64,000 nucleotides of DNA, taken from IMG/VR virus record IMGVR_UViG_3300020429_000539, positions 108,263 through 172,262 of that record; one strand, 5' to 3'. This DNA is from a virus. Its lineage: Duplodnaviria > Heunggongvirae > Uroviricota > Caudoviricetes. This document shows, piece by piece, positions 1-64,000 of the stretch (position 1 is its first letter; each line of letters starts with the position of its first letter). The notes beneath the pieces were generated by a model. It saw only the letters and a program-made list of their open reading frames with translations, did no database searches and was not told where the DNA came from. The position numbers were made by a program, and so were the translations under genes.

Positions 1-210
1 TTAGTCAGAACGCTCTGAAGGCTCATCTTCTTCTCCTATGCTGCTTCTCTCTATAACTGATGCTGCTCGAACCATAAAGCCGCTGTCGCTAGCGTATCGG
101 TCCATATATGCTTGGACTTGAGATGATTCAGGTCCATAGTCGCGAACAAGCGTCATAAAAACGCTCATGTTTGGTTTATCGTCTTTGTCAGATGTCTTGT
201 ACAAGGCCAC
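1..210 (-). CDS. hypothetical protein (69 aa)
   Basis: Complete minus-strand ORF ending in TAA at 1-3. Part of the co-directional minus-strand block 1-1265, overlapping the next gene by 23 nt. Confidence 0.4.
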   Translation of the reverse strand: MALYKTSDKDDKPNMSVFMTLVRDYGPESSQVQAYMDRYASDSGFMVRAASVIERSSIGEEDEPSERSD

Positions 211-610
211 GGTTTCTTTCCTTTCTTCTGCGTTCCTGTTCTGCTCTGAGATTTATTATCTCATCGGCAGTTAGTTCTTTTACGAATAGATGTAAGCCCC
301 TTGCTTCTGCCGTGCTAATCATATGAGCGGTTCCACTACTTGTCCCGTCATATACTGCGATTACTGCTTCAGCTTCATCGGCCATTTGTTCATTTCTAAG
401 TATGCCAGCGCGACGACCGTATTTAGCCCAGTTTGCAGGCATAACTTCGCAAGGTATATCGTTAGCTCTTGCATAGTCTTCGCCCATGGTGTCAACACCA
501 GTAGCTCCACCTGATATTACGGTTGTTATCAAAAAGCCTGATTCTTCTATAGCTGATTGAAGAAGTTTTGGGTCATCAATCCACCGACTGCCTGCTATGA
601 TTGTCTTCAA
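188..610 (-). CDS. SLOG-superfamily / DUF2493-like protein
   Basis: The motif 'GSRWIDDPKLL...ITTVISGGATGVDTMGEDYARANDIPCEVMPANWAKYGRRAGILRN' matches, from memory, the phage DUF2493/YspA-type SLOG Rossmann-like pattern (GSR..D, hhSGGAxGxDxLGExxA, paNW..yGraAG). Confidence 0.5.
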   Translation of the reverse strand: MKTIIAGSRWIDDPKLLQSAIEESGFLITTVISGGATGVDTMGEDYARANDIPCEVMPANWAKYGRRAGILRNEQMADEAEAVIAVYDGTSSGTAHMISTAEARGLHLFVKELTADEIINLRAEQERRRKERNRGLVQDI

Positions 611-1265
611 CTCTTTCTCCTGCGTGCTTCACAAAAATAGGAAGCAAGTATTGCATCAATATGTTCCATTCGACTTCGTTGAGTTCTGACGTAGGGCATT
701 TGACTTCTATAGAAAACTGCTCAAACTCTCCGATGGTTCGCTCATGTCGAACTTGGGCAAATGGGGACTCATATTTGTTAGCCTTCAAGTTTTCACACTC
801 TTCAACCTTGTTTGAAGGCACAAAAAATGATAAAGAGCCTTCTCGTTGAGCTTCTTCATATCGCTCAAAAAAGACATCAAACTTGCTCCATGGGAGCTTG
901 TATGAACGGTCTTTAAAATCAACAGATTCGCCAGTTTGAGCATTCTTTAGAACCGTGCCACCTGTTCGTATAGCCATTTCATCTTTCTTGAGCATGTTGA
1001 ATAGGTTTTTGAGTTCCGCCCTGTCGAAGTGAGACCCGGTGCTATAGGGAACTACAGGACAGCCTGCTTTGGTTAGAGCCCAACATAGAAGCCTTTGCTT
1101 TTGCGGAATAGTTCGAAACAGTTCATTGTCTATTGGTAGGAGTGTGGGGCTTTTGACTTTGCGGAAATATGTAATTCCGTTCTCCGATATCCAACGCTCG
1201 TGAGGGGCCGTAGCGACCAGCGGAATCGATGGCGATAGGTCTTCCATTTTTACATCTGTAGGCAT
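576..1265 (-). CDS. hypothetical protein (229 aa)
   Basis: Long minus-strand ORF with mixed composition and no recognisable motif. The plus-strand ORFs 601-849 and 323-514 inside it are low-complexity junk. Confidence 0.5.
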   Translation of the reverse strand: MPTDVKMEDLSPSIPLVATAPHERWISENGITYFRKVKSPTLLPIDNELFRTIPQKQRLLCWALTKAGCPVVPYSTGSHFDRAELKNLFNMLKKDEMAIRTGGTVLKNAQTGESVDFKDRSYKLPWSKFDVFFERYEEAQREGSLSFFVPSNKVEECENLKANKYESPFAQVRHERTIGEFEQFSIEVKCPTSELNEVEWNILMQYLLPIFVKHAGERVEDNHSRQSVD

Positions 1266-1369
1266 ACGAACTGTATCGGCTTAAAAGCAAGAAATAGCAG
1301 ACTTTCACAAGAAGGGCTTTGACTGGGAAAGTTTGAATCAAACTACAGAAAGAACCGATTAATGAGATT

Positions 1370-1999
1370 ATGGGATGGTATGCTTCCGCAAAGTCTGATA
1401 TTTCTTCGGATTTCTATAGGGAATCAAGGATTAGGGTCTCATTTGCCGAAAAGCTTAACATGAGTTGGTATCGTCAAGCAAAAACTAAGCCATCAGAGCC
1501 TTTGATCAGGACTGCGCAAGGGCGCTTCAGCTTTGACCGCGATAAGTCTCGGTTTCAAGATGAATGGGCTTTTGATCTAGGCGATTATCAGCGATGGGTT
1601 GTCGATACTTTTCGTATTGAAACATTCATGACCAAGCTGAATGACAGAAACGTTATTTCTCTTCACGTTTACAACTGGCATGTTGGAACCATGAGATACC
1701 AAGAGTTCTGGAAGTTCGGCGCGGATGAACAAGAAGAATGCCAAAGAGTCTACAAGAAAGTTATCGAGACCTGTAAAGAGGTTATTGATGAACTAACTGG
1801 TCCGAAGAATGAAGACCAGCCCAAAACAATTGTTGTCTCGAAGCTGCGTGCAAAGGTGTGGGAAATCGCCCGAGACCGTTTGCCTCGTACAAATATTCCT
1901 CATATTAACTATTACTATGACAAAGCGCAACCAGTAGAAGATTGGCGTAGCTCTATTTATGGTAATCGTTATCCCGCGAAGCCCACAACAGGCTTCTAA
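1370..1999 (+). CDS. hypothetical protein (209 aa)
   Basis: Clean 630-nt ORF in the divergent intergenic gap after 1265. No recognisable motif. Confidence 0.5.
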   Translation: MGWYASAKSDISSDFYRESRIRVSFAEKLNMSWYRQAKTKPSEPLIRTAQGRFSFDRDKSRFQDEWAFDLGDYQRWVVDTFRIETFMTKLNDRNVISLHVYNWHVGTMRYQEFWKFGADEQEECQRVYKKVIETCKEVIDELTGPKNEDQPKTIVVSKLRAKVWEIARDRLPRTNIPHINYYYDKAQPVEDWRSSIYGNRYPAKPTTGF

Positions 2000-2083
2000 G
2001 TTTTCCCTTTCGTGCATTTGGGCCGTGGCAAGCCCTTATTCGCTCTATCAAATACTCGTTTCGGCTAACCATCCTTAGCAGGG

Positions 2084-3118
2084 ATGGCTTTCTTTGTATC
2101 AACTTTTTGCGAAAGGGCAACACCGATGGAAAGACATTTTGTGCAGGCTGCGTCAGACTTGTCAAAGATTACTCGTTTAGACAATGTAGAAATCAGACCA
2201 TTAGATAGATCGGGAATACTTCACTTTGGAGTTAATTTCCCATTTGAAGAGTTAGCAACCTTTGAGCTTGAGCGGACTCAGAAGGACTATCGCTGGTATA
2301 CACAATCAGAAATTAGAGTCCGCCCTTATCGATACGTTGTAGATGAAACAACGAATAAAGGAAATCATCTCTACGAGATAAATGAGTTGCTTACAGTGGA
2401 AGGTATTATGGCGTGGGCAGATGCCGCGTCTGCATCTTTGCTTAACGATATACCTGCCGATTGGGATGGCTATATTCTGCTCGACAATGAAACCATTGCT
2501 CCTGTTGGCGAGTTTTGGGGACGATGGGGCCATACAGGTCCGGCAGATGAGCTTACCGAAGAAGAGATAATCGAATGGGATAAAAGGTCATTGCCTGCTT
2601 TGCAAGGTTTCCTATGGCGCATGAAGATGTCATTCCCAAATGCAAAGATTGCATGGTACCATGTCCCCAAGGCTCTGTTTTATGGCATGGGTCATTGGGA
2701 TAAGCCAGAAGGGCTTATTGGCACTCACGAAAAGCTCAAGAGATTGGTAGCTCTCCAAGATTTTCTTGATGCTCATTCATATCAGGCAGGTCCACGAATC
2801 CCTCATATGCAGGATCCAGACAACAAATACAAGTACCATCATACCAATATGACCATGATGAAGAAATATGCCGCCGAGCTTGGGATCAAGCCGATTGCGA
2901 CATTCTGGATGCAAGGAGCAGGCGATGATGGCGCATGGGACACAGAAACCATGAAGACATGGTTTACTGCGGCCAAGAACGTAGGTATCGAAGATGTTGC
3001 GATTCTAGCTGGCGTGGGACAGTGGAGAGGCTTTAGTCAGTCTTCCAGTCTTCCGCCGGATGCTTTTTGGAATCAGAGGGTTGTTCAGCCTGCTCTTGAG
3101 GCGGGCTATCTGCGGTAG
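2084..3118 (+). CDS. glycoside-hydrolase-like TIM-barrel protein (paralog of 6949-8217)
   Basis: Shares 'LLNDIPADWDGYILLDNETIAPVGEFW' (DxE motif) and 'SFPNAKIAWYHVP' with 'LVNDIPKIVPEDYKGYVIIEYGKW' and 'RLRPNAKWGYHFRIF' of 6949-8217. The start is uncertain because a hairpin overlaps the annotated ATG. Confidence 0.5.
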   Translation: MAFFVSTFCERATPMERHFVQAASDLSKITRLDNVEIRPLDRSGILHFGVNFPFEELATFELERTQKDYRWYTQSEIRVRPYRYVVDETTNKGNHLYEINELLTVEGIMAWADAASASLLNDIPADWDGYILLDNETIAPVGEFWGRWGHTGPADELTEEEIIEWDKRSLPALQGFLWRMKMSFPNAKIAWYHVPKALFYGMGHWDKPEGLIGTHEKLKRLVALQDFLDAHSYQAGPRIPHMQDPDNKYKYHHTNMTMMKKYAAELGIKPIATFWMQGAGDDGAWDTETMKTWFTAAKNVGIEDVAILAGVGQWRGFSQSSSLPPDAFWNQRVVQPALEAGYLR

Positions 3119-3440
3119 GCTCCTCTGTCTTCTTTGGAGACCTGACAGTCTCTTTGATTGCGTCGGCAGCCTCGCCGACCACGCTGCGCGCTTGGGAGGC
3201 GATATCTCCCACAGCACGCTTGGCTTGTCTGGCCTTCTTCTCGGCGGCTGTCACACCTGTTGCTGCTGCGACGGTAGCGCTTGCCATGACCTCTCCGCCT
3301 TTTTTCTTCACAGCTTTGATGGTCTTTTGTCCTTGTTCGCTTTCGATAGCTTGCTTACCTGCAATGGCAAGCTGAGCAGCGTTTGCCACTGCCATGATGA
3401 ATCCAAACACAGCCATAGTGCGTCCTCCCTTTTTGGTCAT
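3033..3440 (-). CDS. small Ala/Lys-rich membrane-anchored protein (uncertain)
   Basis: N-terminal hydrophobic helix 'MAVFGFIMAVANAAQLAIAG' followed by a low-complexity A/K/E-rich tail. It is co-directional with the downstream minus-strand operon. The competing + strand ORFs 3060-3482 and 3154-3375 are Cys/Leu junk. It overlaps the 3' end of 2084-3118 by 86 nt, which lowers confidence. The start may be the internal Met at 3416. Confidence 0.35.
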   Translation of the reverse strand: MTKKGGRTMAVFGFIMAVANAAQLAIAGKQAIESEQGQKTIKAVKKKGGEVMASATVAAATGVTAAEKKARQAKRAVGDIASQARSVVGEAADAIKETVRSPKKTEEPTADSPPQEQAEQPSDSKKHPAEDWKTD

Positions 3441-3478
3441 ACCCTATTGTATCTCCGAGGGAGACCTCTTACGGGTGC

Positions 3479-3859
3479 TTAAAGTCTGAACTGACTTCCT
3501 CGTTTTTCGGATTTCTCGTTGAACTTTTTCCGAATAGCTTCTCCCAGGTCTATACCCGCACGGGCGGCAGCCAGGTCAGCGTAGATGACGGTATCGGCTA
3601 GCTCTTCTGCAAATGCTTCAATACGTGCCTGTGTCCAGACATCATCGTTGCCTCCGCACTCTCGCTTGATTTTCTTGGCTACATTGGCTGCCTCGCCTGC
3701 TTCTCCTGCCATAGCGCCGGACCATTCTAGTAAGTTCCATTCATTGATTCCATGATAGCATTCTTCGCATCGTGCGGTATTGACCTCGCGAAGCTCATCA
3801 AACGAAAGCGGCTTTACATCAGTGTCAGTCGTCGAAGATGTCTGCTGTGTATCTGGCAT
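3479..3859 (-). CDS. MazG-like nucleotide pyrophosphohydrolase
   Basis: All-alpha NTP-PPase signature: 'LLEWSGAMAGEAGEAANVAKKIKR' (EExxE-type metal-binding helix) and 'EELADTVIYADLAAARAGIDLGEAIRKKFNEK'. Confidence 0.6.
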   Translation of the reverse strand: MPDTQQTSSTTDTDVKPLSFDELREVNTARCEECYHGINEWNLLEWSGAMAGEAGEAANVAKKIKRECGGNDDVWTQARIEAFAEELADTVIYADLAAARAGIDLGEAIRKKFNEKSEKRGSQFRL

Positions 3860-4607
3860 TTTTCAGTCTCTCCATTCCGGTTTCAAAACCTTGTTCGCTT
3901 TTCTCAATACATATCCATGACCGTTTACATTTATCTGCGGCGATGGAAGTGGTAAATGAACCTGCACATGGGTCCAGTACTGTGTCGCCCTCGTTTGAGT
4001 AAGTCCTAATAAGGTACTCGAATAGAGGAACGGGTTTCTGCGTGGGGTTGATATTGTCGTGATTAGGATTGGCAAACTTCAAGATACTTCTCGGATATGC
4101 CATGCCTTTATTGTCAAACTGTCTCGTTAAGGGTGTTGGCGATAATGTAGGATGAGCCTTGACGGAGTACTCTTTTTCTTTTCGCCGTTTAGCTTTAGTC
4201 ATTTGAGGATTGTATGTCGGTTGTTTTTGATAGAATACTACGATATCTTCGTGTGCCTTTAATGGTCTTTTGTTGGCATGGACAGAGCCAGTTGGCCTTG
4301 TCTTTTGCCACACGAGACAATACCTGAACATATTTAGGTTGCTGGTTATGAGTTGAGTTGTAAAAGGCTGACTTGCAGTAAAAACCATAGCTGTTGTTGG
4401 CTTAGCCACTCTTTTAAACTGCTCCCACAAGGGCTCAAATGGAATGATTTCATCCCAAGCTGCGATCGTCGTTCCGTAAGGTAAGTCTGCGATAATAAGG
4501 TCTACAGACTCATCATGTATAGATGACATGACCTCTAGACAATCGCCTAAAACCGCAGCGTTAGGCTTCACTAAATCAGGTATAGATTGATGAGTGGAAA
4601 AGTCCAC
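3825..4607 (-). CDS. DNA methyltransferase (N6-adenine/N4-cytosine, beta class, DPPY-type)
   Basis: Motif IV 'IIADLPYGT' lies near the N-terminus and motif I 'VLDPCAGSFTTSIAA' near the C-terminus, the order typical of beta-class amino-methyltransferases. No cognate endonuclease is adjacent. Confidence 0.75.
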   Translation of the reverse strand: MDFSTHQSIPDLVKPNAAVLGDCLEVMSSIHDESVDLIIADLPYGTTIAAWDEIIPFEPLWEQFKRVAKPTTAMVFTASQPFTTQLITSNLNMFRYCLVWQKTRPTGSVHANKRPLKAHEDIVVFYQKQPTYNPQMTKAKRRKEKEYSVKAHPTLSPTPLTRQFDNKGMAYPRSILKFANPNHDNINPTQKPVPLFEYLIRTYSNEGDTVLDPCAGSFTTSIAADKCKRSWICIEKSEQGFETGMERLKNARYTADIFDD

Positions 4608-4840
4608 TAATACTCCTCATCATCCTCGTCTTCGTCATCATCGTCGTCGTCGAAATCATCTTCGTCATCATCATAATCGGCATCATCAAACCAGCCATCG
4701 TCTGTAGATTCATTTTCTACGTTGACAGAAAAGCCCATGTCTTCTAGGCTAGATAGCATTTCATCTAATGCTTTTTTGTAGTCTTCATCGCTGTCAGCAG
4801 TGATTGTTATTTGAGCTAAAACACTCACAAGAACTTCCAT
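4607..4840 (-). CDS. highly acidic small protein (possible DNA-mimic / anti-restriction-like)
   Basis: 77 aa ending 'DDGWFDDADYDDDEDDFDDDDDDEDEDDEEY'. Its stop overlaps the start of the methyltransferase gene as an ATGA junction. Confidence 0.5.
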   Translation of the reverse strand: MEVLVSVLAQITITADSDEDYKKALDEMLSSLEDMGFSVNVENESTDDGWFDDADYDDDEDDFDDDDDDEDEDDEEY

Positions 4841-4872
4841 ATTATCCCTTTCATAAGCAAGTTCATCTTGCT

Positions 4873-5127
4873 TTAGCTCTCTTTTTGAGCATCCCTTCCT
4901 AAATCCTTTGGATTAAAGTTAGCTATTTCTTCTTTGTGTACATACGTGTCGCCTGGATCATGACTGTCTCTATCTAAAAGGACGGACAGTTTGATGTACG
5001 GTAGACACATACCGCACCCACTGCCCGCCCCTGTTTTTTCTAGCGCCTCGTTGAATGAGTATCCGCTATTGATGAGATTCAAAATCTCTCGGAAGGTACA
5101 CTTATAGCAGATACATCGGTTGACCAT
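4873..5127 (-). CDS. BFD-like [2Fe-2S]-binding domain protein
   Basis: Cys pattern 'CICYKCT' (CxC) ... 'GAGSGCGMC' (CxxC) with the intervening 'ILNLINSG..ALEKTGAGSGCGMC' typical of bacterioferritin-associated-ferredoxin-like domains. Confidence 0.5.
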   Translation of the reverse strand: MVNRCICYKCTFREILNLINSGYSFNEALEKTGAGSGCGMCLPYIKLSVLLDRDSHDPGDTYVHKEEIANFNPKDLGRDAQKES

Positions 5128-5882
5128 TATCCGTTAGCTTCTTTCTTTGCCTCAGGCGCATTTTCGTCGATCCACTTCTCGACTTCTTCATCGGTCATGG
5201 CCTGACCCGACGCGCTGCTCACAGCGTAGAGGGCTTCGGCAGAAGCCTTGCCGAGTCCACGAGCGATACCCTTACTGTAGGAGTTGCGCCCTGCGTTATG
5301 GCTTCTGAACATTGCTTGCGTGCCAACTTCATCGGCAGTAAACTGGTTTGACATCGTAGACTTGAAGCCCATGTTCTGACCAGCAGTCACGATATCAGCG
5401 CTTGCGCCCATGAATGCGATAGTCCAAGGACTATCATCGTTGTCCATGTCAAGAGAATCAATCATCTCTTTGATATCTGAACCAGAATGTTCGCGAGATG
5501 CGGTATCCTGCCCATCGGTGATGATGGTCAGGAAAATATCAACACGGTCATCGCCCTCAAGGTCATCCTTAAGGTCTTTCTTGAGGTCAGCGATAGTTTG
5601 TCCGATTGCGTCTCGCAGAGCAGTCATGCCGCCTGGCGAATAGCTGTTTGTGTTGATTTCGCTCAGCGAGTCAACGCTTTCCAGCCAGATGGGCTGGTCA
5701 ACATGGCCGTTGAACGTGACCAGACACACCGTATGCTCTTGTGTGTCGATATTTTCTTCTGCATCAGCTTTGATTTGCTGAACTGTCTCATTGAATCCGC
5801 TAATGGTTTCGTCCCGAATAGAACTCATTGAGCCGGACTCATCAAGCATGATAACGTGGAAGAATTTGACTTTCTTTGACAT
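5127..5882 (-). CDS. von Willebrand factor A (vWA) domain protein
   Basis: MIDAS motif 'FHVIMLDESGSMS' at the N-terminus with downstream 'ITDGQDT' (T/D metal-coordinating loop), the classic vWA topology. Confidence 0.7.
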   Translation of the reverse strand: MSKKVKFFHVIMLDESGSMSSIRDETISGFNETVQQIKADAEENIDTQEHTVCLVTFNGHVDQPIWLESVDSLSEINTNSYSPGGMTALRDAIGQTIADLKKDLKDDLEGDDRVDIFLTIITDGQDTASREHSGSDIKEMIDSLDMDNDDSPWTIAFMGASADIVTAGQNMGFKSTMSNQFTADEVGTQAMFRSHNAGRNSYSKGIARGLGKASAEALYAVSSASGQAMTDEEVEKWIDENAPEAKKEANG

Positions 5883-5963
5883 CGTGTGTTTCTCCTATTA
5901 AAACAAGTCAGTTATTGCGACAAAGGCTACTCGGCTGCGGCTTACAGCCGAATAGCAGAGAGG

Positions 5964-6164
5964 TTATTTCTTGCGTTCGGCAATCTCTTTATCAAGCTTC
6001 TTATCGATGCCTTCAACGAATCCGCCTATTTTATCGCCAACTTCATCATATGCCTTTAGGATGGCTGCACGAGCCTGAGCAATTTTCTGCTGGTTCTTGA
6101 CACCCCAAACGATGAAAATGACGCTAGCGACAGCAAAGCCTGCCGCAAACCAAAGTATACCCAT
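5964..6164 (-). CDS. small single-pass membrane protein
   Basis: N-terminal TM helix 'GILWFAAGFAVASVIFIVWGV' followed by a charged helical tail. Confidence 0.45.
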   Translation of the reverse strand: MGILWFAAGFAVASVIFIVWGVKNQQKIAQARAAILKAYDEVGDKIGGFVEGIDKKLDKEIAERKK

Positions 6165-6226
6165 AACTATCTCCTTTTGCTATACCTGACTATATTCAGG
6201 ACTACCATTCCTTTTGGGCTCTGAAC

Positions 6227-6778
6227 TCAATCTTCCTTTTTTCTTCTGCCACGATTTCGAGGAAGGGGTTCGCTTGTATCTGTTCTCAGCACATAGCCAC
6301 CTTCTCCATCAAAATGACCTGGTTCCCATCTAAGAATATGCCCTCGAATACGCAGTCGTTCTCCGTATGGAGACCGCCCGCCATGACGGGTAAGAGTCTT
6401 GATGTTGGTTTCTAACCTTTTCTGCCAGGGCTGAGCTTTCTTCTCGACAAGCTGACCATTCTTTTGTGTGCGAACCGATTTCTTGTTTTTGAACTTTTCC
6501 CACTTTTCGGGGTCACGGTCTTCAAGTATTTCGGCTGCCTCATTGATGATGTCTTTGATGCGCAGAGGCTCATCGTGATGCATGTAGCAGACTTTGAGTA
6601 TTGCCCAGTACGTAGAGCCGACTTGGGCAGGAATTCGATACATTGTACCGTCTTCTTCTTCGATTGCGTCCAGAGTCTCTTCTTGCCTATTCATAAAGGC
6701 AAAATTGCGAGATTGTGGTTCGACTTCAGTCGGGATGTCTGTCTCGACCGAAGGGGCAGCTTTTTCACTTGATGTCAT
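6227..6778 (-). CDS. hypothetical protein (183 aa); first gene of the minus-strand operon
   Basis: ORF facing the divergent intergenic region 6779-6948. No recognisable motif. Confidence 0.5.
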   Translation of the reverse strand: MTSSEKAAPSVETDIPTEVEPQSRNFAFMNRQEETLDAIEEEDGTMYRIPAQVGSTYWAILKVCYMHHDEPLRIKDIINEAAEILEDRDPEKWEKFKNKKSVRTQKNGQLVEKKAQPWQKRLETNIKTLTRHGGRSPYGERLRIRGHILRWEPGHFDGEGGYVLRTDTSEPLPRNRGRRKKED

Positions 6779-6948
6779 AAATCGTCCTCGTGAGGTTTTC
6801 TTCGTCTACCTACATCATATCCTGATTAAGATTCACTCGCATTTCTCCGTATTCTCCAAAAGGGGAAGGTTTTTGTCAACGAATCACACAAGACCTGAGT
6901 GTGGCTCTTATACCACTTTATCATCTTTTGAGCTAAAAGGAAAATGTT

Positions 6949-8217
6949 ATGACTGACAGTAAAAACACAACCATTTCGGCAGCAGGTTCCGTTGTCAAAG
7001 CTGTAAAAGCAGGAAGCGTAAAACCTATTTCGCAACCTGTTCTTGTCGGAGAACCGAAACGCAGGCTCTCCGTTTATCCAGTCGTCACTGTTAGTCCATG
7101 GCTAAAGGAGTGGCCCGCATCTGCTGAGGACTTTATTGACTTCTCTGCTTTGCCTTTTCATCCCAATCAGGCTATTTTCTATGAATCGAAGCTTGGCAAG
7201 TTCCCTCAAACTGGTCCTGCTGAAGTCCTCGCCGATACTTCGTTGTATCAGGCTCATATGGAAAAGCTTGTCAATGATATCCCAAAGATTGTGCCTGAAG
7301 ACTACAAAGGTTACGTCATTATAGAGTATGGAAAATGGTCACTTCTATGGCATCGTACTCAAGCCGAGTATCAAGATGCTTGGATTACGGCGCTGACTGC
7401 TGCTCAACCTGCTGCGGTGCAAGCCTGGCAAGATGAAGGAGGAGATGCCTACTGGGAAGGCATGGCAGCTTCGTATAACACGGCGGCAAGGAAAATATTC
7501 ACAGACACGATAGCTGCATGCAGAAGGTTGCGACCGAATGCAAAATGGGGATATCATTTCCGCATTTTCGATATGCTCAATCCTGATTTAACTGTAGTTG
7601 ATACAGCCGTGGAAGACAACAACGAACTGTCATGGCTATACCAGATTAGTGATTTTGTATGCCCTAACCTATATACACCTTTCAGGGTTGATTCTAATAC
7701 AGACATGGATAAATACACTATGTCATTCCATGACAGAAGAGCTATTGCTGAAACCGTAGCTGTTGAAGCTACTCGTATAGGTAAAGAACACGGATGCGAT
7801 GTTGTGCCGATTATTTGGCCGAAACATAACAAAAAGGGAAGCCCATTCTACCATCAGTTCTGGAACACAGAAACTATTGCAGCTACTTTGCGGGGACTAG
7901 CAGATGGTGGGATTGATAAGCTCTTCTTCTGGTATGGAATCGGAAGCGAAAAAGATGCTGCACATCTTACTGAGTTCATTAGTACGGTATTCATACCTGA
8001 ATGGAACAAAGTTCTGATTGAATTCAGTGAAACAGACATTCCTGACGACAACGAGGACGATACTAGCACGGAGCCACCAAACAATCCAGACGGAGTGAAA
8101 ATCGATGGTGGCTATATTGTGCCTGAAAAGGCAGGTTTGCGAGTCAGAAGCGACGATGAAAAGATAGAGTTGATGCTCTCATGGGAAACTATAGACCAAA
8201 CTCGCAAAATGATTTGA
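6949..8217 (+). CDS. glycoside-hydrolase-like TIM-barrel protein (GH56/GH18-like DxE-type; hyaluronidase-like pattern)
   Basis: From memory of GH56 hyaluronidases, the pattern 'LVNDIPKIVPEDYKGYVIIEYGKWSLLW', 'RLRPNAKWGYHFRIF', 'NNELSWLYQISDFVCPNLY' and 'DKLFFWYGIGSEKD' parallels 'IP...GVIDFESW', 'RPxAxWGYY', 'SWLF...LPS.Y' and 'DGFIIWGS'. This is not a database hit. Confidence 0.45.
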   Translation: MTDSKNTTISAAGSVVKAVKAGSVKPISQPVLVGEPKRRLSVYPVVTVSPWLKEWPASAEDFIDFSALPFHPNQAIFYESKLGKFPQTGPAEVLADTSLYQAHMEKLVNDIPKIVPEDYKGYVIIEYGKWSLLWHRTQAEYQDAWITALTAAQPAAVQAWQDEGGDAYWEGMAASYNTAARKIFTDTIAACRRLRPNAKWGYHFRIFDMLNPDLTVVDTAVEDNNELSWLYQISDFVCPNLYTPFRVDSNTDMDKYTMSFHDRRAIAETVAVEATRIGKEHGCDVVPIIWPKHNKKGSPFYHQFWNTETIAATLRGLADGGIDKLFFWYGIGSEKDAAHLTEFISTVFIPEWNKVLIEFSETDIPDDNEDDTSTEPPNNPDGVKIDGGYIVPEKAGLRVRSDDEKIELMLSWETIDQTRKMI

Positions 8218-8234
8218 TATTTACTGAAGTTCAG

Positions 8235-8270
8235 CAGAGCCGGTTCTTATTATGGGCCGGCTCTGTTTAG
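8235..8270 (+). terminator. intrinsic terminator (hairpin + T-run)
   Basis: 'CAGAGCCGG-ttcttattatgg-GCCGGCTCTG' gives a 9-bp perfect stem, followed by TTT, immediately after the stop of 6949-8217. Confidence 0.6.
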
Positions 8271-8289
8271 TTAAAGGAGAAAACAAAGT

Positions 8290-9336
8290 ATGGCGATTCT
8301 AGAGTATGTATGGCTCGATGGCTACAGTGTTCAGAACCTTCGTTCAAAAGTCAGGGTAGTAGAGGGCAAGATTGATAGCATCAATCAGTGTCCTGAATGG
8401 GGGTTTGATGGTTCGAGTACCGAGCAAGCTGAGGGAGGAGACAGCGATTGCATCCTCAAACCTGTTCGCATCTATAATAACTGCCTTGCGGGACCAATTT
8501 CGATAGGACATGACCGCCATATCGTATTTTGCGAAGTAATGAATCGAGACGGCACTCCTCACCCTTCTAATAAAAGAGCAGAATTGGCTGAAGTTGCAGA
8601 GAGGTACAAAGAGCAAGAGATGTGGTTTGGCGTTGAGCAAGAGTACACCCTCTACGATTTGCATGGTCATCGCCCTTATAAGTGGCCCGCAGGACAACCT
8701 GCACCACAAGGTAGGTACTATTGTGGTGTTGGCTCAGATGTTGCTTTTGGTCGTCCGATTATTGAAGAACACCTGAATGTTTGCATTGAGACGGGTCTTG
8801 CTATGTATGGGACTAACGCAGAGGTCATGCCTTCGCAATGGGAGTTTCAGCTTGGACCTGTTTCGGCTCTAGAGGGAGCGGATGATCTTTGGATTGCTCG
8901 CTTTTTGCTCAACCGCGTTGCAGAGAGATACGAGGCAACCGTGAAACTTCATCCGAAGCCTATGGAAGGGGATTGGAATGGGGCAGGCTGTCATACTAAC
9001 TTTAGCACGAAAGAAATGAGAGAAGATTGCCCCGCTGAGAGAGTGGCAGAGATTGTTGAGGCTCTTTCTAATCGTGCAAGTGAACATATTAGCGTGTATG
9101 GTGATTTCAATGACCGTCGTTTGACAGGCGAGCATGAGACTTGTCACATCGGCGAGTTCCGTGCTGGCGCTAGTGACCGTGGAGCTTCTATCCGCATTCC
9201 GCCTGCTATGGTTAAGGATGGCAAAGGCTATCTAGAGGACAGACGCCCTGCGGCAAATATGAATCCATATGAAGTTTTCCGTGTTATCATGGAAACCGTT
9301 TGTCCGGTATGTGACAGAGAGCCCGTTGCGAGCTAA
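8290..9336 (+). CDS. glutamine synthetase, type II (eukaryote-like GSII)
   Basis: Strong SD 'AAAGGAG' upstream. The translation carries the GSII hallmarks 'VWLDG', 'EWGFDGSST', 'GPYYCGVG', 'NAEVMPSQWEFQLGP', 'KPMEGDWNGAGCHTNFS' and 'ASIRIP'. The length of 348 aa fits GSII. Confidence 0.85.
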   Translation: MAILEYVWLDGYSVQNLRSKVRVVEGKIDSINQCPEWGFDGSSTEQAEGGDSDCILKPVRIYNNCLAGPISIGHDRHIVFCEVMNRDGTPHPSNKRAELAEVAERYKEQEMWFGVEQEYTLYDLHGHRPYKWPAGQPAPQGRYYCGVGSDVAFGRPIIEEHLNVCIETGLAMYGTNAEVMPSQWEFQLGPVSALEGADDLWIARFLLNRVAERYEATVKLHPKPMEGDWNGAGCHTNFSTKEMREDCPAERVAEIVEALSNRASEHISVYGDFNDRRLTGEHETCHIGEFRAGASDRGASIRIPPAMVKDGKGYLEDRRPAANMNPYEVFRVIMETVCPVCDREPVAS

Positions 9337-9348
9337 AAGGATGCTCTA

Positions 9349-10146
9349 ATGAGCGAAATAGATACCACAGAAGTTAAAGCTGAAGAAACTCAAGAAGTCG
9401 AAGCCCCTAAATGCCCTATAGGGGTCAAGATTGAAGCTTACCGTCTCAACGACAAAGGTTGGGGTATTGAGCCAGCTTCATCGAATAGAGACTGGATGGC
9501 TCAAACAAAAGGGCATTCTCAGAAGTGCCTGCCATTGCTTGCAGCAAATCAGATGGGCTATGTTATGCGCAACCCAACTGAAGTAACTGCCATATGGAAT
9601 GGTGGCGATTCGTACTCAGATACAAAAGTTATTCACGAAGATGAAGAACATCAAGGCAGTTCGTCATCTCACTTCGGTTACGGCATTGTTACTTTTCAGA
9701 TTCCTTTCATATTTAGAACTCCACCTGGTATAGGCCTGTTTGTTCGTGGAGCAACAAACTTTTGGGTAGAGAATGCATGCGCCCTCGATGGCTTTGTTGA
9801 AACGCACTGGAGCCCTTACACGTTTACAATGAACTGGCGAATCGTTAAGCCTGATATTCCCGTAGTATGGAAAAAAGGAGACCCTGTTTGCATGGTTATT
9901 CCTTATCCTGTTGAACTTCTAGAGAACATCGTTCCGGTGGCAACGCCTATCGAGAACGATGAAGAACTCAATCTCATTTATCAAGGCTGGTCGGATGCTC
10001 GTGACCGTTTTAACGGCTCTGACCATAATAGAAATGATTGGCAGAAGGACTACTTCTTAGGCAAAAAATGTCCATTTGCTCATGGACCAGACAACATTGG
10101 TTCGCCGCACAGGACTAAGTTCAAGTTGCCTCCCTTTAAGTTTTAA
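9349..10146 (+). CDS. hypothetical protein, paralog of 23221-24075 ('IFRTPPG' family)
   Basis: Shares 'IFRTPPGIGLFVRGATNF' with 'IFRTPPGWCMHIRNPINF', N-terminal 'KCP(I/F)' and 'ET(H/D)W' with 23221-24075. Confidence 0.55.
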   Translation: MSEIDTTEVKAEETQEVEAPKCPIGVKIEAYRLNDKGWGIEPASSNRDWMAQTKGHSQKCLPLLAANQMGYVMRNPTEVTAIWNGGDSYSDTKVIHEDEEHQGSSSSHFGYGIVTFQIPFIFRTPPGIGLFVRGATNFWVENACALDGFVETHWSPYTFTMNWRIVKPDIPVVWKKGDPVCMVIPYPVELLENIVPVATPIENDEELNLIYQGWSDARDRFNGSDHNRNDWQKDYFLGKKCPFAHGPDNIGSPHRTKFKLPPFKF

Positions 10147-10893
10147 ATGATTAACGGTAATGTATATGATCCAGATAATCCATGGCACCCAGATTTGAGT
10201 TTCGTGGGGCGCATCGACCCGATGCTTTGCCAAAGAGCATGCGGGTCGGTGTTCCTTGTTCATCCTGAATATGTCGTGACAGCTACGCATTGCCTTGAAC
10301 AATGCGCAGAGTGGAATGTAGTATTTCCTACAGGTCAACATCGGAAGATAGTCGAAGACCATCGAATCAAAAAGCAAGATATCGCTTGGTGTAAACTTGA
10401 TGAGCCAGTTGATAACATCGCGCCTGTTGGCATTCTTGCCCATGAACCCAAGGTAAGACAGTATGCAATATTGACAGGTTGGGGCAAGGTTTACGGTCAA
10501 GATGATAAAGCATCTCGATTACGATGGGCAGGTACTCGGATAGCACGATTCTTGAAGAATCACGATGTTCAGATTGAGAAAGGGCATCACGCTCCTCATG
10601 CAAGCAAAGGAGACAGTGGCTCGCCCATACTGGTTTATGAAAATGGCTCGCTACATGCGGCAGGATTGCTGCGGGTTACGGAATGGGTGCAAAAAGGACT
10701 ATGGCATTTTTGTAACCAGATTCCACAGGCACCGTCTTTCGCGATGGAGAAAGAACGATTTGAGCGAATTGTTTCACTCGATTATTCTCGCCGCGCTGTT
10801 CGAGGCACGTTTGCTCAATCTTCGAGTGAAGATTGGAGGATGATTGATAAATGGTTGATCGAGCAACAAGCAAGTGAAGAGAAGAAACAGTAA
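10147..10893 (+). CDS. trypsin-like serine protease
   Basis: Catalytic His context 'VVTATHC' and catalytic Ser context 'GDSGSP' (chymotrypsin/S1 fold). The start overlaps the previous stop (TAAATG). Confidence 0.7.
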   Translation: MINGNVYDPDNPWHPDLSFVGRIDPMLCQRACGSVFLVHPEYVVTATHCLEQCAEWNVVFPTGQHRKIVEDHRIKKQDIAWCKLDEPVDNIAPVGILAHEPKVRQYAILTGWGKVYGQDDKASRLRWAGTRIARFLKNHDVQIEKGHHAPHASKGDSGSPILVYENGSLHAAGLLRVTEWVQKGLWHFCNQIPQAPSFAMEKERFERIVSLDYSRRAVRGTFAQSSSEDWRMIDKWLIEQQASEEKKQ

Positions 10894-10936
10894 CCTTTGG
10901 CAAAACCTCTCAACAGAAACGGAGCATGGATAAGCG

Positions 10937-12547
10937 ATGGCGTATACACAGCAGCAGGTCACTAACGAGCAGCTTGACTTTTGGATTGAGAACGGCATGA
11001 ACGTTCTCATGGCAGGTCTTCATGGCGTAGGCAAGACCGCACAAATCAAGGAGGCTTTCGAGCGCAACGGTCTACAGTGGCGGTACTTTTCTGCTGCTAC
11101 GATGGACCCCTGGACCGATTTCGTGGGTGTTCCCAAAGAGAAGATCGATGCCAATGGCAAATCGACTCTTCAGTTTGTTCTTCCTGAAGATTTCGCGGAT
11201 GACAAAGTTGAAGCATTGTTTTTTGACGAGTTCAACCGTGCCCCGAAGAAGGTTCGTAACGCCGTGATGGAGTTGATGCAGTTCAAGAGCATCAACGGTC
11301 GCAAGTTCAACAACTTGAAGGTGGTTTGGGCCGCTGTCAACCCCAAAGATGCCGAAGATATGGACTTCGACGTTGAGGAAATTGACCCTGCCCAGGAAGA
11401 CCGTTTTCATGTCCATGTGGAAGTTCCGTATAAGCCAAGCTTTGCTTATTTCGTGAAGAAGTATGGAGAGCAAACGGCCAAGGCTGCATGCGACTGGTGG
11501 GATGGCCTCGATGATGCTACGCAGAAACTCGTCTCCCCTCGGCGGCTGGATTACGCGATCGAATGCTTTCAGAAGTGCGGTAACATGAGGTACGTTTTGC
11601 CTCGTGAGGCCGCAACATCGGCTCTTTACAATGCTCTTTCATTCGGTTCGCCTGAGGTTACGTTCAAGAAGATCATGGAAGAGAACAATGAGGCTCGCGC
11701 AAGGCAGTTCCTCGCGCATGAAAACAATGTCTCGGCTCTCAAGGAAATGATCACGAACGATCCTGCTGTTCGCAAGTTTGCTCTGCCTCTTCTGAGTCCC
11801 GAGCGCATTTCGTCCCTGCTTGCACGCAACCGCGAAATCAAGCAAGAAATCTGGCAGAATCCCGTTCCCTACGCGGAAATCATTCGGACGCTCGCTGCCG
11901 GTTCTCAGAATCGCAAGATCAAGAAGGAATGCAAGGAACTGTTGGTTGTTATTGATCAGGTTGGAGATAACGCCAACGCAAGCGACGCAGATATGGTTCC
12001 CTCGAAGCCTCTGCCGTCTCATTGCCCCAAGTGGGAACACAAGCATTTTGCAAATAACTTCGAGTTCCGTGATGAATATGACATTATCGACTCGGAGAGC
12101 GCTGGCTCATTCGATGGAGAATTGGATACCCACCTTCGCGCAACAGCGCAGAAGACCTTGATGGCAAAAAACAGCTACTACAAGGGGCAGTGCTACAGCG
12201 ATGTCGCTCAGGCTATCTCTTCTAACATGAACTCTACTCAGGCTATGACGGCCCTTCGCATCCTTGACTGGTTTGTTGCTGTCTCGAATATCGATACGAT
12301 TTCGAGCAAGGAAGAAATTCCGGTCTACTTCAACACTTGTGTTCATGTTATTCGTGACTCTGACCCGAGCTTCGACGTTGCTACTTTGTCTACGACAGCG
12401 CCTTACTTCTTCTATAAGTTCTTCAGCGAAAAGGCAAACTCTCCCAGCAAGAAGTTTGTCGATAAGCTTATTATCAAGCCCAAGGCGAAGTCTGAGCAGA
12501 AAGACTACCGTGAAGCTGATCCTGAACTTGAGGAGATCGAAATCTAA
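10937..12547 (+). CDS. AAA_5-type ATPase (MoxR/CobS/CbbQ-like)
   Basis: Walker A 'GLHGVGKT', Walker B 'ALFFDEFNRAPKKV' (hhDEhNRa), and the sensor/arginine region. A long C-terminal extension (536 aa in total). Confidence 0.75.
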   Translation: MAYTQQQVTNEQLDFWIENGMNVLMAGLHGVGKTAQIKEAFERNGLQWRYFSAATMDPWTDFVGVPKEKIDANGKSTLQFVLPEDFADDKVEALFFDEFNRAPKKVRNAVMELMQFKSINGRKFNNLKVVWAAVNPKDAEDMDFDVEEIDPAQEDRFHVHVEVPYKPSFAYFVKKYGEQTAKAACDWWDGLDDATQKLVSPRRLDYAIECFQKCGNMRYVLPREAATSALYNALSFGSPEVTFKKIMEENNEARARQFLAHENNVSALKEMITNDPAVRKFALPLLSPERISSLLARNREIKQEIWQNPVPYAEIIRTLAAGSQNRKIKKECKELLVVIDQVGDNANASDADMVPSKPLPSHCPKWEHKHFANNFEFRDEYDIIDSESAGSFDGELDTHLRATAQKTLMAKNSYYKGQCYSDVAQAISSNMNSTQAMTALRILDWFVAVSNIDTISSKEEIPVYFNTCVHVIRDSDPSFDVATLSTTAPYFFYKFFSEKANSPSKKFVDKLIIKPKAKSEQKDYREADPELEEIEI

Positions 12548-14163
12548 TGAGTGGAGCTACGCACGACGGACCACAGGTCATAGGGAAAGATGAAGAGTTA
12601 GGTGTTGAGGATATCCTCATCAACCCTACTCCCAAAGGTATGACCGAAGAGGAAGCCGCAGCGCTTCTCGGTCAAGACATTCGAGAAGAGTTCTATGCTA
12701 TCGCGCAGGAGCTTGAGAAGTTTCATGGCATCTTCAGCCAGCTTTGGGAAATGGGCTTGCCCCGTTTGACCTTTGATTTGCCTACGGCTGCCGTGGCCTT
12801 TGATCAGCAGGGTCGGAACGTGGAGTTCTTGTTTAATCCACAGTTCTGGAAAGACACGGACAGATACACGAAATGCTTTGTTATTTGTCACGAAGCCCTG
12901 CACGTTATCTTGAGTCACGGTATTCGAGCCCGCGATTGTCCCATGCCCTCGCTCGCAAACAAGGCGCTGGACGTTGTGGTAAATCATACCCTGACTAGCA
13001 AATTTGGATTCGACCGTTCTTCTGTGCATGTTGGAACCTATCCCGACAGCGAAGAAGTCGATGAAGAATTGAGGGGCAAGCCCATTGAGCTTTGCTGGCT
13101 TGACACAGTGTTTCCGGGCATGGAAGATCAGGTCGAGCGAGACAAGCCGTTCGAGTATTACTACCATATTCTTGAAAAGAATACCAAATTCATCAACGGA
13201 AAATGGAAGATCAAGTGCAACAGCAAAGGCAAAGGCGGTAAGGACGGACAAAGCGACCCAGGCGGAGGAAAGGGTCAAGGTGGTGGTCAAGGCGATGGTG
13301 ATGACGAATACCGGGACATGACTGGTAGCGTTCTTGATAAACACGACCAGCTTGAAGAGTTTGAGGACTCAAAGGCTAAAGAAGAGATTACCGACCAGTT
13401 GGATGAAGCTCTGGACGGCGACGAGAAGAAAGACCTCTTCGATAAGCTCTCGAATACCGAGGAAGGCGACGCGGCTCAAAAAGCGGCTGAGAAGGCCGAG
13501 AAAGAGAACGCTGAAGCTAAAGGCGGCGATGGTAACAATCCTGGCGGTAAGAACCGAGGGACTATCGCAGGTCGCCTTCAGTATCGAGCCAACGTTCATC
13601 AAAAGGTGAAGACCAAGCGCAAGTGGGAAACCGTTATCAAGAAATGGTCTCGAAAGTATAAGGAAGATGAACGAGATACTGAGCAATGGGCAAGAACAAA
13701 TCGTCGTTACGCTACGCTCGGAACTGACCTGCTGTTGCCAACCGAAGTTGCTGACGAGCATAAGTCAGAGAGTCGTATTGATGTTTGGTTCTTCCAAGAT
13801 ACCTCAGGCTCATGCTATGGCTTCCGTGACCGTTTTTTCGCTGCTGCTAGGTCGTTGCCGCAAGACCGTTTCAACATCCATCTCTACTGCTTTGATACGC
13901 AGGTCTATGAGACGAGTCTTGAGAGTGGTAAGCTCTACGGTTTTGGCGGCACTTCATTTGATATTCTTGAGAACTACATTCAGAATCAGTTGCGTCAAGG
14001 GCTCATCAAGAAATATCCCGAGGCCGTTTTCGTGATTACGGATGGATATGGCAACAACGTGAGGCCCGAGCGACCCAAGAACTGGTACTGGTTCCTTAGC
14101 ACGGACTGCACGCATTGCATCCCCAAGGAATGCAATATTTTCAGCCTGTCTGAATACGAATAA
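12547..14163 (+). CDS. DUF2201-like protein: N-terminal putative HExxH metallopeptidase + C-terminal vWA-like domain
   Basis: 'CHEALHVILSH' (HExxH) in the N-terminal third, 'WFFQDTSGSC' (DxSGS MIDAS-like) in the C-terminal third, and a Gly/Lys/Asp-rich linker. It is translationally coupled to the AAA_5 gene (ATCTAATG). Confidence 0.6.
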   Translation: MSGATHDGPQVIGKDEELGVEDILINPTPKGMTEEEAAALLGQDIREEFYAIAQELEKFHGIFSQLWEMGLPRLTFDLPTAAVAFDQQGRNVEFLFNPQFWKDTDRYTKCFVICHEALHVILSHGIRARDCPMPSLANKALDVVVNHTLTSKFGFDRSSVHVGTYPDSEEVDEELRGKPIELCWLDTVFPGMEDQVERDKPFEYYYHILEKNTKFINGKWKIKCNSKGKGGKDGQSDPGGGKGQGGGQGDGDDEYRDMTGSVLDKHDQLEEFEDSKAKEEITDQLDEALDGDEKKDLFDKLSNTEEGDAAQKAAEKAEKENAEAKGGDGNNPGGKNRGTIAGRLQYRANVHQKVKTKRKWETVIKKWSRKYKEDERDTEQWARTNRRYATLGTDLLLPTEVADEHKSESRIDVWFFQDTSGSCYGFRDRFFAAARSLPQDRFNIHLYCFDTQVYETSLESGKLYGFGGTSFDILENYIQNQLRQGLIKKYPEAVFVITDGYGNNVRPERPKNWYWFLSTDCTHCIPKECNIFSLSEYE

Positions 14164-14165
14164 TC

Positions 14166-14237
14166 AAAACCCTGCAAGTTTTGCTAAAGGGTTGAAAACC
14201 CTCCTTCTTGTATCTATTACGAGAAGAGAGGGTTTTT
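14166..14237 (+). terminator. tandem hairpins ending in T-run (terminator-like)
   Basis: 'AAAACCCTgcaagttttgctaaAGGGTT' then 'AAAACCCTCC...GAGGGTTTTT' ending 1 nt before the ATG at 14238. Confidence 0.4.
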
Positions 14238-14741
14238 ATGTCAGATAGTCAAAGCCAAATCATCTTGCAGTTCATCGATAGAATCGTTGATGAAAATATC
14301 AAAAGTGCGGAGAGCCTGGTTTCTTTGAAGTTTTCTGTTGAGGAACAACGGCAAGAAATCAACGAGATTCTTGGCGTGCTGAAGAACGGTCTGCGCGATG
14401 ACATAAAGAATCATGTGTCTGCAACAGTTGGAGAGGTATCGGGTAAGCTTGTTGAAATTGACAAGAAATACGATAGCCTTGCGCGGGAAAATGAAAAACA
14501 TAACGAACGAAACAAGGAAATTGATGCAGTTCTAAGCGATATTAGAAAGAAGGGCATGTGGTTTCGGGGAGCGGTTATTCTTGTATCTAGCGTAGCTACG
14601 ATAATAGCAGGATTTGTTTACTTCTCAAGAGTAGCAGGAACTCCCAAGCAAAATACTTCTGTACAGCAGCCACAGCAGCAACACCAAAGTAATCCTGGTC
14701 AGCAGAGCCAAGGACACCAGCCTACATCCAATACGCCATAA
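14238..14741 (+). CDS. coiled-coil membrane-anchored protein with Q/P-rich tail
   Basis: The start was moved to the second Met, which has an SD 'GAGGG'. The protein has a coiled-coil N-terminus, the TM helix 'AVILVSSVATIIAGFVYF' and the tail 'QQPQQQHQSNPGQQSQGHQPTS'. Confidence 0.5.
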   Translation: MSDSQSQIILQFIDRIVDENIKSAESLVSLKFSVEEQRQEINEILGVLKNGLRDDIKNHVSATVGEVSGKLVEIDKKYDSLARENEKHNERNKEIDAVLSDIRKKGMWFRGAVILVSSVATIIAGFVYFSRVAGTPKQNTSVQQPQQQHQSNPGQQSQGHQPTSNTP

Positions 14742-14767
14742 GCTGACGATAAAGACGGAGCAATTTT

Positions 14768-15190
14768 ATGCCTCAAATAGACATTTTACTTATTGACTAT
14801 GATCAAGAGACAAAAGGCGCGATACTAAATCAACTCAAAAATGAGAGCCTCAATATCTGCTTAGAATATATAAGTAGTACTGACCAAATATCTGCTGGTA
14901 AGAGTTATGATATCTACGTATTCGGTGATGCGAGGCGAGGAGTGCCTGTTGATTGTGAGACGATTTGTAAAGTCAGACAAAAACATCCTTCGGCCAAGAT
15001 AATTGTTGTATCAGATGTATCCGATGAGGAATATCTACAAGAACTTATCAACATGCATATTGATGGCTTCATTGATAAAGGCGATTTTGATGTTGAGTCG
15101 ATAATATCGATAGCTGCTTCAATAAAAGCATTTCGGGACAAGGTTAGCGTCTTGAGCCAAAAGTTGAATCGCCTTCATTCGATAATATGA
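14768..15190 (+). CDS. stand-alone receiver (REC/CheY-like) domain protein, possibly degenerate
   Basis: 'IDILLIDYDQ' (acidic pocket), 'DIYVFGD' (phospho-Asp position), 'KIIVVSD' (T/S position) and 'HIDGFIDKGDF' (K position) in a 140-aa alpha/beta pattern. There is no output domain. Confidence 0.45.
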   Translation: MPQIDILLIDYDQETKGAILNQLKNESLNICLEYISSTDQISAGKSYDIYVFGDARRGVPVDCETICKVRQKHPSAKIIVVSDVSDEEYLQELINMHIDGFIDKGDFDVESIISIAASIKAFRDKVSVLSQKLNRLHSII

Positions 15191-15209
15191 TATAATCGAG
15201 GTTGCAATT

Positions 15210-17447
15210 ATGGCTAATATCGCTCCTATAACTAGCACGATTGACTGGACTGTAGGTACAGCTTCAACTACAGCTATTACAGGTCGTGTAACCGTAGGCC
15301 TTACTGATGATCTCGTTTGTAGCTTCTGGTTTCTTGATGATGGAGTCGCAGAAACAACTCTTGGAGGTTCTGCTTCGGGCCTAACGGCTGATGCCAGTAT
15401 TGGAAGCGAAGCATCAGGCGACTATGGAACCTACATTTCTTTGCCGTCCTCTCATGCCGGTGTTACCCTAAGTGATCCAAGCGCACTTAAATTCACGGGT
15501 GATTTTACTGTTGCTTTTTTGGTCCGAAAAACAACTGGAGAATCCGGAACATTGATAGCTGATTGGAATAGCTCAGGCGGAGATACTAACTATAGTGTTA
15601 GGGTTACATCTGATGGCGATATAGTTGCTTCAACTTCAAATAATGTATCTTCTAATACTGCAACTGCTTCATCCGCAATGGCTGATGATGTTTGGACTTT
15701 GATTATTGCTCAGCGAGACAATACATATTTACGTATTTGGTCATTTGCAGATGGCGACAATTTTGTATATGATCCAGGCGGATATGATCCTGAAACTGAT
15801 ACAGGTAACAATTTTGGCGAAACACAGATTGGAGTATCTCCAGATGATGACCCGACATCGTGGGAGCCCCTAGTAGATGTAGATGCATCTTATTCAGGAG
15901 CCTCTACAAGTAATGATGCTGTTTTATTCACTTTTTCTAATGATGATTCTGACTTTACTGGCGATATATCTCTTTTCTTTGCCTGGGAAAAAGCTTTATC
16001 TTATCAACAGATTGCTTCTTTGGCTTTTGACCCCTGGAGAATATTTAGAAATCCCGATACCGATACAGCAGTTATTGACCAAGCATCTCTCAGAGGTATA
16101 GATAAATACTTAGCTACAGGAACAGGTCCAGCTATTATATTTGGCGTTGATGCCGGAGGAAGTAGCGGAGAAGAGCCTGATTTGCCAGCAAGTATTTCTG
16201 CTATAGGTTCATCATTGATTACCCGTGGAACATGGATTGCACAGTCGTCGCTAAATGCTCCTGGTATTGCTGATTTTAGACCACAGGTAGGATATAACCC
16301 GACCAATGGACCCGAAGATGATTTTATTGCAACAGATAACCTCATAATAAATCCTTCTGGTTTACGAGACGGATATAGGCATGTCTCTATGGCTGAGGGG
16401 GCATTAGACGTTGTTGAATCTCCTACTCTTCTAGCTCGTATTGCAGAGCCTAAGTACAAAGCAATCATATTCGATATTGAATACATTATTCGAAGCGATT
16501 CCGTAGACGTTCAACTTGAGGTTCCAAAAGGATACTATGGCTACTTCTTTTATGAAGAAGTGGGTAAACTTATACCTAATATATCTAGGAATAGTGATCA
16601 AAAGATTATGGTCTGGTTCCGTCCACAGAATCTAGTTGAATCAACTTCTGATTTGAACGAAAAAGCTAACTGGTTGTATCTAAAAAATGCAGATGCCGTT
16701 GTTATCCCCTTTTACTATAACTATAAATCTTTTGTCAATACAGGAACAGACGCAAAAACTCGCGCAGATTATGCTATAGCAAATAATCATGTTGGCTTTA
16801 CTCGTAGAATACAATATACGCATCATATAGCCAAGACATTCGGTCTTGAGATTATACCTTCTGTGCGCATTGATGTCTCAGGTGATTATTCTGATCAGTC
16901 AGTCTTTGATACTCAAATGGAAATTTGCATGCGATTGTCAGACGGTATCGAGGACTATTTTGGTGGAATATATTTATGGGGAAGCAATAGCGCCTATAGC
17001 AGAGCAGGAACTCTTCTGTCATACTGGGCAAATCAAGGCGAAGCTATGGGGCTATATGATACTAATAGTCCTGCAAACATGAGCCGTCTTGAAGCTAAAG
17101 ATATCTATGAAGATTTGTCTGAAATATATGGTAATGCAGCTTCAAGCATTAATGCAAGCATATCCTCTTTATACAACGCTCTTGTACTGGTTGCACAGTT
17201 GAGCGATCCGGATGTTAAGATAGAACTCCTCGATGCATTTGAGAACGTTTATAATTCTCAACGACTTGGTGCGACCCGTCCTTTAATTTCATCCACAGCC
17301 AAGCTGAATGCTTTCATAGTTAGAAGAACCCAATATAACTCAGTCAATGAATTCTTAAACGCAGTAGGCTTGCAAGTTTCAAGCGACTGGGCAAGCATCA
17401 GTGCCGACGCAGGCACCCCTATTGATGCCATCTATGTGAAAGACTAA
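15210..17447 (+). CDS. large multidomain protein: ConA/LamG-like lectin-type N-terminal region + GH-like TIM-barrel C-terminal region (candidate virion-associated depolymerase/fibre)
   Basis: N-terminal 'FTGDFTVAFLVRKTTGESGTLIADWNSSGGDTNYSVRVTSDGDIV' is LamG-like. C-terminal 'YKAIIFDIEYII' (DxE) and 'GGIYLWGSNSAY' parallel the 2084 and 6949 paralogs. 745 aa. Confidence 0.6.
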   Translation: MANIAPITSTIDWTVGTASTTAITGRVTVGLTDDLVCSFWFLDDGVAETTLGGSASGLTADASIGSEASGDYGTYISLPSSHAGVTLSDPSALKFTGDFTVAFLVRKTTGESGTLIADWNSSGGDTNYSVRVTSDGDIVASTSNNVSSNTATASSAMADDVWTLIIAQRDNTYLRIWSFADGDNFVYDPGGYDPETDTGNNFGETQIGVSPDDDPTSWEPLVDVDASYSGASTSNDAVLFTFSNDDSDFTGDISLFFAWEKALSYQQIASLAFDPWRIFRNPDTDTAVIDQASLRGIDKYLATGTGPAIIFGVDAGGSSGEEPDLPASISAIGSSLITRGTWIAQSSLNAPGIADFRPQVGYNPTNGPEDDFIATDNLIINPSGLRDGYRHVSMAEGALDVVESPTLLARIAEPKYKAIIFDIEYIIRSDSVDVQLEVPKGYYGYFFYEEVGKLIPNISRNSDQKIMVWFRPQNLVESTSDLNEKANWLYLKNADAVVIPFYYNYKSFVNTGTDAKTRADYAIANNHVGFTRRIQYTHHIAKTFGLEIIPSVRIDVSGDYSDQSVFDTQMEICMRLSDGIEDYFGGIYLWGSNSAYSRAGTLLSYWANQGEAMGLYDTNSPANMSRLEAKDIYEDLSEIYGNAASSINASISSLYNALVLVAQLSDPDVKIELLDAFENVYNSQRLGATRPLISSTAKLNAFIVRRTQYNSVNEFLNAVGLQVSSDWASISADAGTPIDAIYVKD

Positions 17448-17719
17448 ACGAACCTCTCTTCTCCGTCGATAAATACTCTGAGGACCGTTCCAGCCGTGGA
17501 AAGGTAGTATCTGTCGATAACGATTTGTCCATCATGGGTTCGACGGTGACAGTTCGAGCAAAGAACCACAACATTGTATTTGGTATATTTGCCGCCTTTC
17601 GCTCCTTCTACAATCCTATGATTGTCGAGAAGGGCATAGTCGTCTTCGCCGCAGATTCGGCATTTACCTGCGGCTAGCTTATTTTGTTTCTTGTTAATGA
17701 TTTTTCGTTTACGAGGCAT
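17444..17719 (-). CDS. HNH endonuclease (homing-type)
   Basis: 'CRICGE..' and 'H.IV.....VLCSNCHRRTH' give the zinc-finger CxxC...CxxC plus the HNH His/Asn. It is the only minus-strand gene in a long + block. The start was trimmed to 'MPRKRK' to avoid a divergent overlap with 17755. Confidence 0.65.
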   Translation of the reverse strand: MPRKRKIINKKQNKLAAGKCRICGEDDYALLDNHRIVEGAKGGKYTKYNVVVLCSNCHRRTHDGQIVIDRYYLSTAGTVLRVFIDGEERFV

Positions 17720-17754
17720 GCAAAAAGTATCGACGAAGCAGAAAGGAAGATACA

Positions 17755-18324
17755 ATGAATAGACTACGTGGAGCATATTGCTACCTGAGTGGAGCCATCG
17801 ATTATGCTCCTGACTTAGGCGTTGGTTGGCGAGAAGAGTTCATCGAAAAGGCAAAGGCGGCAAACCTTGGTCTTCGGGTTATGAATCCATGCGCCAAGCC
17901 TACTGGATGTACGCAGGAAATAGAAGATGGCGTTCGACTAGTGGACAAATATCGCAATGAAGAGCGGTGGGAAGACATGCGCAATTTTGTCAAGGGCTTC
18001 CGCCGAGAGGATTTGCGATTTACAGACATGGCAGATTTCATTGTTATCAAAGTAGACCGCGATACCCATATGTGCGGCTCATATGATGAACTCTTTGTTG
18101 CAGAGCGTCAGCGCAAGCCTTTGTTTTGCATTATAGAGGGTGGTATCAAGGAGCTTCCCACCTGGCTTTTCGGTGTGTTTCGTCTAGAGAACATCTTTTC
18201 AAATGTCGATGAATGTATTGATCGCCTTGTGCAACTTGATACTCAGCAAGAAGAACTTGACCGTTGCTGGGTACTTATTCGGCAGTATCTTGAGAGCGAC
18301 GGATGTAGGGATGCAATCGTATGA
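17755..18324 (+). CDS. nucleoside 2-deoxyribosyltransferase-like protein
   Basis: 'AYCYLSGAIDY' N-terminal Rossmann start and 'DTHMCGSYDELFVAERQRKPLF' resembling the NDT motif DxGTxxExGxAxAxGKPV. Confidence 0.45.
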   Translation: MNRLRGAYCYLSGAIDYAPDLGVGWREEFIEKAKAANLGLRVMNPCAKPTGCTQEIEDGVRLVDKYRNEERWEDMRNFVKGFRREDLRFTDMADFIVIKVDRDTHMCGSYDELFVAERQRKPLFCIIEGGIKELPTWLFGVFRLENIFSNVDECIDRLVQLDTQQEELDRCWVLIRQYLESDGCRDAIV

Positions 18325-18974
18325 CAAGTTTGAAGAAGGATTTGAGCCGTCAAAGTCTCGATGAACATAAGGAACTCATCACAGATGCATACGGCTTTGA
18401 GCCCACTGCAATTCGTGATATTTCAGATGCAAAGTATAGTTACGATTTAATCGTGCCTGATGAAGATGAAGTGCCTGTCGAATGCAAAACCTGTTACGCT
18501 AAGACAGGCAACATCGCCGTAGAGTATCTTGCCGCTGTAGGGTGGAAAGCTCTTGAGCCTCATTTTGGCGAGAGGTTCCGCAAGGATGGAAAGTTTGAGA
18601 GATTTGGTCCTGGCCGTAAAGAGCATGATATTCTCCGAAAGATTGTTATAGATGCCTATAAGGGTCGTATCAAAAATAGCAAAATGGGACTTGCTCTCAG
18701 TGCGCATCGTTCGGACTTTCCGGCTCGACATAAGTTTTCATACGCTAGAGTGAAGCTGGGGTACTGGCTTTATTGCGAAAGTCGCAATATTTCAAAGTTT
18801 ATAAGTAAGAGTAAAGCCTTTCACGAAGGTGAAATGTTCATTACTTATACTGAAGAGTTCGACTATAATACCATCGGAGCTTTGCTTCCGTTGAGCGAAA
18901 TTGAAGAGTACGACCGACAAGCTGCGGACTCTGATAAAGTCATCCTCATCAAAAAGGGGATAGACAAGAGATGA
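18321..18974 (+). CDS. hypothetical protein with possible PD-(D/E)xK nuclease motif
   Basis: 'LIVPDEDEVPVECKT' fits PD..(D/E)xK. It is coupled (ATGA) to the upstream gene and directly precedes two Dam-like methyltransferases. Confidence 0.4.
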   Translation: MTSLKKDLSRQSLDEHKELITDAYGFEPTAIRDISDAKYSYDLIVPDEDEVPVECKTCYAKTGNIAVEYLAAVGWKALEPHFGERFRKDGKFERFGPGRKEHDILRKIVIDAYKGRIKNSKMGLALSAHRSDFPARHKFSYARVKLGYWLYCESRNISKFISKSKAFHEGEMFITYTEEFDYNTIGALLPLSEIEEYDRQAADSDKVILIKKGIDKR

Positions 18975-18978
18975 CATC

Positions 18979-19869
18979 ATGTATCTAAAGTGGGTTGGCG
19001 GCAAAACTAAACTGGCAGACCAGTTACTCTCAAAGTTCCCGAAAGAGGGACAGATTAGCGGTCGGTACCTAGAGCCATTCTTCGGTTCTGGCGCTATGTA
19101 TTTTGCCTATCGCCAACTGCTCGACTCCCCAGAGAACGACCTCTTTGGAGACAATATATTCCGTGCTGCATCGTATATCTTTGGCGACACAAATAGCCAT
19201 CTTATCAACTGTCATCGTGTTGTTCAGAGATTTCCTGCTGACTTCAAGGAATGGCTGCAACATTTTGAACTCTGCCACGAAGAAGATCCTGATCGTTTTT
19301 ACAAAGATGAACGCAAGCTAGTTACCAAAGCTATTGAACTCGACTTTGATTCTCAAGCTGCTGCTCGGTTTATCTATATCAACAAGTCTTGTTTCAATGG
19401 TATATGGCGGGTCAACAAGAACGGCGATTTCAACGTTCCCTGGAATCAGGTCACGACTGTTAATCTATCCGAAAACAAGAAACTAAAACAAGCCCATTCT
19501 CTCTTGCAGGGTTGCGAAATCAATCTATGTAGCTACGAGGACATCGTTTCTCGTGCGGAAAAGGGAGACTTTGTTTATCTTGCCCCTCCCTACGAGCCAT
19601 TATCAAACTCATCAAGTTTTACCGCATACACAGAAGATGATTGGGACACCGAAGACCTGATTCATTTGCGCTCGCTCTGCGATGAAATGAATAGCAAGGG
19701 CGTTCTTTGGATGATGTCGAATAGTACCGCTCAAGGCGTATACGACATCTTTGATGGCTATGCGATTGAAACAGTGCAAGCCCATCGCTTTGTAAAGGCT
19801 CTGAAAGACAACGAAAAACGCGAGAAAATAGCCGAAACTGTTGTCACTAACTACCGAGGCACAGAATGA
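18979..19869 (+). CDS. dam: Dam-family (D12 class) N6-adenine DNA methyltransferase
   Basis: 'YLKWVGGKTKLADQLL' (Dam N-terminal motif), 'EPFFGSGAMYF' (motif I) and 'VYLAPPYEP' (DPPY motif IV). Confidence 0.8.
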   Translation: MYLKWVGGKTKLADQLLSKFPKEGQISGRYLEPFFGSGAMYFAYRQLLDSPENDLFGDNIFRAASYIFGDTNSHLINCHRVVQRFPADFKEWLQHFELCHEEDPDRFYKDERKLVTKAIELDFDSQAAARFIYINKSCFNGIWRVNKNGDFNVPWNQVTTVNLSENKKLKQAHSLLQGCEINLCSYEDIVSRAEKGDFVYLAPPYEPLSNSSSFTAYTEDDWDTEDLIHLRSLCDEMNSKGVLWMMSNSTAQGVYDIFDGYAIETVQAHRFVKALKDNEKREKIAETVVTNYRGTE

Positions 19870-20621
19870 AGCAGTTTCCTACGTTATTTCGCTATTCTGG
19901 CAACAAAAGGAAGATAGTTCCTCTTCTTCGACGCCCACCCAAGCACAAAAGGCTTGTCGAAGCTTATTTGGGTTCTGGCTCGTTCATACTGAGACACGGT
20001 GGCTCTGCGCTGGGCATGGATATCAATGAGGACATTATTGAGCTATGGCGATGGCTTAAAGAAGAAGCTACTGCGAAGTCTCTACGTGAATTAAGAACTC
20101 AGGTTGATAAGCTAGTCGAAGATACAGAAGACCATAAGCCTGATGTTCGAGAGCTAAATCTCCCTCGTGGTCCTGAGACATATGTTCGAGTTAACTGTAG
20201 CGGCGTGTACGCGGGGCAGCTTAGTTCTTGGATATTGTACCCACAACACAAACTGCCTGTTGATCAGACTGTCAAGCTTCTGTCGATGCTAGAGGATATA
20301 GAGGTTATACATGGAAGCGCTGAAAGTTATCAAGAAGAAGATGGCGATGTGCTTTTCTTGGACCCGCCCTATATCGGAACATCGGGTAACTACAAAGAAC
20401 AAGCCAAATCGGGTATCGAAGAAGGATACTCGCCGCAACAGACCATTGACCTCATATCAAAGGTTGAATGCCCCGTCATCCTCACCTATGGAGATGGGGC
20501 TCCAGACATCTTTCCCGACTATGACTGGGAAGTGGTATTGACACGAAAAGTTCCTCGCATACGAACAGGTGGGACTTTAGAAAGAACCGAATATGTTAGC
20601 TACCTTAACTGGACTAACTGA
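19866..20621 (+). CDS. second Dam-like N6-adenine DNA methyltransferase
   Basis: 'FRYSGNKRKIVPLL', 'EAYLGSGSF' and 'LFLDPPYIG'. It is coupled (ATGA) to the first Dam gene. Confidence 0.7.
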   Translation: MKQFPTLFRYSGNKRKIVPLLRRPPKHKRLVEAYLGSGSFILRHGGSALGMDINEDIIELWRWLKEEATAKSLRELRTQVDKLVEDTEDHKPDVRELNLPRGPETYVRVNCSGVYAGQLSSWILYPQHKLPVDQTVKLLSMLEDIEVIHGSAESYQEEDGDVLFLDPPYIGTSGNYKEQAKSGIEEGYSPQQTIDLISKVECPVILTYGDGAPDIFPDYDWEVVLTRKVPRIRTGGTLERTEYVSYLNWTN

Positions 20622-20636
20622 GAAAAGGAAAATAGC

Positions 20637-21041
20637 ATGCCTTGGTATATCGACATGGCGACTCAGACCGTGACAGATACGGAACCTGACCTTACAGGAC
20701 GAACAAAGGTTAGTATTGCTGTTCCTGAAGATACAAACCTTGACAAGATAAACCTGCATCTTGATGCCGTCCGACGCATACTGACCAATCCATTTACCTC
20801 TATCGGTCTGGTGGTTATCGAGATTGACCTTGATGCTACTTGGTATATAGACCTTGCTAGTAAAACCGTAAGTTCGGCTCAACCTGATATCACCGGCAGA
20901 ACAGAAGTACCTTTTCCTGTTCAGAACGGGACGCTCTTGTCTTCAGCTATTACACAGTTGGAAGCTCTAACTCAGGTTGTCAATAGTCCAATGCCGACAG
21001 CGGCGAATCTCGTTATCAAAGTTATCGTAGGGAGCGGATAA
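20637..21041 (+). CDS. hypothetical protein with internal ~60-aa tandem duplication
   Basis: 'WYIDMATQTVTDTEPDLTGRTKVSIAVP' and 'WYIDLASKTVSSAQPDITGRTEVPFPV' repeat inside one 134-aa ORF. Confidence 0.5.
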   Translation: MPWYIDMATQTVTDTEPDLTGRTKVSIAVPEDTNLDKINLHLDAVRRILTNPFTSIGLVVIEIDLDATWYIDLASKTVSSAQPDITGRTEVPFPVQNGTLLSSAITQLEALTQVVNSPMPTAANLVIKVIVGSG

Positions 21042-21646
21042 TGATTAGACGAGTATGTCTTTATGGCGGACCTGGAACAGGTAAAAGCACGACAGCTTCA
21101 AGTCTTTTCGCGGAGTTCAAACGAATTTGTGTTGATGGTGTAGTAGATAGGCAGCTTGAACTTGTTCAAGAGTTTGTCAAAAGCTGGGCTTGGGAAGGCA
21201 AGAGTCCTAAAGGTTTCGACCAGGTATTTATTTTCGCGAATCAGCAACAACGAGAAGAGATACCTTTGCGTAATGGCGTACATCATCTGTTCACAGACTC
21301 GCCTCTATTTCTTGGCGCAGCCTACGCCCGCAAGTACCATAGTAAAACCTTTGGTCCTCTTATCTCGCTTGCCGAACTGCATGAACAAGAGTATCCAGGT
21401 TTACATATCTTCCTTGAACGTGGGGATAGACCCTATGTAGGTAAAGGTCGCTATGAAGATGCAGAAAAGGCAAAAAGAATGGACGACTACATCCGCAGCC
21501 TACTAGACCTGTATGTTGGCAGCGACAACTATCTATCTATTCCCTACAACGATTTTGATGGTCTTACTCAGACGATTGCAGAGCGACTTGACCTAACCGA
21601 AGCCCTTGTTAGCTACAAAACAAATATGACGGAGAAGATAGCATGA
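21041..21646 (+). CDS. P-loop NTPase, putative (deoxy)nucleotide kinase
   Basis: N-terminal Walker A 'VCLYGGPGTGKST', small size (201 aa), and it sits next to the dCMP deaminase. Confidence 0.5.
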   Translation: MIRRVCLYGGPGTGKSTTASSLFAEFKRICVDGVVDRQLELVQEFVKSWAWEGKSPKGFDQVFIFANQQQREEIPLRNGVHHLFTDSPLFLGAAYARKYHSKTFGPLISLAELHEQEYPGLHIFLERGDRPYVGKGRYEDAEKAKRMDDYIRSLLDLYVGSDNYLSIPYNDFDGLTQTIAERLDLTEALVSYKTNMTEKIA

Positions 21647-22257
21647 ACCACTCCTTTGAAGATACATGCAAAAAAGCCGCAGAAGAATGCAACTGTGGTG
21701 TTGATGAACTCAAAGACCGTCTCGGAATCAATGGTAAATATCGTGATAACGATTATGAGCGATGGTCATGGGACCAGGTTTTTATGTCTATTGCCTACAC
21801 GATCGCTCGTCGCTCATCTGATGCCAATACTCAGCATGGTTGTGTGATTGTTGATGACAAGAACCATATAGTTGCCACTGGTTTTAATGGTTTTCCACCA
21901 GGCGCATTCGATGAAAAACTGCCAAACATCAGGGATGGAGGTCACAAGTATCGCTTCATTGTTCATGCAGAGTTGAATGCTGTATTACAGTCAACACAAA
22001 GCGACCTCTCGACCTGTCGAGCCTACGTGACAGGCCCATCCTGTAATGAATGTCTCAAAGTTTTGATATCAAAGGGCATCAAAGAGGTTATTGTAGGCGA
22101 TATAGGTCATGTTACTGATGAAACGTATGACAACCTGCATTCGTTTTTAACCAAGATGCATGGAGTGCAGGTGAAGCATTTCCAAGGTATGATAGCGGAT
22201 ACCGAAAGCCTTCGGCGTATAGGTCAAGTTGATGGCAAATCCGACACAACCGATTAA
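21643..22257 (+). CDS. dCMP (deoxycytidylate) deaminase
   Basis: Zinc-binding 'HAELNAV' (H/CxE) and 'PCNECLKVL' (PCxxC), the cytidine/deoxycytidylate deaminase fold. Confidence 0.8.
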   Translation: MNHSFEDTCKKAAEECNCGVDELKDRLGINGKYRDNDYERWSWDQVFMSIAYTIARRSSDANTQHGCVIVDDKNHIVATGFNGFPPGAFDEKLPNIRDGGHKYRFIVHAELNAVLQSTQSDLSTCRAYVTGPSCNECLKVLISKGIKEVIVGDIGHVTDETYDNLHSFLTKMHGVQVKHFQGMIADTESLRRIGQVDGKSDTTD

Positions 22258-23224
22258 CGATGTTATTTCACGGTTCAGGCGTCTCAATCCAGGCAATGAG
22301 CCTACGGTTGTTGCTGTTTCAGGTGGAGCAGATTCGGTTGCTCTGGCTTTCTGCCTGAAGCTTGCATCCAAGAACATCAAGCTTACCAATATTTCGCATG
22401 AAGGTTTTCGAAGCGAAGAAGAGCTAGATGCAGACAAATGCCTTGTTGAAAGGCTTGCTGCAAAACTGGATGTTCCTTTTACCTGGCGTCGTGCCTCGAT
22501 TGCTAAGAAGGGCAATAACGAAGCGGAAGCCCGGCGCTCTCGATACGAAGAACTCATCGTTTCTTGTTATCATGAAGATGCTCCTGGTATCAAGTATACC
22601 AAGATTGCCACAGCCCATCATGCTGATGATCAGCTTGAAACCCTTCTCATGCGGATTGTTCGGGGAACAGGCACCGCTGGGCTGCGAGGCGTTGTTGAAT
22701 CGCGCCCGCTAGACAATGCAGATATTGAAGTTATCAGGCCGATGCTCGGTATCTCAAAAGAACATTGCTACGAAATCTGTAAAGAGAATAATCTTGAGTG
22801 GCGAGAAGATGAAACAAACGAAGACAAGGATTATACCCGCAATCTTGTACGAGCAGATGTAGTTCCTGTTCTCAAGCAAATCAATGCCCGTGCCGCTGAG
22901 CATGCTTCAGACCTTGCTTGCATCATGCATAGCACTCATCAGTTGGTTGAGCAAGCTGTTTGCATGATCGACTGTTATGGTTATACAAGCTCAAGTTCAA
23001 AGACGACATCAGCAGATGCCTTGCGGTTATATCCTGATGTTGTCGTGTTTGAATGGCTACGGTCAGCCGCTCGTGTAACAGGTAATAGTGGCCTTGATAA
23101 GATCAACAAGAGAATGCTTGATGATGTCGTTAGAGCAATCAGGGGAAGAAGCAGCAAGACATTCGAGTGGCCGTCTCGTGTTGTCTCTGTCACCCCTCAG
23201 TCAGTCACAGTAGGTAAGTCATGA
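22229..23224 (+). CDS. tilS: PP-loop ATPase, tRNA(Ile)-lysidine synthetase (TilS)-like
   Basis: PP-loop 'VAVSGGADSVALAF' near residue 30. The 331-aa length and the lack of a QueC-type Cys cluster favour TilS over QueC. Confidence 0.6.
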   Translation: MMANPTQPINDVISRFRRLNPGNEPTVVAVSGGADSVALAFCLKLASKNIKLTNISHEGFRSEEELDADKCLVERLAAKLDVPFTWRRASIAKKGNNEAEARRSRYEELIVSCYHEDAPGIKYTKIATAHHADDQLETLLMRIVRGTGTAGLRGVVESRPLDNADIEVIRPMLGISKEHCYEICKENNLEWREDETNEDKDYTRNLVRADVVPVLKQINARAAEHASDLACIMHSTHQLVEQAVCMIDCYGYTSSSSKTTSADALRLYPDVVVFEWLRSAARVTGNSGLDKINKRMLDDVVRAIRGRSSKTFEWPSRVVSVTPQSVTVGKS

Positions 23225-24075
23225 GCGAATCAAAATGCCCTTTCCATAATGTAGAGAAACCTGATAATGTTCAGGTACAGACTTTCGAAAGCGAAAAAGA
23301 TTGTCAACTCAAAGTCTTTAGGTTACATCCTGGTGGCGTTCGACTCAAGAAGGCAGACCACAAGCTAAACGGCGATATGTTCAAAACTCAGCAAACGTCT
23401 GATGCCGTCAAGTGGTGTGGTCCGATGCTGCATGCGAATAAACTCGGGTATTGGATGACCGCTCCTTTAGACATAGATATTCTTTACAAAGGTAATGGAG
23501 AATGGGAACAGCGCATACACCGCAACTATAACCCGACAGAGAAACTTATTATTCGCCACAACCTTCGTCCTGAAGATAAATACCGTGATGATACTCGTAC
23601 CCGTATTGCTTTTGGAGATGCCGAGCCTTGTACGGTTCAAATGTGGACCGGCTGTATTTTCCGCACGCCTCCGGGTTGGTGCATGCATATCCGTAATCCA
23701 ATCAACTTTCCTGAGGCTTATCAACGACCGTATCACATCCAAGAGGGTATTATTGAAACCGATTGGATGAACTATGATATTTGGGTCAATGTCAAGTTTC
23801 ATCGTCCTGGCGAATGGGTTAGTTTCCGCAGGAATATGTGGCCTCCTCTTGCTCAGTTTGTGCCAGTACGTCGCTCTTCCTATGACGGAGAATGGGACAG
23901 GCCATCGGACAAAATACTGACGCCAGAAGATCCCGAGTGCGTTGAGGTTTGGGACGGTTGGCAAGACTACAATTTCCGCAAGTGGAGAGAAAAGGGCGAG
24001 AAAGAGCCCTTGACCTACCACAAGACCCGTAAGCCCTCAGTGACCAAGATGAGGGATGAAGGATTGATACCGTAG
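23221..24075 (+). CDS. hypothetical protein, paralog of 9349-10146
   Basis: See 9349-10146: shared 'IFRTPPG' core and N-terminal 'KCPF'. Confidence 0.55.
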   Translation: MSESKCPFHNVEKPDNVQVQTFESEKDCQLKVFRLHPGGVRLKKADHKLNGDMFKTQQTSDAVKWCGPMLHANKLGYWMTAPLDIDILYKGNGEWEQRIHRNYNPTEKLIIRHNLRPEDKYRDDTRTRIAFGDAEPCTVQMWTGCIFRTPPGWCMHIRNPINFPEAYQRPYHIQEGIIETDWMNYDIWVNVKFHRPGEWVSFRRNMWPPLAQFVPVRRSSYDGEWDRPSDKILTPEDPECVEVWDGWQDYNFRKWREKGEKEPLTYHKTRKPSVTKMRDEGLIP

Positions 24076-24088
24076 TAGGAGTCATCGC

Positions 24089-24406
24089 ATGAGTCATGCA
24101 TCATCGTCTTCGATTGATGTCTATTTTTCCGAAACAGATACTTGTAAAGTGTATCATTTGGTTTTTCATATTTCGTTTGATGGTAAAACTTGGCGAGAAT
24201 GTCAGTTTTCCGTTGTTGCAAAAACCGCAGAGCGCGCTATCGAAGTAGCCAAAAAGAAGCTATCAGAATTTCACTTTTATGGGGCATATCAGAGCGATGA
24301 AAATACAGAACGTGAAGAAGGTAGATTTAGAATCGTAAAATCTAGACTTCAAGGTTTGTCGATTCTGAATGACGGATTGCTTCTCGCCGAAAATAATGGA
24401 GATTGA
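24089..24406 (+). CDS. hypothetical protein (105 aa)
   Basis: ORF with an upstream SD-like 'AGGAG'. Confidence 0.45.
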   Translation: MSHASSSSIDVYFSETDTCKVYHLVFHISFDGKTWRECQFSVVAKTAERAIEVAKKKLSEFHFYGAYQSDENTEREEGRFRIVKSRLQGLSILNDGLLLAENNGD

Positions 24407-24410
24407 TACC

Positions 24411-24698
24411 ATGAGCGATGTCATCAGAGCCCCGTGGACAGAAGAGCAGGTCAAAGAGCTTAAGAGGTATCAGGCAGCCGGTGTTGTCCATCCGTATACC
24501 TGCGGTGGCGATAGCTGCCGAGATATCCTCGTTCCCACCACAGATGGTTGGACCTGCCCTAGCTGCGACTATACTCAGGATTGGGCGCACGCCATGTCTG
24601 CTGATAGTCAGTTCAACGACAATACGGAAAAAATCGAAGAGCTTATGAGTGAAGCCTTGAAGCAGTCTACAATGGACGACAATGACAGCAAAGACTGA
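24411..24698 (+). CDS. small zinc-ribbon-like protein
   Basis: 'PYTCGGDSC' ... 'WTCPSCDY' give two Cys pairs. The start was moved to 'MSDVIRAP'. Confidence 0.45.
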   Translation: MSDVIRAPWTEEQVKELKRYQAAGVVHPYTCGGDSCRDILVPTTDGWTCPSCDYTQDWAHAMSADSQFNDNTEKIEELMSEALKQSTMDDNDSKD

Positions 24699-25953
24699 AA
24701 TAACACGAATGGCGGTTATTCCGCCTGACCAGACGGGCGGAGTTCCCATCAAGGTGTGGGCTACCGAAGTAGACGAGGCTACAGGTAAGAGCTATCCGTC
24801 TGTCGATATCACGACCATCAATCAGGCAGCTATGGCTGCACGCTTGCCGTTCGCGTTTCGTCATGTAGCGCTGATGCCTGATGCGCATGCAGGCTATGGA
24901 CTACCCGTGGGTGGTGTATTTGCTGCGGTCAACACGATTCTCCCTTACTTCGTCGGTAACGATATCGGTTGCGGTATGTGCGTTCTCAACACGGGAGTGC
25001 CTGTCGAAGAAATCGATGTTGAAACCTTGATGAGGGACTGGAAAACCGCAATCCCTGTTGGCAATGCATCACGTAGTCGCAATGATATTTGGCTCAACAA
25101 TGAGTCATTTCAGTTTGACCTGAAGCAATTCGAAGAAGACCACGCAGCATTTGAATCGAAGCACGGCATCAAGCTTCCTGACAAGAGTCGTGCCCGTACT
25201 CAGGTGGGTACGCTTGGTGGAGGCAATCATTTTGTTGAGTTGCAGCGAGATGCTGAGGGTATCGCTCATATCATGATCCATAGCGGTTCTCGTGGCTTTG
25301 GTGCGGGTGTGTGCGACATCTTCCATAGCCTCGCTCAGAAACTCTGCGACCAGTGGCATGTCAAGCTTGAGAGCAAGGCTTGTGCGTTTTTGCCAACCGA
25401 CACGAATGAGGGTCGCGCATACATCGACGCGATGAGGATTGCGCTTGACTACGCATATAAGAACCGTTCAGCAATGATGCGATGCGCTCGTGACTCTCTT
25501 GAGCGCCAGGTCGGCCATGTTGCGCCGATGAAGCGAATCGTCAACATCCACCACAACTACGCCGACATCGAGAATCACTTCGGTAAGAACGTTTGGGTTC
25601 ACCGCAAAGGCTCAACTCTCGCACGCAAGGGTGTGACTGGTATCATCCCGGGTTCGATGTGCGCAAAAAGCTACATTGTTGGCGGCAAGGGCTCGAAAGA
25701 AGCTTTCATGTCATGCAGCCACGGCGCAGGTCGAAACTTCAGCCGTTCAGAAGCGAAGCGCATGATTGCTGAAGGCGAAGCTCCGCCTCAAAAGGATCAG
25801 TTGAAGAATGCGGGTGTTTCTGTTCACGGAGCAGAGACCGTTCACGACGAACTTGGGCATGCCTACAAAGATATCAGCACGGTTATGCGAAACCAGGCTG
25901 ACCTTGTAGACATTGAAACAGAACTGAGCCCTATTGCAGTTTTGAAAGGTTAG
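24682..25953 (+). CDS. rtcB: RtcB-family RNA ligase
   Basis: 'MPDAHAGYG', 'GTLGGGNHF', 'IHSGSRGFG', 'NIHHNYA' and 'CSHGAGR' are the metal and GMP-His motifs of RtcB. 423 aa. Confidence 0.85.
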   Translation: MTAKTEITRMAVIPPDQTGGVPIKVWATEVDEATGKSYPSVDITTINQAAMAARLPFAFRHVALMPDAHAGYGLPVGGVFAAVNTILPYFVGNDIGCGMCVLNTGVPVEEIDVETLMRDWKTAIPVGNASRSRNDIWLNNESFQFDLKQFEEDHAAFESKHGIKLPDKSRARTQVGTLGGGNHFVELQRDAEGIAHIMIHSGSRGFGAGVCDIFHSLAQKLCDQWHVKLESKACAFLPTDTNEGRAYIDAMRIALDYAYKNRSAMMRCARDSLERQVGHVAPMKRIVNIHHNYADIENHFGKNVWVHRKGSTLARKGVTGIIPGSMCAKSYIVGGKGSKEAFMSCSHGAGRNFSRSEAKRMIAEGEAPPQKDQLKNAGVSVHGAETVHDELGHAYKDISTVMRNQADLVDIETELSPIAVLKG

Positions 25954-25957
25954 TGCC

Positions 25958-26362
25958 TTGCGTCGTCATCGCACTCTTTCCTACTACCGTCGCCCTAGAA
26001 TTCGCGGACGAGCTAAGCTAGAGGTTCGCATCAGCAGAGAAGGCAGGCACTATACTGCTGTAGGCTATGTTCGATATAGAAACAGAAGAGAAAGAATCGG
26101 CTTTATTATTGCTAGCAAAGAATCAGGTTGCAAATATTTGACCGTCGATGAAGCCCGACTCTATTTCAAATGGGTAGGCAGAGGGTATGGTCATATACTT
26201 TACTGGGCTCTTGCAAAGCAAGCGATTCGCATGGGGCTGAAAGGGCTTCGTTCAGACTCTTATGGCCGTAATGAGTGTTCAGATGGAGCATGGAGCAAAA
26301 TCCAGACTCACACGAGAGGTCAATATTCGTACCTGAAACTAGAATCACAGAGAGCAGCATAG
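25958..26362 (+). CDS. basic protein, possible GNAT-like fold (uncertain; start uncertain)
   Basis: Arg-rich N-terminus from a TTG start. 'WVGRGYGHILYWALAKQA' resembles the GNAT motif A (R/QxxGxG). Confidence 0.3.
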   Translation: MRRHRTLSYYRRPRIRGRAKLEVRISREGRHYTAVGYVRYRNRRERIGFIIASKESGCKYLTVDEARLYFKWVGRGYGHILYWALAKQAIRMGLKGLRSDSYGRNECSDGAWSKIQTHTRGQYSYLKLESQRAA

Positions 26363-27003
26363 TGGTCCCAATATTCAAGCTCGATACTGAAGAACTTTGG
26401 AAAGAGTTTCTTATCACGCGCAGCGATCGCTTGCGTGATGAGCTTGTCAAAAGGCAAATGCCTTTTGCATCTGGTATCGCTTTTCGAGTTGCTTCTACTG
26501 TTGATACTTCTATTTGCCCGCCTGAAGATATACAAGCGGCTGCGCTCGCTGCGATGATTACATGCATAGATAAGTTTGATGAGAAGGTTGGATATTCAGA
26601 AGAAATCGACCGTCGCTTTACAGGGTATGCTCGTCAGCGAATTCATTGCGCTTGTATCGATGAGTTTCGAATGCATTGTTGGATTAACCCAAGATCCAAT
26701 ATGGCAAAGAAGCATGGTATACAGCCTGTGGAGCTAAAAGAAAGGCGATGCGATACCCGACCGCTTGAAGATGCCATTGATTGTGCGGACATTTCGTGCA
26801 TTATCAGCAGCAATCAATGTCAGTTGTCTGAAGACGAACGCTTTGTTCTCAAATCGATCTATTTCCATGACATGACTCAAAATGAGATTGCTGAGATTCT
26901 TGGCCTCAATAGTACTGCTATCGGTAAACGAAAGCACGATGGCTTGAACAAAATCAGGCATTATATCGCAAAGCAAAAGCAAGATAGGTTGGTTGCCACA
27001 TGA
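26362..27003 (+). CDS. sigma-70 family RNA polymerase sigma factor (phage-encoded)
   Basis: C-terminal region 4 HTH 'MTQNEIAEILGLNSTAIGKRKHDGLNKIRHY' and region-2-like 'YARQRIHCACIDEF'. The start is set at the GTG overlapping the upstream stop (TAGTG). The ORF table extends it to 26275. Confidence 0.55.
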   Translation: MVPIFKLDTEELWKEFLITRSDRLRDELVKRQMPFASGIAFRVASTVDTSICPPEDIQAAALAAMITCIDKFDEKVGYSEEIDRRFTGYARQRIHCACIDEFRMHCWINPRSNMAKKHGIQPVELKERRCDTRPLEDAIDCADISCIISSNQCQLSEDERFVLKSIYFHDMTQNEIAEILGLNSTAIGKRKHDGLNKIRHYIAKQKQDRLVAT

Positions 27004-27626
27004 TCCATATCGACCCGAAAGTTAAAGTTGTGTTTGATGGTCAAATCGCCAATCCGCGTTACCTTCGTGTTAGGCGTTGTGACATCGACGTGGCAAAACC
27101 ATCGGGTACCGGATGGATTGGCACAACTTCAAGAGAGTATCTGATTAGCCGCAGCGCTGTCTCTGGCATCATTCATGTTCCTAGTCAAGAAAAGGTCATG
27201 ATGATGAGGCAGTTCCGTGTGCCTGTTTATATTGATACTCAATCTGAACACCTTGCTTGGATGTATGAAACGGTCGCGGGACTTATTGGTCGCGATGAAG
27301 ACCCTCTTGATACGTTCATCCGAGAGGTTCAAGAAGAATCGGGCGTGGTCATCACGCCAGAACAGACTACCTTCCATATGTCTTATTTTGCGTCACCTGG
27401 CTTTGTCAACGAGAAACAGTTTATCTACACAGCGGCGCTTGATGATGTCCAGCCACTTGATGAGGATGCTGGACTCGATGAAGAAGGCGAAGCTATCATT
27501 CCTGCTTGGTTGACTTACGACGAAATCCGCGCCCTCGTGGCAGGCGTCAAAGATGATGCCGGAAATCTTCACAAGATTGCGGACGGCAAAACTCTTATGG
27601 GGCTCATGAAAATCGGACTTGCGTAA
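27000..27626 (+). CDS. Nudix hydrolase
   Basis: Nudix box 'GLIGRDEDPLDTFIREVQEESGVV' (Gx5Ex7REUxEExGU). Confidence 0.65.
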   Translation: MIHIDPKVKVVFDGQIANPRYLRVRRCDIDVAKPSGTGWIGTTSREYLISRSAVSGIIHVPSQEKVMMMRQFRVPVYIDTQSEHLAWMYETVAGLIGRDEDPLDTFIREVQEESGVVITPEQTTFHMSYFASPGFVNEKQFIYTAALDDVQPLDEDAGLDEEGEAIIPAWLTYDEIRALVAGVKDDAGNLHKIADGKTLMGLMKIGLA

Positions 27627-27708
27627 AAAGTTAGAGTGAATTGCCAGGCGGCGATGGTAACTTCTGTCGATACTGCTATTGAAAAGCAGCGTCTCACAGG
27701 AGTTCCCA

Positions 27709-28311
27709 ATGTCAAACGAAGAAAATACAGGCACCAACAAGGCTGCCGAGTGGAACCAAAGACTAGATGAAGTTCGTGAGTTTGCGAACAAAAACAGTCG
27801 TTGGCCTTCTACAACGGCCAAAGATGCGGATGAAAAGACTCTAGCTCAGTGGTGGAGTCGCTACAAATATTACTACAAAAAGTACCGCGAAACAGGTCAG
27901 GCTGCCGGCATGACTCGCGCTCGTGCCGATGCTATTGAGAAGCTTATTGACTCTCACAAGAGCTTTGAGCGCGATGGCGTTTGGGACTCACGATACAAGA
28001 AGGTTGCTCAGCGGATTAGTGACGCGGGTAAGCTGTGGTCTTACAAGACAACTAACCCTGACGAAGAGAAGGTTCTTCGTTGGTGGAACCAGCAAAAGAC
28101 TTTCTATCGCAAGTTCCGCAAGGGCGACCGCGTAGGCGGCATGACCGCAGAGCGTGCCGATTTAGTTGAGAATTTGCTCAAACGGCTCAATCAGCCGATC
28201 ATGGCCGATACGTCCTCGAACACCCCGCAGTCGGTGAACATGCAGGTTGATACATCTGCTGCTCCCGATGCATCGGCTGCTCAGACGAATACCAGTGGAG
28301 ACGCCTCATGA
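27709..28311 (+). CDS. protein with two tandem helicase-associated (HA)-like W-rich repeats
   Basis: 'WPSTTAKDADEKTLAQWWSRYKYYYKKYRETGQAAGMTRARADAIEKLI' and 'WSYKTTNPDEEKVLRWWNQQKTFYRKFRKGDRVGGMTAERADLVENLL'. The start is at the Met with an 'AGGAG' SD. Confidence 0.5.
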   Translation: MSNEENTGTNKAAEWNQRLDEVREFANKNSRWPSTTAKDADEKTLAQWWSRYKYYYKKYRETGQAAGMTRARADAIEKLIDSHKSFERDGVWDSRYKKVAQRISDAGKLWSYKTTNPDEEKVLRWWNQQKTFYRKFRKGDRVGGMTAERADLVENLLKRLNQPIMADTSSNTPQSVNMQVDTSAAPDASAAQTNTSGDAS

Positions 28312-28646
28312 ACGTAGACGAATCTCAGTTTGAAGCAGAAGTTTCGCAGAATGATACGCACCGCAGGCAAGTCGCTTTGACTTCGATGCGTGGCAAGATT
28401 GCCGCCAACCGCCTGATGATGGAGACTGCCGACCGTATGGCCGACCGTGCGATGCAGGCAGCGGAAGCAGGGGACTATATCTCCGCATACCGTCACTCGG
28501 AGGCTGTTTATGCAGCGGTTGAAGAGGTTATGACCTCACTCAAACTTGTACAAGTTCTTTGTGTCAAGTCGAGTAACCGTAACAGCATACCCGAACTTCC
28601 CAAGTTCAAGCAGGCTGTTGAAAGCGGTGGAAATCCGACCAGCTAA
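28308..28646 (+). CDS. hypothetical protein (112 aa)
   Basis: ATGA-coupled ORF. Confidence 0.45.
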   Translation: MNVDESQFEAEVSQNDTHRRQVALTSMRGKIAANRLMMETADRMADRAMQAAEAGDYISAYRHSEAVYAAVEEVMTSLKLVQVLCVKSSNRNSIPELPKFKQAVESGGNPTS

Positions 28647-28680
28647 GTTTTCTGGATTGTGACTTAGCTAACAGGATTTT

Positions 28681-28720
28681 ACGGGCTGCTTTGTCGAAAG
28701 ATAAGTAGCCCGTTTTTCTT
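28681..28720 (+). terminator. intrinsic terminator
   Basis: 'ACGGGCT-(19 nt loop)-AGCCCGT' followed by TTTTT, then SD 'GAGGAG' and the ATG at 28735. Confidence 0.5.
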
Positions 28721-28734
28721 TCGAGGAGCATTTC

Positions 28735-29307
28735 ATGACAGATATACCAGATCAGCCAACAGGCGATTTTGAGTTCAACAGTTTGAACGATTTGACAGAC
28801 GTAACTATGATTAGCTCTTCAGGTGAACAATCCTACATATATAGTGGAACAACTCTGACTTGGGATTCCACGGAATCTTCTATATCTTGGTCTACAGATA
28901 ATAAGGATTTGCAAGAGGCCATGAATATGCTCCAACGACAGAAAGAATGTCGCATTCCTACGTTCAAAGACCTTGATGACACAGAGCAAAGTCGTCTTGA
29001 GCAAATCATGCAGTCTGATACCGTATATGTTCGTGAAATCAGACCTGATATGGAAGACGCCGGTTCGCTGAATGACTATACCGTTAAAGTTGAACTTTCG
29101 AATACGAAGGACTTTTTGATTTCCGTCGCTATTATTGAAGGTACCTATCAGACCCAGGGTAACTTGGTAAACATAGGCGAAGCTGTGAGGACATTGTGCC
29201 TCATGATGACCTTCCAAGGTCATGATGTAATACTAGACGGAAAGGCATTTAGACCATATGACTATCGAAAGGGAACCGGACGACGTAGCGATAGAGATAC
29301 CGATTGA
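28735..29307 (+). CDS. paralog-family protein (C-terminal 'G-[YHW]-[DE]-V' family), member 1
   Basis: C-terminal 'LCLMMTFQGHDVILDGKAFRP'. Confidence 0.55.
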   Translation: MTDIPDQPTGDFEFNSLNDLTDVTMISSSGEQSYIYSGTTLTWDSTESSISWSTDNKDLQEAMNMLQRQKECRIPTFKDLDDTEQSRLEQIMQSDTVYVREIRPDMEDAGSLNDYTVKVELSNTKDFLISVAIIEGTYQTQGNLVNIGEAVRTLCLMMTFQGHDVILDGKAFRPYDYRKGTGRRSDRDTD

Positions 29308-29767
29308 GAGCTTTCAGCAAATGGGTTTCTCTCGCAAATCAATGAATCAGTACGACTACAGCAATGGCGGCAGCCTAGAGCGATTAGCTAAACAAATCGA
29401 AGACGAACACAAAGAGTTTGAGAACAAACAAAGAGAAGCCTTGCAGAAAGAGGAGAGAGCTAGAAAACAGGTGCGCTTTCATAACTCTATGGCAGCTTTA
29501 GAGCGTATCATGGAATCTCCCATACTGTATATACGTAAAGAAGTAGGCAATCGTTTTCAGAATAACTCTGCGGGTTCGTTTCGTATTGTTGTCGCAGACA
29601 ATGAAGAAATCAAAGACAGTTCTTGCCTATACGACTCACGAGATTTTGCAGCAAACGTAAACGAGTCAGGTGTGGATGACCTGATCAAAACTTTTGCGAA
29701 ATCCTTTACGTATCAGGGCTACGACGTATATGTTGATGGCGAGTTGTTCAGGCCGTCTTCGATTTAG
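29258..29767 (+). CDS. paralog-family protein, member 2
   Basis: C-terminal 'FAKSFTYQGYDVYVDGELFRP'. The start may be the internal Met at 29321. Confidence 0.5.
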   Translation: MTIEREPDDVAIEIPIESFQQMGFSRKSMNQYDYSNGGSLERLAKQIEDEHKEFENKQREALQKEERARKQVRFHNSMAALERIMESPILYIRKEVGNRFQNNSAGSFRIVVADNEEIKDSSCLYDSRDFAANVNESGVDDLIKTFAKSFTYQGYDVYVDGELFRPSSI

Positions 29768-29770
29768 CAG

Positions 29771-30298
29771 GTGAAACAAGGTCAGATTTATACTATCGAT
29801 ATGGCACGATTTGCAAGCGAAGCGGCTCGGTCGAGAGCGGAAAAGCGCAAAGAGTTCGAACAAGAACTCGCTGCTCGCCGCGAGGCTGTTATCAAACAAA
29901 ATCCTGTCAAGGTATGGGATGAAAACGACCAGCTTATTCCCGAAGCCGTATCTCATTTTGTTGGCGTTGAGATGATGAGGGAAAAGCTTGAGCAAGGCGG
30001 ACCCTTCTATATGAGGGCCTGCTATTTCCGTAAATCGGATTGCTATGCTGTACTGTTCAACAACAAACCATTGAATGACGCAAACGATAACCTGCGCATT
30101 TGGACCTCAACAGCTATCTACCTGAACTCCCCTACGCTTGTTGAGGGGATTATGGTGGCTATCGCCAATGTTCTGACTCTTCTTGGATATGAGGTACAAA
30201 TCAGCGGAGCAGCCTTGATCGAGAACGGCGAATATGACCCGTTCACGCTCAGATCGCCGCCTGATGCTGAGCTAGAGGGAGAAGATGGACCAGAATAA
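29771..30298 (+). CDS. paralog-family protein, member 3
   Basis: 'IANVLTLLGYEVQISGAAL'. Confidence 0.55.
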   Translation: MKQGQIYTIDMARFASEAARSRAEKRKEFEQELAARREAVIKQNPVKVWDENDQLIPEAVSHFVGVEMMREKLEQGGPFYMRACYFRKSDCYAVLFNNKPLNDANDNLRIWTSTAIYLNSPTLVEGIMVAIANVLTLLGYEVQISGAALIENGEYDPFTLRSPPDAELEGEDGPE

Positions 30299-30878
30299 AG
30301 AAGAATATCTGTCGAACTATTGGCTGAATCACTTCCATCAGCTAGAAGGTATTTTCCGTGCAGGAGAAGCCTACATCGATTTGGTGCAAAGGTCTTCAAA
30401 TAAGACGTTTGAAATCGTCGTGAGCGAGTTCCCATTCAGCAAGAAGACGCCAGAAGCGTGGAACGACTGGAAAGAGAACAGCGTCATCTTATTCAAAGTT
30501 GCCTTTACTGACCAGGAAGCGGCGAGTCCTTACCGCGTTTGGGAGTTCAATGCATTCGCATCGATACTTACCGCTGCTGGTGTTGAGGTTATGACTGGTA
30601 CTAATATCAGGCATCTTAACCCAGCGTATGGAGGCAAAAAAGACTCCAAATCGCTTATACAATGGGCCGCGCAAAACGCGAAAGAAGTAGAAAAGAACGG
30701 CGACACGACTGACATCGAGTACCGTCCTTACTACGAAGATTTGCGAAGAAGAGCAGACGCCATACAGATAGGGTATGGGGAAGAAATCAAAACTGACACG
30801 ATCAATACGCCTGGTAACTATCCTCGCACGAGGAATGTTTCAAATGGCAAAGGCCCATCGCTGGTAGAGGACAGCTAA
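30285..30878 (+). CDS. paralog-family protein, member 4
   Basis: 'ASILTAAGVEVMTGTNIRH' mid-protein. Confidence 0.5.
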   Translation: MDQNKEEYLSNYWLNHFHQLEGIFRAGEAYIDLVQRSSNKTFEIVVSEFPFSKKTPEAWNDWKENSVILFKVAFTDQEAASPYRVWEFNAFASILTAAGVEVMTGTNIRHLNPAYGGKKDSKSLIQWAAQNAKEVEKNGDTTDIEYRPYYEDLRRRADAIQIGYGEEIKTDTINTPGNYPRTRNVSNGKGPSLVEDS

Positions 30879-31124
30879 ATGCTCAGCTTCATTCTTCTTG
30901 TCTTGTTCGGTGTTCCTGCTGTTCTTGCATGGAAAAACTACATCAAGAGAGAAACGCCAAGCCATTTGTTTATTGCGATACTGCTCTCGGCGCTCGCTGT
31001 TTTTCTGGGCTTTGCGGCGCTGACCAAACTGCTCGCAGGCACCATGATGCTCGTGGTCATCGTTTTTGGACTCGTGTTCGTGGGAACCCTTGCGGCTTAT
31101 CTCATTCATAAGGCTTACGGGTGA
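30879..31124 (+). CDS. small 2-TM membrane protein
   Basis: 'LSFILLVLFGVPAVLAW' and 'LFIAILLSALAVFLGFAAL...MMLVVIVFGLVFVGTLAAYLI'. Confidence 0.55.
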   Translation: MLSFILLVLFGVPAVLAWKNYIKRETPSHLFIAILLSALAVFLGFAALTKLLAGTMMLVVIVFGLVFVGTLAAYLIHKAYG

Positions 31125-31183
31125 AAGTCGTTTCGGCTAAGATATAGTCCAAACCTCATCACTTTCCCCAAAGGAGACGCACA

Positions 31184-32857
31184 ATGTCAGAGATGCTTTC
31201 ACCCCTCATGATGGCTATTGCAGTCATCTCCATCCTCGCCGGTCTCGGCGGCGGTGGCTGGATGCTGCTTACCGGCAAACGCAAGGTCGGACCTGTCCTT
31301 GCCGTCATCGGTATCGGTGGCTTTTTCCTGTTCGGATGGCTTTCTTCGTTCCGTCACATTCCCACTGGTCGCATCGGCGTGGTCGAGAAGAAGATGCTCG
31401 GCGCGTCTCTCAAGAGCGGCGATATTATCGCTGTCAACGGCGAGATGGGCTATCAGGCAGACATTCTTCGCGATGGCCTTCAGTCTGGTTACTGGCCCTT
31501 TATCTTCAACGTCGAATACTACGACCTGCTCGAAGTCGAGAAGGGCAAGGTTGGCGTTGTGACCGTTCGTGACGGCAACGCGCTTCCCGCTGGCGAAACT
31601 TATGCGCCTGAGTGGGATGACGTTCACAAGATGCTCGACGCCACAACCTTTCTGAACTCTCCCAATGGCTTTAGCGGCCCGCAGGCGACTGTGCTTCCTC
31701 CGCAGGTTTATGCCTTCAACCCCAAGCTCTACACTGTCGAGCTTCGTGACGCAACCATCATCAATCCTGGTTCTGTTGGCGTTATCAAGTCGAACGTCGG
31801 AACCATTCCCGATGATGTCGGCGATGACGGTATTGTCCCCAAGGGTTCGCGTGGTATCTGGAGTACCGCGTATGGACCGCAGACCCTCTACATCAATCCT
31901 GATGCCTACTACGTCATTGAGGTTCCCACGACCATCAATATCGTGGACTATACGGCTTCGGAAGAGAACAACGACGAGTTCACGCAAGCGTCGCTTGAGA
32001 ACTCGATCGATGTCAAGACGAGCGACGGGTTCAAGTTCCCGATTGACGTGCGCATCGAGTACCGCATCACGCCTGACCATGCTCCTACGGCGGTCGCCTA
32101 CTTCTATGATGACCGCACGAAGAACATCCACAAGAAACTGCGCCAGAAGATGAACTCGACGGTTCGTTCGGTGTTCCGTAATAACGCCGAAAGCGCCGGC
32201 GCTCTCGAATACGTCAACAACCGTTCGCAGCAGGAGAAAAGCTGCTTTGCCCTCATCGACGAGGAAATGAAGCAGTACGGCGTGACCATCACGAAGGTTG
32301 CCATCGGCGATATCGACCCGCGTGGCGAGTCCGCTGAACTTGCGGCGCTTCTGAAGACACAGACCGACAAGCAGATCGCTGTTCAGCAGGAGCAGACCTT
32401 CGCTCAGCAGCAGGCGGCGGCTCGCGAAGAGCAGAAGCTCAATGACGAGAACCAGCGTGCCCTTGAAATCAAGCGACTCGCTACGGCTGACTTTGATGAC
32501 CAGATCGCTGAGCGCGAAGCTGCCCGTCAGCTTAAGCTCGCCAACGCCGAGGCCGAGGCTATTCGTCTTCGTACCCGCGCGGAAGCTGACGGTATCCTTG
32601 CTGTTCAGCAGGCAGAGGCAGAAGGCTACAGCGCTAAGGCAATGGCAGTCGGTGGCTCGAACCTCGCAATGATTGAGTTGTTCGAACGCATTGCTTCGGG
32701 TAACATCGATATCACCCCCGATATCGTCATCGGCGACAACAGTGGCGAGGGCGGCAATGGTACGATGAACGCCATGCTTGCCCTCTATGTTCGCCAGATG
32801 GTTGACAGCATGAAGGCTGAGCCGGTCAGCGTGACCGTTCCCGCGTCCAGCGAGTAA
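31184..32857 (+). CDS. SPFH/band-7 (flotillin-like) protein
   Basis: N-terminal TM helices, an SPFH-like core, then a long coiled coil with Ala/Glu 'EA' repeats ('LANAEAEAIRLRTRAEADGILAVQQAEAEGY') as in flotillin FloT/YuaG. 557 aa. Confidence 0.7.
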   Translation: MSEMLSPLMMAIAVISILAGLGGGGWMLLTGKRKVGPVLAVIGIGGFFLFGWLSSFRHIPTGRIGVVEKKMLGASLKSGDIIAVNGEMGYQADILRDGLQSGYWPFIFNVEYYDLLEVEKGKVGVVTVRDGNALPAGETYAPEWDDVHKMLDATTFLNSPNGFSGPQATVLPPQVYAFNPKLYTVELRDATIINPGSVGVIKSNVGTIPDDVGDDGIVPKGSRGIWSTAYGPQTLYINPDAYYVIEVPTTINIVDYTASEENNDEFTQASLENSIDVKTSDGFKFPIDVRIEYRITPDHAPTAVAYFYDDRTKNIHKKLRQKMNSTVRSVFRNNAESAGALEYVNNRSQQEKSCFALIDEEMKQYGVTITKVAIGDIDPRGESAELAALLKTQTDKQIAVQQEQTFAQQQAAAREEQKLNDENQRALEIKRLATADFDDQIAEREAARQLKLANAEAEAIRLRTRAEADGILAVQQAEAEGYSAKAMAVGGSNLAMIELFERIASGNIDITPDIVIGDNSGEGGNGTMNAMLALYVRQMVDSMKAEPVSVTVPASSE

Positions 32858-32961
32858 ACTGTTCCGAGCCTCGCCGTAGGCTCATAACTCAAGCCTTGAG
32901 CCATCTACCCGAAAGGGTAGAATGGCTTCTTCCAAGCTCGCCTCTTCGTGGGAGTCTGCTC

Positions 32962-33489
32962 ATGTCTCAAGCCCCTTCCATGGGTCGTTTCGTTGGCGGA
33001 ATCAGCTTCGTCCCTGTGGTTGAACCAGAGCCTACGAATACTGAGATTCATGAGAATGCAGCCACAAGGCAGAAACGACCTGTTGCCTCTGCCCAAGTCA
33101 AAGCTACTGCTTCGCATCCTGCTATCAAGAAATCTACTCTACCTCAACTTGTTCTAAAGCCTAAGATCATTGCTGATATTTATGTTGACCTATCTGACCA
33201 CAGGATGAAATCTTTTTGTCAATCAATGAGAATCAATACCGACCAGCCATGCAGCATGGGTATTGTTGCAGCTTGGACATCCAACGGGCACATTCTTTTC
33301 CGCGCTGTTGCAGAAAGCTTCCAGGCAATTTTCAAATGTGGCGATAGCCCTTTGATGACCAGGATGTTGATCTATGGCTCCAATGCTTTCGGTTGTGACG
33401 ACTTGATTTTCCCTGTTGCAGAATCTTATCTGACAGAAGATGAGATTATTGAACTGTTTAGCGATAGAACATTTCGGGTTTCTGTATAG
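32962..33489 (+). CDS. hypothetical protein
   Basis: The start is at 'MSQAPSMG', which has a 'GGAG' SD. The 5' extension given in the ORF table is unsupported. Confidence 0.45.
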   Translation: MSQAPSMGRFVGGISFVPVVEPEPTNTEIHENAATRQKRPVASAQVKATASHPAIKKSTLPQLVLKPKIIADIYVDLSDHRMKSFCQSMRINTDQPCSMGIVAAWTSNGHILFRAVAESFQAIFKCGDSPLMTRMLIYGSNAFGCDDLIFPVAESYLTEDEIIELFSDRTFRVSV

Positions 33490-33500
33490 GGCCAAATGAC

Positions 33501-33956
33501 ATGACAAGAGAAAAACCAGCCATCTTTGGCCTTGCGGGACTGTGCCTGTTGCTCATGGTGTGTGTCCTTGTTGGAGGAGTGTGGATGAGTCGTTCGCTGT
33601 GGAACGGCACACCCCCTCAGAACGCCTCGCATGCCCGTATCGATGCCTCGGTCAGCGACGCCATCGATCGCGTCGCGAAAGAAACGCCAAAGGGCGAGAA
33701 GATTGACCGTGAGCGTGTTGCCGAGCTTGCGCGCCAGTCTATCGAGGCTGAAGGGCATACGCTTGTCAAGGATACCGAAGACCTGATCGCCAACGTGGAA
33801 GAGCAGGTCGATAAGAAAGAGAGAAAGAGTATCTTCTCTCGTATCGGTGGATTCTTTGGTGGCAAAGATGAACCCGAAAAACCTCAAGACGATGCGTCAG
33901 CCGAAATGGTTGAAGAAAACGCATCGGAAAGCGAAGCGGAAGATGAAAGTAACTAG
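33501..33956 (+). CDS. membrane-anchored protein with acidic C-terminus
   Basis: TM 'IFGLAGLCLLLMVCVLVGGVWM' followed by the acidic tail 'EENASESEAEDESN'. Confidence 0.5.
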   Translation: MTREKPAIFGLAGLCLLLMVCVLVGGVWMSRSLWNGTPPQNASHARIDASVSDAIDRVAKETPKGEKIDRERVAELARQSIEAEGHTLVKDTEDLIANVEEQVDKKERKSIFSRIGGFFGGKDEPEKPQDDASAEMVEENASESEAEDESN

Positions 33957-33966
33957 CTCTGGGGGT

Positions 33967-34131
33967 ATGCCGATTATTCTGATGCCGTTCGCTTACCTGC
34001 TCGTTGTGATTGCAGCACTTGTTTGTGCCGCAGCCTTTGCAGCCGCAATCTACCTGCGTGCTACCGTGATGCTTTTTGCCTGTCTCTGGGAGTATTTTGC
34101 TCTCAAACTGAACCGAAAGAGATTGACATGA
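33967..34131 (+). CDS. small 2-TM membrane protein
   Basis: 'MPIILMPFAYLLVVIAALVCAAAFAAAIYL' with a 'GGGGG' SD. Confidence 0.45.
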   Translation: MPIILMPFAYLLVVIAALVCAAAFAAAIYLRATVMLFACLWEYFALKLNRKRLT

Positions 34132-34349
34132 GATACTTGCTTCTCGTTGCTGTCTGCTGCATAGGCTGGTGGCTCGCTGATATCTTCTTGCCGCTTCCGC
34201 TCGGTGGTCTTGCTTTGACTCTCGGCTCGGCCTCTGGTCTGTTGTGGGGCTTCATCAAGTTGCTCGGTCGAGGCAACAAAAAAGAGCCGTCATGGATTGA
34301 TGAGCTTGAGCGTAAAGCTGGAGTGCCTGAAGAGTCGATAAAGGGTTAG
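34128..34349 (+). CDS. small 2-TM membrane protein
   Basis: ATGA-coupled. 'MRYLLLVAVCCIGWWLADIFLPLPLGGLALTLGSASGLLWGFI'. Confidence 0.5.
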   Translation: MRYLLLVAVCCIGWWLADIFLPLPLGGLALTLGSASGLLWGFIKLLGRGNKKEPSWIDELERKAGVPEESIKG

Positions 34350-34351
34350 CC

Positions 34352-34765
34352 ATGTCACGATCGACTTTTAGATTGTTTGCGGCCTTGATTCTGGTAATCA
34401 TTTTCTCGGGCGTTGCTCTACTCGTTGCGGCCTCTATTTTTAAGCCCAGCGACAGCATGCCTCGATTCGTGCATAAGCATTACGCTCATGTCAACGGATA
34501 CTTCTGGTCAGAATGCCCTGTGACTGGTCAGATGTTTGGAGGCCATGAGGCTTATCAAGGAAGAGGCATTCTCAAGCCAGATAGCGTCAACAAGTTCAAG
34601 CAGCCTGGCGAAGATGGCAAGAGAGCTTTGGTTCTGTTGCAGATTGCCCAATACGACATGGTGTCGGAAGAAGCTGGCGATATCCTCGAAGAACTGCGGG
34701 CGGAAGGTGTTGCTGAAGCAGATTTACTTGAAGCTGCTCGTGATCGCTGGTCAGAACAAAAGTAA
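34352..34765 (+). CDS. N-terminally membrane-anchored protein
   Basis: 'FRLFAALILVIIFSGVALLVAASIF' followed by a soluble domain. Confidence 0.5.
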   Translation: MSRSTFRLFAALILVIIFSGVALLVAASIFKPSDSMPRFVHKHYAHVNGYFWSECPVTGQMFGGHEAYQGRGILKPDSVNKFKQPGEDGKRALVLLQIAQYDMVSEEAGDILEELRAEGVAEADLLEAARDRWSEQK

Positions 34766-34856
34766 TCGGCATATATCGCCCTCCTCTAAGGGGCCGTGTT
34801 CTTTCGAGGGCGCGGCCCTTTTCAAGTGAATAGCTTTACTGCCTTATAATGACATT

Positions 34857-35396
34857 ATGCAGACGACAAAATCGAAAAAACAGGTTGCTTTGCCTTTGAC
34901 TAAAGACTGGCAAGCAATGGACTATCTTCGGGCATCTCTCTGCTTGCCCTTCATTGCTCTTGGGATTTCTTCTCTGCATCCTCTTTTGCCGCCGATGATT
35001 ATTAGTTTCGCTGTCCTTGGCTTGATTGCAGTTATTACGAATGTTTCGGCAGGCATCGAGTATGATTGTGGCTCAATCAGATCAGACAGTCTTGGTATTG
35101 CGAAGAAGATTCCTCTTGTAGGCCTCCCTTTGCTTGGGATAGCTGTGATTGGTTTTCTAATTGGCAGCATGTTTTGGATGGGACTAGGGCTTTCGCTTTT
35201 GATTCTTTTTGGTTTTCCCGCTGTTGGCGTGTTTGCTAGTTTCGGGTATCTCGCGTGGTCTTCGACTGCTCCGCCTTCTCATAATCATGCTTTTACGATG
35301 TTTAGTTGCTTTCATTACTCAGCGATGATTGGCTTCTTTATTGCCGCGCTCGGTGGCGTTGTGCGGCTTGTTCCAGTTGCGATCCAGGTCCAATGA
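34857..35396 (+). CDS. polytopic membrane protein (about 4 TM)
   Basis: Multiple hydrophobic helices ('LIAVITNVSAGI', 'LLGIAVIGFLIGSMFWMGLGLSLLILFGF', 'MIGFFIAALGGVV'). Confidence 0.5.
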   Translation: MQTTKSKKQVALPLTKDWQAMDYLRASLCLPFIALGISSLHPLLPPMIISFAVLGLIAVITNVSAGIEYDCGSIRSDSLGIAKKIPLVGLPLLGIAVIGFLIGSMFWMGLGLSLLILFGFPAVGVFASFGYLAWSSTAPPSHNHAFTMFSCFHYSAMIGFFIAALGGVVRLVPVAIQVQ

Positions 35397-35971
35397 GCGC
35401 CTATAAACCAAGTTACAATACTGACCCTTCTGATGCCTGTTTTGTCGGGCTCGTTGTTCTAATTTTCGCAACTATTATCATCATGCCTTTTCATCCTCAT
35501 CCTGTTACCAACAAGCTTGCTAGCTTTTTTGGCTTTGGCGCAGTTGCTTTGACTACAAGCCTTTTTCATGCTTATCTAAAAGATGAGGGCGGTGGTCATA
35601 CTCGGTTTGAGATGACCTATTTTATATCGATTATTCCCATTGTGTGCGTAGGGTTGATTGGGTCTTTGTTGATTTCATTTCACCAGGCGAGTTTGGCTAT
35701 TGATTCGCTTCTTCTGCTTGGAGCGTTGATTCCTACTTTCTATTTCCAATGGCTTCCGATTCGTTGGGGTTGGGAGTTTGTGAACTCGATGAAGTCCTTT
35801 TTGTTTGGAGATGTATCAAAGAGTAAGCTGGTTGCTGGCGATGAAGACTCCAAAGTTTGTAACTTTGTTGATGTTCTGATGACTGGTAGCATGATGACTC
35901 TTTATCAGTTGTTTACTCTCGTTTATGGTTATCATTGGATGAAGTTCTCTACTGTCTTCTTTCTGTCGTGA
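35393..35971 (+). CDS. polytopic membrane protein
   Basis: ATGA-coupled start at 35393. 'FVGLVVLIFATIIIMPF', 'LASFFGFGAVALTTSLFHAY' and 'FISIIPIVCVGLIGSLLISF'. Confidence 0.5.
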   Translation: MSAYKPSYNTDPSDACFVGLVVLIFATIIIMPFHPHPVTNKLASFFGFGAVALTTSLFHAYLKDEGGGHTRFEMTYFISIIPIVCVGLIGSLLISFHQASLAIDSLLLLGALIPTFYFQWLPIRWGWEFVNSMKSFLFGDVSKSKLVAGDEDSKVCNFVDVLMTGSMMTLYQLFTLVYGYHWMKFSTVFFLS

Positions 35972-36175
35972 TTGCTGCCTATGCCGCGTATGCCCCCAAT
36001 AGGTCGATTGGTTCATTGGTGCGTGCCGTCGCGAGTAATCGCGTATGGCGCGAACAAGCGGTTGAAGACAAGCGGTTCGCGACCATACTCAACTAATGAT
36101 CCACGAGCAATTTTTTCACAGCAGCTTGCCAATGTACCAGCGCGTCCGAGACGACGCGAGTACGAGCCGCGAACA

Positions 36176-45589: not shown

Positions 45590-46227
45590 AAACAGCCAAA
45601 AAACAACCAGAGCAAAAAGCAATGGAGCGGCTTCTTAGGCGAGGCGGCAAGAACTGCTATCTCGATCTGCCGGCAATATTTAAGGACGACAAAGCAAACG
45701 GCGCAAGCGTTGACCTCCTCGACTTGCTCGCTGTGATTGATGCCCGCATTGCTCCTATTCAGAATGTTCAAGGCGTTGTCATCTTTGGTTCTACCATGAC
45801 AGCGCACATCGAATATGAAGAACGACTCGGATTGTTCAATCGCAAAAAGCGCGCAGAGAAACTGCATCAAGCAATAATCAACGATATCGATATCTTCGTA
45901 TTGCTTCAGCCTGGTACAGAGATTAAGAGACGCAAGGTTTATTCTGATGCGAGTTCATGGCACGCAACCTACGGCTACAGCGGTCCCTGGATTAGCCGAG
46001 AAGTTCGACAGGGCGCTCTTGATATCTTTGCGATGACAGCCACCGAGTTCAGCGAAAGACTCGAAGCAGGAGACTCAGAAGCACGAAGCATCCTAGACCA
46101 AGGAGCGCTTGTTCTTGGCAGTTTTCCTTTCGTGCTTCGCAGCAGTAGTAGAGTAGACTGGTCACGAAGAAATAATCCCAACCTTATCCCTCATAAAGAA
46201 AGAGTCATGAGGATTGGCGTTAGATGA
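45586..46227 (+). CDS. divergent Pol-beta-superfamily nucleotidyltransferase-like protein (paralog A)
   Basis: 'VVIFGSTMTAH' (hG[GS]) ... 'INDIDIFVLLQPG' (DxD on a beta-strand) match NTase-fold catalytic motifs, but the GS-to-DxD spacing is unusually long at about 31 aa. The C-terminal 'LVLGSFPFVLRSSSRVDWSRR' is shared with the neighbour. Confidence 0.45.
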   Translation: MKTAKKQPEQKAMERLLRRGGKNCYLDLPAIFKDDKANGASVDLLDLLAVIDARIAPIQNVQGVVIFGSTMTAHIEYEERLGLFNRKKRAEKLHQAIINDIDIFVLLQPGTEIKRRKVYSDASSWHATYGYSGPWISREVRQGALDIFAMTATEFSERLEAGDSEARSILDQGALVLGSFPFVLRSSSRVDWSRRNNPNLIPHKERVMRIGVR

Positions 46228-47072
46228 AAAGCAAGAAACCCGACCAATACGAAGAGGCTCTGACGAATCTTCGCGAAGGGCGGGTTCTTCATGCGCAGCT
46301 TCAGCTTCCTGTACCTGTCGCAGAAGACAGAGATATCGACAAGCCCGTGCCGCAAAGCAGGTCTAAGAAGCGCAAGACGCTTCAGCACTCTATCTCTCGC
46401 GAAGACCTGTGGGATGACTTCGAAGAGTTCTTTGACTCGGTTCGCACGAAAGATTATTCGCGATCCTCTCCATATGGAAGCCTCTCATCGCTCGGTCGTC
46501 GCACGCTGCACAGGATGCATGGAATAGCCTACCCAACCGTTGACTTCCTTGAACTCTTCGACTTCATTCAGAACAAGATTGCAAATCCGGAAGATGTTGT
46601 CGCGATTGTTCTCTTTGGCTCTTCTGTGACCTGCCATCTCGATGTTGTCTATAAGGAGGTTGGCTGGTTCCGCAAGCGCAAGAAGATTGTAGACTCGAAG
46701 CTTCGCTATATCAAAGAGTGTCGAGACATCGACATTCTCGTGCTGCTTCGCCGAGGCGCGAAGAAGAAATGCACGAAGATGGAGATGGACGCCGACGCCA
46801 TTCAAAAGAGCAGAGGCGGGTATGGCGAGATGAAGAGAACGACAACTGTCAAAGGCCTTATTGAGGTCTTCTGTCTTACACAAGACGAGTATGAAGAAAG
46901 CGTCAGGGCCGAGCATTGTGTGAGCGAACACATCGCGCAGTATGGCGTGCTTGTGGCAGGTTCGTTTCCTTATGAACTGCGAAGCAAATCTCGCATCGAG
47001 TGGGGAAGAAAAGGCCGCTTGAGATTCTACCCCGAGCATCGCGGCGTGAGAAGCATCAAGCACAACCGCTAA
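46224..47072 (+). CDS. divergent Pol-beta-superfamily nucleotidyltransferase-like protein (paralog B)
   Basis: 'IVLFGSSVTCH' ... 'CRDIDILVLLRRG' and C-terminal 'VLVAGSFPYELRSKSRIEWGRK'. ATGA-coupled to paralog A. Confidence 0.45.
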   Translation: MKSKKPDQYEEALTNLREGRVLHAQLQLPVPVAEDRDIDKPVPQSRSKKRKTLQHSISREDLWDDFEEFFDSVRTKDYSRSSPYGSLSSLGRRTLHRMHGIAYPTVDFLELFDFIQNKIANPEDVVAIVLFGSSVTCHLDVVYKEVGWFRKRKKIVDSKLRYIKECRDIDILVLLRRGAKKKCTKMEMDADAIQKSRGGYGEMKRTTTVKGLIEVFCLTQDEYEESVRAEHCVSEHIAQYGVLVAGSFPYELRSKSRIEWGRKGRLRFYPEHRGVRSIKHNR

Positions 47073-47118
47073 CGGGTGAAAGTCGAAGCTGCTATTATAC
47101 GCTTCGCAGGAGAATCAC

Positions 47119-47355
47119 ATGACAGCGTTCATCTTCGGTATCATTTCGATCATCTTCGCGCTGGTTATCGGCGCTGTAGGCGGCTTCATCCTCGCCATGT
47201 ATGTCATGGATGAGGCGGAAAAAGAGAAGAAGGCCGAGGGCGCTGAAGATGTTCTTGGCGACGACTGGAAGATTCGTAATCATTGCCGCGAGTGCAATGA
47301 TAAATGCACGGACAAATGCACTTGCTCTTGCCATGACGAAAGCGTTCAATCATGA
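47119..47355 (+). CDS. small single-TM protein with Cys-rich tail
   Basis: 'FIFGIISIIFALVIGAVGGFILAMYV' then 'CRECNDKCTDKCTCSCHDE'. Confidence 0.5.
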   Translation: MTAFIFGIISIIFALVIGAVGGFILAMYVMDEAEKEKKAEGAEDVLGDDWKIRNHCRECNDKCTDKCTCSCHDESVQS

Positions 47356-47576
47356 TTTTCATTGGGATGCTGATTGGCGGACTCTTTTTGGTGGGCCTTG
47401 GCTTTGCTCTCGGCTATGCGTTCTGTCACCACCAGATGACGGACATGCTCATCGACTCGTGCCGACAACACATCGAAGACATGAACAAATCGCTCAAGCT
47501 GGCGGACGAAGAACTCAAGCGTCCCGTGGTCGAAGTTGACCGAAGCGTAGACCTTGACCCTGTTGCCAGCAAATGA
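47352..47576 (+). CDS. small single-TM protein
   Basis: 'MIFIGMLIGGLFLVGLGFALGYAF'. ATGA coupling. Confidence 0.5.
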   Translation: MIFIGMLIGGLFLVGLGFALGYAFCHHQMTDMLIDSCRQHIEDMNKSLKLADEELKRPVVEVDRSVDLDPVASK

Positions 47577-47809
47577 ACGAACTCATCGATAAACTTCTTG
47601 CGCGAGAAGATGACCTGAGCAAAGAGGCTGCTGAGGCTCTCAAGGAACTTGCAGACATCAAGCTCGTTGGCGGCATGGTCAAAGCTCCCGATGGTTCGTG
47701 GTGGCGTCCCGAACGAGTTGTTCAAATACCAGGTCAAGCTCCTGGTGTTGACGGCTGGGTCCGCATGAAGACCGAAGACGACAAACCAAGGATCATCACC
47801 GATGTCTGA
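47573..47809 (+). CDS. hypothetical protein (78 aa)
   Basis: Coupled ORF. Confidence 0.45.
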   Translation: MNELIDKLLAREDDLSKEAAEALKELADIKLVGGMVKAPDGSWWRPERVVQIPGQAPGVDGWVRMKTEDDKPRIITDV

Positions 47810-48551
47810 TAAGTTGATCAACGACAGGTGTCCCGAATGCAGCGCAGATGTTGTATGGACCAAAGCGCTTCCCAATGAAGGCGATGATCGTTTCGAGTGC
47901 GTCAACTGTTCAGAGCGATGGACCGAACAAGAGTGGTTCGCGATGTGGGTGACAAACCGTCGCACGCCCGAGAAGCCATATCCGCCGCACCCTCCGAAAC
48001 TCGAATCGGACGACAAGCTCTTTCATGTCAACTACGAGATCGAATGCCTTGTCGTCGCCAAATCCAAAGATGATGCGCTCGAAGCTCTCAGAGATGAGCG
48101 TTGGCCCGACTGCGAATCTCCGACGCTTCGCGAATGCGCCGAAGTAGTAGAATCGAACGGCACGCTTCCCAACGGGTATGAAACTGACTCTCTTGTCTAC
48201 GGAACACACAAGGGAGACCTCGAAGCAGGTCGAGCCATCGAGCGATTCTGCAAGCCCTCATCCCAACCGAAGGTGCCTGAACCGAATCTCTTCAACAGAG
48301 AAGAAGCCGAGAAGCTTCTCGCGCGAGAGAAAGAGCGCGAAGAATCGCTCAACTCGCTGGTCGCAAATGCACGCGCCGAACTCGACGCCATCAAATCGCA
48401 AGAGCCCAAGCAAGAGAAGTATCCTACAGACGCGCTTGAGCGAGCCGTGCGAGCCCTCGACAGCCTGAGATATGCACGGCACTACGGCATCCTGCCGCAG
48501 AACGCTGACGCAGGTCGTTACCTCGAACAGGCATACATGGGAGAGGGGTAA
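47802..48551 (+). CDS. protein with N-terminal zinc ribbon
   Basis: 'RCPECSADV' ... 'CVNCSERW'. Confidence 0.5.
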   Translation: MSDKLINDRCPECSADVVWTKALPNEGDDRFECVNCSERWTEQEWFAMWVTNRRTPEKPYPPHPPKLESDDKLFHVNYEIECLVVAKSKDDALEALRDERWPDCESPTLRECAEVVESNGTLPNGYETDSLVYGTHKGDLEAGRAIERFCKPSSQPKVPEPNLFNREEAEKLLAREKEREESLNSLVANARAELDAIKSQEPKQEKYPTDALERAVRALDSLRYARHYGILPQNADAGRYLEQAYMGEG

Positions 48552-49198
48552 TGACGATCGGCCACTCAATCAAAATCAGAACTCTGTGGTTCCTCGAAGA
48601 CGGCGATGATGTTATGCCCGAGCTTCTGTGCGCTTGGGACGAATACTGCATCGACGAGAACCCGCAGGGCTACGAAGAAGACATGAAGAAGGCTCATGGC
48701 TCTCGTGGCACGGACGGCGAGTACCGTTACATCGAACTCAGCGTTGATTATGACAAAATCATGAAGGCGTTTCGCCCCGTCAAAGTCAAGGCGGATGTCG
48801 GCTTCAAACTAAGACAGGTCGATGAAGACTCGCGAGATGGACTCGACCAACTCAGCGATGCCTTGTATGGCCGCGAACCCAAAGCAGCCGAATATCTTGG
48901 CGGAGCCGACGCGAAGATACTCAGGGACGCCGCGCTGGAGATTCAGAAACTTCGAGGCTCTGGTCCCATCAAAACCAAGACAGTCAAGACCGAACACTAC
49001 ACGCAATGCAGACGCATGATGTCATGGGCAGGCCGCTGCCAAAGCACCGATATCAACGACAACGGTTTCTGCGCGAATCACGCCAAAGACAGATGCCATT
49101 GCGGAAAGCAGGCAACCAAAGAGTGCGGCCATGCGGGTCAGTTCGTGTGCGGCGCTCCTCTCTGCGATGATTGCAAATGCACGGCGGCAGGCCATTAG
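48551..49198 (+). CDS. protein with C-terminal Cys-rich domain
   Basis: 'CANHAKDRCHCGKQATKECGHAGQFVCGAPLCDDCKC'. Confidence 0.5.
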   Translation: MTIGHSIKIRTLWFLEDGDDVMPELLCAWDEYCIDENPQGYEEDMKKAHGSRGTDGEYRYIELSVDYDKIMKAFRPVKVKADVGFKLRQVDEDSRDGLDQLSDALYGREPKAAEYLGGADAKILRDAALEIQKLRGSGPIKTKTVKTEHYTQCRRMMSWAGRCQSTDINDNGFCANHAKDRCHCGKQATKECGHAGQFVCGAPLCDDCKCTAAGH

Positions 49199-49200
49199 CA

Positions 49201-49512
49201 ATGGACGAGCGACTCGGAAAGCTGGTCAAAGCAAGCGAAGCAATAAAAGAACTTCTCGCCGCTGTTGCTTTCGAGGTCCAAGAAAACTGCGCGCACGAAG
49301 AATGCTACGAGTGCGAACACTATGAAAGCAAGTTCTCGCACGGGCGAGTTAGGCCGCCCTGCCGTATATGCAAAGAATGCAGACTCATAGAAGAAGGATG
49401 GGGATGCGGTTACAAAATCCTCAAGAACAGCAGAGTCATAAGAATCATTAGCAGACGCGAACTCATAGACATGAGAATACCAGGTCGAGCAGGCGTCCCA
49501 AGAACGAACTGA
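49201..49512 (+). CDS. small Cys-rich protein
   Basis: 'CAHEECYECEHYE...PPCRICKEC'. The start is at 'MDERLGK', directly after the upstream stop. Confidence 0.45.
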   Translation: MDERLGKLVKASEAIKELLAAVAFEVQENCAHEECYECEHYESKFSHGRVRPPCRICKECRLIEEGWGCGYKILKNSRVIRIISRRELIDMRIPGRAGVPRTN

Positions 49513-49517
49513 ATCAC

Positions 49518-49883
49518 ATGCCAGACAAAGCCCTCTTTCCAGGTCATCCCGTCATGATTCTTCTGTGGACGTTTCAGACGTTCAAGAACGCCTCGGAAGC
49601 ATCAGCGCCCACCGGCAAACTCGGCCACTCGGCTATGATGACATCGATGAAAGTGCCTGGCTCGGGAGATGCCGTCGCTGCCTCGCAAATACTGCTCGTG
49701 AAAATGAAAGAAGGCATGACGCCCGAAGAAGCCTACGAATGGGCCAATGACTTCGCCAAAAAACATCACGGACCCAACTCAGGTCAACATCCCTTTTTCG
49801 ATGACCATATCAAAATCATGCTGCAAGCTGAAGAACACAAAAAAGAGTTCCTCGAAGCCGCAAAAGCATGGGACTGGTCATAG
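49518..49883 (+). CDS. hypothetical protein (121 aa)
   Basis: ORF in the coupled small-gene series. Confidence 0.45.
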   Translation: MPDKALFPGHPVMILLWTFQTFKNASEASAPTGKLGHSAMMTSMKVPGSGDAVAASQILLVKMKEGMTPEEAYEWANDFAKKHHGPNSGQHPFFDDHIKIMLQAEEHKKEFLEAAKAWDWS

Positions 49884-49909
49884 TTTTTGCAAACAGGAAA
49901 AGTTAGAGT

Positions 49910-49947
49910 GACCGCAACGCACCGCAACATTTCGCGATGACCGCAAC
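49910..49947 (+). repeat. three direct copies of ACCGCAAC in an intergenic region
   Basis: 'gtgACCGCAACgcACCGCAACatttcgcgatgACCGCAACaaaa', about 30 nt upstream of the ATG at 49976. Confidence 0.6.
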
Positions 49948-49975
49948 AAAAAGCTGGCGTTTTTCAAGGAGAATC

Positions 49976-50266
49976 ATGAGCGACCCGATGACACAGGCCA
50001 AGCTACGAGAGGCCGAGATGAAGGCCAAGGATGACGCGCTCGCCAGCTACAAGCTGCTGCTCGAAGGCATCGAACAAGACTACAGGCAGATGGAAGCGGT
50101 ATGCGACGAGATCATTGGCGAGTTCGGAGAAATCCTACCCGACGATATCGGTGTGCAAGTGGCAAAGAGCTTGAGCGCCGAACTCAAATCGTCAGCCGAC
50201 TACATTCAGGCCTTCCTCGCGGGAGATATGGAACGCGCTGCCCTCATCAGGGAAGCAACCGAATGA
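49976..50266 (+). CDS. hypothetical protein (96 aa)
   Basis: SD 'AAGGAG' then ATG. The ORF-table 5' extension runs through the repeat region. Confidence 0.5.
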   Translation: MSDPMTQAKLREAEMKAKDDALASYKLLLEGIEQDYRQMEAVCDEIIGEFGEILPDDIGVQVAKSLSAELKSSADYIQAFLAGDMERAALIREATE

Positions 50267-50268
50267 AG

Positions 50269-50463
50269 TCAAACAGGACATACAGCGTCGGCGAAAGAGT
50301 GATGTGCCCGAACTGCAAGGGCAAAGGCCATGTCATCGATAGCATGGTTCTGTTCGTGCCGATTTTCTGGTTCTTCATTCCGTTCGAACTCAACAGTCCC
50401 GATGGCATCAGCAGAGAAGACTGCTCTCGCTGCAACGGAAAAGGCTTCGTGAAAGTAACCTGA
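50269..50463 (+). CDS. small protein with DnaJ-type CxxCxGxG zinc-finger repeats
   Basis: 'CPNCKGKGHV' and 'CSRCNGKGFV' flank a hydrophobic segment 'LFVPIFWFFIPF'. Confidence 0.5.
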   Translation, partial: SNRTYSVGERVMCPNCKGKGHVIDSMVLFVPIFWFFIPFELNSPDGISREDCSRCNGKGFVKVT

Positions 50464-50474
50464 AAGGACACGCG

Positions 50475-50723
50475 ATGGATGCATTCATGAAGTTCATGAC
50501 AGTCTTGATCGTCGTCGTTCTTGCCTACGCTGGCTGGCAGGTTGTCACGGGTAGCAACGTCTTCGCAAACGCCGTCGTCTTCGCCGTGGGATGCCCTATC
50601 CTCGGTATCATGATTTGGGCGTGGCTCGACGACCCGAAGCGCAAGTATCAAAAAGAGATGCTGAAGCTCGCCAAGTTCTACGAAGCAAAAGCAAAGGCCA
50701 TCGAAGCAAAAGAAAAGAGCTAA
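50475..50723 (+). CDS. small 2-TM membrane protein
   Basis: 'FMTVLIVVVLAYAGWQVV' and 'AVVFAVGCPILGIMIWAWL'. Confidence 0.5.
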   Translation: MDAFMKFMTVLIVVVLAYAGWQVVTGSNVFANAVVFAVGCPILGIMIWAWLDDPKRKYQKEMLKLAKFYEAKAKAIEAKEKS

Positions 50724-50724
50724 C

Positions 50725-51015
50725 ATGCTGGTCGAGACGATCAACCCGTATCTCGTGCCGTTTGTTCTTCTTGCTGTTTTCCTCGGCGCGTATGCTCTCT
50801 CAGAAACGGCCTGGAACCTCGCTGAACGCATCTCGCCCCGCAAGAGAAGCACGGGTCACATGCAATCGATGATGGGCCTCTGGGCTCTCGTTATCGCCCT
50901 TCTGATAACCTTTGAAGCCTGGCTCCTTGTCGCTGCGTTCTTTGCTCTTCCCATTGCTCTCGCAATTCTTGAATGCCTTGCCGAAGCCAACCGAAAGACA
51001 AAGAGAAAATCATGA
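50725..51015 (+). CDS. small membrane protein
   Basis: 'YLVPFVLLAVFLGAYAL' and 'LWALVIALLITFEAWLLVAAFFALPIALAIL'. Confidence 0.5.
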   Translation: MLVETINPYLVPFVLLAVFLGAYALSETAWNLAERISPRKRSTGHMQSMMGLWALVIALLITFEAWLLVAAFFALPIALAILECLAEANRKTKRKS

Positions 51016-51461
51016 AAAGCAAACCAAAATCGCGCAAAGAGAAAATCCAAGAAAGACTATCAGAAGTCGATGCTGAAATGGCCGCTGCCGATGAACTCAT
51101 CGACGGCCCACCCAAGAAAAAGAAAGAAAAGCCCAGCGCCTGCGAGCTATACGAGCAAGCCAGAGAAGAACAACAACTCCATATCAATAGACCCGTCGAG
51201 ATATGGACGCTCTATCGCGTCACAGACGCAGGCGAACACAAGCTCAGAACGTTCTATTGCCAGGATGGACAGTTCACGGATGGCGGAGTATTCATAGGAA
51301 AAATGTACAACAGGTCGCCGCACGCCTACGGAAGATACGTCAGCCTCGCCGTCAAGCTGCCAGAAGGCTCATACCTCAAGTTCGAAGGCATACTGAGCTA
51401 CAGAGAATACCTGAACCTACCTCCCGAAGACCAAACACCGATGCTGCCATACGTCGAATGA
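51012..51461 (+). CDS. hypothetical protein (149 aa)
   Basis: ATGA-coupled start 'MKSKPKSRKEK'. Confidence 0.5.
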   Translation: MKSKPKSRKEKIQERLSEVDAEMAAADELIDGPPKKKKEKPSACELYEQAREEQQLHINRPVEIWTLYRVTDAGEHKLRTFYCQDGQFTDGGVFIGKMYNRSPHAYGRYVSLAVKLPEGSYLKFEGILSYREYLNLPPEDQTPMLPYVE

Positions 51462-51530
51462 ATCGAAATCTTTGAATAGTTGCAGCGAGTGAAAGGCGTT
51501 CCGAGTAGAATAAGCTCAGCGAGAAACACG

Positions 51531-52094
51531 ATGCTCAACGAGAACTGGAAAAAGAAAATAGGCATCGGACAACCAGTGCGATACTGGCAAGCCGTGTTCT
51601 TCGGCCTCGGATATCTCGCCCTCTTCAACCTCTTCGCCATCATACTCGTCAAACAAAACAGAATCGATGACATCCAGCAGTTCGCGCTCGGATACCTCAC
51701 AGGTATCATCGGTATCAATCTCATCGTCTGTGTCCTCGATATCGAAGAACGACTGCAACCCCTCGAAGATAAAATCCACGCAAAACTCAAAATTCTCGCG
51801 CAAAAACTAACAACACGACAAGAAGAAGAGTACAAACCAGACCCAACGCTCCTCGAAGACGCAATGGCCGTACTCGACTACGATATCCTCACAGCTATAG
51901 AAGACCCAGAACACACAGAATATCTTACGACAAAGCTCATGCCCAATCACGACCAGAAAAGGCTCGAAGAAGCAATCAAGAACATCAACAACCATAAGTC
52001 AATCATGAACCAGCCTTCCACGTACGTCTACTCGCCACCCATGCCAATGTCAAAGCAAGGGCTCGCAAGAGAAGCAATGAGCAGGAAAGATTGA
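51531..52094 (+). CDS. membrane protein (start uncertain)
   Basis: 'WQAVFFGLGYLALFNLFAIILV' and 'LGYLTGIIGINLIVCVL'. Confidence 0.4.
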   Translation: MLNENWKKKIGIGQPVRYWQAVFFGLGYLALFNLFAIILVKQNRIDDIQQFALGYLTGIIGINLIVCVLDIEERLQPLEDKIHAKLKILAQKLTTRQEEEYKPDPTLLEDAMAVLDYDILTAIEDPEHTEYLTTKLMPNHDQKRLEEAIKNINNHKSIMNQPSTYVYSPPMPMSKQGLAREAMSRKD

Positions 52095-52451
52095 ATGACA
52101 GACGACCTGAACATCCCAACGAAAGAAGAAGCAACCATCGAAACGGTTGCCCTCGTTGCATATATCAACCACAGAGAAATCGCCGTCGAAAATATCAAAA
52201 GAGCAAGACGAGAAAACAACAGACTACACCTGCTCAATCTCGTCGCATCGTTCCTCACAGGACCACACATCGCGGATACAATCGTCGGATACGTCAACAA
52301 CGACACAAACCAAACAGCAGCAATACTGACAGTCGCAGGAATCGCGAGCATCGTCGCAGGATTCGCGAAAATGACAAAGAATCACAAAACGATTCTGGAA
52401 CAGTTCAAAGTACTCGATGAGTTGTGCGAGACAGAAAAGAATGAAAAATGA
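52095..52451 (+). CDS. hypothetical protein (118 aa)
   Basis: Coupled ORF. Hydrophobic 'TAAILTVAGIASIVAGFA'. Confidence 0.45.
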   Translation: MTDDLNIPTKEEATIETVALVAYINHREIAVENIKRARRENNRLHLLNLVASFLTGPHIADTIVGYVNNDTNQTAAILTVAGIASIVAGFAKMTKNHKTILEQFKVLDELCETEKNEK

Positions 52452-52768
52452 CGCCAGAACAAAAACAACTCGAACAGTCACGAGAGATCCACCAACGTAG
52501 GCTCGAACTCCAAAAAGAAACGCTCAAACGAATCGAGAACATCAAGAAAGCAACGAAGCTGTGGGACTGGCTCAGCCTCGTTGTTGCCGTGTTCACAGGA
52601 TGGATGCTCAGAGAAGTCATCGTTCATGACCCCAGACTGTGGGCATACACCGGCACAGGACTAGGGTGCCTGTTCATCATCGCCGCGCAAGTCCTCAACC
52701 AAAGACGAACACGAGAAGCATGCGAAATGTTTCACGAAGTCTTTATGAAAGAAGAACAGGAAACATAA
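52448..52768 (+). CDS. small membrane protein
   Basis: ATGA-coupled. 'WDWLSLVVAVFTGWML' and 'LGCLFIIAAQVL'. Confidence 0.5.
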   Translation: MTPEQKQLEQSREIHQRRLELQKETLKRIENIKKATKLWDWLSLVVAVFTGWMLREVIVHDPRLWAYTGTGLGCLFIIAAQVLNQRRTREACEMFHEVFMKEEQET

Positions 52769-52769
52769 A

Positions 52770-53045
52770 ATGGAGTTCTCGACAACAGCCTTCCTTGTTC
52801 TCTTCGCCGTCTTTCTTCCCGTTGCATACTGCATCAGGTACGCCGCCGCAGCATGGTGCTACGAGATGGCGATGAAACCATCGAAACGAAGACTCCTCAC
52901 GGTCATCGACGCCACCGCAGCCAGCGCGCTCTCAGCGGCAGGATGGTGGCTCATCGGTGTGCCGTATCTCTTCTACCCGCTCGTCGTCGCCGCAGCGTTT
53001 CTGTACTGGAACGACCAGAAGCATCAGGAAAAAGAAACAACATGA
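52770..53045 (+). CDS. small membrane protein
   Basis: 'AFLVLFAVFLPVAYCI' and 'SAAGWWLIGVPYLFYPLVVAAAFLYW'. Confidence 0.5.
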   Translation: MEFSTTAFLVLFAVFLPVAYCIRYAAAAWCYEMAMKPSKRRLLTVIDATAASALSAAGWWLIGVPYLFYPLVVAAAFLYWNDQKHQEKETT

Positions 53046-53413
53046 AGCACAGAACAATACTTCACAAGCGGATTCTCAGAGAACGAAAGGCCTCGCCGTT
53101 CGGACCTGTCAGAAAGCCGAATAGCAAAGATTACAGAATGGTCGAGTTCCAAACAGATGCCCTACTGAGCCAAGACGGTCTATACCGAACAGCCCGTATC
53201 ATTGCTGAAAAGATACGCTCCCAAGAACCAGAGTTTGGAGCCACCGGCATCCGAGACCTCGAAGACGGAAGCAAAGTCATTTACACGCTGCCTATACACA
53301 AACACAGAACACAAGTGTTCGTTGATGAACTCGGAGAACTCGAAGGCGTAATGAACACGAAAACACTCGAACTACCCGTCGAGTTCAAGGCAATCCTTGA
53401 TTATAGGTCGTAA
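53042..53413 (+). CDS. hypothetical protein (123 aa)
   Basis: ATGA-coupled start 'MKHRTILHK'. The ORF-table extension to 52853 is an overlapping frame. Confidence 0.45.
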   Translation: MKHRTILHKRILRERKASPFGPVRKPNSKDYRMVEFQTDALLSQDGLYRTARIIAEKIRSQEPEFGATGIRDLEDGSKVIYTLPIHKHRTQVFVDELGELEGVMNTKTLELPVEFKAILDYRS

Positions 53414-53539
53414 ACAAGGTTTTTGGCGTTCACTGTACGGGAAAATATAGATGCGCTCGAAAGCCGTATATTAGCGCGTCTTTAGTTTCCAACTCTTAAC
53501 TTATCCCAGGAAAAAGTTAATTACCAGGTTTTTGAAACT

Positions 53540-53998
53540 ATGCTAACTGCTTTTTTAGATGCAATAACTAGTTTACCACATAGGCCATTTTTGGTTGGCG
53601 GCTACATTCTTTTCTGTTGTTCTTTCACTGTACGGGTCTTTCAGTCGTGGCATCGTCACAAGTTTTCAGTGCGTCAGTGGGACTTCCATGACAAAACCAT
53701 CGTCTTCCTCGCCTGTCTCTTCAGCGTTCTGACTTTCTGTCTTCCTACGTTCTTTCTTTGCATCGAACTCTATGTTCGCAGCAAGCGTCAGAAGGTTATC
53801 GAAAAGTTTAGAGGAGCAACATCGGTTCGTGTTCCTGAGAATACAGACAGGTGGCATCATCCGTCTGGCGATGTTCGTGGTCTGTGTCCTTGGGCTATCG
53901 TGCCTGTGGGCGAGCTTGAACAGCATGGTTTCTACGTGGAGCCTCCGTCAGACCCGAGGATGATGGGTACTGTGGCTGGCACTGTTCCTGTGCGTTGA
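53540..53998 (+). CDS. membrane protein in AT-richer island
   Basis: 'FLVGGYILFCCSFTV' and 'IVFLACLFSVLTFCLPTFFLCI'. Base composition is visibly AT-richer than the flanks. Confidence 0.45.
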   Translation: MLTAFLDAITSLPHRPFLVGGYILFCCSFTVRVFQSWHRHKFSVRQWDFHDKTIVFLACLFSVLTFCLPTFFLCIELYVRSKRQKVIEKFRGATSVRVPENTDRWHHPSGDVRGLCPWAIVPVGELEQHGFYVEPPSDPRMMGTVAGTVPVR

Positions 53999-54012
53999 AC
54001 TGTAGTAAACCT

Positions 54013-54025
54013 TGCACTGATTCGG
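54013..54025 (+). repeat. 13-bp direct repeat TGCACTGATTCGG (left copy)
   Basis: Identical to 55951-55963. It lies 15 nt upstream of the ATPase ATG and is followed by the -10-like 'CGATAAT'. Confidence 0.7.
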
Positions 54026-54039
54026 TTCGATAATACGGT

Positions 54040-54741
54040 ATGAAAATACGTGGAATACATATACGTGGAAAAAACGCTCTGAGAGACGTTTCTTTGGAGT
54101 TCATGGACGATGAGTCTCGAATCCTACAACAATGCCTAATTCAGGGCTCTAATGGGTCTGGAAAGACATTCATTTTTGAATCAATAGCTCGCGGGTGGAG
54201 TTCTAGTGTTCTGGAGCGTAGTTCGAACGAGTGTGGTTTGGTTGCTGACATGGTTCGTGTGGACTACGAGTTGCCTGGTGAGATAGCTAGTGTTCATATA
54301 CGTTCTGGTCGTTTGGAGCGTAGTAGTTCTTTAGCGAAGCATGCAGATGTAGCTGTGACGGAATCTGGTGGTCATGTTCGCAGCGGCGTTGTTTTTTATG
54401 ATTTGAAACGATTGCGTTTGGTGGAGCAGACATTGGATGGTGGGAGTAGTCTTCCTACTGGGGTACAGTCTGTTCTTCCTATTCTTCACGACTTGCATGT
54501 TCGTGACATAACTGACAGCGTTGTGATGATAGATGATTGGGATTGCGGGTTAGATTCTTCTAGTTGCGCGGAATTTTATAAGCATCTGGTCCGTCACACG
54601 CATGCCAAGAATAATCAGTTGTTGTTGTCTTCGAGCGCTGAGCCGCCTGGTTACATTCCTGCTCGGAACGTCAAGCGTCTCAAAGATGGGTGCAACGTCA
54701 TCTCTGATGCTCTAGCACTGATAGGCAAAGTCCACTCATGA
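54040..54741 (+). CDS. compact ABC/RecF-like P-loop ATPase
   Basis: 'IRGIHIRGKNALRDVSLEF' (N-terminal beta-hairpin), Walker A 'LIQGSNGSGKT', signature-like 'LPTGVQSVLPIL', Walker B 'SVVMIDDWDCGLD' and H-loop-like 'LVRHTH'. Only 233 aa. Confidence 0.55.
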   Translation: MKIRGIHIRGKNALRDVSLEFMDDESRILQQCLIQGSNGSGKTFIFESIARGWSSSVLERSSNECGLVADMVRVDYELPGEIASVHIRSGRLERSSSLAKHADVAVTESGGHVRSGVVFYDLKRLRLVEQTLDGGSSLPTGVQSVLPILHDLHVRDITDSVVMIDDWDCGLDSSSCAEFYKHLVRHTHAKNNQLLLSSSAEPPGYIPARNVKRLKDGCNVISDALALIGKVHS

Positions 54742-54878
54742 AATATACGCCTGTGATTATTTGTCGTGGCTGCATGCCCAAAGGAAGCTACATCCATCAG
54801 GGCGCAAAGATGAAGATTCAATGCCTCAAATGCGGCAGAAAATGGCATGGCGAAAAGCTTGTTCGTGCTGGTAAGTAA
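54738..54878 (+). CDS. 46-aa zinc-ribbon protein
   Basis: ATGA-coupled to the ATPase. 'CRGCMPKG' ... 'CLKCGRKW'. It is not in the ORF table because it is under 60 aa. Confidence 0.4.
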   Translation: MKYTPVIICRGCMPKGSYIHQGAKMKIQCLKCGRKWHGEKLVRAGK

Positions 54879-54880
54879 AG

Positions 54881-54900
54881 TTATCCCCTTAAGGGGATAA
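54881..54900 (+). terminator. perfect 20-bp palindrome TTATCCCCTT|AAGGGGATAA (hairpin; terminator or operator)
   Basis: Exact inverted repeat lying 2 nt after the zinc-ribbon stop. There is no T-run on +, but an A-run follows, so it is equivalent to a T-run for a minus-strand transcript. Confidence 0.4.
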
Positions 54901-54942
54901 AAACTTCTTGCCAGATTTTTCAAGGAGTTTCGTTGCTGGTTT

Positions 54943-54965
54943 TTGTATTTCCAAGGGAAATACAA
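54943..54965 (+). promoter_or_regulatory. palindrome TTGTATTTCC-aag-GGAAATACAA preceded by T-run
   Basis: A 10-bp perfect stem in the 320-nt non-coding stretch of the island. Confidence 0.4.
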
Positions 54966-55221
54966 CTGCCGCTTGGTATGTGGTAGGCCTCGTGCGTTCG
55001 GGTTGGCAACAGCTATTTGAACCGCTTGTGTTTTGTTAGGCGTTGTAAACTTAGGCACCCTTCAAATCCTATGTGGGACTTGGTTAGTTTCTTGCACTGC
55101 GCGGGAAAGTTTATATTCTATGTGAAAGCTAGCACTGATAGGTTAAATCTTCTAGCACTGATTAGTAAACTGTATGTGTTAGGGCTTGTATATAGTGGCA
55201 TAGCTTTTGCTAGCTAGTTTG

Positions 55222-55932
55222 CTATGTGCTGAATCGTTCTAATTCTCGTCGTCTGTCTATATAGTATGTGTCAGCTTCTTCTGACTTGTGAGCTATGATT
55301 TTCCAGGGTAGTCCCCAGTGAAGTCGGAGAAGGTTCTCAACGAGTCGTGACGTAGCACTGTTTCCGTCTTCGAATGGTCGGATGGCGAAGAGTTCGAGGC
55401 TGAGCTTCTTGCACTGATTGGCAAGTTCGCCTCCTTCTTCTTGGCTATACATTCCGTACTCGATGGTATCTATGTTGTCTTTTTCAACTTTTACTGCGCG
55501 ATTAATCCAGTTGCAGAGTAGTTCGGGAACATCGAATGGATTGGGTGCCTGGAAGTTTCCGTAGGCGGAGCGATGGATGTAGTCTTGTGTTCTGAAGACG
55601 CCGATGTCTGACGGATGTATGAGGGTGCTGTCTTCTGCCACGAGTCCGAGTTCGGCGATGGGTCTCATGATGTTTCGGTGGAGGCGCTTGAGCCATCCGA
55701 GCGAGTTGTCGAGTTGGAATCGATTTGGGCACTCGATGAGGAGGTTCTCGTCTTCGGCGAGTTGCATGACGAGGGTGATGGCGCGGAGATGACCTGCGAC
55801 GTATGGGTCGCTGTCTGTCTTGCCGAGAGTTTTTTCAATCTTTGACCTGTCCATTGGGATACGGTCGAGCCGGTGGGTATGATAGATGTAAGCTATCAGG
55901 GTATCCTGGTCGGGTTCGGGAAAAGTTCTCAT
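55222..55932 (-). CDS. Fic/Doc-family protein with degenerate active-site motif
   Basis: 'FAIRPFEDGNSATSRLVENLL' aligns to the Fic motif HPFx[DE]GNGRxxR with His->Arg and GNGR->GNSA, so it is probably non-canonical or inactive. Helical content is appropriate for the Fic fold. It is the only minus-strand gene in the region. Confidence 0.5.
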   Translation of the reverse strand: MRTFPEPDQDTLIAYIYHTHRLDRIPMDRSKIEKTLGKTDSDPYVAGHLRAITLVMQLAEDENLLIECPNRFQLDNSLGWLKRLHRNIMRPIAELGLVAEDSTLIHPSDIGVFRTQDYIHRSAYGNFQAPNPFDVPELLCNWINRAVKVEKDNIDTIEYGMYSQEEGGELANQCKKLSLELFAIRPFEDGNSATSRLVENLLRLHWGLPWKIIAHKSEEADTYYIDRRRELERFST

Positions 55933-55950
55933 ACACGCATTATCGGTTCA

Positions 55951-55963
55951 TGCACTGATTCGG
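55951..55963 (+). repeat. 13-bp direct repeat TGCACTGATTCGG (right copy) followed by tandem GGATGAACG x2
   Basis: Identical to 54013-54025. It sits just upstream (on the minus strand) of the Fic-like start, separated from it by an 'ATTATCG' (= CGATAAT on the coding strand). Confidence 0.7.
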
Positions 55964-56028
55964 ATGAACGGATGAACGTATGCGCGGGAGTCAGTCGGGA
56001 CATCGTGCGATACCGAACGGTCTGCAAA

Positions 56029-56090
56029 AAGATGGGTGCAAGGGTGGACGCCTTGCGAGTGAAGACTTACACTTGTAAGATGGGTGCAAG
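56029..56090 (+). promoter_or_regulatory. two direct copies of AAGATGGGTGCAAG 48 bp apart
   Basis: Copies at 56029-56042 and 56077-56090. The same 14-16-mer recurs at 61105-61120. GCGAGTGAAGA also repeats at 56055 and 56152. The pseudo-ORF 55873-56175 translates this region as '..KKMGARVD..CKMGARGFS..'. Confidence 0.55.
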
Positions 56091-56191
56091 GGGATTCTCG
56101 GACCTTGGATCGCCAAAAAGTTCCGCGACTTGGATTCTGGGGCTCAGGCTGGCGAGTGAAGAAAGTTTCAAGTGAAATGGAGGCTGCGATA

Positions 56192-57052
56192 ATGGGCAAC
56201 AGAAACCGAGTCGGCGCACGGAAGGGTCGCCGATGCAGACCTACAGGAATCGGTATGCCCATCAAAAAAGGCGAACTCAACTGCGAGACGTACTATGCGC
56301 ACGCAAAGGAAGCGGACGCTCCTGCGAAGCAGCGACCTGAGTCTGTGGTTGCCCGTCACGGCGGCAAGCAGAAGATTCGTCGTCACCACCTGACGCGAGC
56401 GCAGATGGACAGCCTCATGGAGGCTATGAAGCAGCAAAACAGATGGTTGTGTCCGTTCAATCCGCCCAAGGCGTATTGGGGCCTCGTGGAGGCTCTCTAC
56501 CAGTTGGGTCCGAACAAGCGACATCTCTTCGGCGCGGTCTACGCAAAGATGCAGGAGATCATGTCGAAGGACGAGTATCGAGATGCCGCAGGACGGACGG
56601 CCTGGGAGAAGTTCGAGGGCAAGTCGAACCGCTCGCCATCAACGGGCAAGGACGCCTTTGACCGCATCATGCAGAACATCCGTGTTCTTCAGCGTCTCGG
56701 CGGAGCCAACCCGTATGGGCTGAAGCTGGCCCAGGTCGGCGCGTGCATCAACGTCTACGGCACGAAGAGCAAGCCCTACGTCGAGCTTCAGATTGGGATT
56801 CGTTCAGGCGAAGATGTTGCTCCTGTCAATGAGGCTCGTGAGCGGAACTATCCGAAGAGCATTTCTGCCGTCTCTTCAGGTTTCATGCCTGGCGACGAAA
56901 CGTATGTGGTTGACTGGTTGAGCTTGGACAAGCTCGCTGCGCCTTCGACTCTGGCGGACGCGGTGGCCGAGGCCGAGCAGGATGTTGATGGCCTTGTTCC
57001 CGTGCGGGACATCGGCGATCCTATTCCTGTGCGCGAAAATGACGCGACCTAA
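56192..57052 (+). CDS. hypothetical protein (286 aa)
   Basis: GGAGG lies 8 nt upstream of the ATG at 56192. The ORF-table start at 56084 is a GTG inside the repeat region. Confidence 0.55.
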   Translation: MGNRNRVGARKGRRCRPTGIGMPIKKGELNCETYYAHAKEADAPAKQRPESVVARHGGKQKIRRHHLTRAQMDSLMEAMKQQNRWLCPFNPPKAYWGLVEALYQLGPNKRHLFGAVYAKMQEIMSKDEYRDAAGRTAWEKFEGKSNRSPSTGKDAFDRIMQNIRVLQRLGGANPYGLKLAQVGACINVYGTKSKPYVELQIGIRSGEDVAPVNEARERNYPKSISAVSSGFMPGDETYVVDWLSLDKLAAPSTLADAVAEAEQDVDGLVPVRDIGDPIPVRENDAT

Positions 57053-57070
57053 CGGACTGCGAACTGCTTT

Positions 57071-57082
57071 CCACATACGATT
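57071..57082 (+). promoter_or_regulatory. CCACATACGATT promoter-like element (copy 1)
   Basis: About 77 nt upstream of the ATG at 57148. The flanking 'CGGACTGCGAACT...CCACATACGATTCGG' resembles copy 4. Confidence 0.5.
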
Positions 57083-57147
57083 CGGCTACGCTATCGAGGG
57101 CTGTTGTCTGAGACGCAACAGAAACCCTCAACCCTTGGAGTCGAATC

Positions 57148-58551
57148 ATGCCGAAGAAGACCGCGAAGAAGACGGCCCGTAGGACGGGCACTCCCGACCG
57201 CATCCAGTTTGTGGCTCCGACCACGCCCAACGACCACCTGATTCGTGACGCGATCAAGGTGTTCAATCTCTCGGGCTCGGATGACGGTCCCCAGATTCTT
57301 GGCCTCTTGCAGCAGCATCGTCAGAACATCGACACGATCGTTGATGATGCTGAGCGCGTGTCGCTGTGTGCGGAGAAGGGGTGGGACGAGCCGACCGAAG
57401 CCGAGCGCGTCGCCATCATCCATGACTTTATCAAGTCGTCGGGCGAGAAGAGCGAGAGCGAGTGGGTTTCGTGTCTGTCGCCTGACCGTCAGCGCGTGGT
57501 GGACCTGCCCAAGTACTTCCGCCTGCGCCGTCAGCGCCTCAACGAGCAGATTCGCCAGATTCGGCGGAAGATGCGCGAGGCCGAGAAGAAAATGTCGCGC
57601 GAGATGGACGCGCATCAGAGCCAGATCGAGGGCAATCCTCTGTCGGTTTCGTGGGCGGCTGCGCTCGATGATGACGCGCATGTTCCGATTGAGCGTGTGC
57701 CGACCGGCGACCCGTTGCTCGATGATTGGTTCGGCTTCAACCTCTTGGAGGATGGGACCAAAGAGGGCGGCATGACGATGGGGCATACGTACCTTGTCGG
57801 TGCGGAGCGCGGCATGGGCAAGACTCGTTGGCTTGTCGAGATGTGCGGTCGCCTCTGTGGTCCGCGTCAAATCGACTACATGGGCCGCGAGTTTGGTGGT
57901 CTGCGTGGCCTTTATATCCAAGGCGAAGAGACGCCCCAGCGGTTTGCCAAGATGTTCGCGAGCAAGGTCTGGCGTCCCGATGTTCACGACGTACATCTGT
58001 CGGATACGGCTGTGTTCATGCAGCAGCACGAATCGCTTATCCGTCAGTTGCGCCCGCAACTTATCATCATCGACTCGAAGGACATGATGAAGGATTGGCG
58101 TCATCCGCGCGACGCGGAGAACGCGGTCAAGCTCTACAACCATTGGGCCGAGAAGTACGGCTTCATTCTCTTTATCATTTCGCATGTCAATGCGAAGGGC
58201 GAGATCAAGGGCGGCACGAATCTGCCTCACATGGTTCGTGCGGTTATCAAGGGCTACCGCGACCAGCACGACCCCAACTCGTTCCACCTGCTCATGGATA
58301 AGAACCGTGGTTCGCAGGCGAATAAGACTGTTCGTTGGCGGCACGGCGAGGATACGGTTCATCTTGTGGACCCGAAGAAGGGTCATACGGTGGTCCGCAC
58401 CGAGTTGTCTCCCGATATGGCGGTCCTCTCGGACGCTGTTGATGAGGCGACGGCGCGGCCCGTGTCGTCTGCGATGCTCGACGCTGTTGAGGCGGCGGAG
58501 CGTGGGGACGCTGTTGAACCTGCTAGGTTGGACGACGACTCCGAGGGTTGA
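57148..58551 (+). CDS. DnaB/RecA-superfamily ATPase (helicase-like, AAA_25-type)
   Basis: Walker A 'LVGAERGMGKTRWLVEM', Walker B 'QLIIIDSKD' and 'LFIISHVNAKGEIKGGT' give the RecA-like core in the C-terminal half. 467 aa. Confidence 0.55.
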   Translation: MPKKTAKKTARRTGTPDRIQFVAPTTPNDHLIRDAIKVFNLSGSDDGPQILGLLQQHRQNIDTIVDDAERVSLCAEKGWDEPTEAERVAIIHDFIKSSGEKSESEWVSCLSPDRQRVVDLPKYFRLRRQRLNEQIRQIRRKMREAEKKMSREMDAHQSQIEGNPLSVSWAAALDDDAHVPIERVPTGDPLLDDWFGFNLLEDGTKEGGMTMGHTYLVGAERGMGKTRWLVEMCGRLCGPRQIDYMGREFGGLRGLYIQGEETPQRFAKMFASKVWRPDVHDVHLSDTAVFMQQHESLIRQLRPQLIIIDSKDMMKDWRHPRDAENAVKLYNHWAEKYGFILFIISHVNAKGEIKGGTNLPHMVRAVIKGYRDQHDPNSFHLLMDKNRGSQANKTVRWRHGEDTVHLVDPKKGHTVVRTELSPDMAVLSDAVDEATARPVSSAMLDAVEAAERGDAVEPARLDDDSEG

Positions 58552-58576
58552 TGCGTCTCAGGCACTCCCTCGTTCG

Positions 58577-58610
58577 GGCCTCTCCCTCGGCATGGGGAGG
58601 GGCCTTTTTC
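58577..58610 (+). terminator. intrinsic terminator
   Basis: 'GGCCTCTCCC-tcggcat-GGGGAGGGGCC' followed by TTTTT. Confidence 0.6.
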
Positions 58611-58630
58611 TGTGCGCGAAATTTTGCTAG

Positions 58631-58642
58631 CCACATAGCATT
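58631..58642 (+). promoter_or_regulatory. CCACATAGCATT promoter-like element (copy 2) with downstream extended -10-like TGGTATACT
   Basis: 100 nt upstream of the ATG at 58731. 'TGGTATACT' is at 58653-58661. Confidence 0.5.
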
Positions 58643-58730
58643 TGCTGCTGGCGTGGTATACTGACAACGGCGACAGAGGCGAGCGCCTCGGCCTAGTTCA
58701 TGGTTCATCCCTCTCACGGAAGGAAATGGC

Positions 58731-60026
58731 ATGACGACGATGGTGGAAACGATGGAAGAGGGCTCGGCTGCGGTCGAGCGGTTTGTCAGCGACGAGCGCG
58801 GCTTCAACAGCGACACCGAGGACAAGGTTGTGTCTCGGATGCGGAGCCCGACCGACGCGCTGATGCAGCTTCGTCGCGAGGGGACCGGGCGGTTCGACCT
58901 CGCGGTGGACGACGCGAACCTCCTGAATCTGGAGGCGAGCGACGACGGAACGATCACGATGGCCCCGACGATGCGGCTCGCGGACACGAGCGCGTCTGGC
59001 GCTTCGCTGGCTGCCGACCTCGACAAGCGTGGGTTTATCCCCGTGGACCCGAGCGCGGTCAACCAGCTTTGCTCTCTCATGGGCATCGCGGGCGGTTGGA
59101 AGACCTACCAGAAGCGCTCGCGTCCGGCGCAGTCGTTCATGCGAGACGTGCGCGACACGTTCGGCGGCAAGAGCGGCGCGACGAAGTTTGTCGTTCGCAC
59201 GACGGGCGACGGCTTCGGCAATCATCGCGTGGAAGCGTTCTTCGACGCCAACGCCGAGCGTCCCGATTCGGGCCGCGTGGTCGGCGGTATCTTCCGCGCC
59301 ATCCTTGAGAAGTATGGGGATGTGATTCGCGGCGTGGAGATGATTCGCCAAGTCAACACCGGCGTCGGCTCGATGCGCATTCTCTTCGGCGACCCCGTTC
59401 TGCGCGAGCGGACGAGCGACCCGATGAAGCGCATCTATCCGATGATGGACCTCTTCATGTCCGACCGTGGCAACGTCACGCCCGAAGCGTCGTTGGGCCT
59501 GTGGCGTCTGTGGTGTCTCAACGGATGTACCTCCAAGGATTTCGCGCTGGCGCGGCTCCGCATGGATTCCGAGGGCGGCATGGATGCGTTCATCGAGGGC
59601 GCGGGCAAGCTCGTCAACGCGGCGATTCCGTTCGCCCACGCCATCGCCACGCGGCTCGATGGACTCCAGGACCGCCCGCTCGCCAAGAGCGCGAAGGATA
59701 CCATCGACCTCATCGAGGCCCGTGGGCATATCTCCAAGGGCTTCGCGGAGGATCTTGACCGCTACCGCACGATGGGTCGCGAGGGCGAGGTTGAGACCGA
59801 GTGGGGCATGTTCAACCTCTTTACCGATGCGGCGAGGATGCGTGGGTCGGTCGCCTCTCGGCGTGGGGTCGAGAACAAGGGCCTTCAGTTTGCCCTTGCC
59901 GATGGTGGGTTCAGCGGCGTGGCCGATAGCGGCTTCAACCGCTCCCAGTTTGCTCGCCAGATGAAGGGTATCTGGGAGGACGCTGGGCTTGAGATTCCGA
60001 CCAAGGCTCAGGCGCGGCTCAACTAA
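58731..60026 (+). CDS. hypothetical protein (431 aa)
   Basis: Well-balanced composition and an SD 'GGAAGGAAA'. The long antisense ORF 58698-60044 is R/A/H-rich junk. Confidence 0.55.
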   Translation: MTTMVETMEEGSAAVERFVSDERGFNSDTEDKVVSRMRSPTDALMQLRREGTGRFDLAVDDANLLNLEASDDGTITMAPTMRLADTSASGASLAADLDKRGFIPVDPSAVNQLCSLMGIAGGWKTYQKRSRPAQSFMRDVRDTFGGKSGATKFVVRTTGDGFGNHRVEAFFDANAERPDSGRVVGGIFRAILEKYGDVIRGVEMIRQVNTGVGSMRILFGDPVLRERTSDPMKRIYPMMDLFMSDRGNVTPEASLGLWRLWCLNGCTSKDFALARLRMDSEGGMDAFIEGAGKLVNAAIPFAHAIATRLDGLQDRPLAKSAKDTIDLIEARGHISKGFAEDLDRYRTMGREGEVETEWGMFNLFTDAARMRGSVASRRGVENKGLQFALADGGFSGVADSGFNRSQFARQMKGIWEDAGLEIPTKAQARLN

Positions 60027-60049
60027 TCGGGCACCCCTAACCAACTCCC

Positions 60050-60081
60050 AACGCCCTACCTATTTGGTGGGGCGTTTTTTA
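60050..60081 (+). terminator. intrinsic terminator
   Basis: 'CGCCCTACC-tattt-GGTGGGGCG' followed by TTTTTT. Confidence 0.55.
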
Positions 60082-60112
60082 TTTAAGGGCAAAATTTGAT
60101 TGAACAACTAGA

Positions 60113-60124
60113 AGCCACATAGGA
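60113..60124 (+). promoter_or_regulatory. CCACATAGGATA promoter-like element (copy 3), followed by structured leader
   Basis: 100 nt upstream of the ATG at 60213. The leader contains 'GGGAGCCAAC-aacgta-GTTGGCCTCCC' and a 'GGTTGTCAACC' palindrome. Confidence 0.5.
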
Positions 60125-60212
60125 TAACCTGTTGAGCCCGTAGGTTGTCAACCGAGGGAGCCAACAACGTAGTTGGCCTCCCGAGCAGAACCTTTTAGCC
60201 AAGGAGAACAAA

Positions 60213-60920
60213 ATGGCGAAGGGCACGAACAAGGGCAACGGCAACACCGTTGCGGAACTCATCGCGGCGGCGTCCGGCACGGTCAATGCTCAGCAGACCG
60301 CGCTCTTGGAGGCTCGCCAGAACCTCATCGGCGAGGCCGAGCAGGCCGCGCAGTCGGCGGCGAACAGCGTCGCGGACATCAACAGGCAGATCGCGGAAAT
60401 CGACCAGACCCTCACGGGCACCCTCGGCTTCAGCGGCGACCTCGGCACGCCCGACCTCTCGCCGCTCAACAGCATCGTGGGCACGCGGCCCGCCGCGAAG
60501 CGCCAGCGGCGTTCGTCCAGCGGCTCCGCGTCCAACGGCGGCACGCGCGGCTCGAAGCCGATGCCGATGGCCGACGCGATCTGCATCGCCCTCTGCCGCC
60601 TCGACGCCGGCCCCGACAGCGAGGGCGTGGACCCCGATGCGGTGTTGGCCGAGGTCACGGGCGCTCCCATCCACTACCCGCTCAGCGGCAACGCCGAGAA
60701 CCACCCCAACATCATCTCCCAGAACCTCAGCCGCGTCAAGGGCGAGGGGTGGGTCGAGCAGGTTCCCCAGGAGGGCCGCAAGCGTGGCCTCCCCTACCGC
60801 CTGACCACCGATGGCATGACCTGGGTCCAGCAGAACGCGGGCACCCTCATCCAGCCGTCGCGCCGCACGGACGAGTGGGTCGAGAACCCCGGCGCGGAAA
60901 CCGAGTCCGACGAGGGCTAA
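60213..60920 (+). CDS. hypothetical protein, coiled-coil N-terminus and winged-helix-like C-terminus
   Basis: SD 'AAGGAG'. N-terminal Ala/Gln coiled-coil pattern. C-terminal 'IISQNLSRVKGEGWVEQ...GRKRGLPYRLT' resembles a wHTH recognition helix plus wing. The alternative frames 60173-61072 and 60250-60804 are Arg/Pro junk. Confidence 0.5.
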   Translation: MAKGTNKGNGNTVAELIAAASGTVNAQQTALLEARQNLIGEAEQAAQSAANSVADINRQIAEIDQTLTGTLGFSGDLGTPDLSPLNSIVGTRPAAKRQRRSSSGSASNGGTRGSKPMPMADAICIALCRLDAGPDSEGVDPDAVLAEVTGAPIHYPLSGNAENHPNIISQNLSRVKGEGWVEQVPQEGRKRGLPYRLTTDGMTWVQQNAGTLIQPSRRTDEWVENPGAETESDEG

Positions 60921-60953
60921 TCACAGCCTCGTCCGCCTCTCTCAAATCAAAGC

Positions 60954-60990
60954 AGCGCCCTCTCCTGAGGGAGGGGGCGTTGTTTCCTTG
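60954..60990 (+). terminator. intrinsic terminator (first of a tandem pair)
   Basis: 'CGCCCTCTCC-tga-GGGAGGGGGCG' followed by a T-rich run. Confidence 0.55.
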
Positions 60991-61010
60991 GCACGATGCT
61001 GAGGTTGACG

Positions 61011-61040
61011 AGGACGCGCCTTCGGGCGCGTTCTTTTCTT
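61011..61040 (+). terminator. intrinsic terminator (second of the pair)
   Basis: 'GACGCGCC-ttcg-GGCGCGT' perfect stem with a tetraloop, followed by 'TCTTTTCTT'. Confidence 0.6.
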
Positions 61041-61104
61041 GCGCGAAATGTGGAGAACTCCGCCCACGATGACCGATTCGAGAACATCTAGGGGGAGGCC
61101 AATC

Positions 61105-61150
61105 AAAAGATGGGTGCAAGAGGCGGACTCCGTGACTCCACATACGATTG
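61105..61150 (+). promoter_or_regulatory. composite upstream element: AAAAGATGGGTGCAAG + CGGACTCCGTGACTCCACATACGATT (copy 4)
   Basis: The 16-mer is identical to 56027-56042. The CCACATACGATT core is 66 nt upstream of the ATG at 61204. Confidence 0.55.
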
Positions 61151-61203
61151 CTCGGTGAAATCGGAAACTGTCAGCAACGATCCCCAACGACTAGGAGCCG
61201 AAC

Positions 61204-62778
61204 ATGCCGAGCGTGACAGTCCCCAAGCAGTTCTACATCGACGAGCGGGTCCGCCTCTACCCTGATTGGCAGGCTGATTTCTGGCGCGAGTTCGGACAGA
61301 ACAGCCGCGACGCCCGTGCCAGCGTTATCGACTTCCGCGTCGAGCCTGCTGAAACCGGCTGCGTCTGCACGGTCGAGGACAACGGCTGCGGGATGTCTCG
61401 CGAGGTCTTGGAGGATGTCTACTTCGCGCTCGGCAAGACGACCAAGACGGGCGAGGGCAACGTGGGCGGCTTCGGTCGCGCTCGCATCCTGACATGCTTC
61501 TCGCACAAAAGCTACCGCATCAACACAGGCACCTTGCAGGTTGATGGCGACGGCGGCAACTACGATATCATCGAAGCCGACTATCAGCGCGGCTGCAAGG
61601 TCACGGTCGAGGTCGATGATGCCTCTCGCGAGCAGATGCTCGCCAAGCTCAAAGAGTACCTTGCATACTGCCAGTTCGGCGATATCACGGTTAGGGTCAA
61701 CGGATTCTCCTTTACCGACTGGCTTTACAAGCGCAACAAGATTCGTGACCTGTCCTTTGCTTCGGTCCATGTCAACAAGAGCGGTCGCCAGCATCGCGTC
61801 GTGTTCCGCGTCAACGGGCAGTACATGTTCTCTCGTTATACCGATGCTGCTGCACAGGTCGTTGTCGAGATCCACAGCGACAAGAGTCGTGAGGTTCTCT
61901 CTGCAACTCGTGGTGGTCTGATGGGGAAGTATCAAGAGGAACTTGATAAGTTCCTCGCCGAACTCTCCGTCGATACTCGAAGCGCTCTTCGTCCTCGCGT
62001 GGACAACTCTCGTTTGGTTCGCAGCGACGGTGGATGGCTCGCGTCGGTTCGCAAGACGAAGCAGGCACCTGTTGAAGCCGATGCCGCTCAGGGTCGCGAG
62101 AAGGTTGCGCAGACTCCGCGAGAGAATGTTACGACGACAACAGACGACCGCGCGACTGTTCTCGGAGGCGCTGCTGCCTTCAGCGGTGGCAAGACCCAGA
62201 TGCTTCAGGAGCGGCCCGAGTGGGGAGTGCCTGTCGATGAGCGTCCTCGCTTCATCGCGCCCAACCTTTTCAACGTCTACATCAAGGACGAAACGGGCGA
62301 CCCCAAGATGAAGCGCGTCATCGATCAGTATGACCCGAAGAACTGGGTTCATACCGAGCAAGTTCTCAAGGGCCAGACTCGTCATTACCGCAAGGGGGCT
62401 GAGCATCTGAAGCTGCTGATGGCGTGGAAGCTCTGCTGCGAGGAAGCCATCAACGTGCTGATGGAGCGGCGTGGATACGACAACATCGTGTGGACGGCTG
62501 GTTGGCTGTTCTCCCCGTATGCTGAGGCGATGCATACGGTCGTGGACGGCACGGCTCACGCGCTGCTGCTCAACCCGGTCACGGGCGATGGACGCAAGCG
62601 ATACACCCTCAAGCGAGAAACGGTTCTCGAACTGTTGGCGCTCGCGGCGCACGAGGTTGCACACGTAACAGTCCCGCTCCACAACGAGGAGTACGCCAAT
62701 CTGCTGACCGACATCCAGCGGCGGCTCGATCAGAACTCGGTTTGGCGTCGCGTCCGGACCGAGGTCAAGGGGCTCTGA
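61204..62778 (+). CDS. GHKL-superfamily (histidine-kinase/Hsp90/MutL-type) ATPase
   Basis: N-box 'EFGQNSRDA', G1 'VEDNGCGMS' and G2 'VGGFGRARIL' form the Bergerat fold in the N-terminal 110 aa, with a long unknown C-terminal region. 524 aa. Confidence 0.6.
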   Translation: MPSVTVPKQFYIDERVRLYPDWQADFWREFGQNSRDARASVIDFRVEPAETGCVCTVEDNGCGMSREVLEDVYFALGKTTKTGEGNVGGFGRARILTCFSHKSYRINTGTLQVDGDGGNYDIIEADYQRGCKVTVEVDDASREQMLAKLKEYLAYCQFGDITVRVNGFSFTDWLYKRNKIRDLSFASVHVNKSGRQHRVVFRVNGQYMFSRYTDAAAQVVVEIHSDKSREVLSATRGGLMGKYQEELDKFLAELSVDTRSALRPRVDNSRLVRSDGGWLASVRKTKQAPVEADAAQGREKVAQTPRENVTTTTDDRATVLGGAAAFSGGKTQMLQERPEWGVPVDERPRFIAPNLFNVYIKDETGDPKMKRVIDQYDPKNWVHTEQVLKGQTRHYRKGAEHLKLLMAWKLCCEEAINVLMERRGYDNIVWTAGWLFSPYAEAMHTVVDGTAHALLLNPVTGDGRKRYTLKRETVLELLALAAHEVAHVTVPLHNEEYANLLTDIQRRLDQNSVWRRVRTEVKGL

Positions 62779-62913
62779 AAGTTGTCCACATTTTTTGCTC
62801 CTTTGGCCTAGGTCGGTTGCCAACATGAAAAGATTTTGATAGACTCGCGACGCGACGGAAAAACTCGACAAAACGGGAAAAGTACCAGGACATAAGAAAG
62901 TGGGGTTCCAAGG

Positions 62914-63444
62914 ATGACAAAACAGACACCACTTCAATCCCTGGTCGATATCAACTCTTCTGAGTTCGATACCGACCTGGGACAGTACCACGAAGTCTTG
63001 CGCCAGAGGAAGGCGGAGTTCGTGGGTTGGGTTCGTAATCAGGTTAGCGCACGAATCACGACGATGCGAGAAGGCAAGGCACGCGACAATGTTGTGGACT
63101 TTGAGACCCGCAACTGTCTAACGTTTGAGCTTGACTTCTGGGCAGGTCGTTGGTTCAAGATGTACGGCAAAGATAACCGCCCGCCCGAAGCCCACATCCG
63201 TCATCTCGAACAGAAGTTCGCAGGCATGTTTGATGATGATGATGATGAAGTCAACATCGAAGCCGCACCTGGTCTTCCGCTGCTGCATAAAGCCGTGATG
63301 GACCAGGATTTAGAAGAAGTCAAGCGCCTCATCGAGAAGGGCGCTGAGATCACTCGTAAGGATAATGGTGGGCGAACAGCCCACGAACGCGCTGAAGCGA
63401 TGGGGTTCGATAACATCGCCGAATTCCTGGCTGGCGTGGCCTAG
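62914..63444 (+). CDS. hypothetical protein with ankyrin-repeat-like C-terminus
   Basis: 'PLLHKAVMDQDLEEVKRLIEKGAEITRKDNGGRTAHERAEAMG' is an ANK-like helix-turn-helix repeat. The stop overlaps the palindrome GGCCTAGGCC. Confidence 0.45.
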   Translation: MTKQTPLQSLVDINSSEFDTDLGQYHEVLRQRKAEFVGWVRNQVSARITTMREGKARDNVVDFETRNCLTFELDFWAGRWFKMYGKDNRPPEAHIRHLEQKFAGMFDDDDDEVNIEAAPGLPLLHKAVMDQDLEEVKRLIEKGAEITRKDNGGRTAHERAEAMGFDNIAEFLAGVA

Positions 63445-63578
63445 GCCGCATCTTTCTCGCAAGGCCTCTCGAATCTGCAAATTATAGTAGACTCTTGTGG
63501 GTGAACGTGCGAAGCTCTATCCTGAGAGCAAGAGTTCTCGTCGAAGAGTTAGTACTTTGTTGAGAAAAGAATCGAGCA

Positions 63579-64000
63579 ATGACCCTGAATATCACATCAC
63601 CGTGCCCTTTCGTCCTTGAGGCTCCTCGCGACGGAGCCGCCCACAAAATTGCCCAACTGCACAGGTACGCTCAGGAATCTGCTTTTCCCAAACTGACAGA
63701 GTTGATCCATCTGAGCGAAGATGGGTGCAATATCAACGGAGACGATGACCCTCTCGAACTGATGAAGCTCTATGCCAAGGGGCTTGCGCTCGATGAGGGC
63801 AAAGTCTACGCCGTCACACCTGATGAGCTTTGGGCATTTGGGGCGCAGCTTCCGAATGGCAGAATCGGCATCTTTGGCCTCGCAGTGTATCCCGAGATGG
63901 TCGAGACAAAGGATGGTCCTCGACAGACGCCTTGGAATGAGATTGCTCATTGGTCGGGCTCTGTTTGCGTGTGTGCAACAGATCAAACCGGACACTCTGT
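63579..64000 (+). CDS. hypothetical protein, 5' partial (runs off window end)
   Basis: An uninterrupted frame from the ATG at 63579 to the window end, with GC-rich third positions like neighbouring + genes ('MTLNITSPCPFVLEAPRDGAAHKIAQLHRYAQESAFPKLTELIHLSEDGCNING...'). It is not in the ORF table because it has no in-window stop. Confidence 0.4.
   Translation, partial: MTLNITSPCPFVLEAPRDGAAHKIAQLHRYAQESAFPKLTELIHLSEDGCNINGDDDPLELMKLYAKGLALDEGKVYAVTPDELWAFGAQLPNGRIGIFGLAVYPEMVETKDGPRQTPWNEIAHWSGSVCVCATDQTGHS

Follow-up and report, generated by a model that had tools for sequence, protein, structure and literature searches.

An ABC-type ATPase and a Fic-fold protein at the conserved border of the replication-gene block in an uncultured phage-like element of marine origin

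Genes at the edge of a replication-gene block

We analysed a stretch of 64,000 nucleotides ("the window") from a marine phage-like element, which is uncultured and has a size of about 0.5 Mb. The segment at 53,414-56,191 of the window is the conserved left edge of a block of replication genes, and it encodes an ABC-type ATPase that converges on a Fic-fold protein (Table 1). The segment is internal to the genome: it lies at 311-318 kb of a 477-kb contig, and contigs of the source element are up to 477-502 kb long. We infer from the gene organization and the size that the element is a phage. There is no structural gene within the 64-kb window, and searches of INPHARED and IMG/VR gave no match. 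The three open reading frames between the flanking genes are as listed in the first-pass annotation, including the ATGA overlap, and it was right about their products: an ATPase of the small ABC/RecF-like kind, a mini-ORF that resembles a zinc ribbon, and a Fic fold with a degenerate motif.

Table 1. Features of the segment and its surroundings (window coordinates)
Feature	Position	Strand	Remarks
Conserved non-coding leader	53422..53539	+	Homology to close relatives L003-L006 begins at 53422
Predicted membrane protein, 152 aa	53540..53998	+	Close relatives only, ~75% nt identity
M1 copy (54013-25), 2-nt gap, CGATAAT (54028-34)	54013..54034	+	Box ends 5 nt before ATPase ATG
Stand-alone ABC-type ATPase head, 233 aa	54040..54741	+	Motifs, profiles, AF2 model, Foldseek
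M2 AAGATGGGTG (54683-92) and M1 CTAGCACTGATAGG (54712-25)	54683..54725	+	Within 3' end of ATPase gene
46-aa CxxC-N17-CxxC ORF (zinc-ribbon-like)	54738-54878	+	ATGA overlap with ATPase gene
Perfect 20-bp palindrome TTATCCCCTTAAGGGGATAA	54881-54900		Stem conserved, loop variable among relatives
Second hairpin TTTGTATTTCC-AAGG-GAAATACAA	54942..54965		Compensatory changes in relatives (pairs 102/111 and 104/109)
Intergenic hub	54966..55221		Perfectly conserved blocks
CCACATA-type motifs in hub	54977-83, 55070-76	-	Plus further TATGTG blocks
M1-type copies in hub	55091-55105 (degenerate), 55129-55143, 55152-55166	+	
Fic-fold protein, 236 aa, class II (predicted)	55222..55932	-	Pfam, AF2 model, Foldseek
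M1 copy within Fic gene	55408-22		
CGATAAT (55939-45, -) and adjoining M1 13-mer (55951-63, +)	55939..55963		Box 6 nt before Fic ATG
Two invariant M2 copies AAGATGGGTGCAAGGG, at 56029 and 56077	56029..56092	+	Divergent region before p250
p250/p286	56192..57052	+	First gene of conserved replication block
AAA_25 helicase-like gene	57148-58551		Followed by p430, p200, GHKL ATPase

The ATPase is a stand-alone ABC head, closest to PtuA, OLD, and AriA. Its Walker A motif is GSNGSGKT and its Walker B motif is VVMIDDWD; G36, G41, K42, D165, and D166 are conserved, and the D-loop is also kept. ATP hydrolysis by ABC-type ATPases needs an LSGGQ-like signature motif and an H-loop histidine. The signature here is a degenerate LPTGVQ, some 20 residues ahead of Walker B. 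The sequence at the H-loop position is NQLLLSSS, which lacks the histidine, and Q193 is invariant. The best Foldseek matches of the AF2 model (pLDDT 92.9) are PtuA, OLD, AriA, and an SMC head, and FtsE was also found. The Walker motifs, the D-loop, and the modelled head fold place the protein among the ABC-type ATPases (SMC/RecF/OLD/PtuA clade), and it may be able to hydrolyse ATP. Its Pfam scores fall short of the cut-offs (20.8 bits for AAA_21, versus 27), and the family is its own group of short proteins (129 representatives, mostly 200-240 aa).

The other protein scores above the cut-off for Fic in Pfam (PF02661; 28.9 bits versus 24). The best Foldseek matches of its AF2 model (pLDDT 93.1) are BT_2513, FICD, and CdFic, and a profile of its family matches FICD at 4e-8. 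The profile matches and the model place it in the Fic/Fido superfamily. Active Fic proteins (AMPylases, the kinase Doc, and others) have the motif HxFx(D/E)GN(G/K)RxxR with a catalytic histidine. The motif in the window is RPFEDGNSATSR, and the family consensus is KPFxDGSNRxGR: where the histidine would be, the window has R, and all of the 25 family clusters have K, R, or Q. The motif had already been described as degenerate, and the loss of the histidine turns out to be family-wide. We reject a catalytically active Fic for this reason; judging from the motif, the protein cannot perform canonical His-dependent catalysis.

The 46-aa ORF is the sole true indel at the locus and is unique to the window's lineage. 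About 140 bp are inserted here after the stop codon of the ATPase gene and ahead of the hairpin; L003, L005, L006, and L001 lack this insertion. An exact copy of the protein is encoded on 61 contigs, with no other homologue, and its Pfam matches are all sub-threshold.

The convergent ATPase and Fic genes are followed by p250, the AAA_25 helicase-like gene, and p430, in the same order, in nine independent relatives, at down to ~32% identity. (This arrangement is present in L001/L002, L003-L006, L007, which is a 487-kb Tara scaffold, L008, L009, L011, and L013.) One 21-kb MAG contig is the only place in bacterial genomes where we found the ATPase and Fic genes. Identity to the L007 proteins is 47% for the ATPase, 49% for Fic, 39% for p250, 36% for AAA_25, and 39% for p430; for L011, these values are 32%, 31%, 43%, 27%, and 28%. 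The ATPase and the Fic protein diverge in step with the replication genes or more slowly, and both are better kept than the AAA_25 helicase-like gene.

These comparisons contradict the initial description of the segment as an AT-richer, acquired two-gene cassette that is bracketed by direct repeats. Its GC content is 47.4%, versus 49.6 ± 4.8% in equal-sized windows (38% of which are lower), and its tetranucleotide distance is ordinary; the AT-rich look arises only by contrast with the 61.5% GC replication block to the right. The repeats themselves, TGCACTGATTCGG at 54013 and 55951, are an exact 13-mer pair as reported, but such repeats occur in 29 of 123 equal-sized windows (24%), so the pair is uninformative by itself. 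If the segment were a genomic island with a target-site duplication, then we would expect empty-site relatives with one repeat copy, as well as atypical composition. We found no empty site among the relatives, all of which carry the genes, and the closest relatives lack the 13-mers at either position yet have the intervening genes. Shared presence of the segment with no gain or loss between repeats is an outcome that the first-pass annotation had itself named as speaking against its reading. Given the fixed synteny, the co-divergence, the ordinary composition, and the chance-level repeats, we reject an island.

The M1 motif family

Both 13-mers are members of the M1 motif family (TAGCAC[T/C]GA[A/T]TGG), whose copies cluster in a single orientation around the ATPase gene in every relative. 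The 13-mers owe their significance only to this conservation across relatives. The core GCACTGAT is present at 54014, 54715, 55132, 55155, 55411, and 55952, which is six copies in 1.9 kb, all on the + strand, with one more in the 64 kb. Its recurrence had been noticed beforehand, with the copy at 54715 overlooked and with a site near 55091 that is degenerate (GCACTGCG). L008 has 12 copies of CACCGAAT (0.30 expected), L001 has eight of CACTGAAT (0.71 expected), and L011 has three tandem copies of CTAGCACTGAAT exactly between both stop codons. M1 copies are also found in L013 and in L012, where they immediately adjoin a Fic homologue. In footprinting across the relatives, the motif blocks are invariant and the intervening sequence is variable.

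Individual elements are kept to different degrees. There is no Shine-Dalgarno sequence in the M1-CGATAAT block upstream of the ATPase; in place of this block, L003-L006 have a MORN mini-ORF together with a ribosome-binding site of the AGGA type. They do keep the composite of M2 and M1 at the end of the ATPase gene. Before the Fic gene, L003 keeps the CGATAAT box but not the neighbouring M1 copy. The leader is more similar to L003-L006 than the coding sequence is; it includes an M1-like copy (TTCACTGTACGGG, 53430-53441), and a second copy of CACTGTACGGG lies at 53626, inside the gene for the membrane protein. GGCATAGCTTTTGCTAG comes after the Fic stop codon. The 20-bp palindrome is perfect, as had been noted, and is probably a hairpin or a bidirectional terminator.

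In L007-L009, every replication gene is preceded, at a fixed distance, by a variant of the motif, TCACCGAAT. These gene-proximal copies are 30-100 nt upstream of p250, AAA_25, p430, p200, and the gene for the GHKL ATPase, and in both lineages CAC and a conserved GTCAAC are 28 nt apart. The window has CCACATA[CG]GAT at the same four gene-proximal places. With this placement of the variant before each replication gene, M1 resembles a promoter or an activator element in its behaviour. The window's M1 (GCACTGAT) differs from the gene-proximal CCACATA motif, so different factors may read the two. We did not find a recognisable -10 box at a fixed distance from the array copies, so the arrays are not mere stacked promoters, and in L011 a called start codon is just 16 nt away from one of the copies, which is too near for a -35-type element.

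Proposed role and alternatives

We propose, with a probability of roughly 55%, that the ATPase and the Fic protein are a core pair at the edge of the replication genes and are co-regulated at an M1-rich promoter/operator hub. The control region between the convergent genes is packed with an asymmetric motif of ~13-17 bp (CTAGCAC[T/C]GA[A/T]TGG) that a sequence-specific factor would read. The window's lineage has one exact M1 copy for each of the two genes, directly upstream of a CGATAAT -10-like box that is 5-6 nt from the start codon, which would probably put both genes under one control, with leaderless mRNAs. At leaderless sigma-28-like promoters, transcription would begin at the ATG itself, ~7 nt downstream of a GCCGATAA-like -10 box. 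The sequences before the ATPase gene (TTCGATAAT-N5-ATG) and before the Fic gene (ACCGATAAT-N6-ATG, which is conserved in L003) are compatible with this, and leaderless transcripts are plausible for both. The element also encodes a FliA/WhiG-like sigma factor (ORF 26275-27003). The heptamer CGATAAT is not enriched in the window (11 found versus 7.9 expected), and of the boxes that the first-pass annotation had placed before each ATG, those of the ATPase and the Fic gene stand, while a third copy (56187) overlaps the next gene's ATG. The ATPase and the dead Fic would most likely cooperate as a nucleotide-binding, non-toxin accessory pair in early expression or in setting up replication.

The M1 copies could instead be iterons of a replication origin, where an initiator binds, the AT-rich intergenic region melts, and AAA_25 is loaded, with the ATPase and the Fic protein as accessory factors. 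We consider this unlikely. It would account for the 4-9 copies in the same orientation with irregular spacing on both sides of one gene (five upstream and four downstream in L001), for an intergenic region with the lowest GC of the segment (42%), for the adjoining helicase-like, RadA-like AAA_25 gene, and for the uniqueness of the M1 locus in the 64 kb. The cumulative GC skew has a local minimum, and the AT skew changes sign, at ~53.4-53.8 kb, but this dip is not an inflection of the whole window. Iterons usually diverge fast with their initiator, whereas here a 12-mer persists while the proteins drop to ~32% identity; also, no recognisable initiator was found. The presence of the same motif family upstream of each replication gene, at promoter-like distances, is a better fit to transcription control. 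About equally doubtful is the idea that the mini ABC ATPase, the His-less Fic, and the M1 array make up one undescribed site-specific nucleoprotein device of a marine megaphage-like clade, in which an ATP-gated DNA clamp and a nucleotide-binding pseudo-enzyme would assemble on the array and switch on, or license, the neighbouring replication genes or the origin, and the pseudo-Fic would be regulatory rather than a toxin. An action at the level of RNA seems less likely still: the intergenic region would be transcribed (for instance from the M2 and M1 copies at 54683-54725) and its UAGCACUGAAU repeats, like a sponge-type small RNA, would bind or titrate an RNA-binding regulator for which the 5' leaders of the replication genes are targets as well. 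All copies are in the sense orientation of the + strand genes, the gene-proximal copies are in likely 5' leaders, the L011 array has a regular period of 28 nt, and hairpins bound the region. Yet covariation does not support a structured RNA (RNAalifold covariation term, +0.19), Rfam gave no match, and some copies are found within genes or ahead of the ATPase gene.

It is also very improbable that the two genes are a cassette for toxin-antitoxin action, abortive infection, defence, or counter-defence, in which one protein would be the sensor and the other the effector, or both would be decoys of the host's defence ATPases, and the data run against the earlier suggestion of such a module. Fic/Doc proteins are classical toxins, the Fic protein weakly matches the PDC-S04 and SoFic models, the neighbouring upstream region is hypervariable, and the ATPase has its best matches, both in PADLOC and in structure, among defence ATPases (PtuA, AriA, and OLD). 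However, the PADLOC match to PtuA (3e-10) covers only residues 1-60, and the ATPase lacks the PtuA insertion and matches the head only, with a TM-score to the target of 0.3-0.4. The missing histidine in all 25 Fic clusters, the fixed context with vertical inheritance, the stronger conservation of both proteins than of the helicase, and the near-absence from bacteria (one MAG contig) also argue against a conflict module. Type II toxin-antitoxin modules are co-directional two-gene operons with an active toxin and a patchy, mobile distribution; we reject one here, as the genes are convergent with separate upstream regions and no operon, the Fic motif is dead, synteny is fixed, and divergence is clock-like. 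In Septu (PtuAB), PARIS (AriAB), and OLD, the ATPase is paired or fused with an HNH or Toprim nuclease in one operon. There is no HNH or Toprim nuclease gene beside the ATPase in any locus compared, and we reject these systems too. A decoy or anti-defence role of the pair is possible.

A defence-like ATPase and a Fic protein between direct repeats mimic a mobile conflict module, and here they are a vertically inherited core pair. They belong to an abundant, uncultured Tara Oceans element of ~0.5 Mb that has no relatives among sequenced phages. Our analysis defines a family of ~220-aa stand-alone ABC heads, a Fic family in which every member has lost the catalytic histidine, and a deeply conserved cis-motif as a first entry point to how this element regulates its genes or controls its replication. 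If both proteins do work on the motif array, then the Fic fold would have a new role that needs no catalysis.

Comparison with known systems

The ABC head fold is common to PtuA (Septu and retron Ec83), AriA (PARIS), OLD (Pfam AAA_15/AAA_21), and the window's ATPase, whose best structural matches are 9e91 and 9e90 (PtuA), 6p74 (OLD), and 8v48 (AriA). Unlike these proteins, it belongs to a family of ~220-240 aa with no helical or dimerisation insertion, no H-loop histidine, and no fused or adjacent nuclease.

The fold of the class II Fic proteins FICD/HYPE, Clostridium difficile Fic, and Bacteroides BT_2513 is matched over all 236 residues (Foldseek probability 1.0, TM-score 0.58-0.68), and the family profile IKPFeDGsNRiaRLvEN aligns to IHPFIDGNGRTSRLLMN of FICD. 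An N-terminal helix with T-x-x-x-E/D is at the position of the class II inhibitory motif, (S/T)xxxE(G/N): HTHRLDRIP (window) and HTNRLERIP (family) align with HTVAIEGNT of FICD, so that T and the acidic residue are kept and G/N is replaced by R. In contrast to class II Fic proteins, the GNG of the motif is GSN in this family, the motif's first Arg is missing as well in the window's lineage (NSATSR), TPR and wHTH extensions are absent, and a C-terminal RLxENLLRLNWGLPWK block is a feature of this family only.

Iterons flank the initiator genes P1 repA (with oriR/incA) and F repE. As at those loci, same-orientation repeats flank one gene near replication functions; here, the product of that gene is an ABC-type ATPase instead of a winged-helix Rep protein, and members of the M1 family are found upstream of other genes too.

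The marbox consensus is AYnGCACnnWnnRYYAAAY. Both the M1 consensus and the Rob/MarA site of E. coli micF, as printed in PMC13335620, contain AGCACTGAATG. We treat this resemblance as a lead; no MotA-like or AraC-family protein was identified here. Like M1, the MotA boxes of T4 middle promoters and the marboxes of MarA/SoxS/Rob are asymmetric motifs of ~10-20 bp, which replace or overlap the -35 element, and such motifs recur before several genes of one functional block, as the M1 family does. The dense arrays of 4-9 copies without a -10 box distinguish this locus from the MotA and marbox systems.

Gene content and the two proteins

The open reading frames of the segment (see table) match their description in the first-pass annotation, which had rightly identified a small ABC-type ATPase and a degenerate Fic protein. 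In Pfam searches, the P-loop and ABC matches to the ATPase were all below threshold, and PADLOC matched it to PtuA across its first 60 residues. The AF2 model (pLDDT 92.9) has the ABC head fold. Walker A, Walker B and the D-loop are conserved, and the H-loop histidine is missing. Searching 1.84 billion representatives with a profile gave 129 relatives, most with 200-240 amino acids; the family is thus one of stand-alone heads.

The 236-aa minus-strand protein passes the Pfam threshold for Fic, and its AF2 model (pLDDT 93.1) matches the class-II Fic structures BT_2513, FICD and CdFic. The family profile aligns IHPFIDGNGRTSRLLMN of FICD with IKPFeDGsNRiaRLvEN of this family. The catalytic histidine is replaced by K, R or Q in 25 of 25 family clusters, and in the window's lineage the first arginine of the motif is lost as well (RPFEDGNSATSR). 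The degenerate motif noticed earlier is thus real and is a property of the whole family. Since the histidine is lost throughout, we predict from sequence that the Fic protein is a conserved pseudo-enzyme, not a decaying gene. We also note, in three of the closest relatives, a second Fic-domain ORF (159 aa) ~9 kb downstream of the module (11186-11665 in L003; also in L004 and L005).

Features of the segment and of the surrounding window (window coordinates)
Feature	Position	Strand	Remark
Membrane-type ORF, 152 aa	53540-53998		
ATPase ORF, 233 aa	54040-54741	+	
CxxC-N17-CxxC (zinc-ribbon) ORF, 46 aa	54738-54878	+	start overlaps ATPase stop (ATGA)
Perfect palindrome, 20 bp	54881-54900		
Intergenic region, 340 bp			after palindrome, then Fic ORF
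Fic ORF, 236 aa	55222-55932	-	
13-mer TGCACTGATTCGG	54013, 55951		
M1 variant CACTGTACG	53431, 53626		likewise conserved
M2 sites	56029-56044, 56077-56092, 54683-54692, 61108, 63719	gene strand	
CCACATA[CG]GAT	57071, 58631, 60115, 61138		window lineage
Tandem repeat CGGATGAA x 2.8	55961-55982		immediately after second 13-mer
Hairpin with conserved TTGTCTGAG(A/G)C	57103-57125		~35 nt upstream of AAA_25 gene, just after M1-like motif
Sigma-70 family factor, 242 aa	26275-27003	+	FliA/WhiG-like
Small A-rich ORFs, predicted membrane proteins	50700-53413		AT skew +0.3 to +0.4; not in closest relatives
Antisense ORFs, 431-606 aa	57091-58386, 58698-60044, 61171-62991	-	opposite GC-rich replication genes
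Cargo unusual for a phage-like element	6949-8217, 24682-25953, 10937-14163, 31184-32857, 18979-19869		GH56 hyaluronidase-like, RtcB RNA ligase, MoxR-type AAA_3 ATPase with DUF2201 metallopeptidase, SPFH/Band 7, DNA methyltransferase

Composition, synteny and the surrounding element

The segment had been described as AT-rich and as looking like a cassette acquired between 13-bp direct repeats. Its GC content is 47.4%, against a mean of 49.6 +/- 4.8% in equal-sized windows (38% of which are lower), and its tetranucleotide distance from the profile of the whole window is ordinary. The apparent AT-richness comes only from the contrast with the block of 61.5% GC to its right. Exact 13-mer direct repeats occur in 29 of 123 same-sized windows. 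Composition thus speaks against an island.

Both the ATPase and the Fic protein have close as well as distant homologues. In every contig that we examined, the order is identical: ATPase, convergent Fic, a protein of ~250 aa (p250), AAA_25 (DnaB/RadA-like), and a protein of ~430 aa (p430). In most loci a protein of ~200 aa (p200) and a GHKL ATPase come next. This arrangement spans the closest relatives (L003-L006; ATPase 91% identical to the window's), L001/L002 (50%), the 487-kb Tara scaffold L007 with L008 and L009 (44-47%), and L011 and L013 (32%). Relative to L007, identity is 47% for the ATPase, 49% for Fic, 39% for p250, 36% for AAA_25 and 39% for p430, so the pair diverges in pace with its neighbours or more slowly. 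Neither 13-mer is found at the matching positions in the closest relatives, though the intervening genes are present there. The proposed survey for an empty site found none, as all relatives examined carry the genes. Given fixed synteny, co-divergence, and genes kept without the 13-mers, there is neither an empty site nor a target-site duplication; therefore, the pair is core. The first-pass observation is thus partly confirmed, with correct gene identifications and a mistaken reading as an island and cassette.

The zinc-ribbon ORF is the only true presence/absence difference: an insertion of ~140 bp that separates the ATPase stop codon from the hairpin and is absent from L003, L005, L006 and L001. 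A local tblastn and a search of 5.8 billion proteins found no paralogues or homologues of it except for identical copies.

Homology to close relatives begins at 53422, and the sequence upstream is strain-specific. The run of A-rich ORFs there looks like a strain-variable region, which probably caused assembly breaks. In relatives, this stretch is filled by MORN-repeat ORFs and the contigs break within them, which accounts for the many contigs that stop a short way upstream of the module. In six long contigs of relatives, the end is 1-4.4 kb upstream of the ATPase. We rejected a genome terminus as the explanation because these ends lie inside MORN-repeat ORFs or the hypervariable stretch and because the module of the window's own strain is internal, at 311-318 kb within a contig of 477 kb.

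Identical copies of the ATPase are present on 85 contigs, the longest of 502 kb; many of these contigs come from Tara Oceans. We found no known phage relatives in INPHARED (blastn and tblastn), no match to the ATPase alignment in IMG/VR, and no structural genes within the 64-kb window. We infer a phage backbone from the element's size, its gene packing on one strand, the overlap of start and stop codons, and a largely ORFan content. Fic is not mentioned in a comparative overview of jumbo phages. Among 185,579 species-representative genomes, the sole match was L012 (CAZKPY010000002.1, 21 kb) from a bin of Candidatus Saccharibacteria, with a 33% identical Fic homologue and M1 copies alongside. 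This contig may be viral and mis-binned, or it may hint at the host; one 21-kb binned contig is too weak to use for assigning a Saccharibacteria host. Besides the cargo genes, other ORFs of the window match dCMP deaminase, NUDIX, trypsin, two DUF6065 proteins and ankyrin repeats. The long antisense ORFs are probably composition-driven shadow ORFs rather than real genes.

Motif arrays and putative promoters

The 13-mers are members of a motif family, M1, with the consensus CTAGCAC[T/C]GA[A/T]TGG(GAA). Its core GCACTGAT has six copies from 54014 to 55952, all on the plus strand, and one further copy in the whole 64 kb. The first-pass annotation had both 13-mers in the right place; its inner coordinates were approximate, the copy at 54715 was overlooked, and near 55091 there is only a degenerate site. 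M1 is present in every relative, clusters around the ATPase gene, and always has the orientation of that gene. There are nine copies in L001 (five before and four after the ATPase gene), eight in L008, five in L007, four each in L009 and L012, two to three in L013, and three tandem copies in L011 that sit precisely between the two stop codons. The motif is extremely enriched: L008 has 12 occurrences of CACCGAAT (0.30 expected), and L001 has 8 of CACTGAAT (0.71 expected). Also in L001, perfect tandem repeats (27 bp x 3 at 3562-3642; 33 bp x 3 at 3901-4007) are interleaved with M1 copies in a non-coding stretch of ~870 bp upstream of the ATPase gene.

Another motif, M2 (AAGATGGGTG), does not vary between lineages and is always on the gene strand. 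It has two to three copies before p250, two of them invariant, also precedes the GHKL ATPase gene, and recurs at the 3' end of the ATPase. Each replication-block gene of L007-L009 has the variant TCACCGAAT 30-100 nt upstream. The spacing is fixed: before p200, for example, CAC and a conserved GTCAAC are 28 nt apart, and the distance to a TATC-type hexamer is ~17 nt in front of both p200 and the GHKL ATPase gene. CCACATA[CG]GAT of the window's lineage is at equivalent positions, with minus-strand copies also within the ATPase-Fic intergenic region. In an alignment of this region from four lineages, the motif blocks are perfectly conserved and the sequence between them drifts. Because its placement is fixed and gene-proximal, the motif family behaves like a promoter or activator element, and the intergenic region behaves like a dense hub of such putative elements. 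The hairpin before the AAA_25 gene, which is at the same position in L003, L008 and L009, may be a leader or attenuator element.

CGATAAT is not enriched in the window. Of its 39 CGATAA sites, only the two at the ATPase and Fic genes precede a long ORF by 6-7 nt, so we rejected CGATAA as a general promoter. An exact M1 13-mer is just upstream of each of the two CGATAAT boxes. The Fic box is kept in L003; the ATPase box and both 13-mers are confined to the window's lineage. The ATPase and Fic starts have no Shine-Dalgarno sequence; GGAG-type sites are present at neighboring genes and at the ATPase genes of the relatives. It is reasonable to infer that the pair would be co-regulated from leaderless transcripts. 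The -10 consensus of sigma-28 is GCCGATAA, and the CGATAAT boxes are similar to it. The sigma-70 family ORF matches TIGR02937 (52.4 bits; cut-off 42.9) and Pfam Sigma70_r4, so the element carries its own sigma factor. Consensus sigma-70 promoters and strong intrinsic terminators were no more frequent than in shuffled sequence and were set aside.

Interpretation and known systems

We propose, with a probability of roughly 55%, that the segment holds two co-regulated core genes at a promoter/operator hub bordering the replication block of an uncultured ~0.5-Mb marine element. The ATPase and Fic would probably act jointly as nucleotide-binding, non-toxin factors in early expression or replication set-up.

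That the site is instead an iteron-type origin seems unlikely to us. A toxin-antitoxin, defence or anti-defence cassette, as had first been suggested, is improbable: the Fic motif is dead, the genes are convergent, a nuclease is missing, and the synteny is fixed with strong conservation. We give an RNA sponge similarly little credence. We also rejected the idea that the intergenic region holds a structured non-coding RNA, as Rfam gave one chance-level match and no family match, and RNAalifold found no covariation in the alignment.

A minimal ABC head and a histidine-less Fic form a conserved pairing, tied to a deeply conserved array of cis motifs, in an abundant uncultured giant element. A literature search with 10-mers of the M1 core returned primers and the Rob site of micF; the E. 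coli micF Rob/MarA site has 11 consecutive bases in common with M1, which we treat as a lead only. The structures nearest to the ATPase model are PtuA, OLD, AriA, the SMC head and the nucleotide-binding domains of transporters. Compared with these ABC heads, the window's ATPase is a head without their insertion and without a nuclease partner.

Follow-up and report, generated by a model that had tools for sequence, protein, structure and literature searches.

Background

Late promoters of phage T4 depend on the sigma factor gp55 and carry TATAAATA at -10. Lambdoid phages contain morons, that is, genes with their own promoter and terminator and a deviant base composition. Among bacterial sigma factors, FliA (sigma-28) has the consensus TAAA-N15-GCCGATAA, and the -10 element of Bacillus sigma-E/K reads CATAcanT. 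In jumbo phages endowed with their own RNA polymerases, a conserved, phage-specific motif of about 10 nt is found near -10 before early operons (PMC7598289), and for MotA boxes the distance to the -10 element is 12 +/- 1 bp (PMC2988021). The strategy of using phage-specific promoters together with terminators is itself familiar. What is known of uncultivated huge phages is almost entirely their gene content, rather than how it is transcribed.

We analyzed a 64,000-nt stretch of DNA, called the window in what follows, from an uncultivated marine genome of about 0.48 to 0.50 Mb which is probably that of a huge phage. A first-pass annotation had pointed to an element, CCACATA(C/G)GAT, repeated ahead of four consecutive genes. 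This box has a non-random, regional placement in intergenic DNA after terminators; its positions are kept in five lineages, its sequence changes in concert between them, and it has no partner at a fixed distance.

Distribution of the box

Box 1 (57071..57081, plus strand) reads CCACATACGAT; 19 nt separate it from the stop codon of the preceding gene, and its distance to the gene 1 ATG is 77 nt. Box 2 (58631..58641, plus strand), CCACATAGCAT, has one mismatch, and lies 20 nt after a terminator T-run, its distance to the gene 2 ATG being 100 nt. Box 3 (60115..60125, plus strand), CCACATAGGAT, precedes the ATG of gene 3 by 98 nt, and box 4 (61138..61148, plus strand), again CCACATACGAT, that of gene 4 by 66 nt, with a further motif, AGATGGGTGCAAG, 30 nt upstream of the box. 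The first-pass annotation had the four start codons right (57148, 58731, 60213 and 61204), as well as the distance separating them from the element (65 to 100 nt, against 66 to 100 nt here) and three of the positions (57071, 58631 and 61138); the third copy is at 60115, not 60113.

Other copies are found outside this series. A minus-strand box, CCACATAGGAT at 55066..55076, belongs to a cluster of minus-strand CACATA boxes (the others at 54977-54983, 55118-55124, 55172-55178, 55222-55228 and 55264-55270) situated downstream of a minus-strand Fic-like gene, with a hairpin at 54881-54900; within the window, no ORF follows the boxes of this cluster. An antisense box, CCACATACGTT, is present at 56899..56909 (minus strand) within the 3' part of a 286-aa gene, 162 nt from box 1 and oriented away from it. 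Finally, a weak variant, CCACAT(TTTTTG), occurs at 62786..62791 (plus strand) immediately 3' of the gene 4 stop codon; it is conserved in the related locus L006, and its role is uncertain.

Allowing at most one mismatch, CCACATASGAT has 6 matches in the window versus 1.16 expected, a count reached in 0 of 100 shuffles. The same motif has 9 matches in locus L001 versus 0.46 expected, and exact CCACATA is present there in 13 copies versus 2.6 expected, 11 of which are intergenic, compared with 26% of the L001 DNA. The motif frequency is thus far above chance in the two sequences, and its placement is biased to intergenic DNA. Within the window, 8 of the 9 exact CCACATA copies fall between 53576 and 61144, that is, in the last 10.5 kb, and the motif runs on for at least 6 kb past the window end, where it is also found ahead of tRNA genes and of an RNA unit lacking an ORF. 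A chance origin of the boxes is ruled out by the shuffles together with the conservation at orthologous sites described below.

Genes and terminators

All four genes are on the plus strand. Gene 1 (57148..58551) encodes a 467-aa AAA_25 / RecA-DnaB-like ATPase, gene 2 (58731..60026) a 431-aa protein of no known family, gene 3 (60213..60920) a 235-aa protein with a weak MarR-like winged-helix signal at its C-terminus, and gene 4 (61204..62778) a 524-aa HATPase_c_3 (GHKL ATPase) protein. The gene 2 product is represented by only 5 protein clusters among 5.8 billion proteins, and had no match in IMG/VR. The leader of gene 3 contains a covarying hairpin.

Intrinsic terminators, all on the plus strand, follow gene 1 (58576..58610; hairpin 58576-58605, -23.6 kcal/mol, z -2.9), gene 2 (60050..60082; hairpin 60050-60076, -20.6 kcal/mol, z -6.2) and gene 3, which has two of them (60950..60990, hairpin 60950-60985, -28.0 kcal/mol, z -5.2; and 61012..61039, hairpin 61012-61031, -21.3 kcal/mol, z -4.5), as does its orthologue in L004. 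A GC-rich hairpin followed by a T-run, past a stop codon, is present at all four sites, and all four fold strongly, in agreement with the terminators first proposed at 58577, 60050, 60954 and 61011. The statement that each of the four genes is followed by a terminator holds for genes 1 to 3 and fails for gene 4, where the region 62775-62830 folds worse than its own shuffles; nor was a terminator found ahead of box 1. The genes are nevertheless largely one-gene units bounded by terminators, as first described, and the remainder of the window was correctly described as coupled operons: from 8 to 53 kb, closely spaced genes on the plus strand leave few gaps. The GC content of the accessory block is 8 to 12 points higher than that of the neighboring region.

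The box may lie only 4 nt (L001, 21061), 7 nt (L005, 20378) or 20 nt (window, 58631) from a terminator T-run, so that no room is left for any other promoter. Six units have a box-to-ATG distance of only 23 to 33 nt, which excludes a -35 position of the box in these units. Some units have no ORF: in L006 (12375-12580), a box is followed by about 190 nt without an ORF and then by a terminator, and the L001 equivalent (19775-20292) contains three tRNA-like genes in addition. Being placed ahead of ORF-less RNA and tRNA units, the box should act in transcription or in RNA, and not in translation. Apart from the tRNAs, no Rfam family matched the approximately 185-nt non-coding RNA or the rest of the region.

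A PADLOC search revealed no complete known defence system, the matches being a PtuA-like N-terminus in an AAA_21 protein and weak Fic matches. No close relative of the block was found among GenBank phages, and a host search against GTDB representative genomes gave marginal matches only. The only matches came from an AAA ATPase of another part of the window, and were to an uncultured phage of 595 kb and to the jumbo phages phiRSL1 and BCSR5. The strong Shine-Dalgarno sequences, noticed by eye, suggest a host that uses such sequences.

Concerted change across lineages

In four diverged syntenic lineages, the box is found at the same intergenic positions, its sequence being altered in concert from CCACATAC to (A)TTCACATGC to TCACCGAA. 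The CCACATA form is that of the window, L006 and L014-18, the (A)TTCACATGC form that of L004 and L019, and the TCACCGAA form that of L005, L009 and L020. In a de novo search, (A)TTCACATGC came out as the most over-represented 8-10-mer of L019. L004 contains 10 copies of TTCACATG in 20.1 kb, versus 0.6 expected, and L008, a locus from the same sample that covers the sigma region, has 0 copies in 20.7 kb.

Taking the boxes one by one, the orthologue of box 1 is CCACATACGAT in L006 and L014-18, ATTCACATGCTAG in L004, TTCACATGCGGT in L019 and TTCACCGAATAG in L005. Orthologues of box 2 are present at 8657 in L004, 5868 in L019 and 10084 in L005, and also in L009, and those of box 3 at 10211, 7394 and 11634 in L004, L019 and L005, respectively. 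The two-motif arrangement of box 4 and its upstream AGATGGGTGCAAG recurs in L006, L004, L019 and L005, and minus-strand clusters equivalent to that of the window are found in L006 and L014-18, in L004 (5184-5313) and in L019 (2404-2536). The box-to-ATG distances vary little: for the window, L006, L004 and L005 in this order, they are 77, 77, 75 and 68 nt for gene 1, 100, 100, 104 and 89 nt for gene 2, 98, 101, 101 and 96 nt for gene 3, and 66, 66, 60 and 48 nt for gene 4. The position of the box is therefore conserved across five lineages, which bears out a check suggested at the outset. Given that the accessory block is syntenic in all five, it is ancestral and not recently acquired.

Relatives with 87 to 89% identity show what is retained at closer range. 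In these, the box stands out as an identical stretch next to an upstream flank with indels and substitutions. The extended context of about 35 nt reported for copies 1 and 4 does exist in the window, but it is deleted or diverged in these relatives, which places the constraint on the box alone. The antisense box occupies the same protein-alignment columns (237-241) in the window, L006, L004 and L019, and is present as each lineage's own version (ATCACATGC in L004 and L019) in spite of differing amino acids, ETYVV versus GLHVI; the L005 counterpart, GCACCGAA, is 7 alignment columns away. The three tRNA-like genes mentioned above, directly downstream of a box, are an indel between L001 and L006.

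Search for partner elements

No second conserved element was found at a fixed distance upstream or downstream of the box in any lineage, and box-anchored alignments in three lineages (15, 10 and 19 boxes) revealed no conserved position outside the box. Nor is a TTGACA-like hexamer conserved at 16 to 18 bp from it. TAnnnT is enriched about two-fold 18 to 28 nt downstream of 40 boxes, the histogram of offsets having no sharp peak. One short conserved box without a partner is the arrangement of a single-element (-10-only) promoter.

The first-pass annotation saw no likeness to a sigma-70 -35/-10 pair. This holds only in part: TA(C/G)GAT in the window box fits the TAnnnT pattern of the sigma-70 -10 element, but the L004 and L019 boxes, which have TGCnnn with a variable last base, do not. 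The L004/L019 box (TTCACATGC) has no A(-11)/T(-7), the pattern to be expected in a -10 hexamer of the sigma-70 family, which makes it uncertain whether the box corresponds to -10. Sigma-70-like promoters do occur in the same region. A TTGCCA-17-TAGACT promoter precedes the ankyrin-repeat gene at 62914-63444, and an extended -10-like element, TGGTATACT (58654..58662, plus strand), lies downstream of box 2; identical in the window, L006, L004 and L019, and 26 to 27 nt past the box start, it is possibly a second, host-type promoter of gene 2. Their coexistence with the box argues that the latter is a separate class.

Several other candidates were rejected. AGATGGGTGCAAG and the box, considered as the two parts of a sigma-54 (-24/-12) or ECF-type promoter, are separated by 21, 25, 30 or 36 nt depending on the copy and lineage, so that the two do not form a bipartite promoter. 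Likeness to the DnaA box (TTATCCACA), judged by eye, amounts to only 6 or 7 of 9 positions in sequence flanking individual copies, and is lost in relatives. The Bacillus sigma-E/K -10 element fits CATA(C/G)GAT of the window but not the boxes of the sister lineages.

The sigma factor gene

The window encodes its own sigma factor, as first annotated, at 26362..27003 (plus strand; Sigma70_r4 3.7e-9, PHROG sigma factor 5.9e-12), so that this feature of a phage-sigma promoter class is present. The product has Sigma70_r4/r2 domains, and its FliA/WhiG-like match is under all family cut-offs. An orthologue (P0016, 47%) with syntenic neighbors is carried by a second contig from the L004 sample. The gene is 30 kb from the boxes, in a box-free region, and the case for its product as the factor reading the box is circumstantial. 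Compared with the sigma-28 -10 element, the best copies offer CGAT(T/A) or CCGAA, the invariant core of the box being CAC(AT)(A/G)C, and box-anchored alignments showed neither a TAAA 15 bp upstream nor any other upstream conservation. The full consensus is matched just by CGA(T/A) in the best copies, a point against the interpretation proposed below.

Discussion

From these sequence comparisons, we consider the box to be almost certainly part of a special kind of promoter, and probably the core sequence by which a distinct class of promoters, of a single-element, -10-region type, is recognized; its reader would be a lineage-specific factor, for which the phage sigma is a candidate. The box, a single asymmetric element of 8 to 12 bp (CCACATA(C/G)GAT here, YYCACATRCGAT across the nearer relatives), would work as a -10-region-only promoter: RNA polymerase with a lineage-specific specificity factor would bind it, transcription would start a few nucleotides downstream, and the units, short and mostly of one gene, would end at strong intrinsic terminators. 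A start about 5 to 10 nt past the box would be compatible with even the shortest box-to-ATG distances, of 23 to 33 nt. Most economically, the factor would be a phage-encoded sigma, the candidate being the FliA/WhiG-like one. In addition to the accessory genes 1 to 4, the class may drive tRNA genes, the approximately 185-nt non-coding RNA and, near the Fic-like gene, a number of antisense or orphan transcripts. We infer the promoter role and the placement near -10, as we do the protein that would read the box and the time at which it would be active. The promoter already proposed in the first-pass annotation is thus strongly supported, on comparative grounds, by a box that is intergenic, follows terminators, is conserved and co-changing, precedes tRNA and non-coding RNA units and stands apart from the sigma-70 class, its 35-nt context being the part that is not conserved. 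Several minus-strand boxes without a downstream gene speak against a promoter.

The box might be read instead by a phage-encoded non-sigma-70 RNA polymerase, for example a virion multisubunit enzyme as in phiKZ, the sigma of the window being uninvolved. The size, single element and lineage specificity of the box match the early motifs of jumbo phages (PMC7598289), and the L004/L019 box has no sigma-70-type -10 signature. However, phiKZ-type motifs are AT-rich and the box is about 45 to 55% GC, no beta/beta'-like genes were found in the window or in the fetched loci, a search that covered about 15% of the 477-kb genome, and a genome with a sigma gene can be taken to use the host core polymerase for at least one gene class. 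We find this proposal improbable. Alternatively, the box could be a -30/-35 site, for sigma region 4 or for a monomeric activator comparable to the one binding the T4 MotA box, completed by a weak host-type -10 downstream. The element TGGTATACT of gene 2, at its nearly constant offset in four loci, the enrichment of TAnnnT and the presence in the L004/L019 box of TTCACA, a 5/6 match to TTGACA, all point that way. Yet the spacing to candidate -10 elements varies from 14 to 22 nt, contrary to the strict one of MotA boxes (PMC2988021), a good -10 exists for gene 2 only, and most units have no -10-like hexamer where one is required; moreover, in the six units with the shortest leaders, a start located some 35 nt past the box would already be within the ORF. 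We therefore find such an upstream site doubtful.

Two further possibilities remove the box from promoter function altogether. If it acted in RNA at the transcript 5' end, as a processing site or as the site of an RNA-binding regulator, its strand specificity, its location in would-be 5' leaders, the conservation of sequences downstream of it and the covarying hairpin of the gene 3 leader would be accounted for. This is very unlikely, as the box is often 4 to 20 nt past a strong terminator, where an upstream promoter would not fit, as neither a common secondary structure nor flanking conservation surrounds it, and as it is also found antisense within a coding region. Boxes might also be protein-binding sites for a process other than transcription, be it as iterons of a replication origin, as partition sites or as PeSL-like recombination hot-spots. 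Around the Fic-like gene, 3 to 6 dense minus-strand boxes are interleaved with the repeats GCACTGAT(T/A)GG and AGATGGGTGCAAG, the box cluster adjoins the RecA/DnaB-like ATPase gene, and the tRNA-like indel between L001 and L006, right after a box, recalls PeSL-bounded indels (PMC4122927). Most boxes, however, are single and lie at a conserved distance before individual genes, each after a terminator, and the shared sequence is 8 to 12 nt compared with the longer composite repeats of PeSL recombination; such a process is hardly to be expected here.

Returning to a promoter class read by a lineage-specific factor, a more specific version of it would be that the phage's own, highly diverged FliA-like sigma reads the box without the A(-11)/T(-7) logic, and that sigma and box co-evolved via at least three specificities (CCACATAC, TTCACATGC and TCACCGAA). 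We regard this as a speculation with some, albeit limited, chance of being right. If true, one family of marine phages with genomes of about 0.5 Mb would contain a series of sigma/promoter pairs that arose in nature and are orthogonal to one another. These would control an accessory island made up of one-gene cassettes, of tRNAs, non-coding RNAs and antisense transcripts. With a box that has switched in concert between sister lineages, the co-evolution of a promoter and the factor recognizing it can be put to the test, and orthogonal promoter/sigma pairs might be obtained from the box series. Given a lineage-specific box, one could also recognize transcription units, non-coding RNAs and what is probably a temporal or functional class of genes straight from metagenomic sequence, and the box marks an accessory island that would be regulated apart from the tightly packed operons.

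Among known systems, the T4 late, gp55-type promoters are similar in having one short box without a -35 partner, an own sigma gene and a class apart from host-type promoters; here, in contrast, the box sequence is unrelated and not AT-rich, a sister clade lacks TA...T, and the sigma is only a candidate reader. The early promoters of phiKZ and AR9 (PMC7598289) share a conserved motif of about 10 nt, present before a subset of operons and varying from phage to phage; size and lineage specificity fit, but theirs is an AT-rich -10 motif used by a virion RNA polymerase, whereas our box is not AT-rich and the loci examined contain a sigma gene and no such polymerase. To AACA-N6-TW, the late motif of AR9, the box bears only a superficial likeness: CACA-N6 fits, and the last two positions do not. 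With FliA/WhiG (sigma-28) promoters, the resemblance lies in the window sigma, closest to this branch, and in the CGAT(T/A) ends and the L005 CCGAA, which recall the CGA core; the differences lie in the absence of a TAAA at a fixed distance and in the invariant part of the box, CAC(AT) and not GCCGA. A MotA-type site would be a box at -30 with a strong -10 at constant spacing, unlike what is found here.

Closer in organization are the PeSL cassettes of the hyperplastic regions of T4-like phages (PMC2839356, PMC4122927), in which accessory genes without an assigned function likewise lie each between a promoter and a stem-loop terminator, are grouped in a single variable region and differ between close relatives by gene-content indels. 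A stem-loop terminator followed by a putative promoter does flank the accessory ORFs of the variable region here. PeSLs, however, contain sigma-70 early promoters and longer recombination repeats, and in our locus the units share neither a sigma-70 consensus nor a long, near-identical intergenic word, just a non-sigma-70 box of 8 to 12 nt. Lambdoid morons, finally, are comparable as autonomous one-gene units with a terminator and, here, a GC content 8 to 12 points over that of their neighbors; unlike morons, the present block is ancestral, being syntenic in five lineages, and its putative promoter belongs to a phage-specific class rather than to the host type.

Distribution of the box in the window

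The observation of the first-pass annotation, a short element of the type CCACATA(C/G)GAT (hereafter the box) ahead of consecutive genes separated by intrinsic terminators, is confirmed with minor corrections. All four copies are present, starting at 57071, 58631, 60115 (not 60113, as had been given) and 61138, before the genes for an AAA_25 ATPase (gene 1, 57148..58551), a 431-aa protein (gene 2, 58731..60026), a 235-aa winged-helix-like protein (gene 3, 60213..60920) and an HATPase_c_3 protein (gene 4, 61204..62778). The second copy is a box, but has GCAT in place of SGAT. The proposed start codons recur in independent gene calls on public contigs, and box-to-ATG distances are 77, 100, 98 and 66 nt. 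Four strong hairpins with T-runs are found, but one terminator per gene does not hold: gene 3 has two and gene 4 none. Elsewhere, in line with the operon character that had been described, plus-strand genes follow one another almost without gaps from about 8 to 53 kb.

The motif is more frequent than chance would predict. With at most one mismatch, CCACATASGAT gave 6 matches in the window against 1.16 expected, a number reached in 0 of 100 shuffles; the minus strand carries the two matches (55066 and 56899) not accounted for by genes 1 to 4. Eight of the nine exact CCACATA copies in the window fall within 53576-61144. In L001, the window's own locus taken past the window end (window positions 48731-70026), the 11-mer box has 9 matches against 0.46 expected, and exact CCACATA is intergenic in 11 of 13 copies, the intergenic share of this locus being 26%.

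Conservation in related lineages

The gene 2 family is tiny, with five protein clusters in a set of 5.8 billion proteins, and syntenic loci were obtained from the contigs of its members and from one metagenome scan. Gene 2 products are 87-89% identical to that of the window in L006, L007 and L014-L018, 47% in L004, 43% in L019, and 38-39% in L005, L009-L011 and L020. Gene order is common to all loci: AAA_21 ATPase, minus-strand Fic-like gene, a gene for a 250-286-aa protein, AAA_25 ATPase, 431-aa protein, 203-238-aa protein and HATPase_c_3. In the 87-89% group, CCACATA stands at every orthologous intergenic site; the extended context of about 35 nt that had been proposed around it is not conserved, since the upstream flanks in this group carry indels and substitutions.

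L004 contains zero copies of CCACATA. Its box has the form ATTCACATGC (the sequence of this lineage is also given as TTCACATGC), found at the four orthologous sites and six more. These 20 kb thus contain 10 copies where 0.6 would be expected, and 9 of the 10 are intergenic. In L019, a word count free of any prior returned TCACATGC and its extensions as the most over-represented 8-10-mers, again with copies at the four orthologous sites, and in L005, L009 and L020 the form is TCACCGAA(A/T). Each lineage is enriched in its own variant only. Box-to-ATG distances are kept gene by gene across lineages, and so are the terminators, the pair that follows gene 3 among them.

The regional restriction of the box is also conserved between the window and L004 lineages. 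The region of the window sigma factor gene (26362-27003, plus strand) has zero CCACATA boxes. The L004 lineage has an orthologue of this sigma, P0016 (47% identity), encoded on another contig from the JGI sample that gave L004. The surroundings of P0016, locus L008, are syntenic with 18-30 kb of the window, and the 20.7 kb of L008 contain zero TTCACATG.

One box is antisense, at 56899-56909 on the minus strand, inside the 3' part of the 286-aa gene (56192-57052). It occupies identical protein-alignment columns in the window, L006, L004 and L019, each with its lineage's own variant and with differing amino acids, which indicates that the DNA motif itself would be under selection; in L005 the variant is 7 columns off. 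This suggests a conserved antisense promoter directed at the Fic-like gene.

Units with tRNAs and non-coding RNA

Further boxes in L001 lie at 15407 (ATG 32 nt downstream), at 19775, between tRNA-Met and a UCA-anticodon tRNA, at 20326, past a terminator (ATG 88 nt downstream), and at 21061, 4 nt past a terminator T-run (ATG 33 nt downstream). In L006, about 190 nt devoid of any ORF separate the box at 12375 from a strong terminator; the L001 counterpart of this unit has three tRNA-like genes in addition. Such ORF-less and tRNA units are evidence that the element would act in transcription and not in translation. The box-to-terminator unit encodes a conserved putative non-coding RNA of about 185 nt (L001 20107-20292; L006 12392-12582) that matches no Rfam family and shows compensatory changes in 8 of 44 predicted pairs, two sequences being compared.

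The tRNA arrays occupy L001 17791-18384 and 19568-20106 (window-equivalent 66.5-68.8 kb). Five tRNA-Leu genes covering every Leu anticodon family are followed by tRNA-Val, tRNA-Met, the UCA-anticodon tRNA, a tRNA bearing an insertion, and a weak tRNA-like sequence. ARAGORN labels the UCA-anticodon tRNA as SeC; it is potentially an opal suppressor. The 56-nt insertion, in the anticodon region, is a possible intron. The last three tRNA-like genes are missing from the 89% relative L006.

Anatomy of the element and candidate factors that may read it

Box-anchored alignments in three lineages (15, 10 and 19 copies) confine the information to 8-12 positions, with no conserved element at a fixed distance up- or downstream. 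Among 40 boxes, TAnnnT offsets reflect the internal TA(C/G)GAT of the window lineage and a diffuse, about 2-fold excess 18-28 nt downstream, which comes largely from orthologous, non-independent sites. Boxes lie as near as 4-20 nt past a terminator T-run, with the ATG as near as 23-33 nt. Together with the missing fixed-distance partner, this spacing argues against a -35-type site or an upstream site of the MotA type as defined previously (PMC2988021), and a single element near the transcription start is favoured. The region has sigma-70-like promoters as well: TTGCCA-17-TAGACT with a TG precedes the ankyrin-repeat gene 62914-63444, and TGGTATACT, downstream of box 2, is identical in four lineages. 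The box would therefore be a class apart, and not a host housekeeping promoter. Comparative genomics gives the promoter reading good support.

The question arises as to which factor recognizes it. As all copies changed together between lineages, a trans-acting factor that differs between lineages is required; candidates are a sigma or polymerase encoded by the phage, and the factor of a different host. The window sigma has regions 2 and 4 and is nearest to FliA/WhiG sigmas, below all family cut-offs. The core of the sigma-28 -10 element is CGA, and at the end of the best box copies stands CGAT(T/A), or CCGAA in L005. The invariant part of the box is, however, CAC(AT)(A/G)C, and a TAAA partner is absent from the box-anchored alignments, so that this likeness is a lead only. 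We infer, as the first-pass annotation had proposed, that the window sigma may read the box and that the promoters may be of a middle or late class. The main rival as to the enzyme is an RNA polymerase of the phage's own. Jumbo phages that have one carry phage-specific early-promoter motifs of about 10 nt near -10 (PMC7598289), much like the box in size and lineage specificity, but no RNA polymerase gene was seen in the roughly 15% of the genome covered.

Other motifs in the region

Besides the box, the region contains AGATGGGTGCAAG, TGCGCGAAA and GCACTGAT. The most repeated 12/13-mer of the window, AAGATGGGTGCAA(G), occurs five times, in each case on the plus strand and within the final 10 kb (54684-54695, 56030-56041, 56078-56089, 61108-61119 and 63719-63730), and another at L001 19754. 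Ahead of the 286-aa gene it stands in two or three tandem copies; at gene 4 and at the tRNA/ncRNA unit one copy is placed 21-36 nt before the CACAT box, and two copies are within ORFs. It covaries with lineage (AGATCGGTGCAAG in L004 and L019, AGATGGGTG(T/A)A in L005), and might serve as an operator or define another class of promoter.

TGCGCGAAA lies between terminator and box (57030-57038, 58613-58621, 61040-61048), its equivalent in L005, L009 and L019 being the palindrome (TT)CCGCGG(AA). Anything from 4 to 88 nt separates it from the box, which points to an independent site, possibly bound by a regulator. The repeat GCACTGAT(T/A)GG, which becomes CACTGAATGGG in L004, L005 and L019, spans 54008-55960 (for example 54012, 54716, 55131, 55153, 55410 and 55951) and interleaves with a minus-strand CACATA cluster in the non-coding DNA around the Fic-like gene. 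No ORF lies downstream of the boxes of this cluster, which could be an orphan ncRNA unit reaching the hairpin at 54881-54900, or an origin-like region.

In the 5' leader of gene 3 (60126-60212), TGTCAAC is invariant and precedes a hairpin whose loop, AA(C/T)GT(A/C)G, is conserved. Across six sequences from five lineages, 5 of 9 stem pairs are altered on both sides, and a regulatory RNA structure before the winged-helix gene is likely. Two further intergenic pairs belong to the operon part: GGGTGAAAGTCG, followed by an AT-rich, -10-like stretch (31119-31130 and 47074-47085), and AAAAGTTAGAGTGA (27626-27639 and 49898-49911; ACAGTGAAT or AGAGTGAAT in L008). They may represent additional promoter or regulatory classes.

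Genomic setting

An identical 431-aa gene 2 product is encoded by contigs from TARA Oceans, Logan, JGI (the longest reaching 502 kb) and an ENA metagenome (477,468 bp). The complete contigs are ENA ERZ840537 NODE_2, the JGI versions of 488,051 and 502,023 bp, and NCBI WGS MDTA01. The window has no structural genes. It does encode functions of the huge-phage type (DNA methyltransferases, dCMP deaminase, NUDIX, MazG-like, RtcB, glutamine synthetase, sigma factor), and one of its AAA ATPases has matches in an uncultured phage of 595 kb and in the jumbo phages phiRSL1 and BCSR5; we therefore treat the source as a probable huge phage.

At 56 kb, GC content climbs from about 0.47 to roughly 0.60. 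In every lineage, the four-gene block (window about 56000-62800, L004 6000-12000, L005 8000-13000) exceeds the DNA upstream of it by 8-12 GC points (in the window, 0.59-0.65 against about 0.47), so that the step goes back to the ancestor of the family rather than to a recent acquisition.

Putative defence or conflict genes occur here: an AAA_21/ABC ATPase (54040-54741) with a PtuA-like N-terminus (3e-10), the Fic-domain protein (55222-55932, minus strand) and the GHKL (HATPase_c_3) ATPase (61204-62778). No complete known defence system was recognized around 54040-62778. Separately, the L004-lineage orthologue of the window AAA_28 protein (L008 1459-3102) has Hom_end_hint and LAGLIDADG domains, and thus probably contains an insertion, either an intein or a homing endonuclease.

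Comparison with known systems

Box and terminators are predicted to work as a class of single-element promoters specific to the phage, paired with intrinsic terminators. The PeSL cassettes of T4-like hyperplastic regions are similar, in that terminator-promoter units there likewise bracket accessory genes (PMC2839356, PMC4122927); PeSL cassettes, however, have a sigma-70 consensus and longer repeats, and the boxes described here have neither. Elements of this kind are already known; the motif sequence and the series of lineage variants appear not to have been described before.
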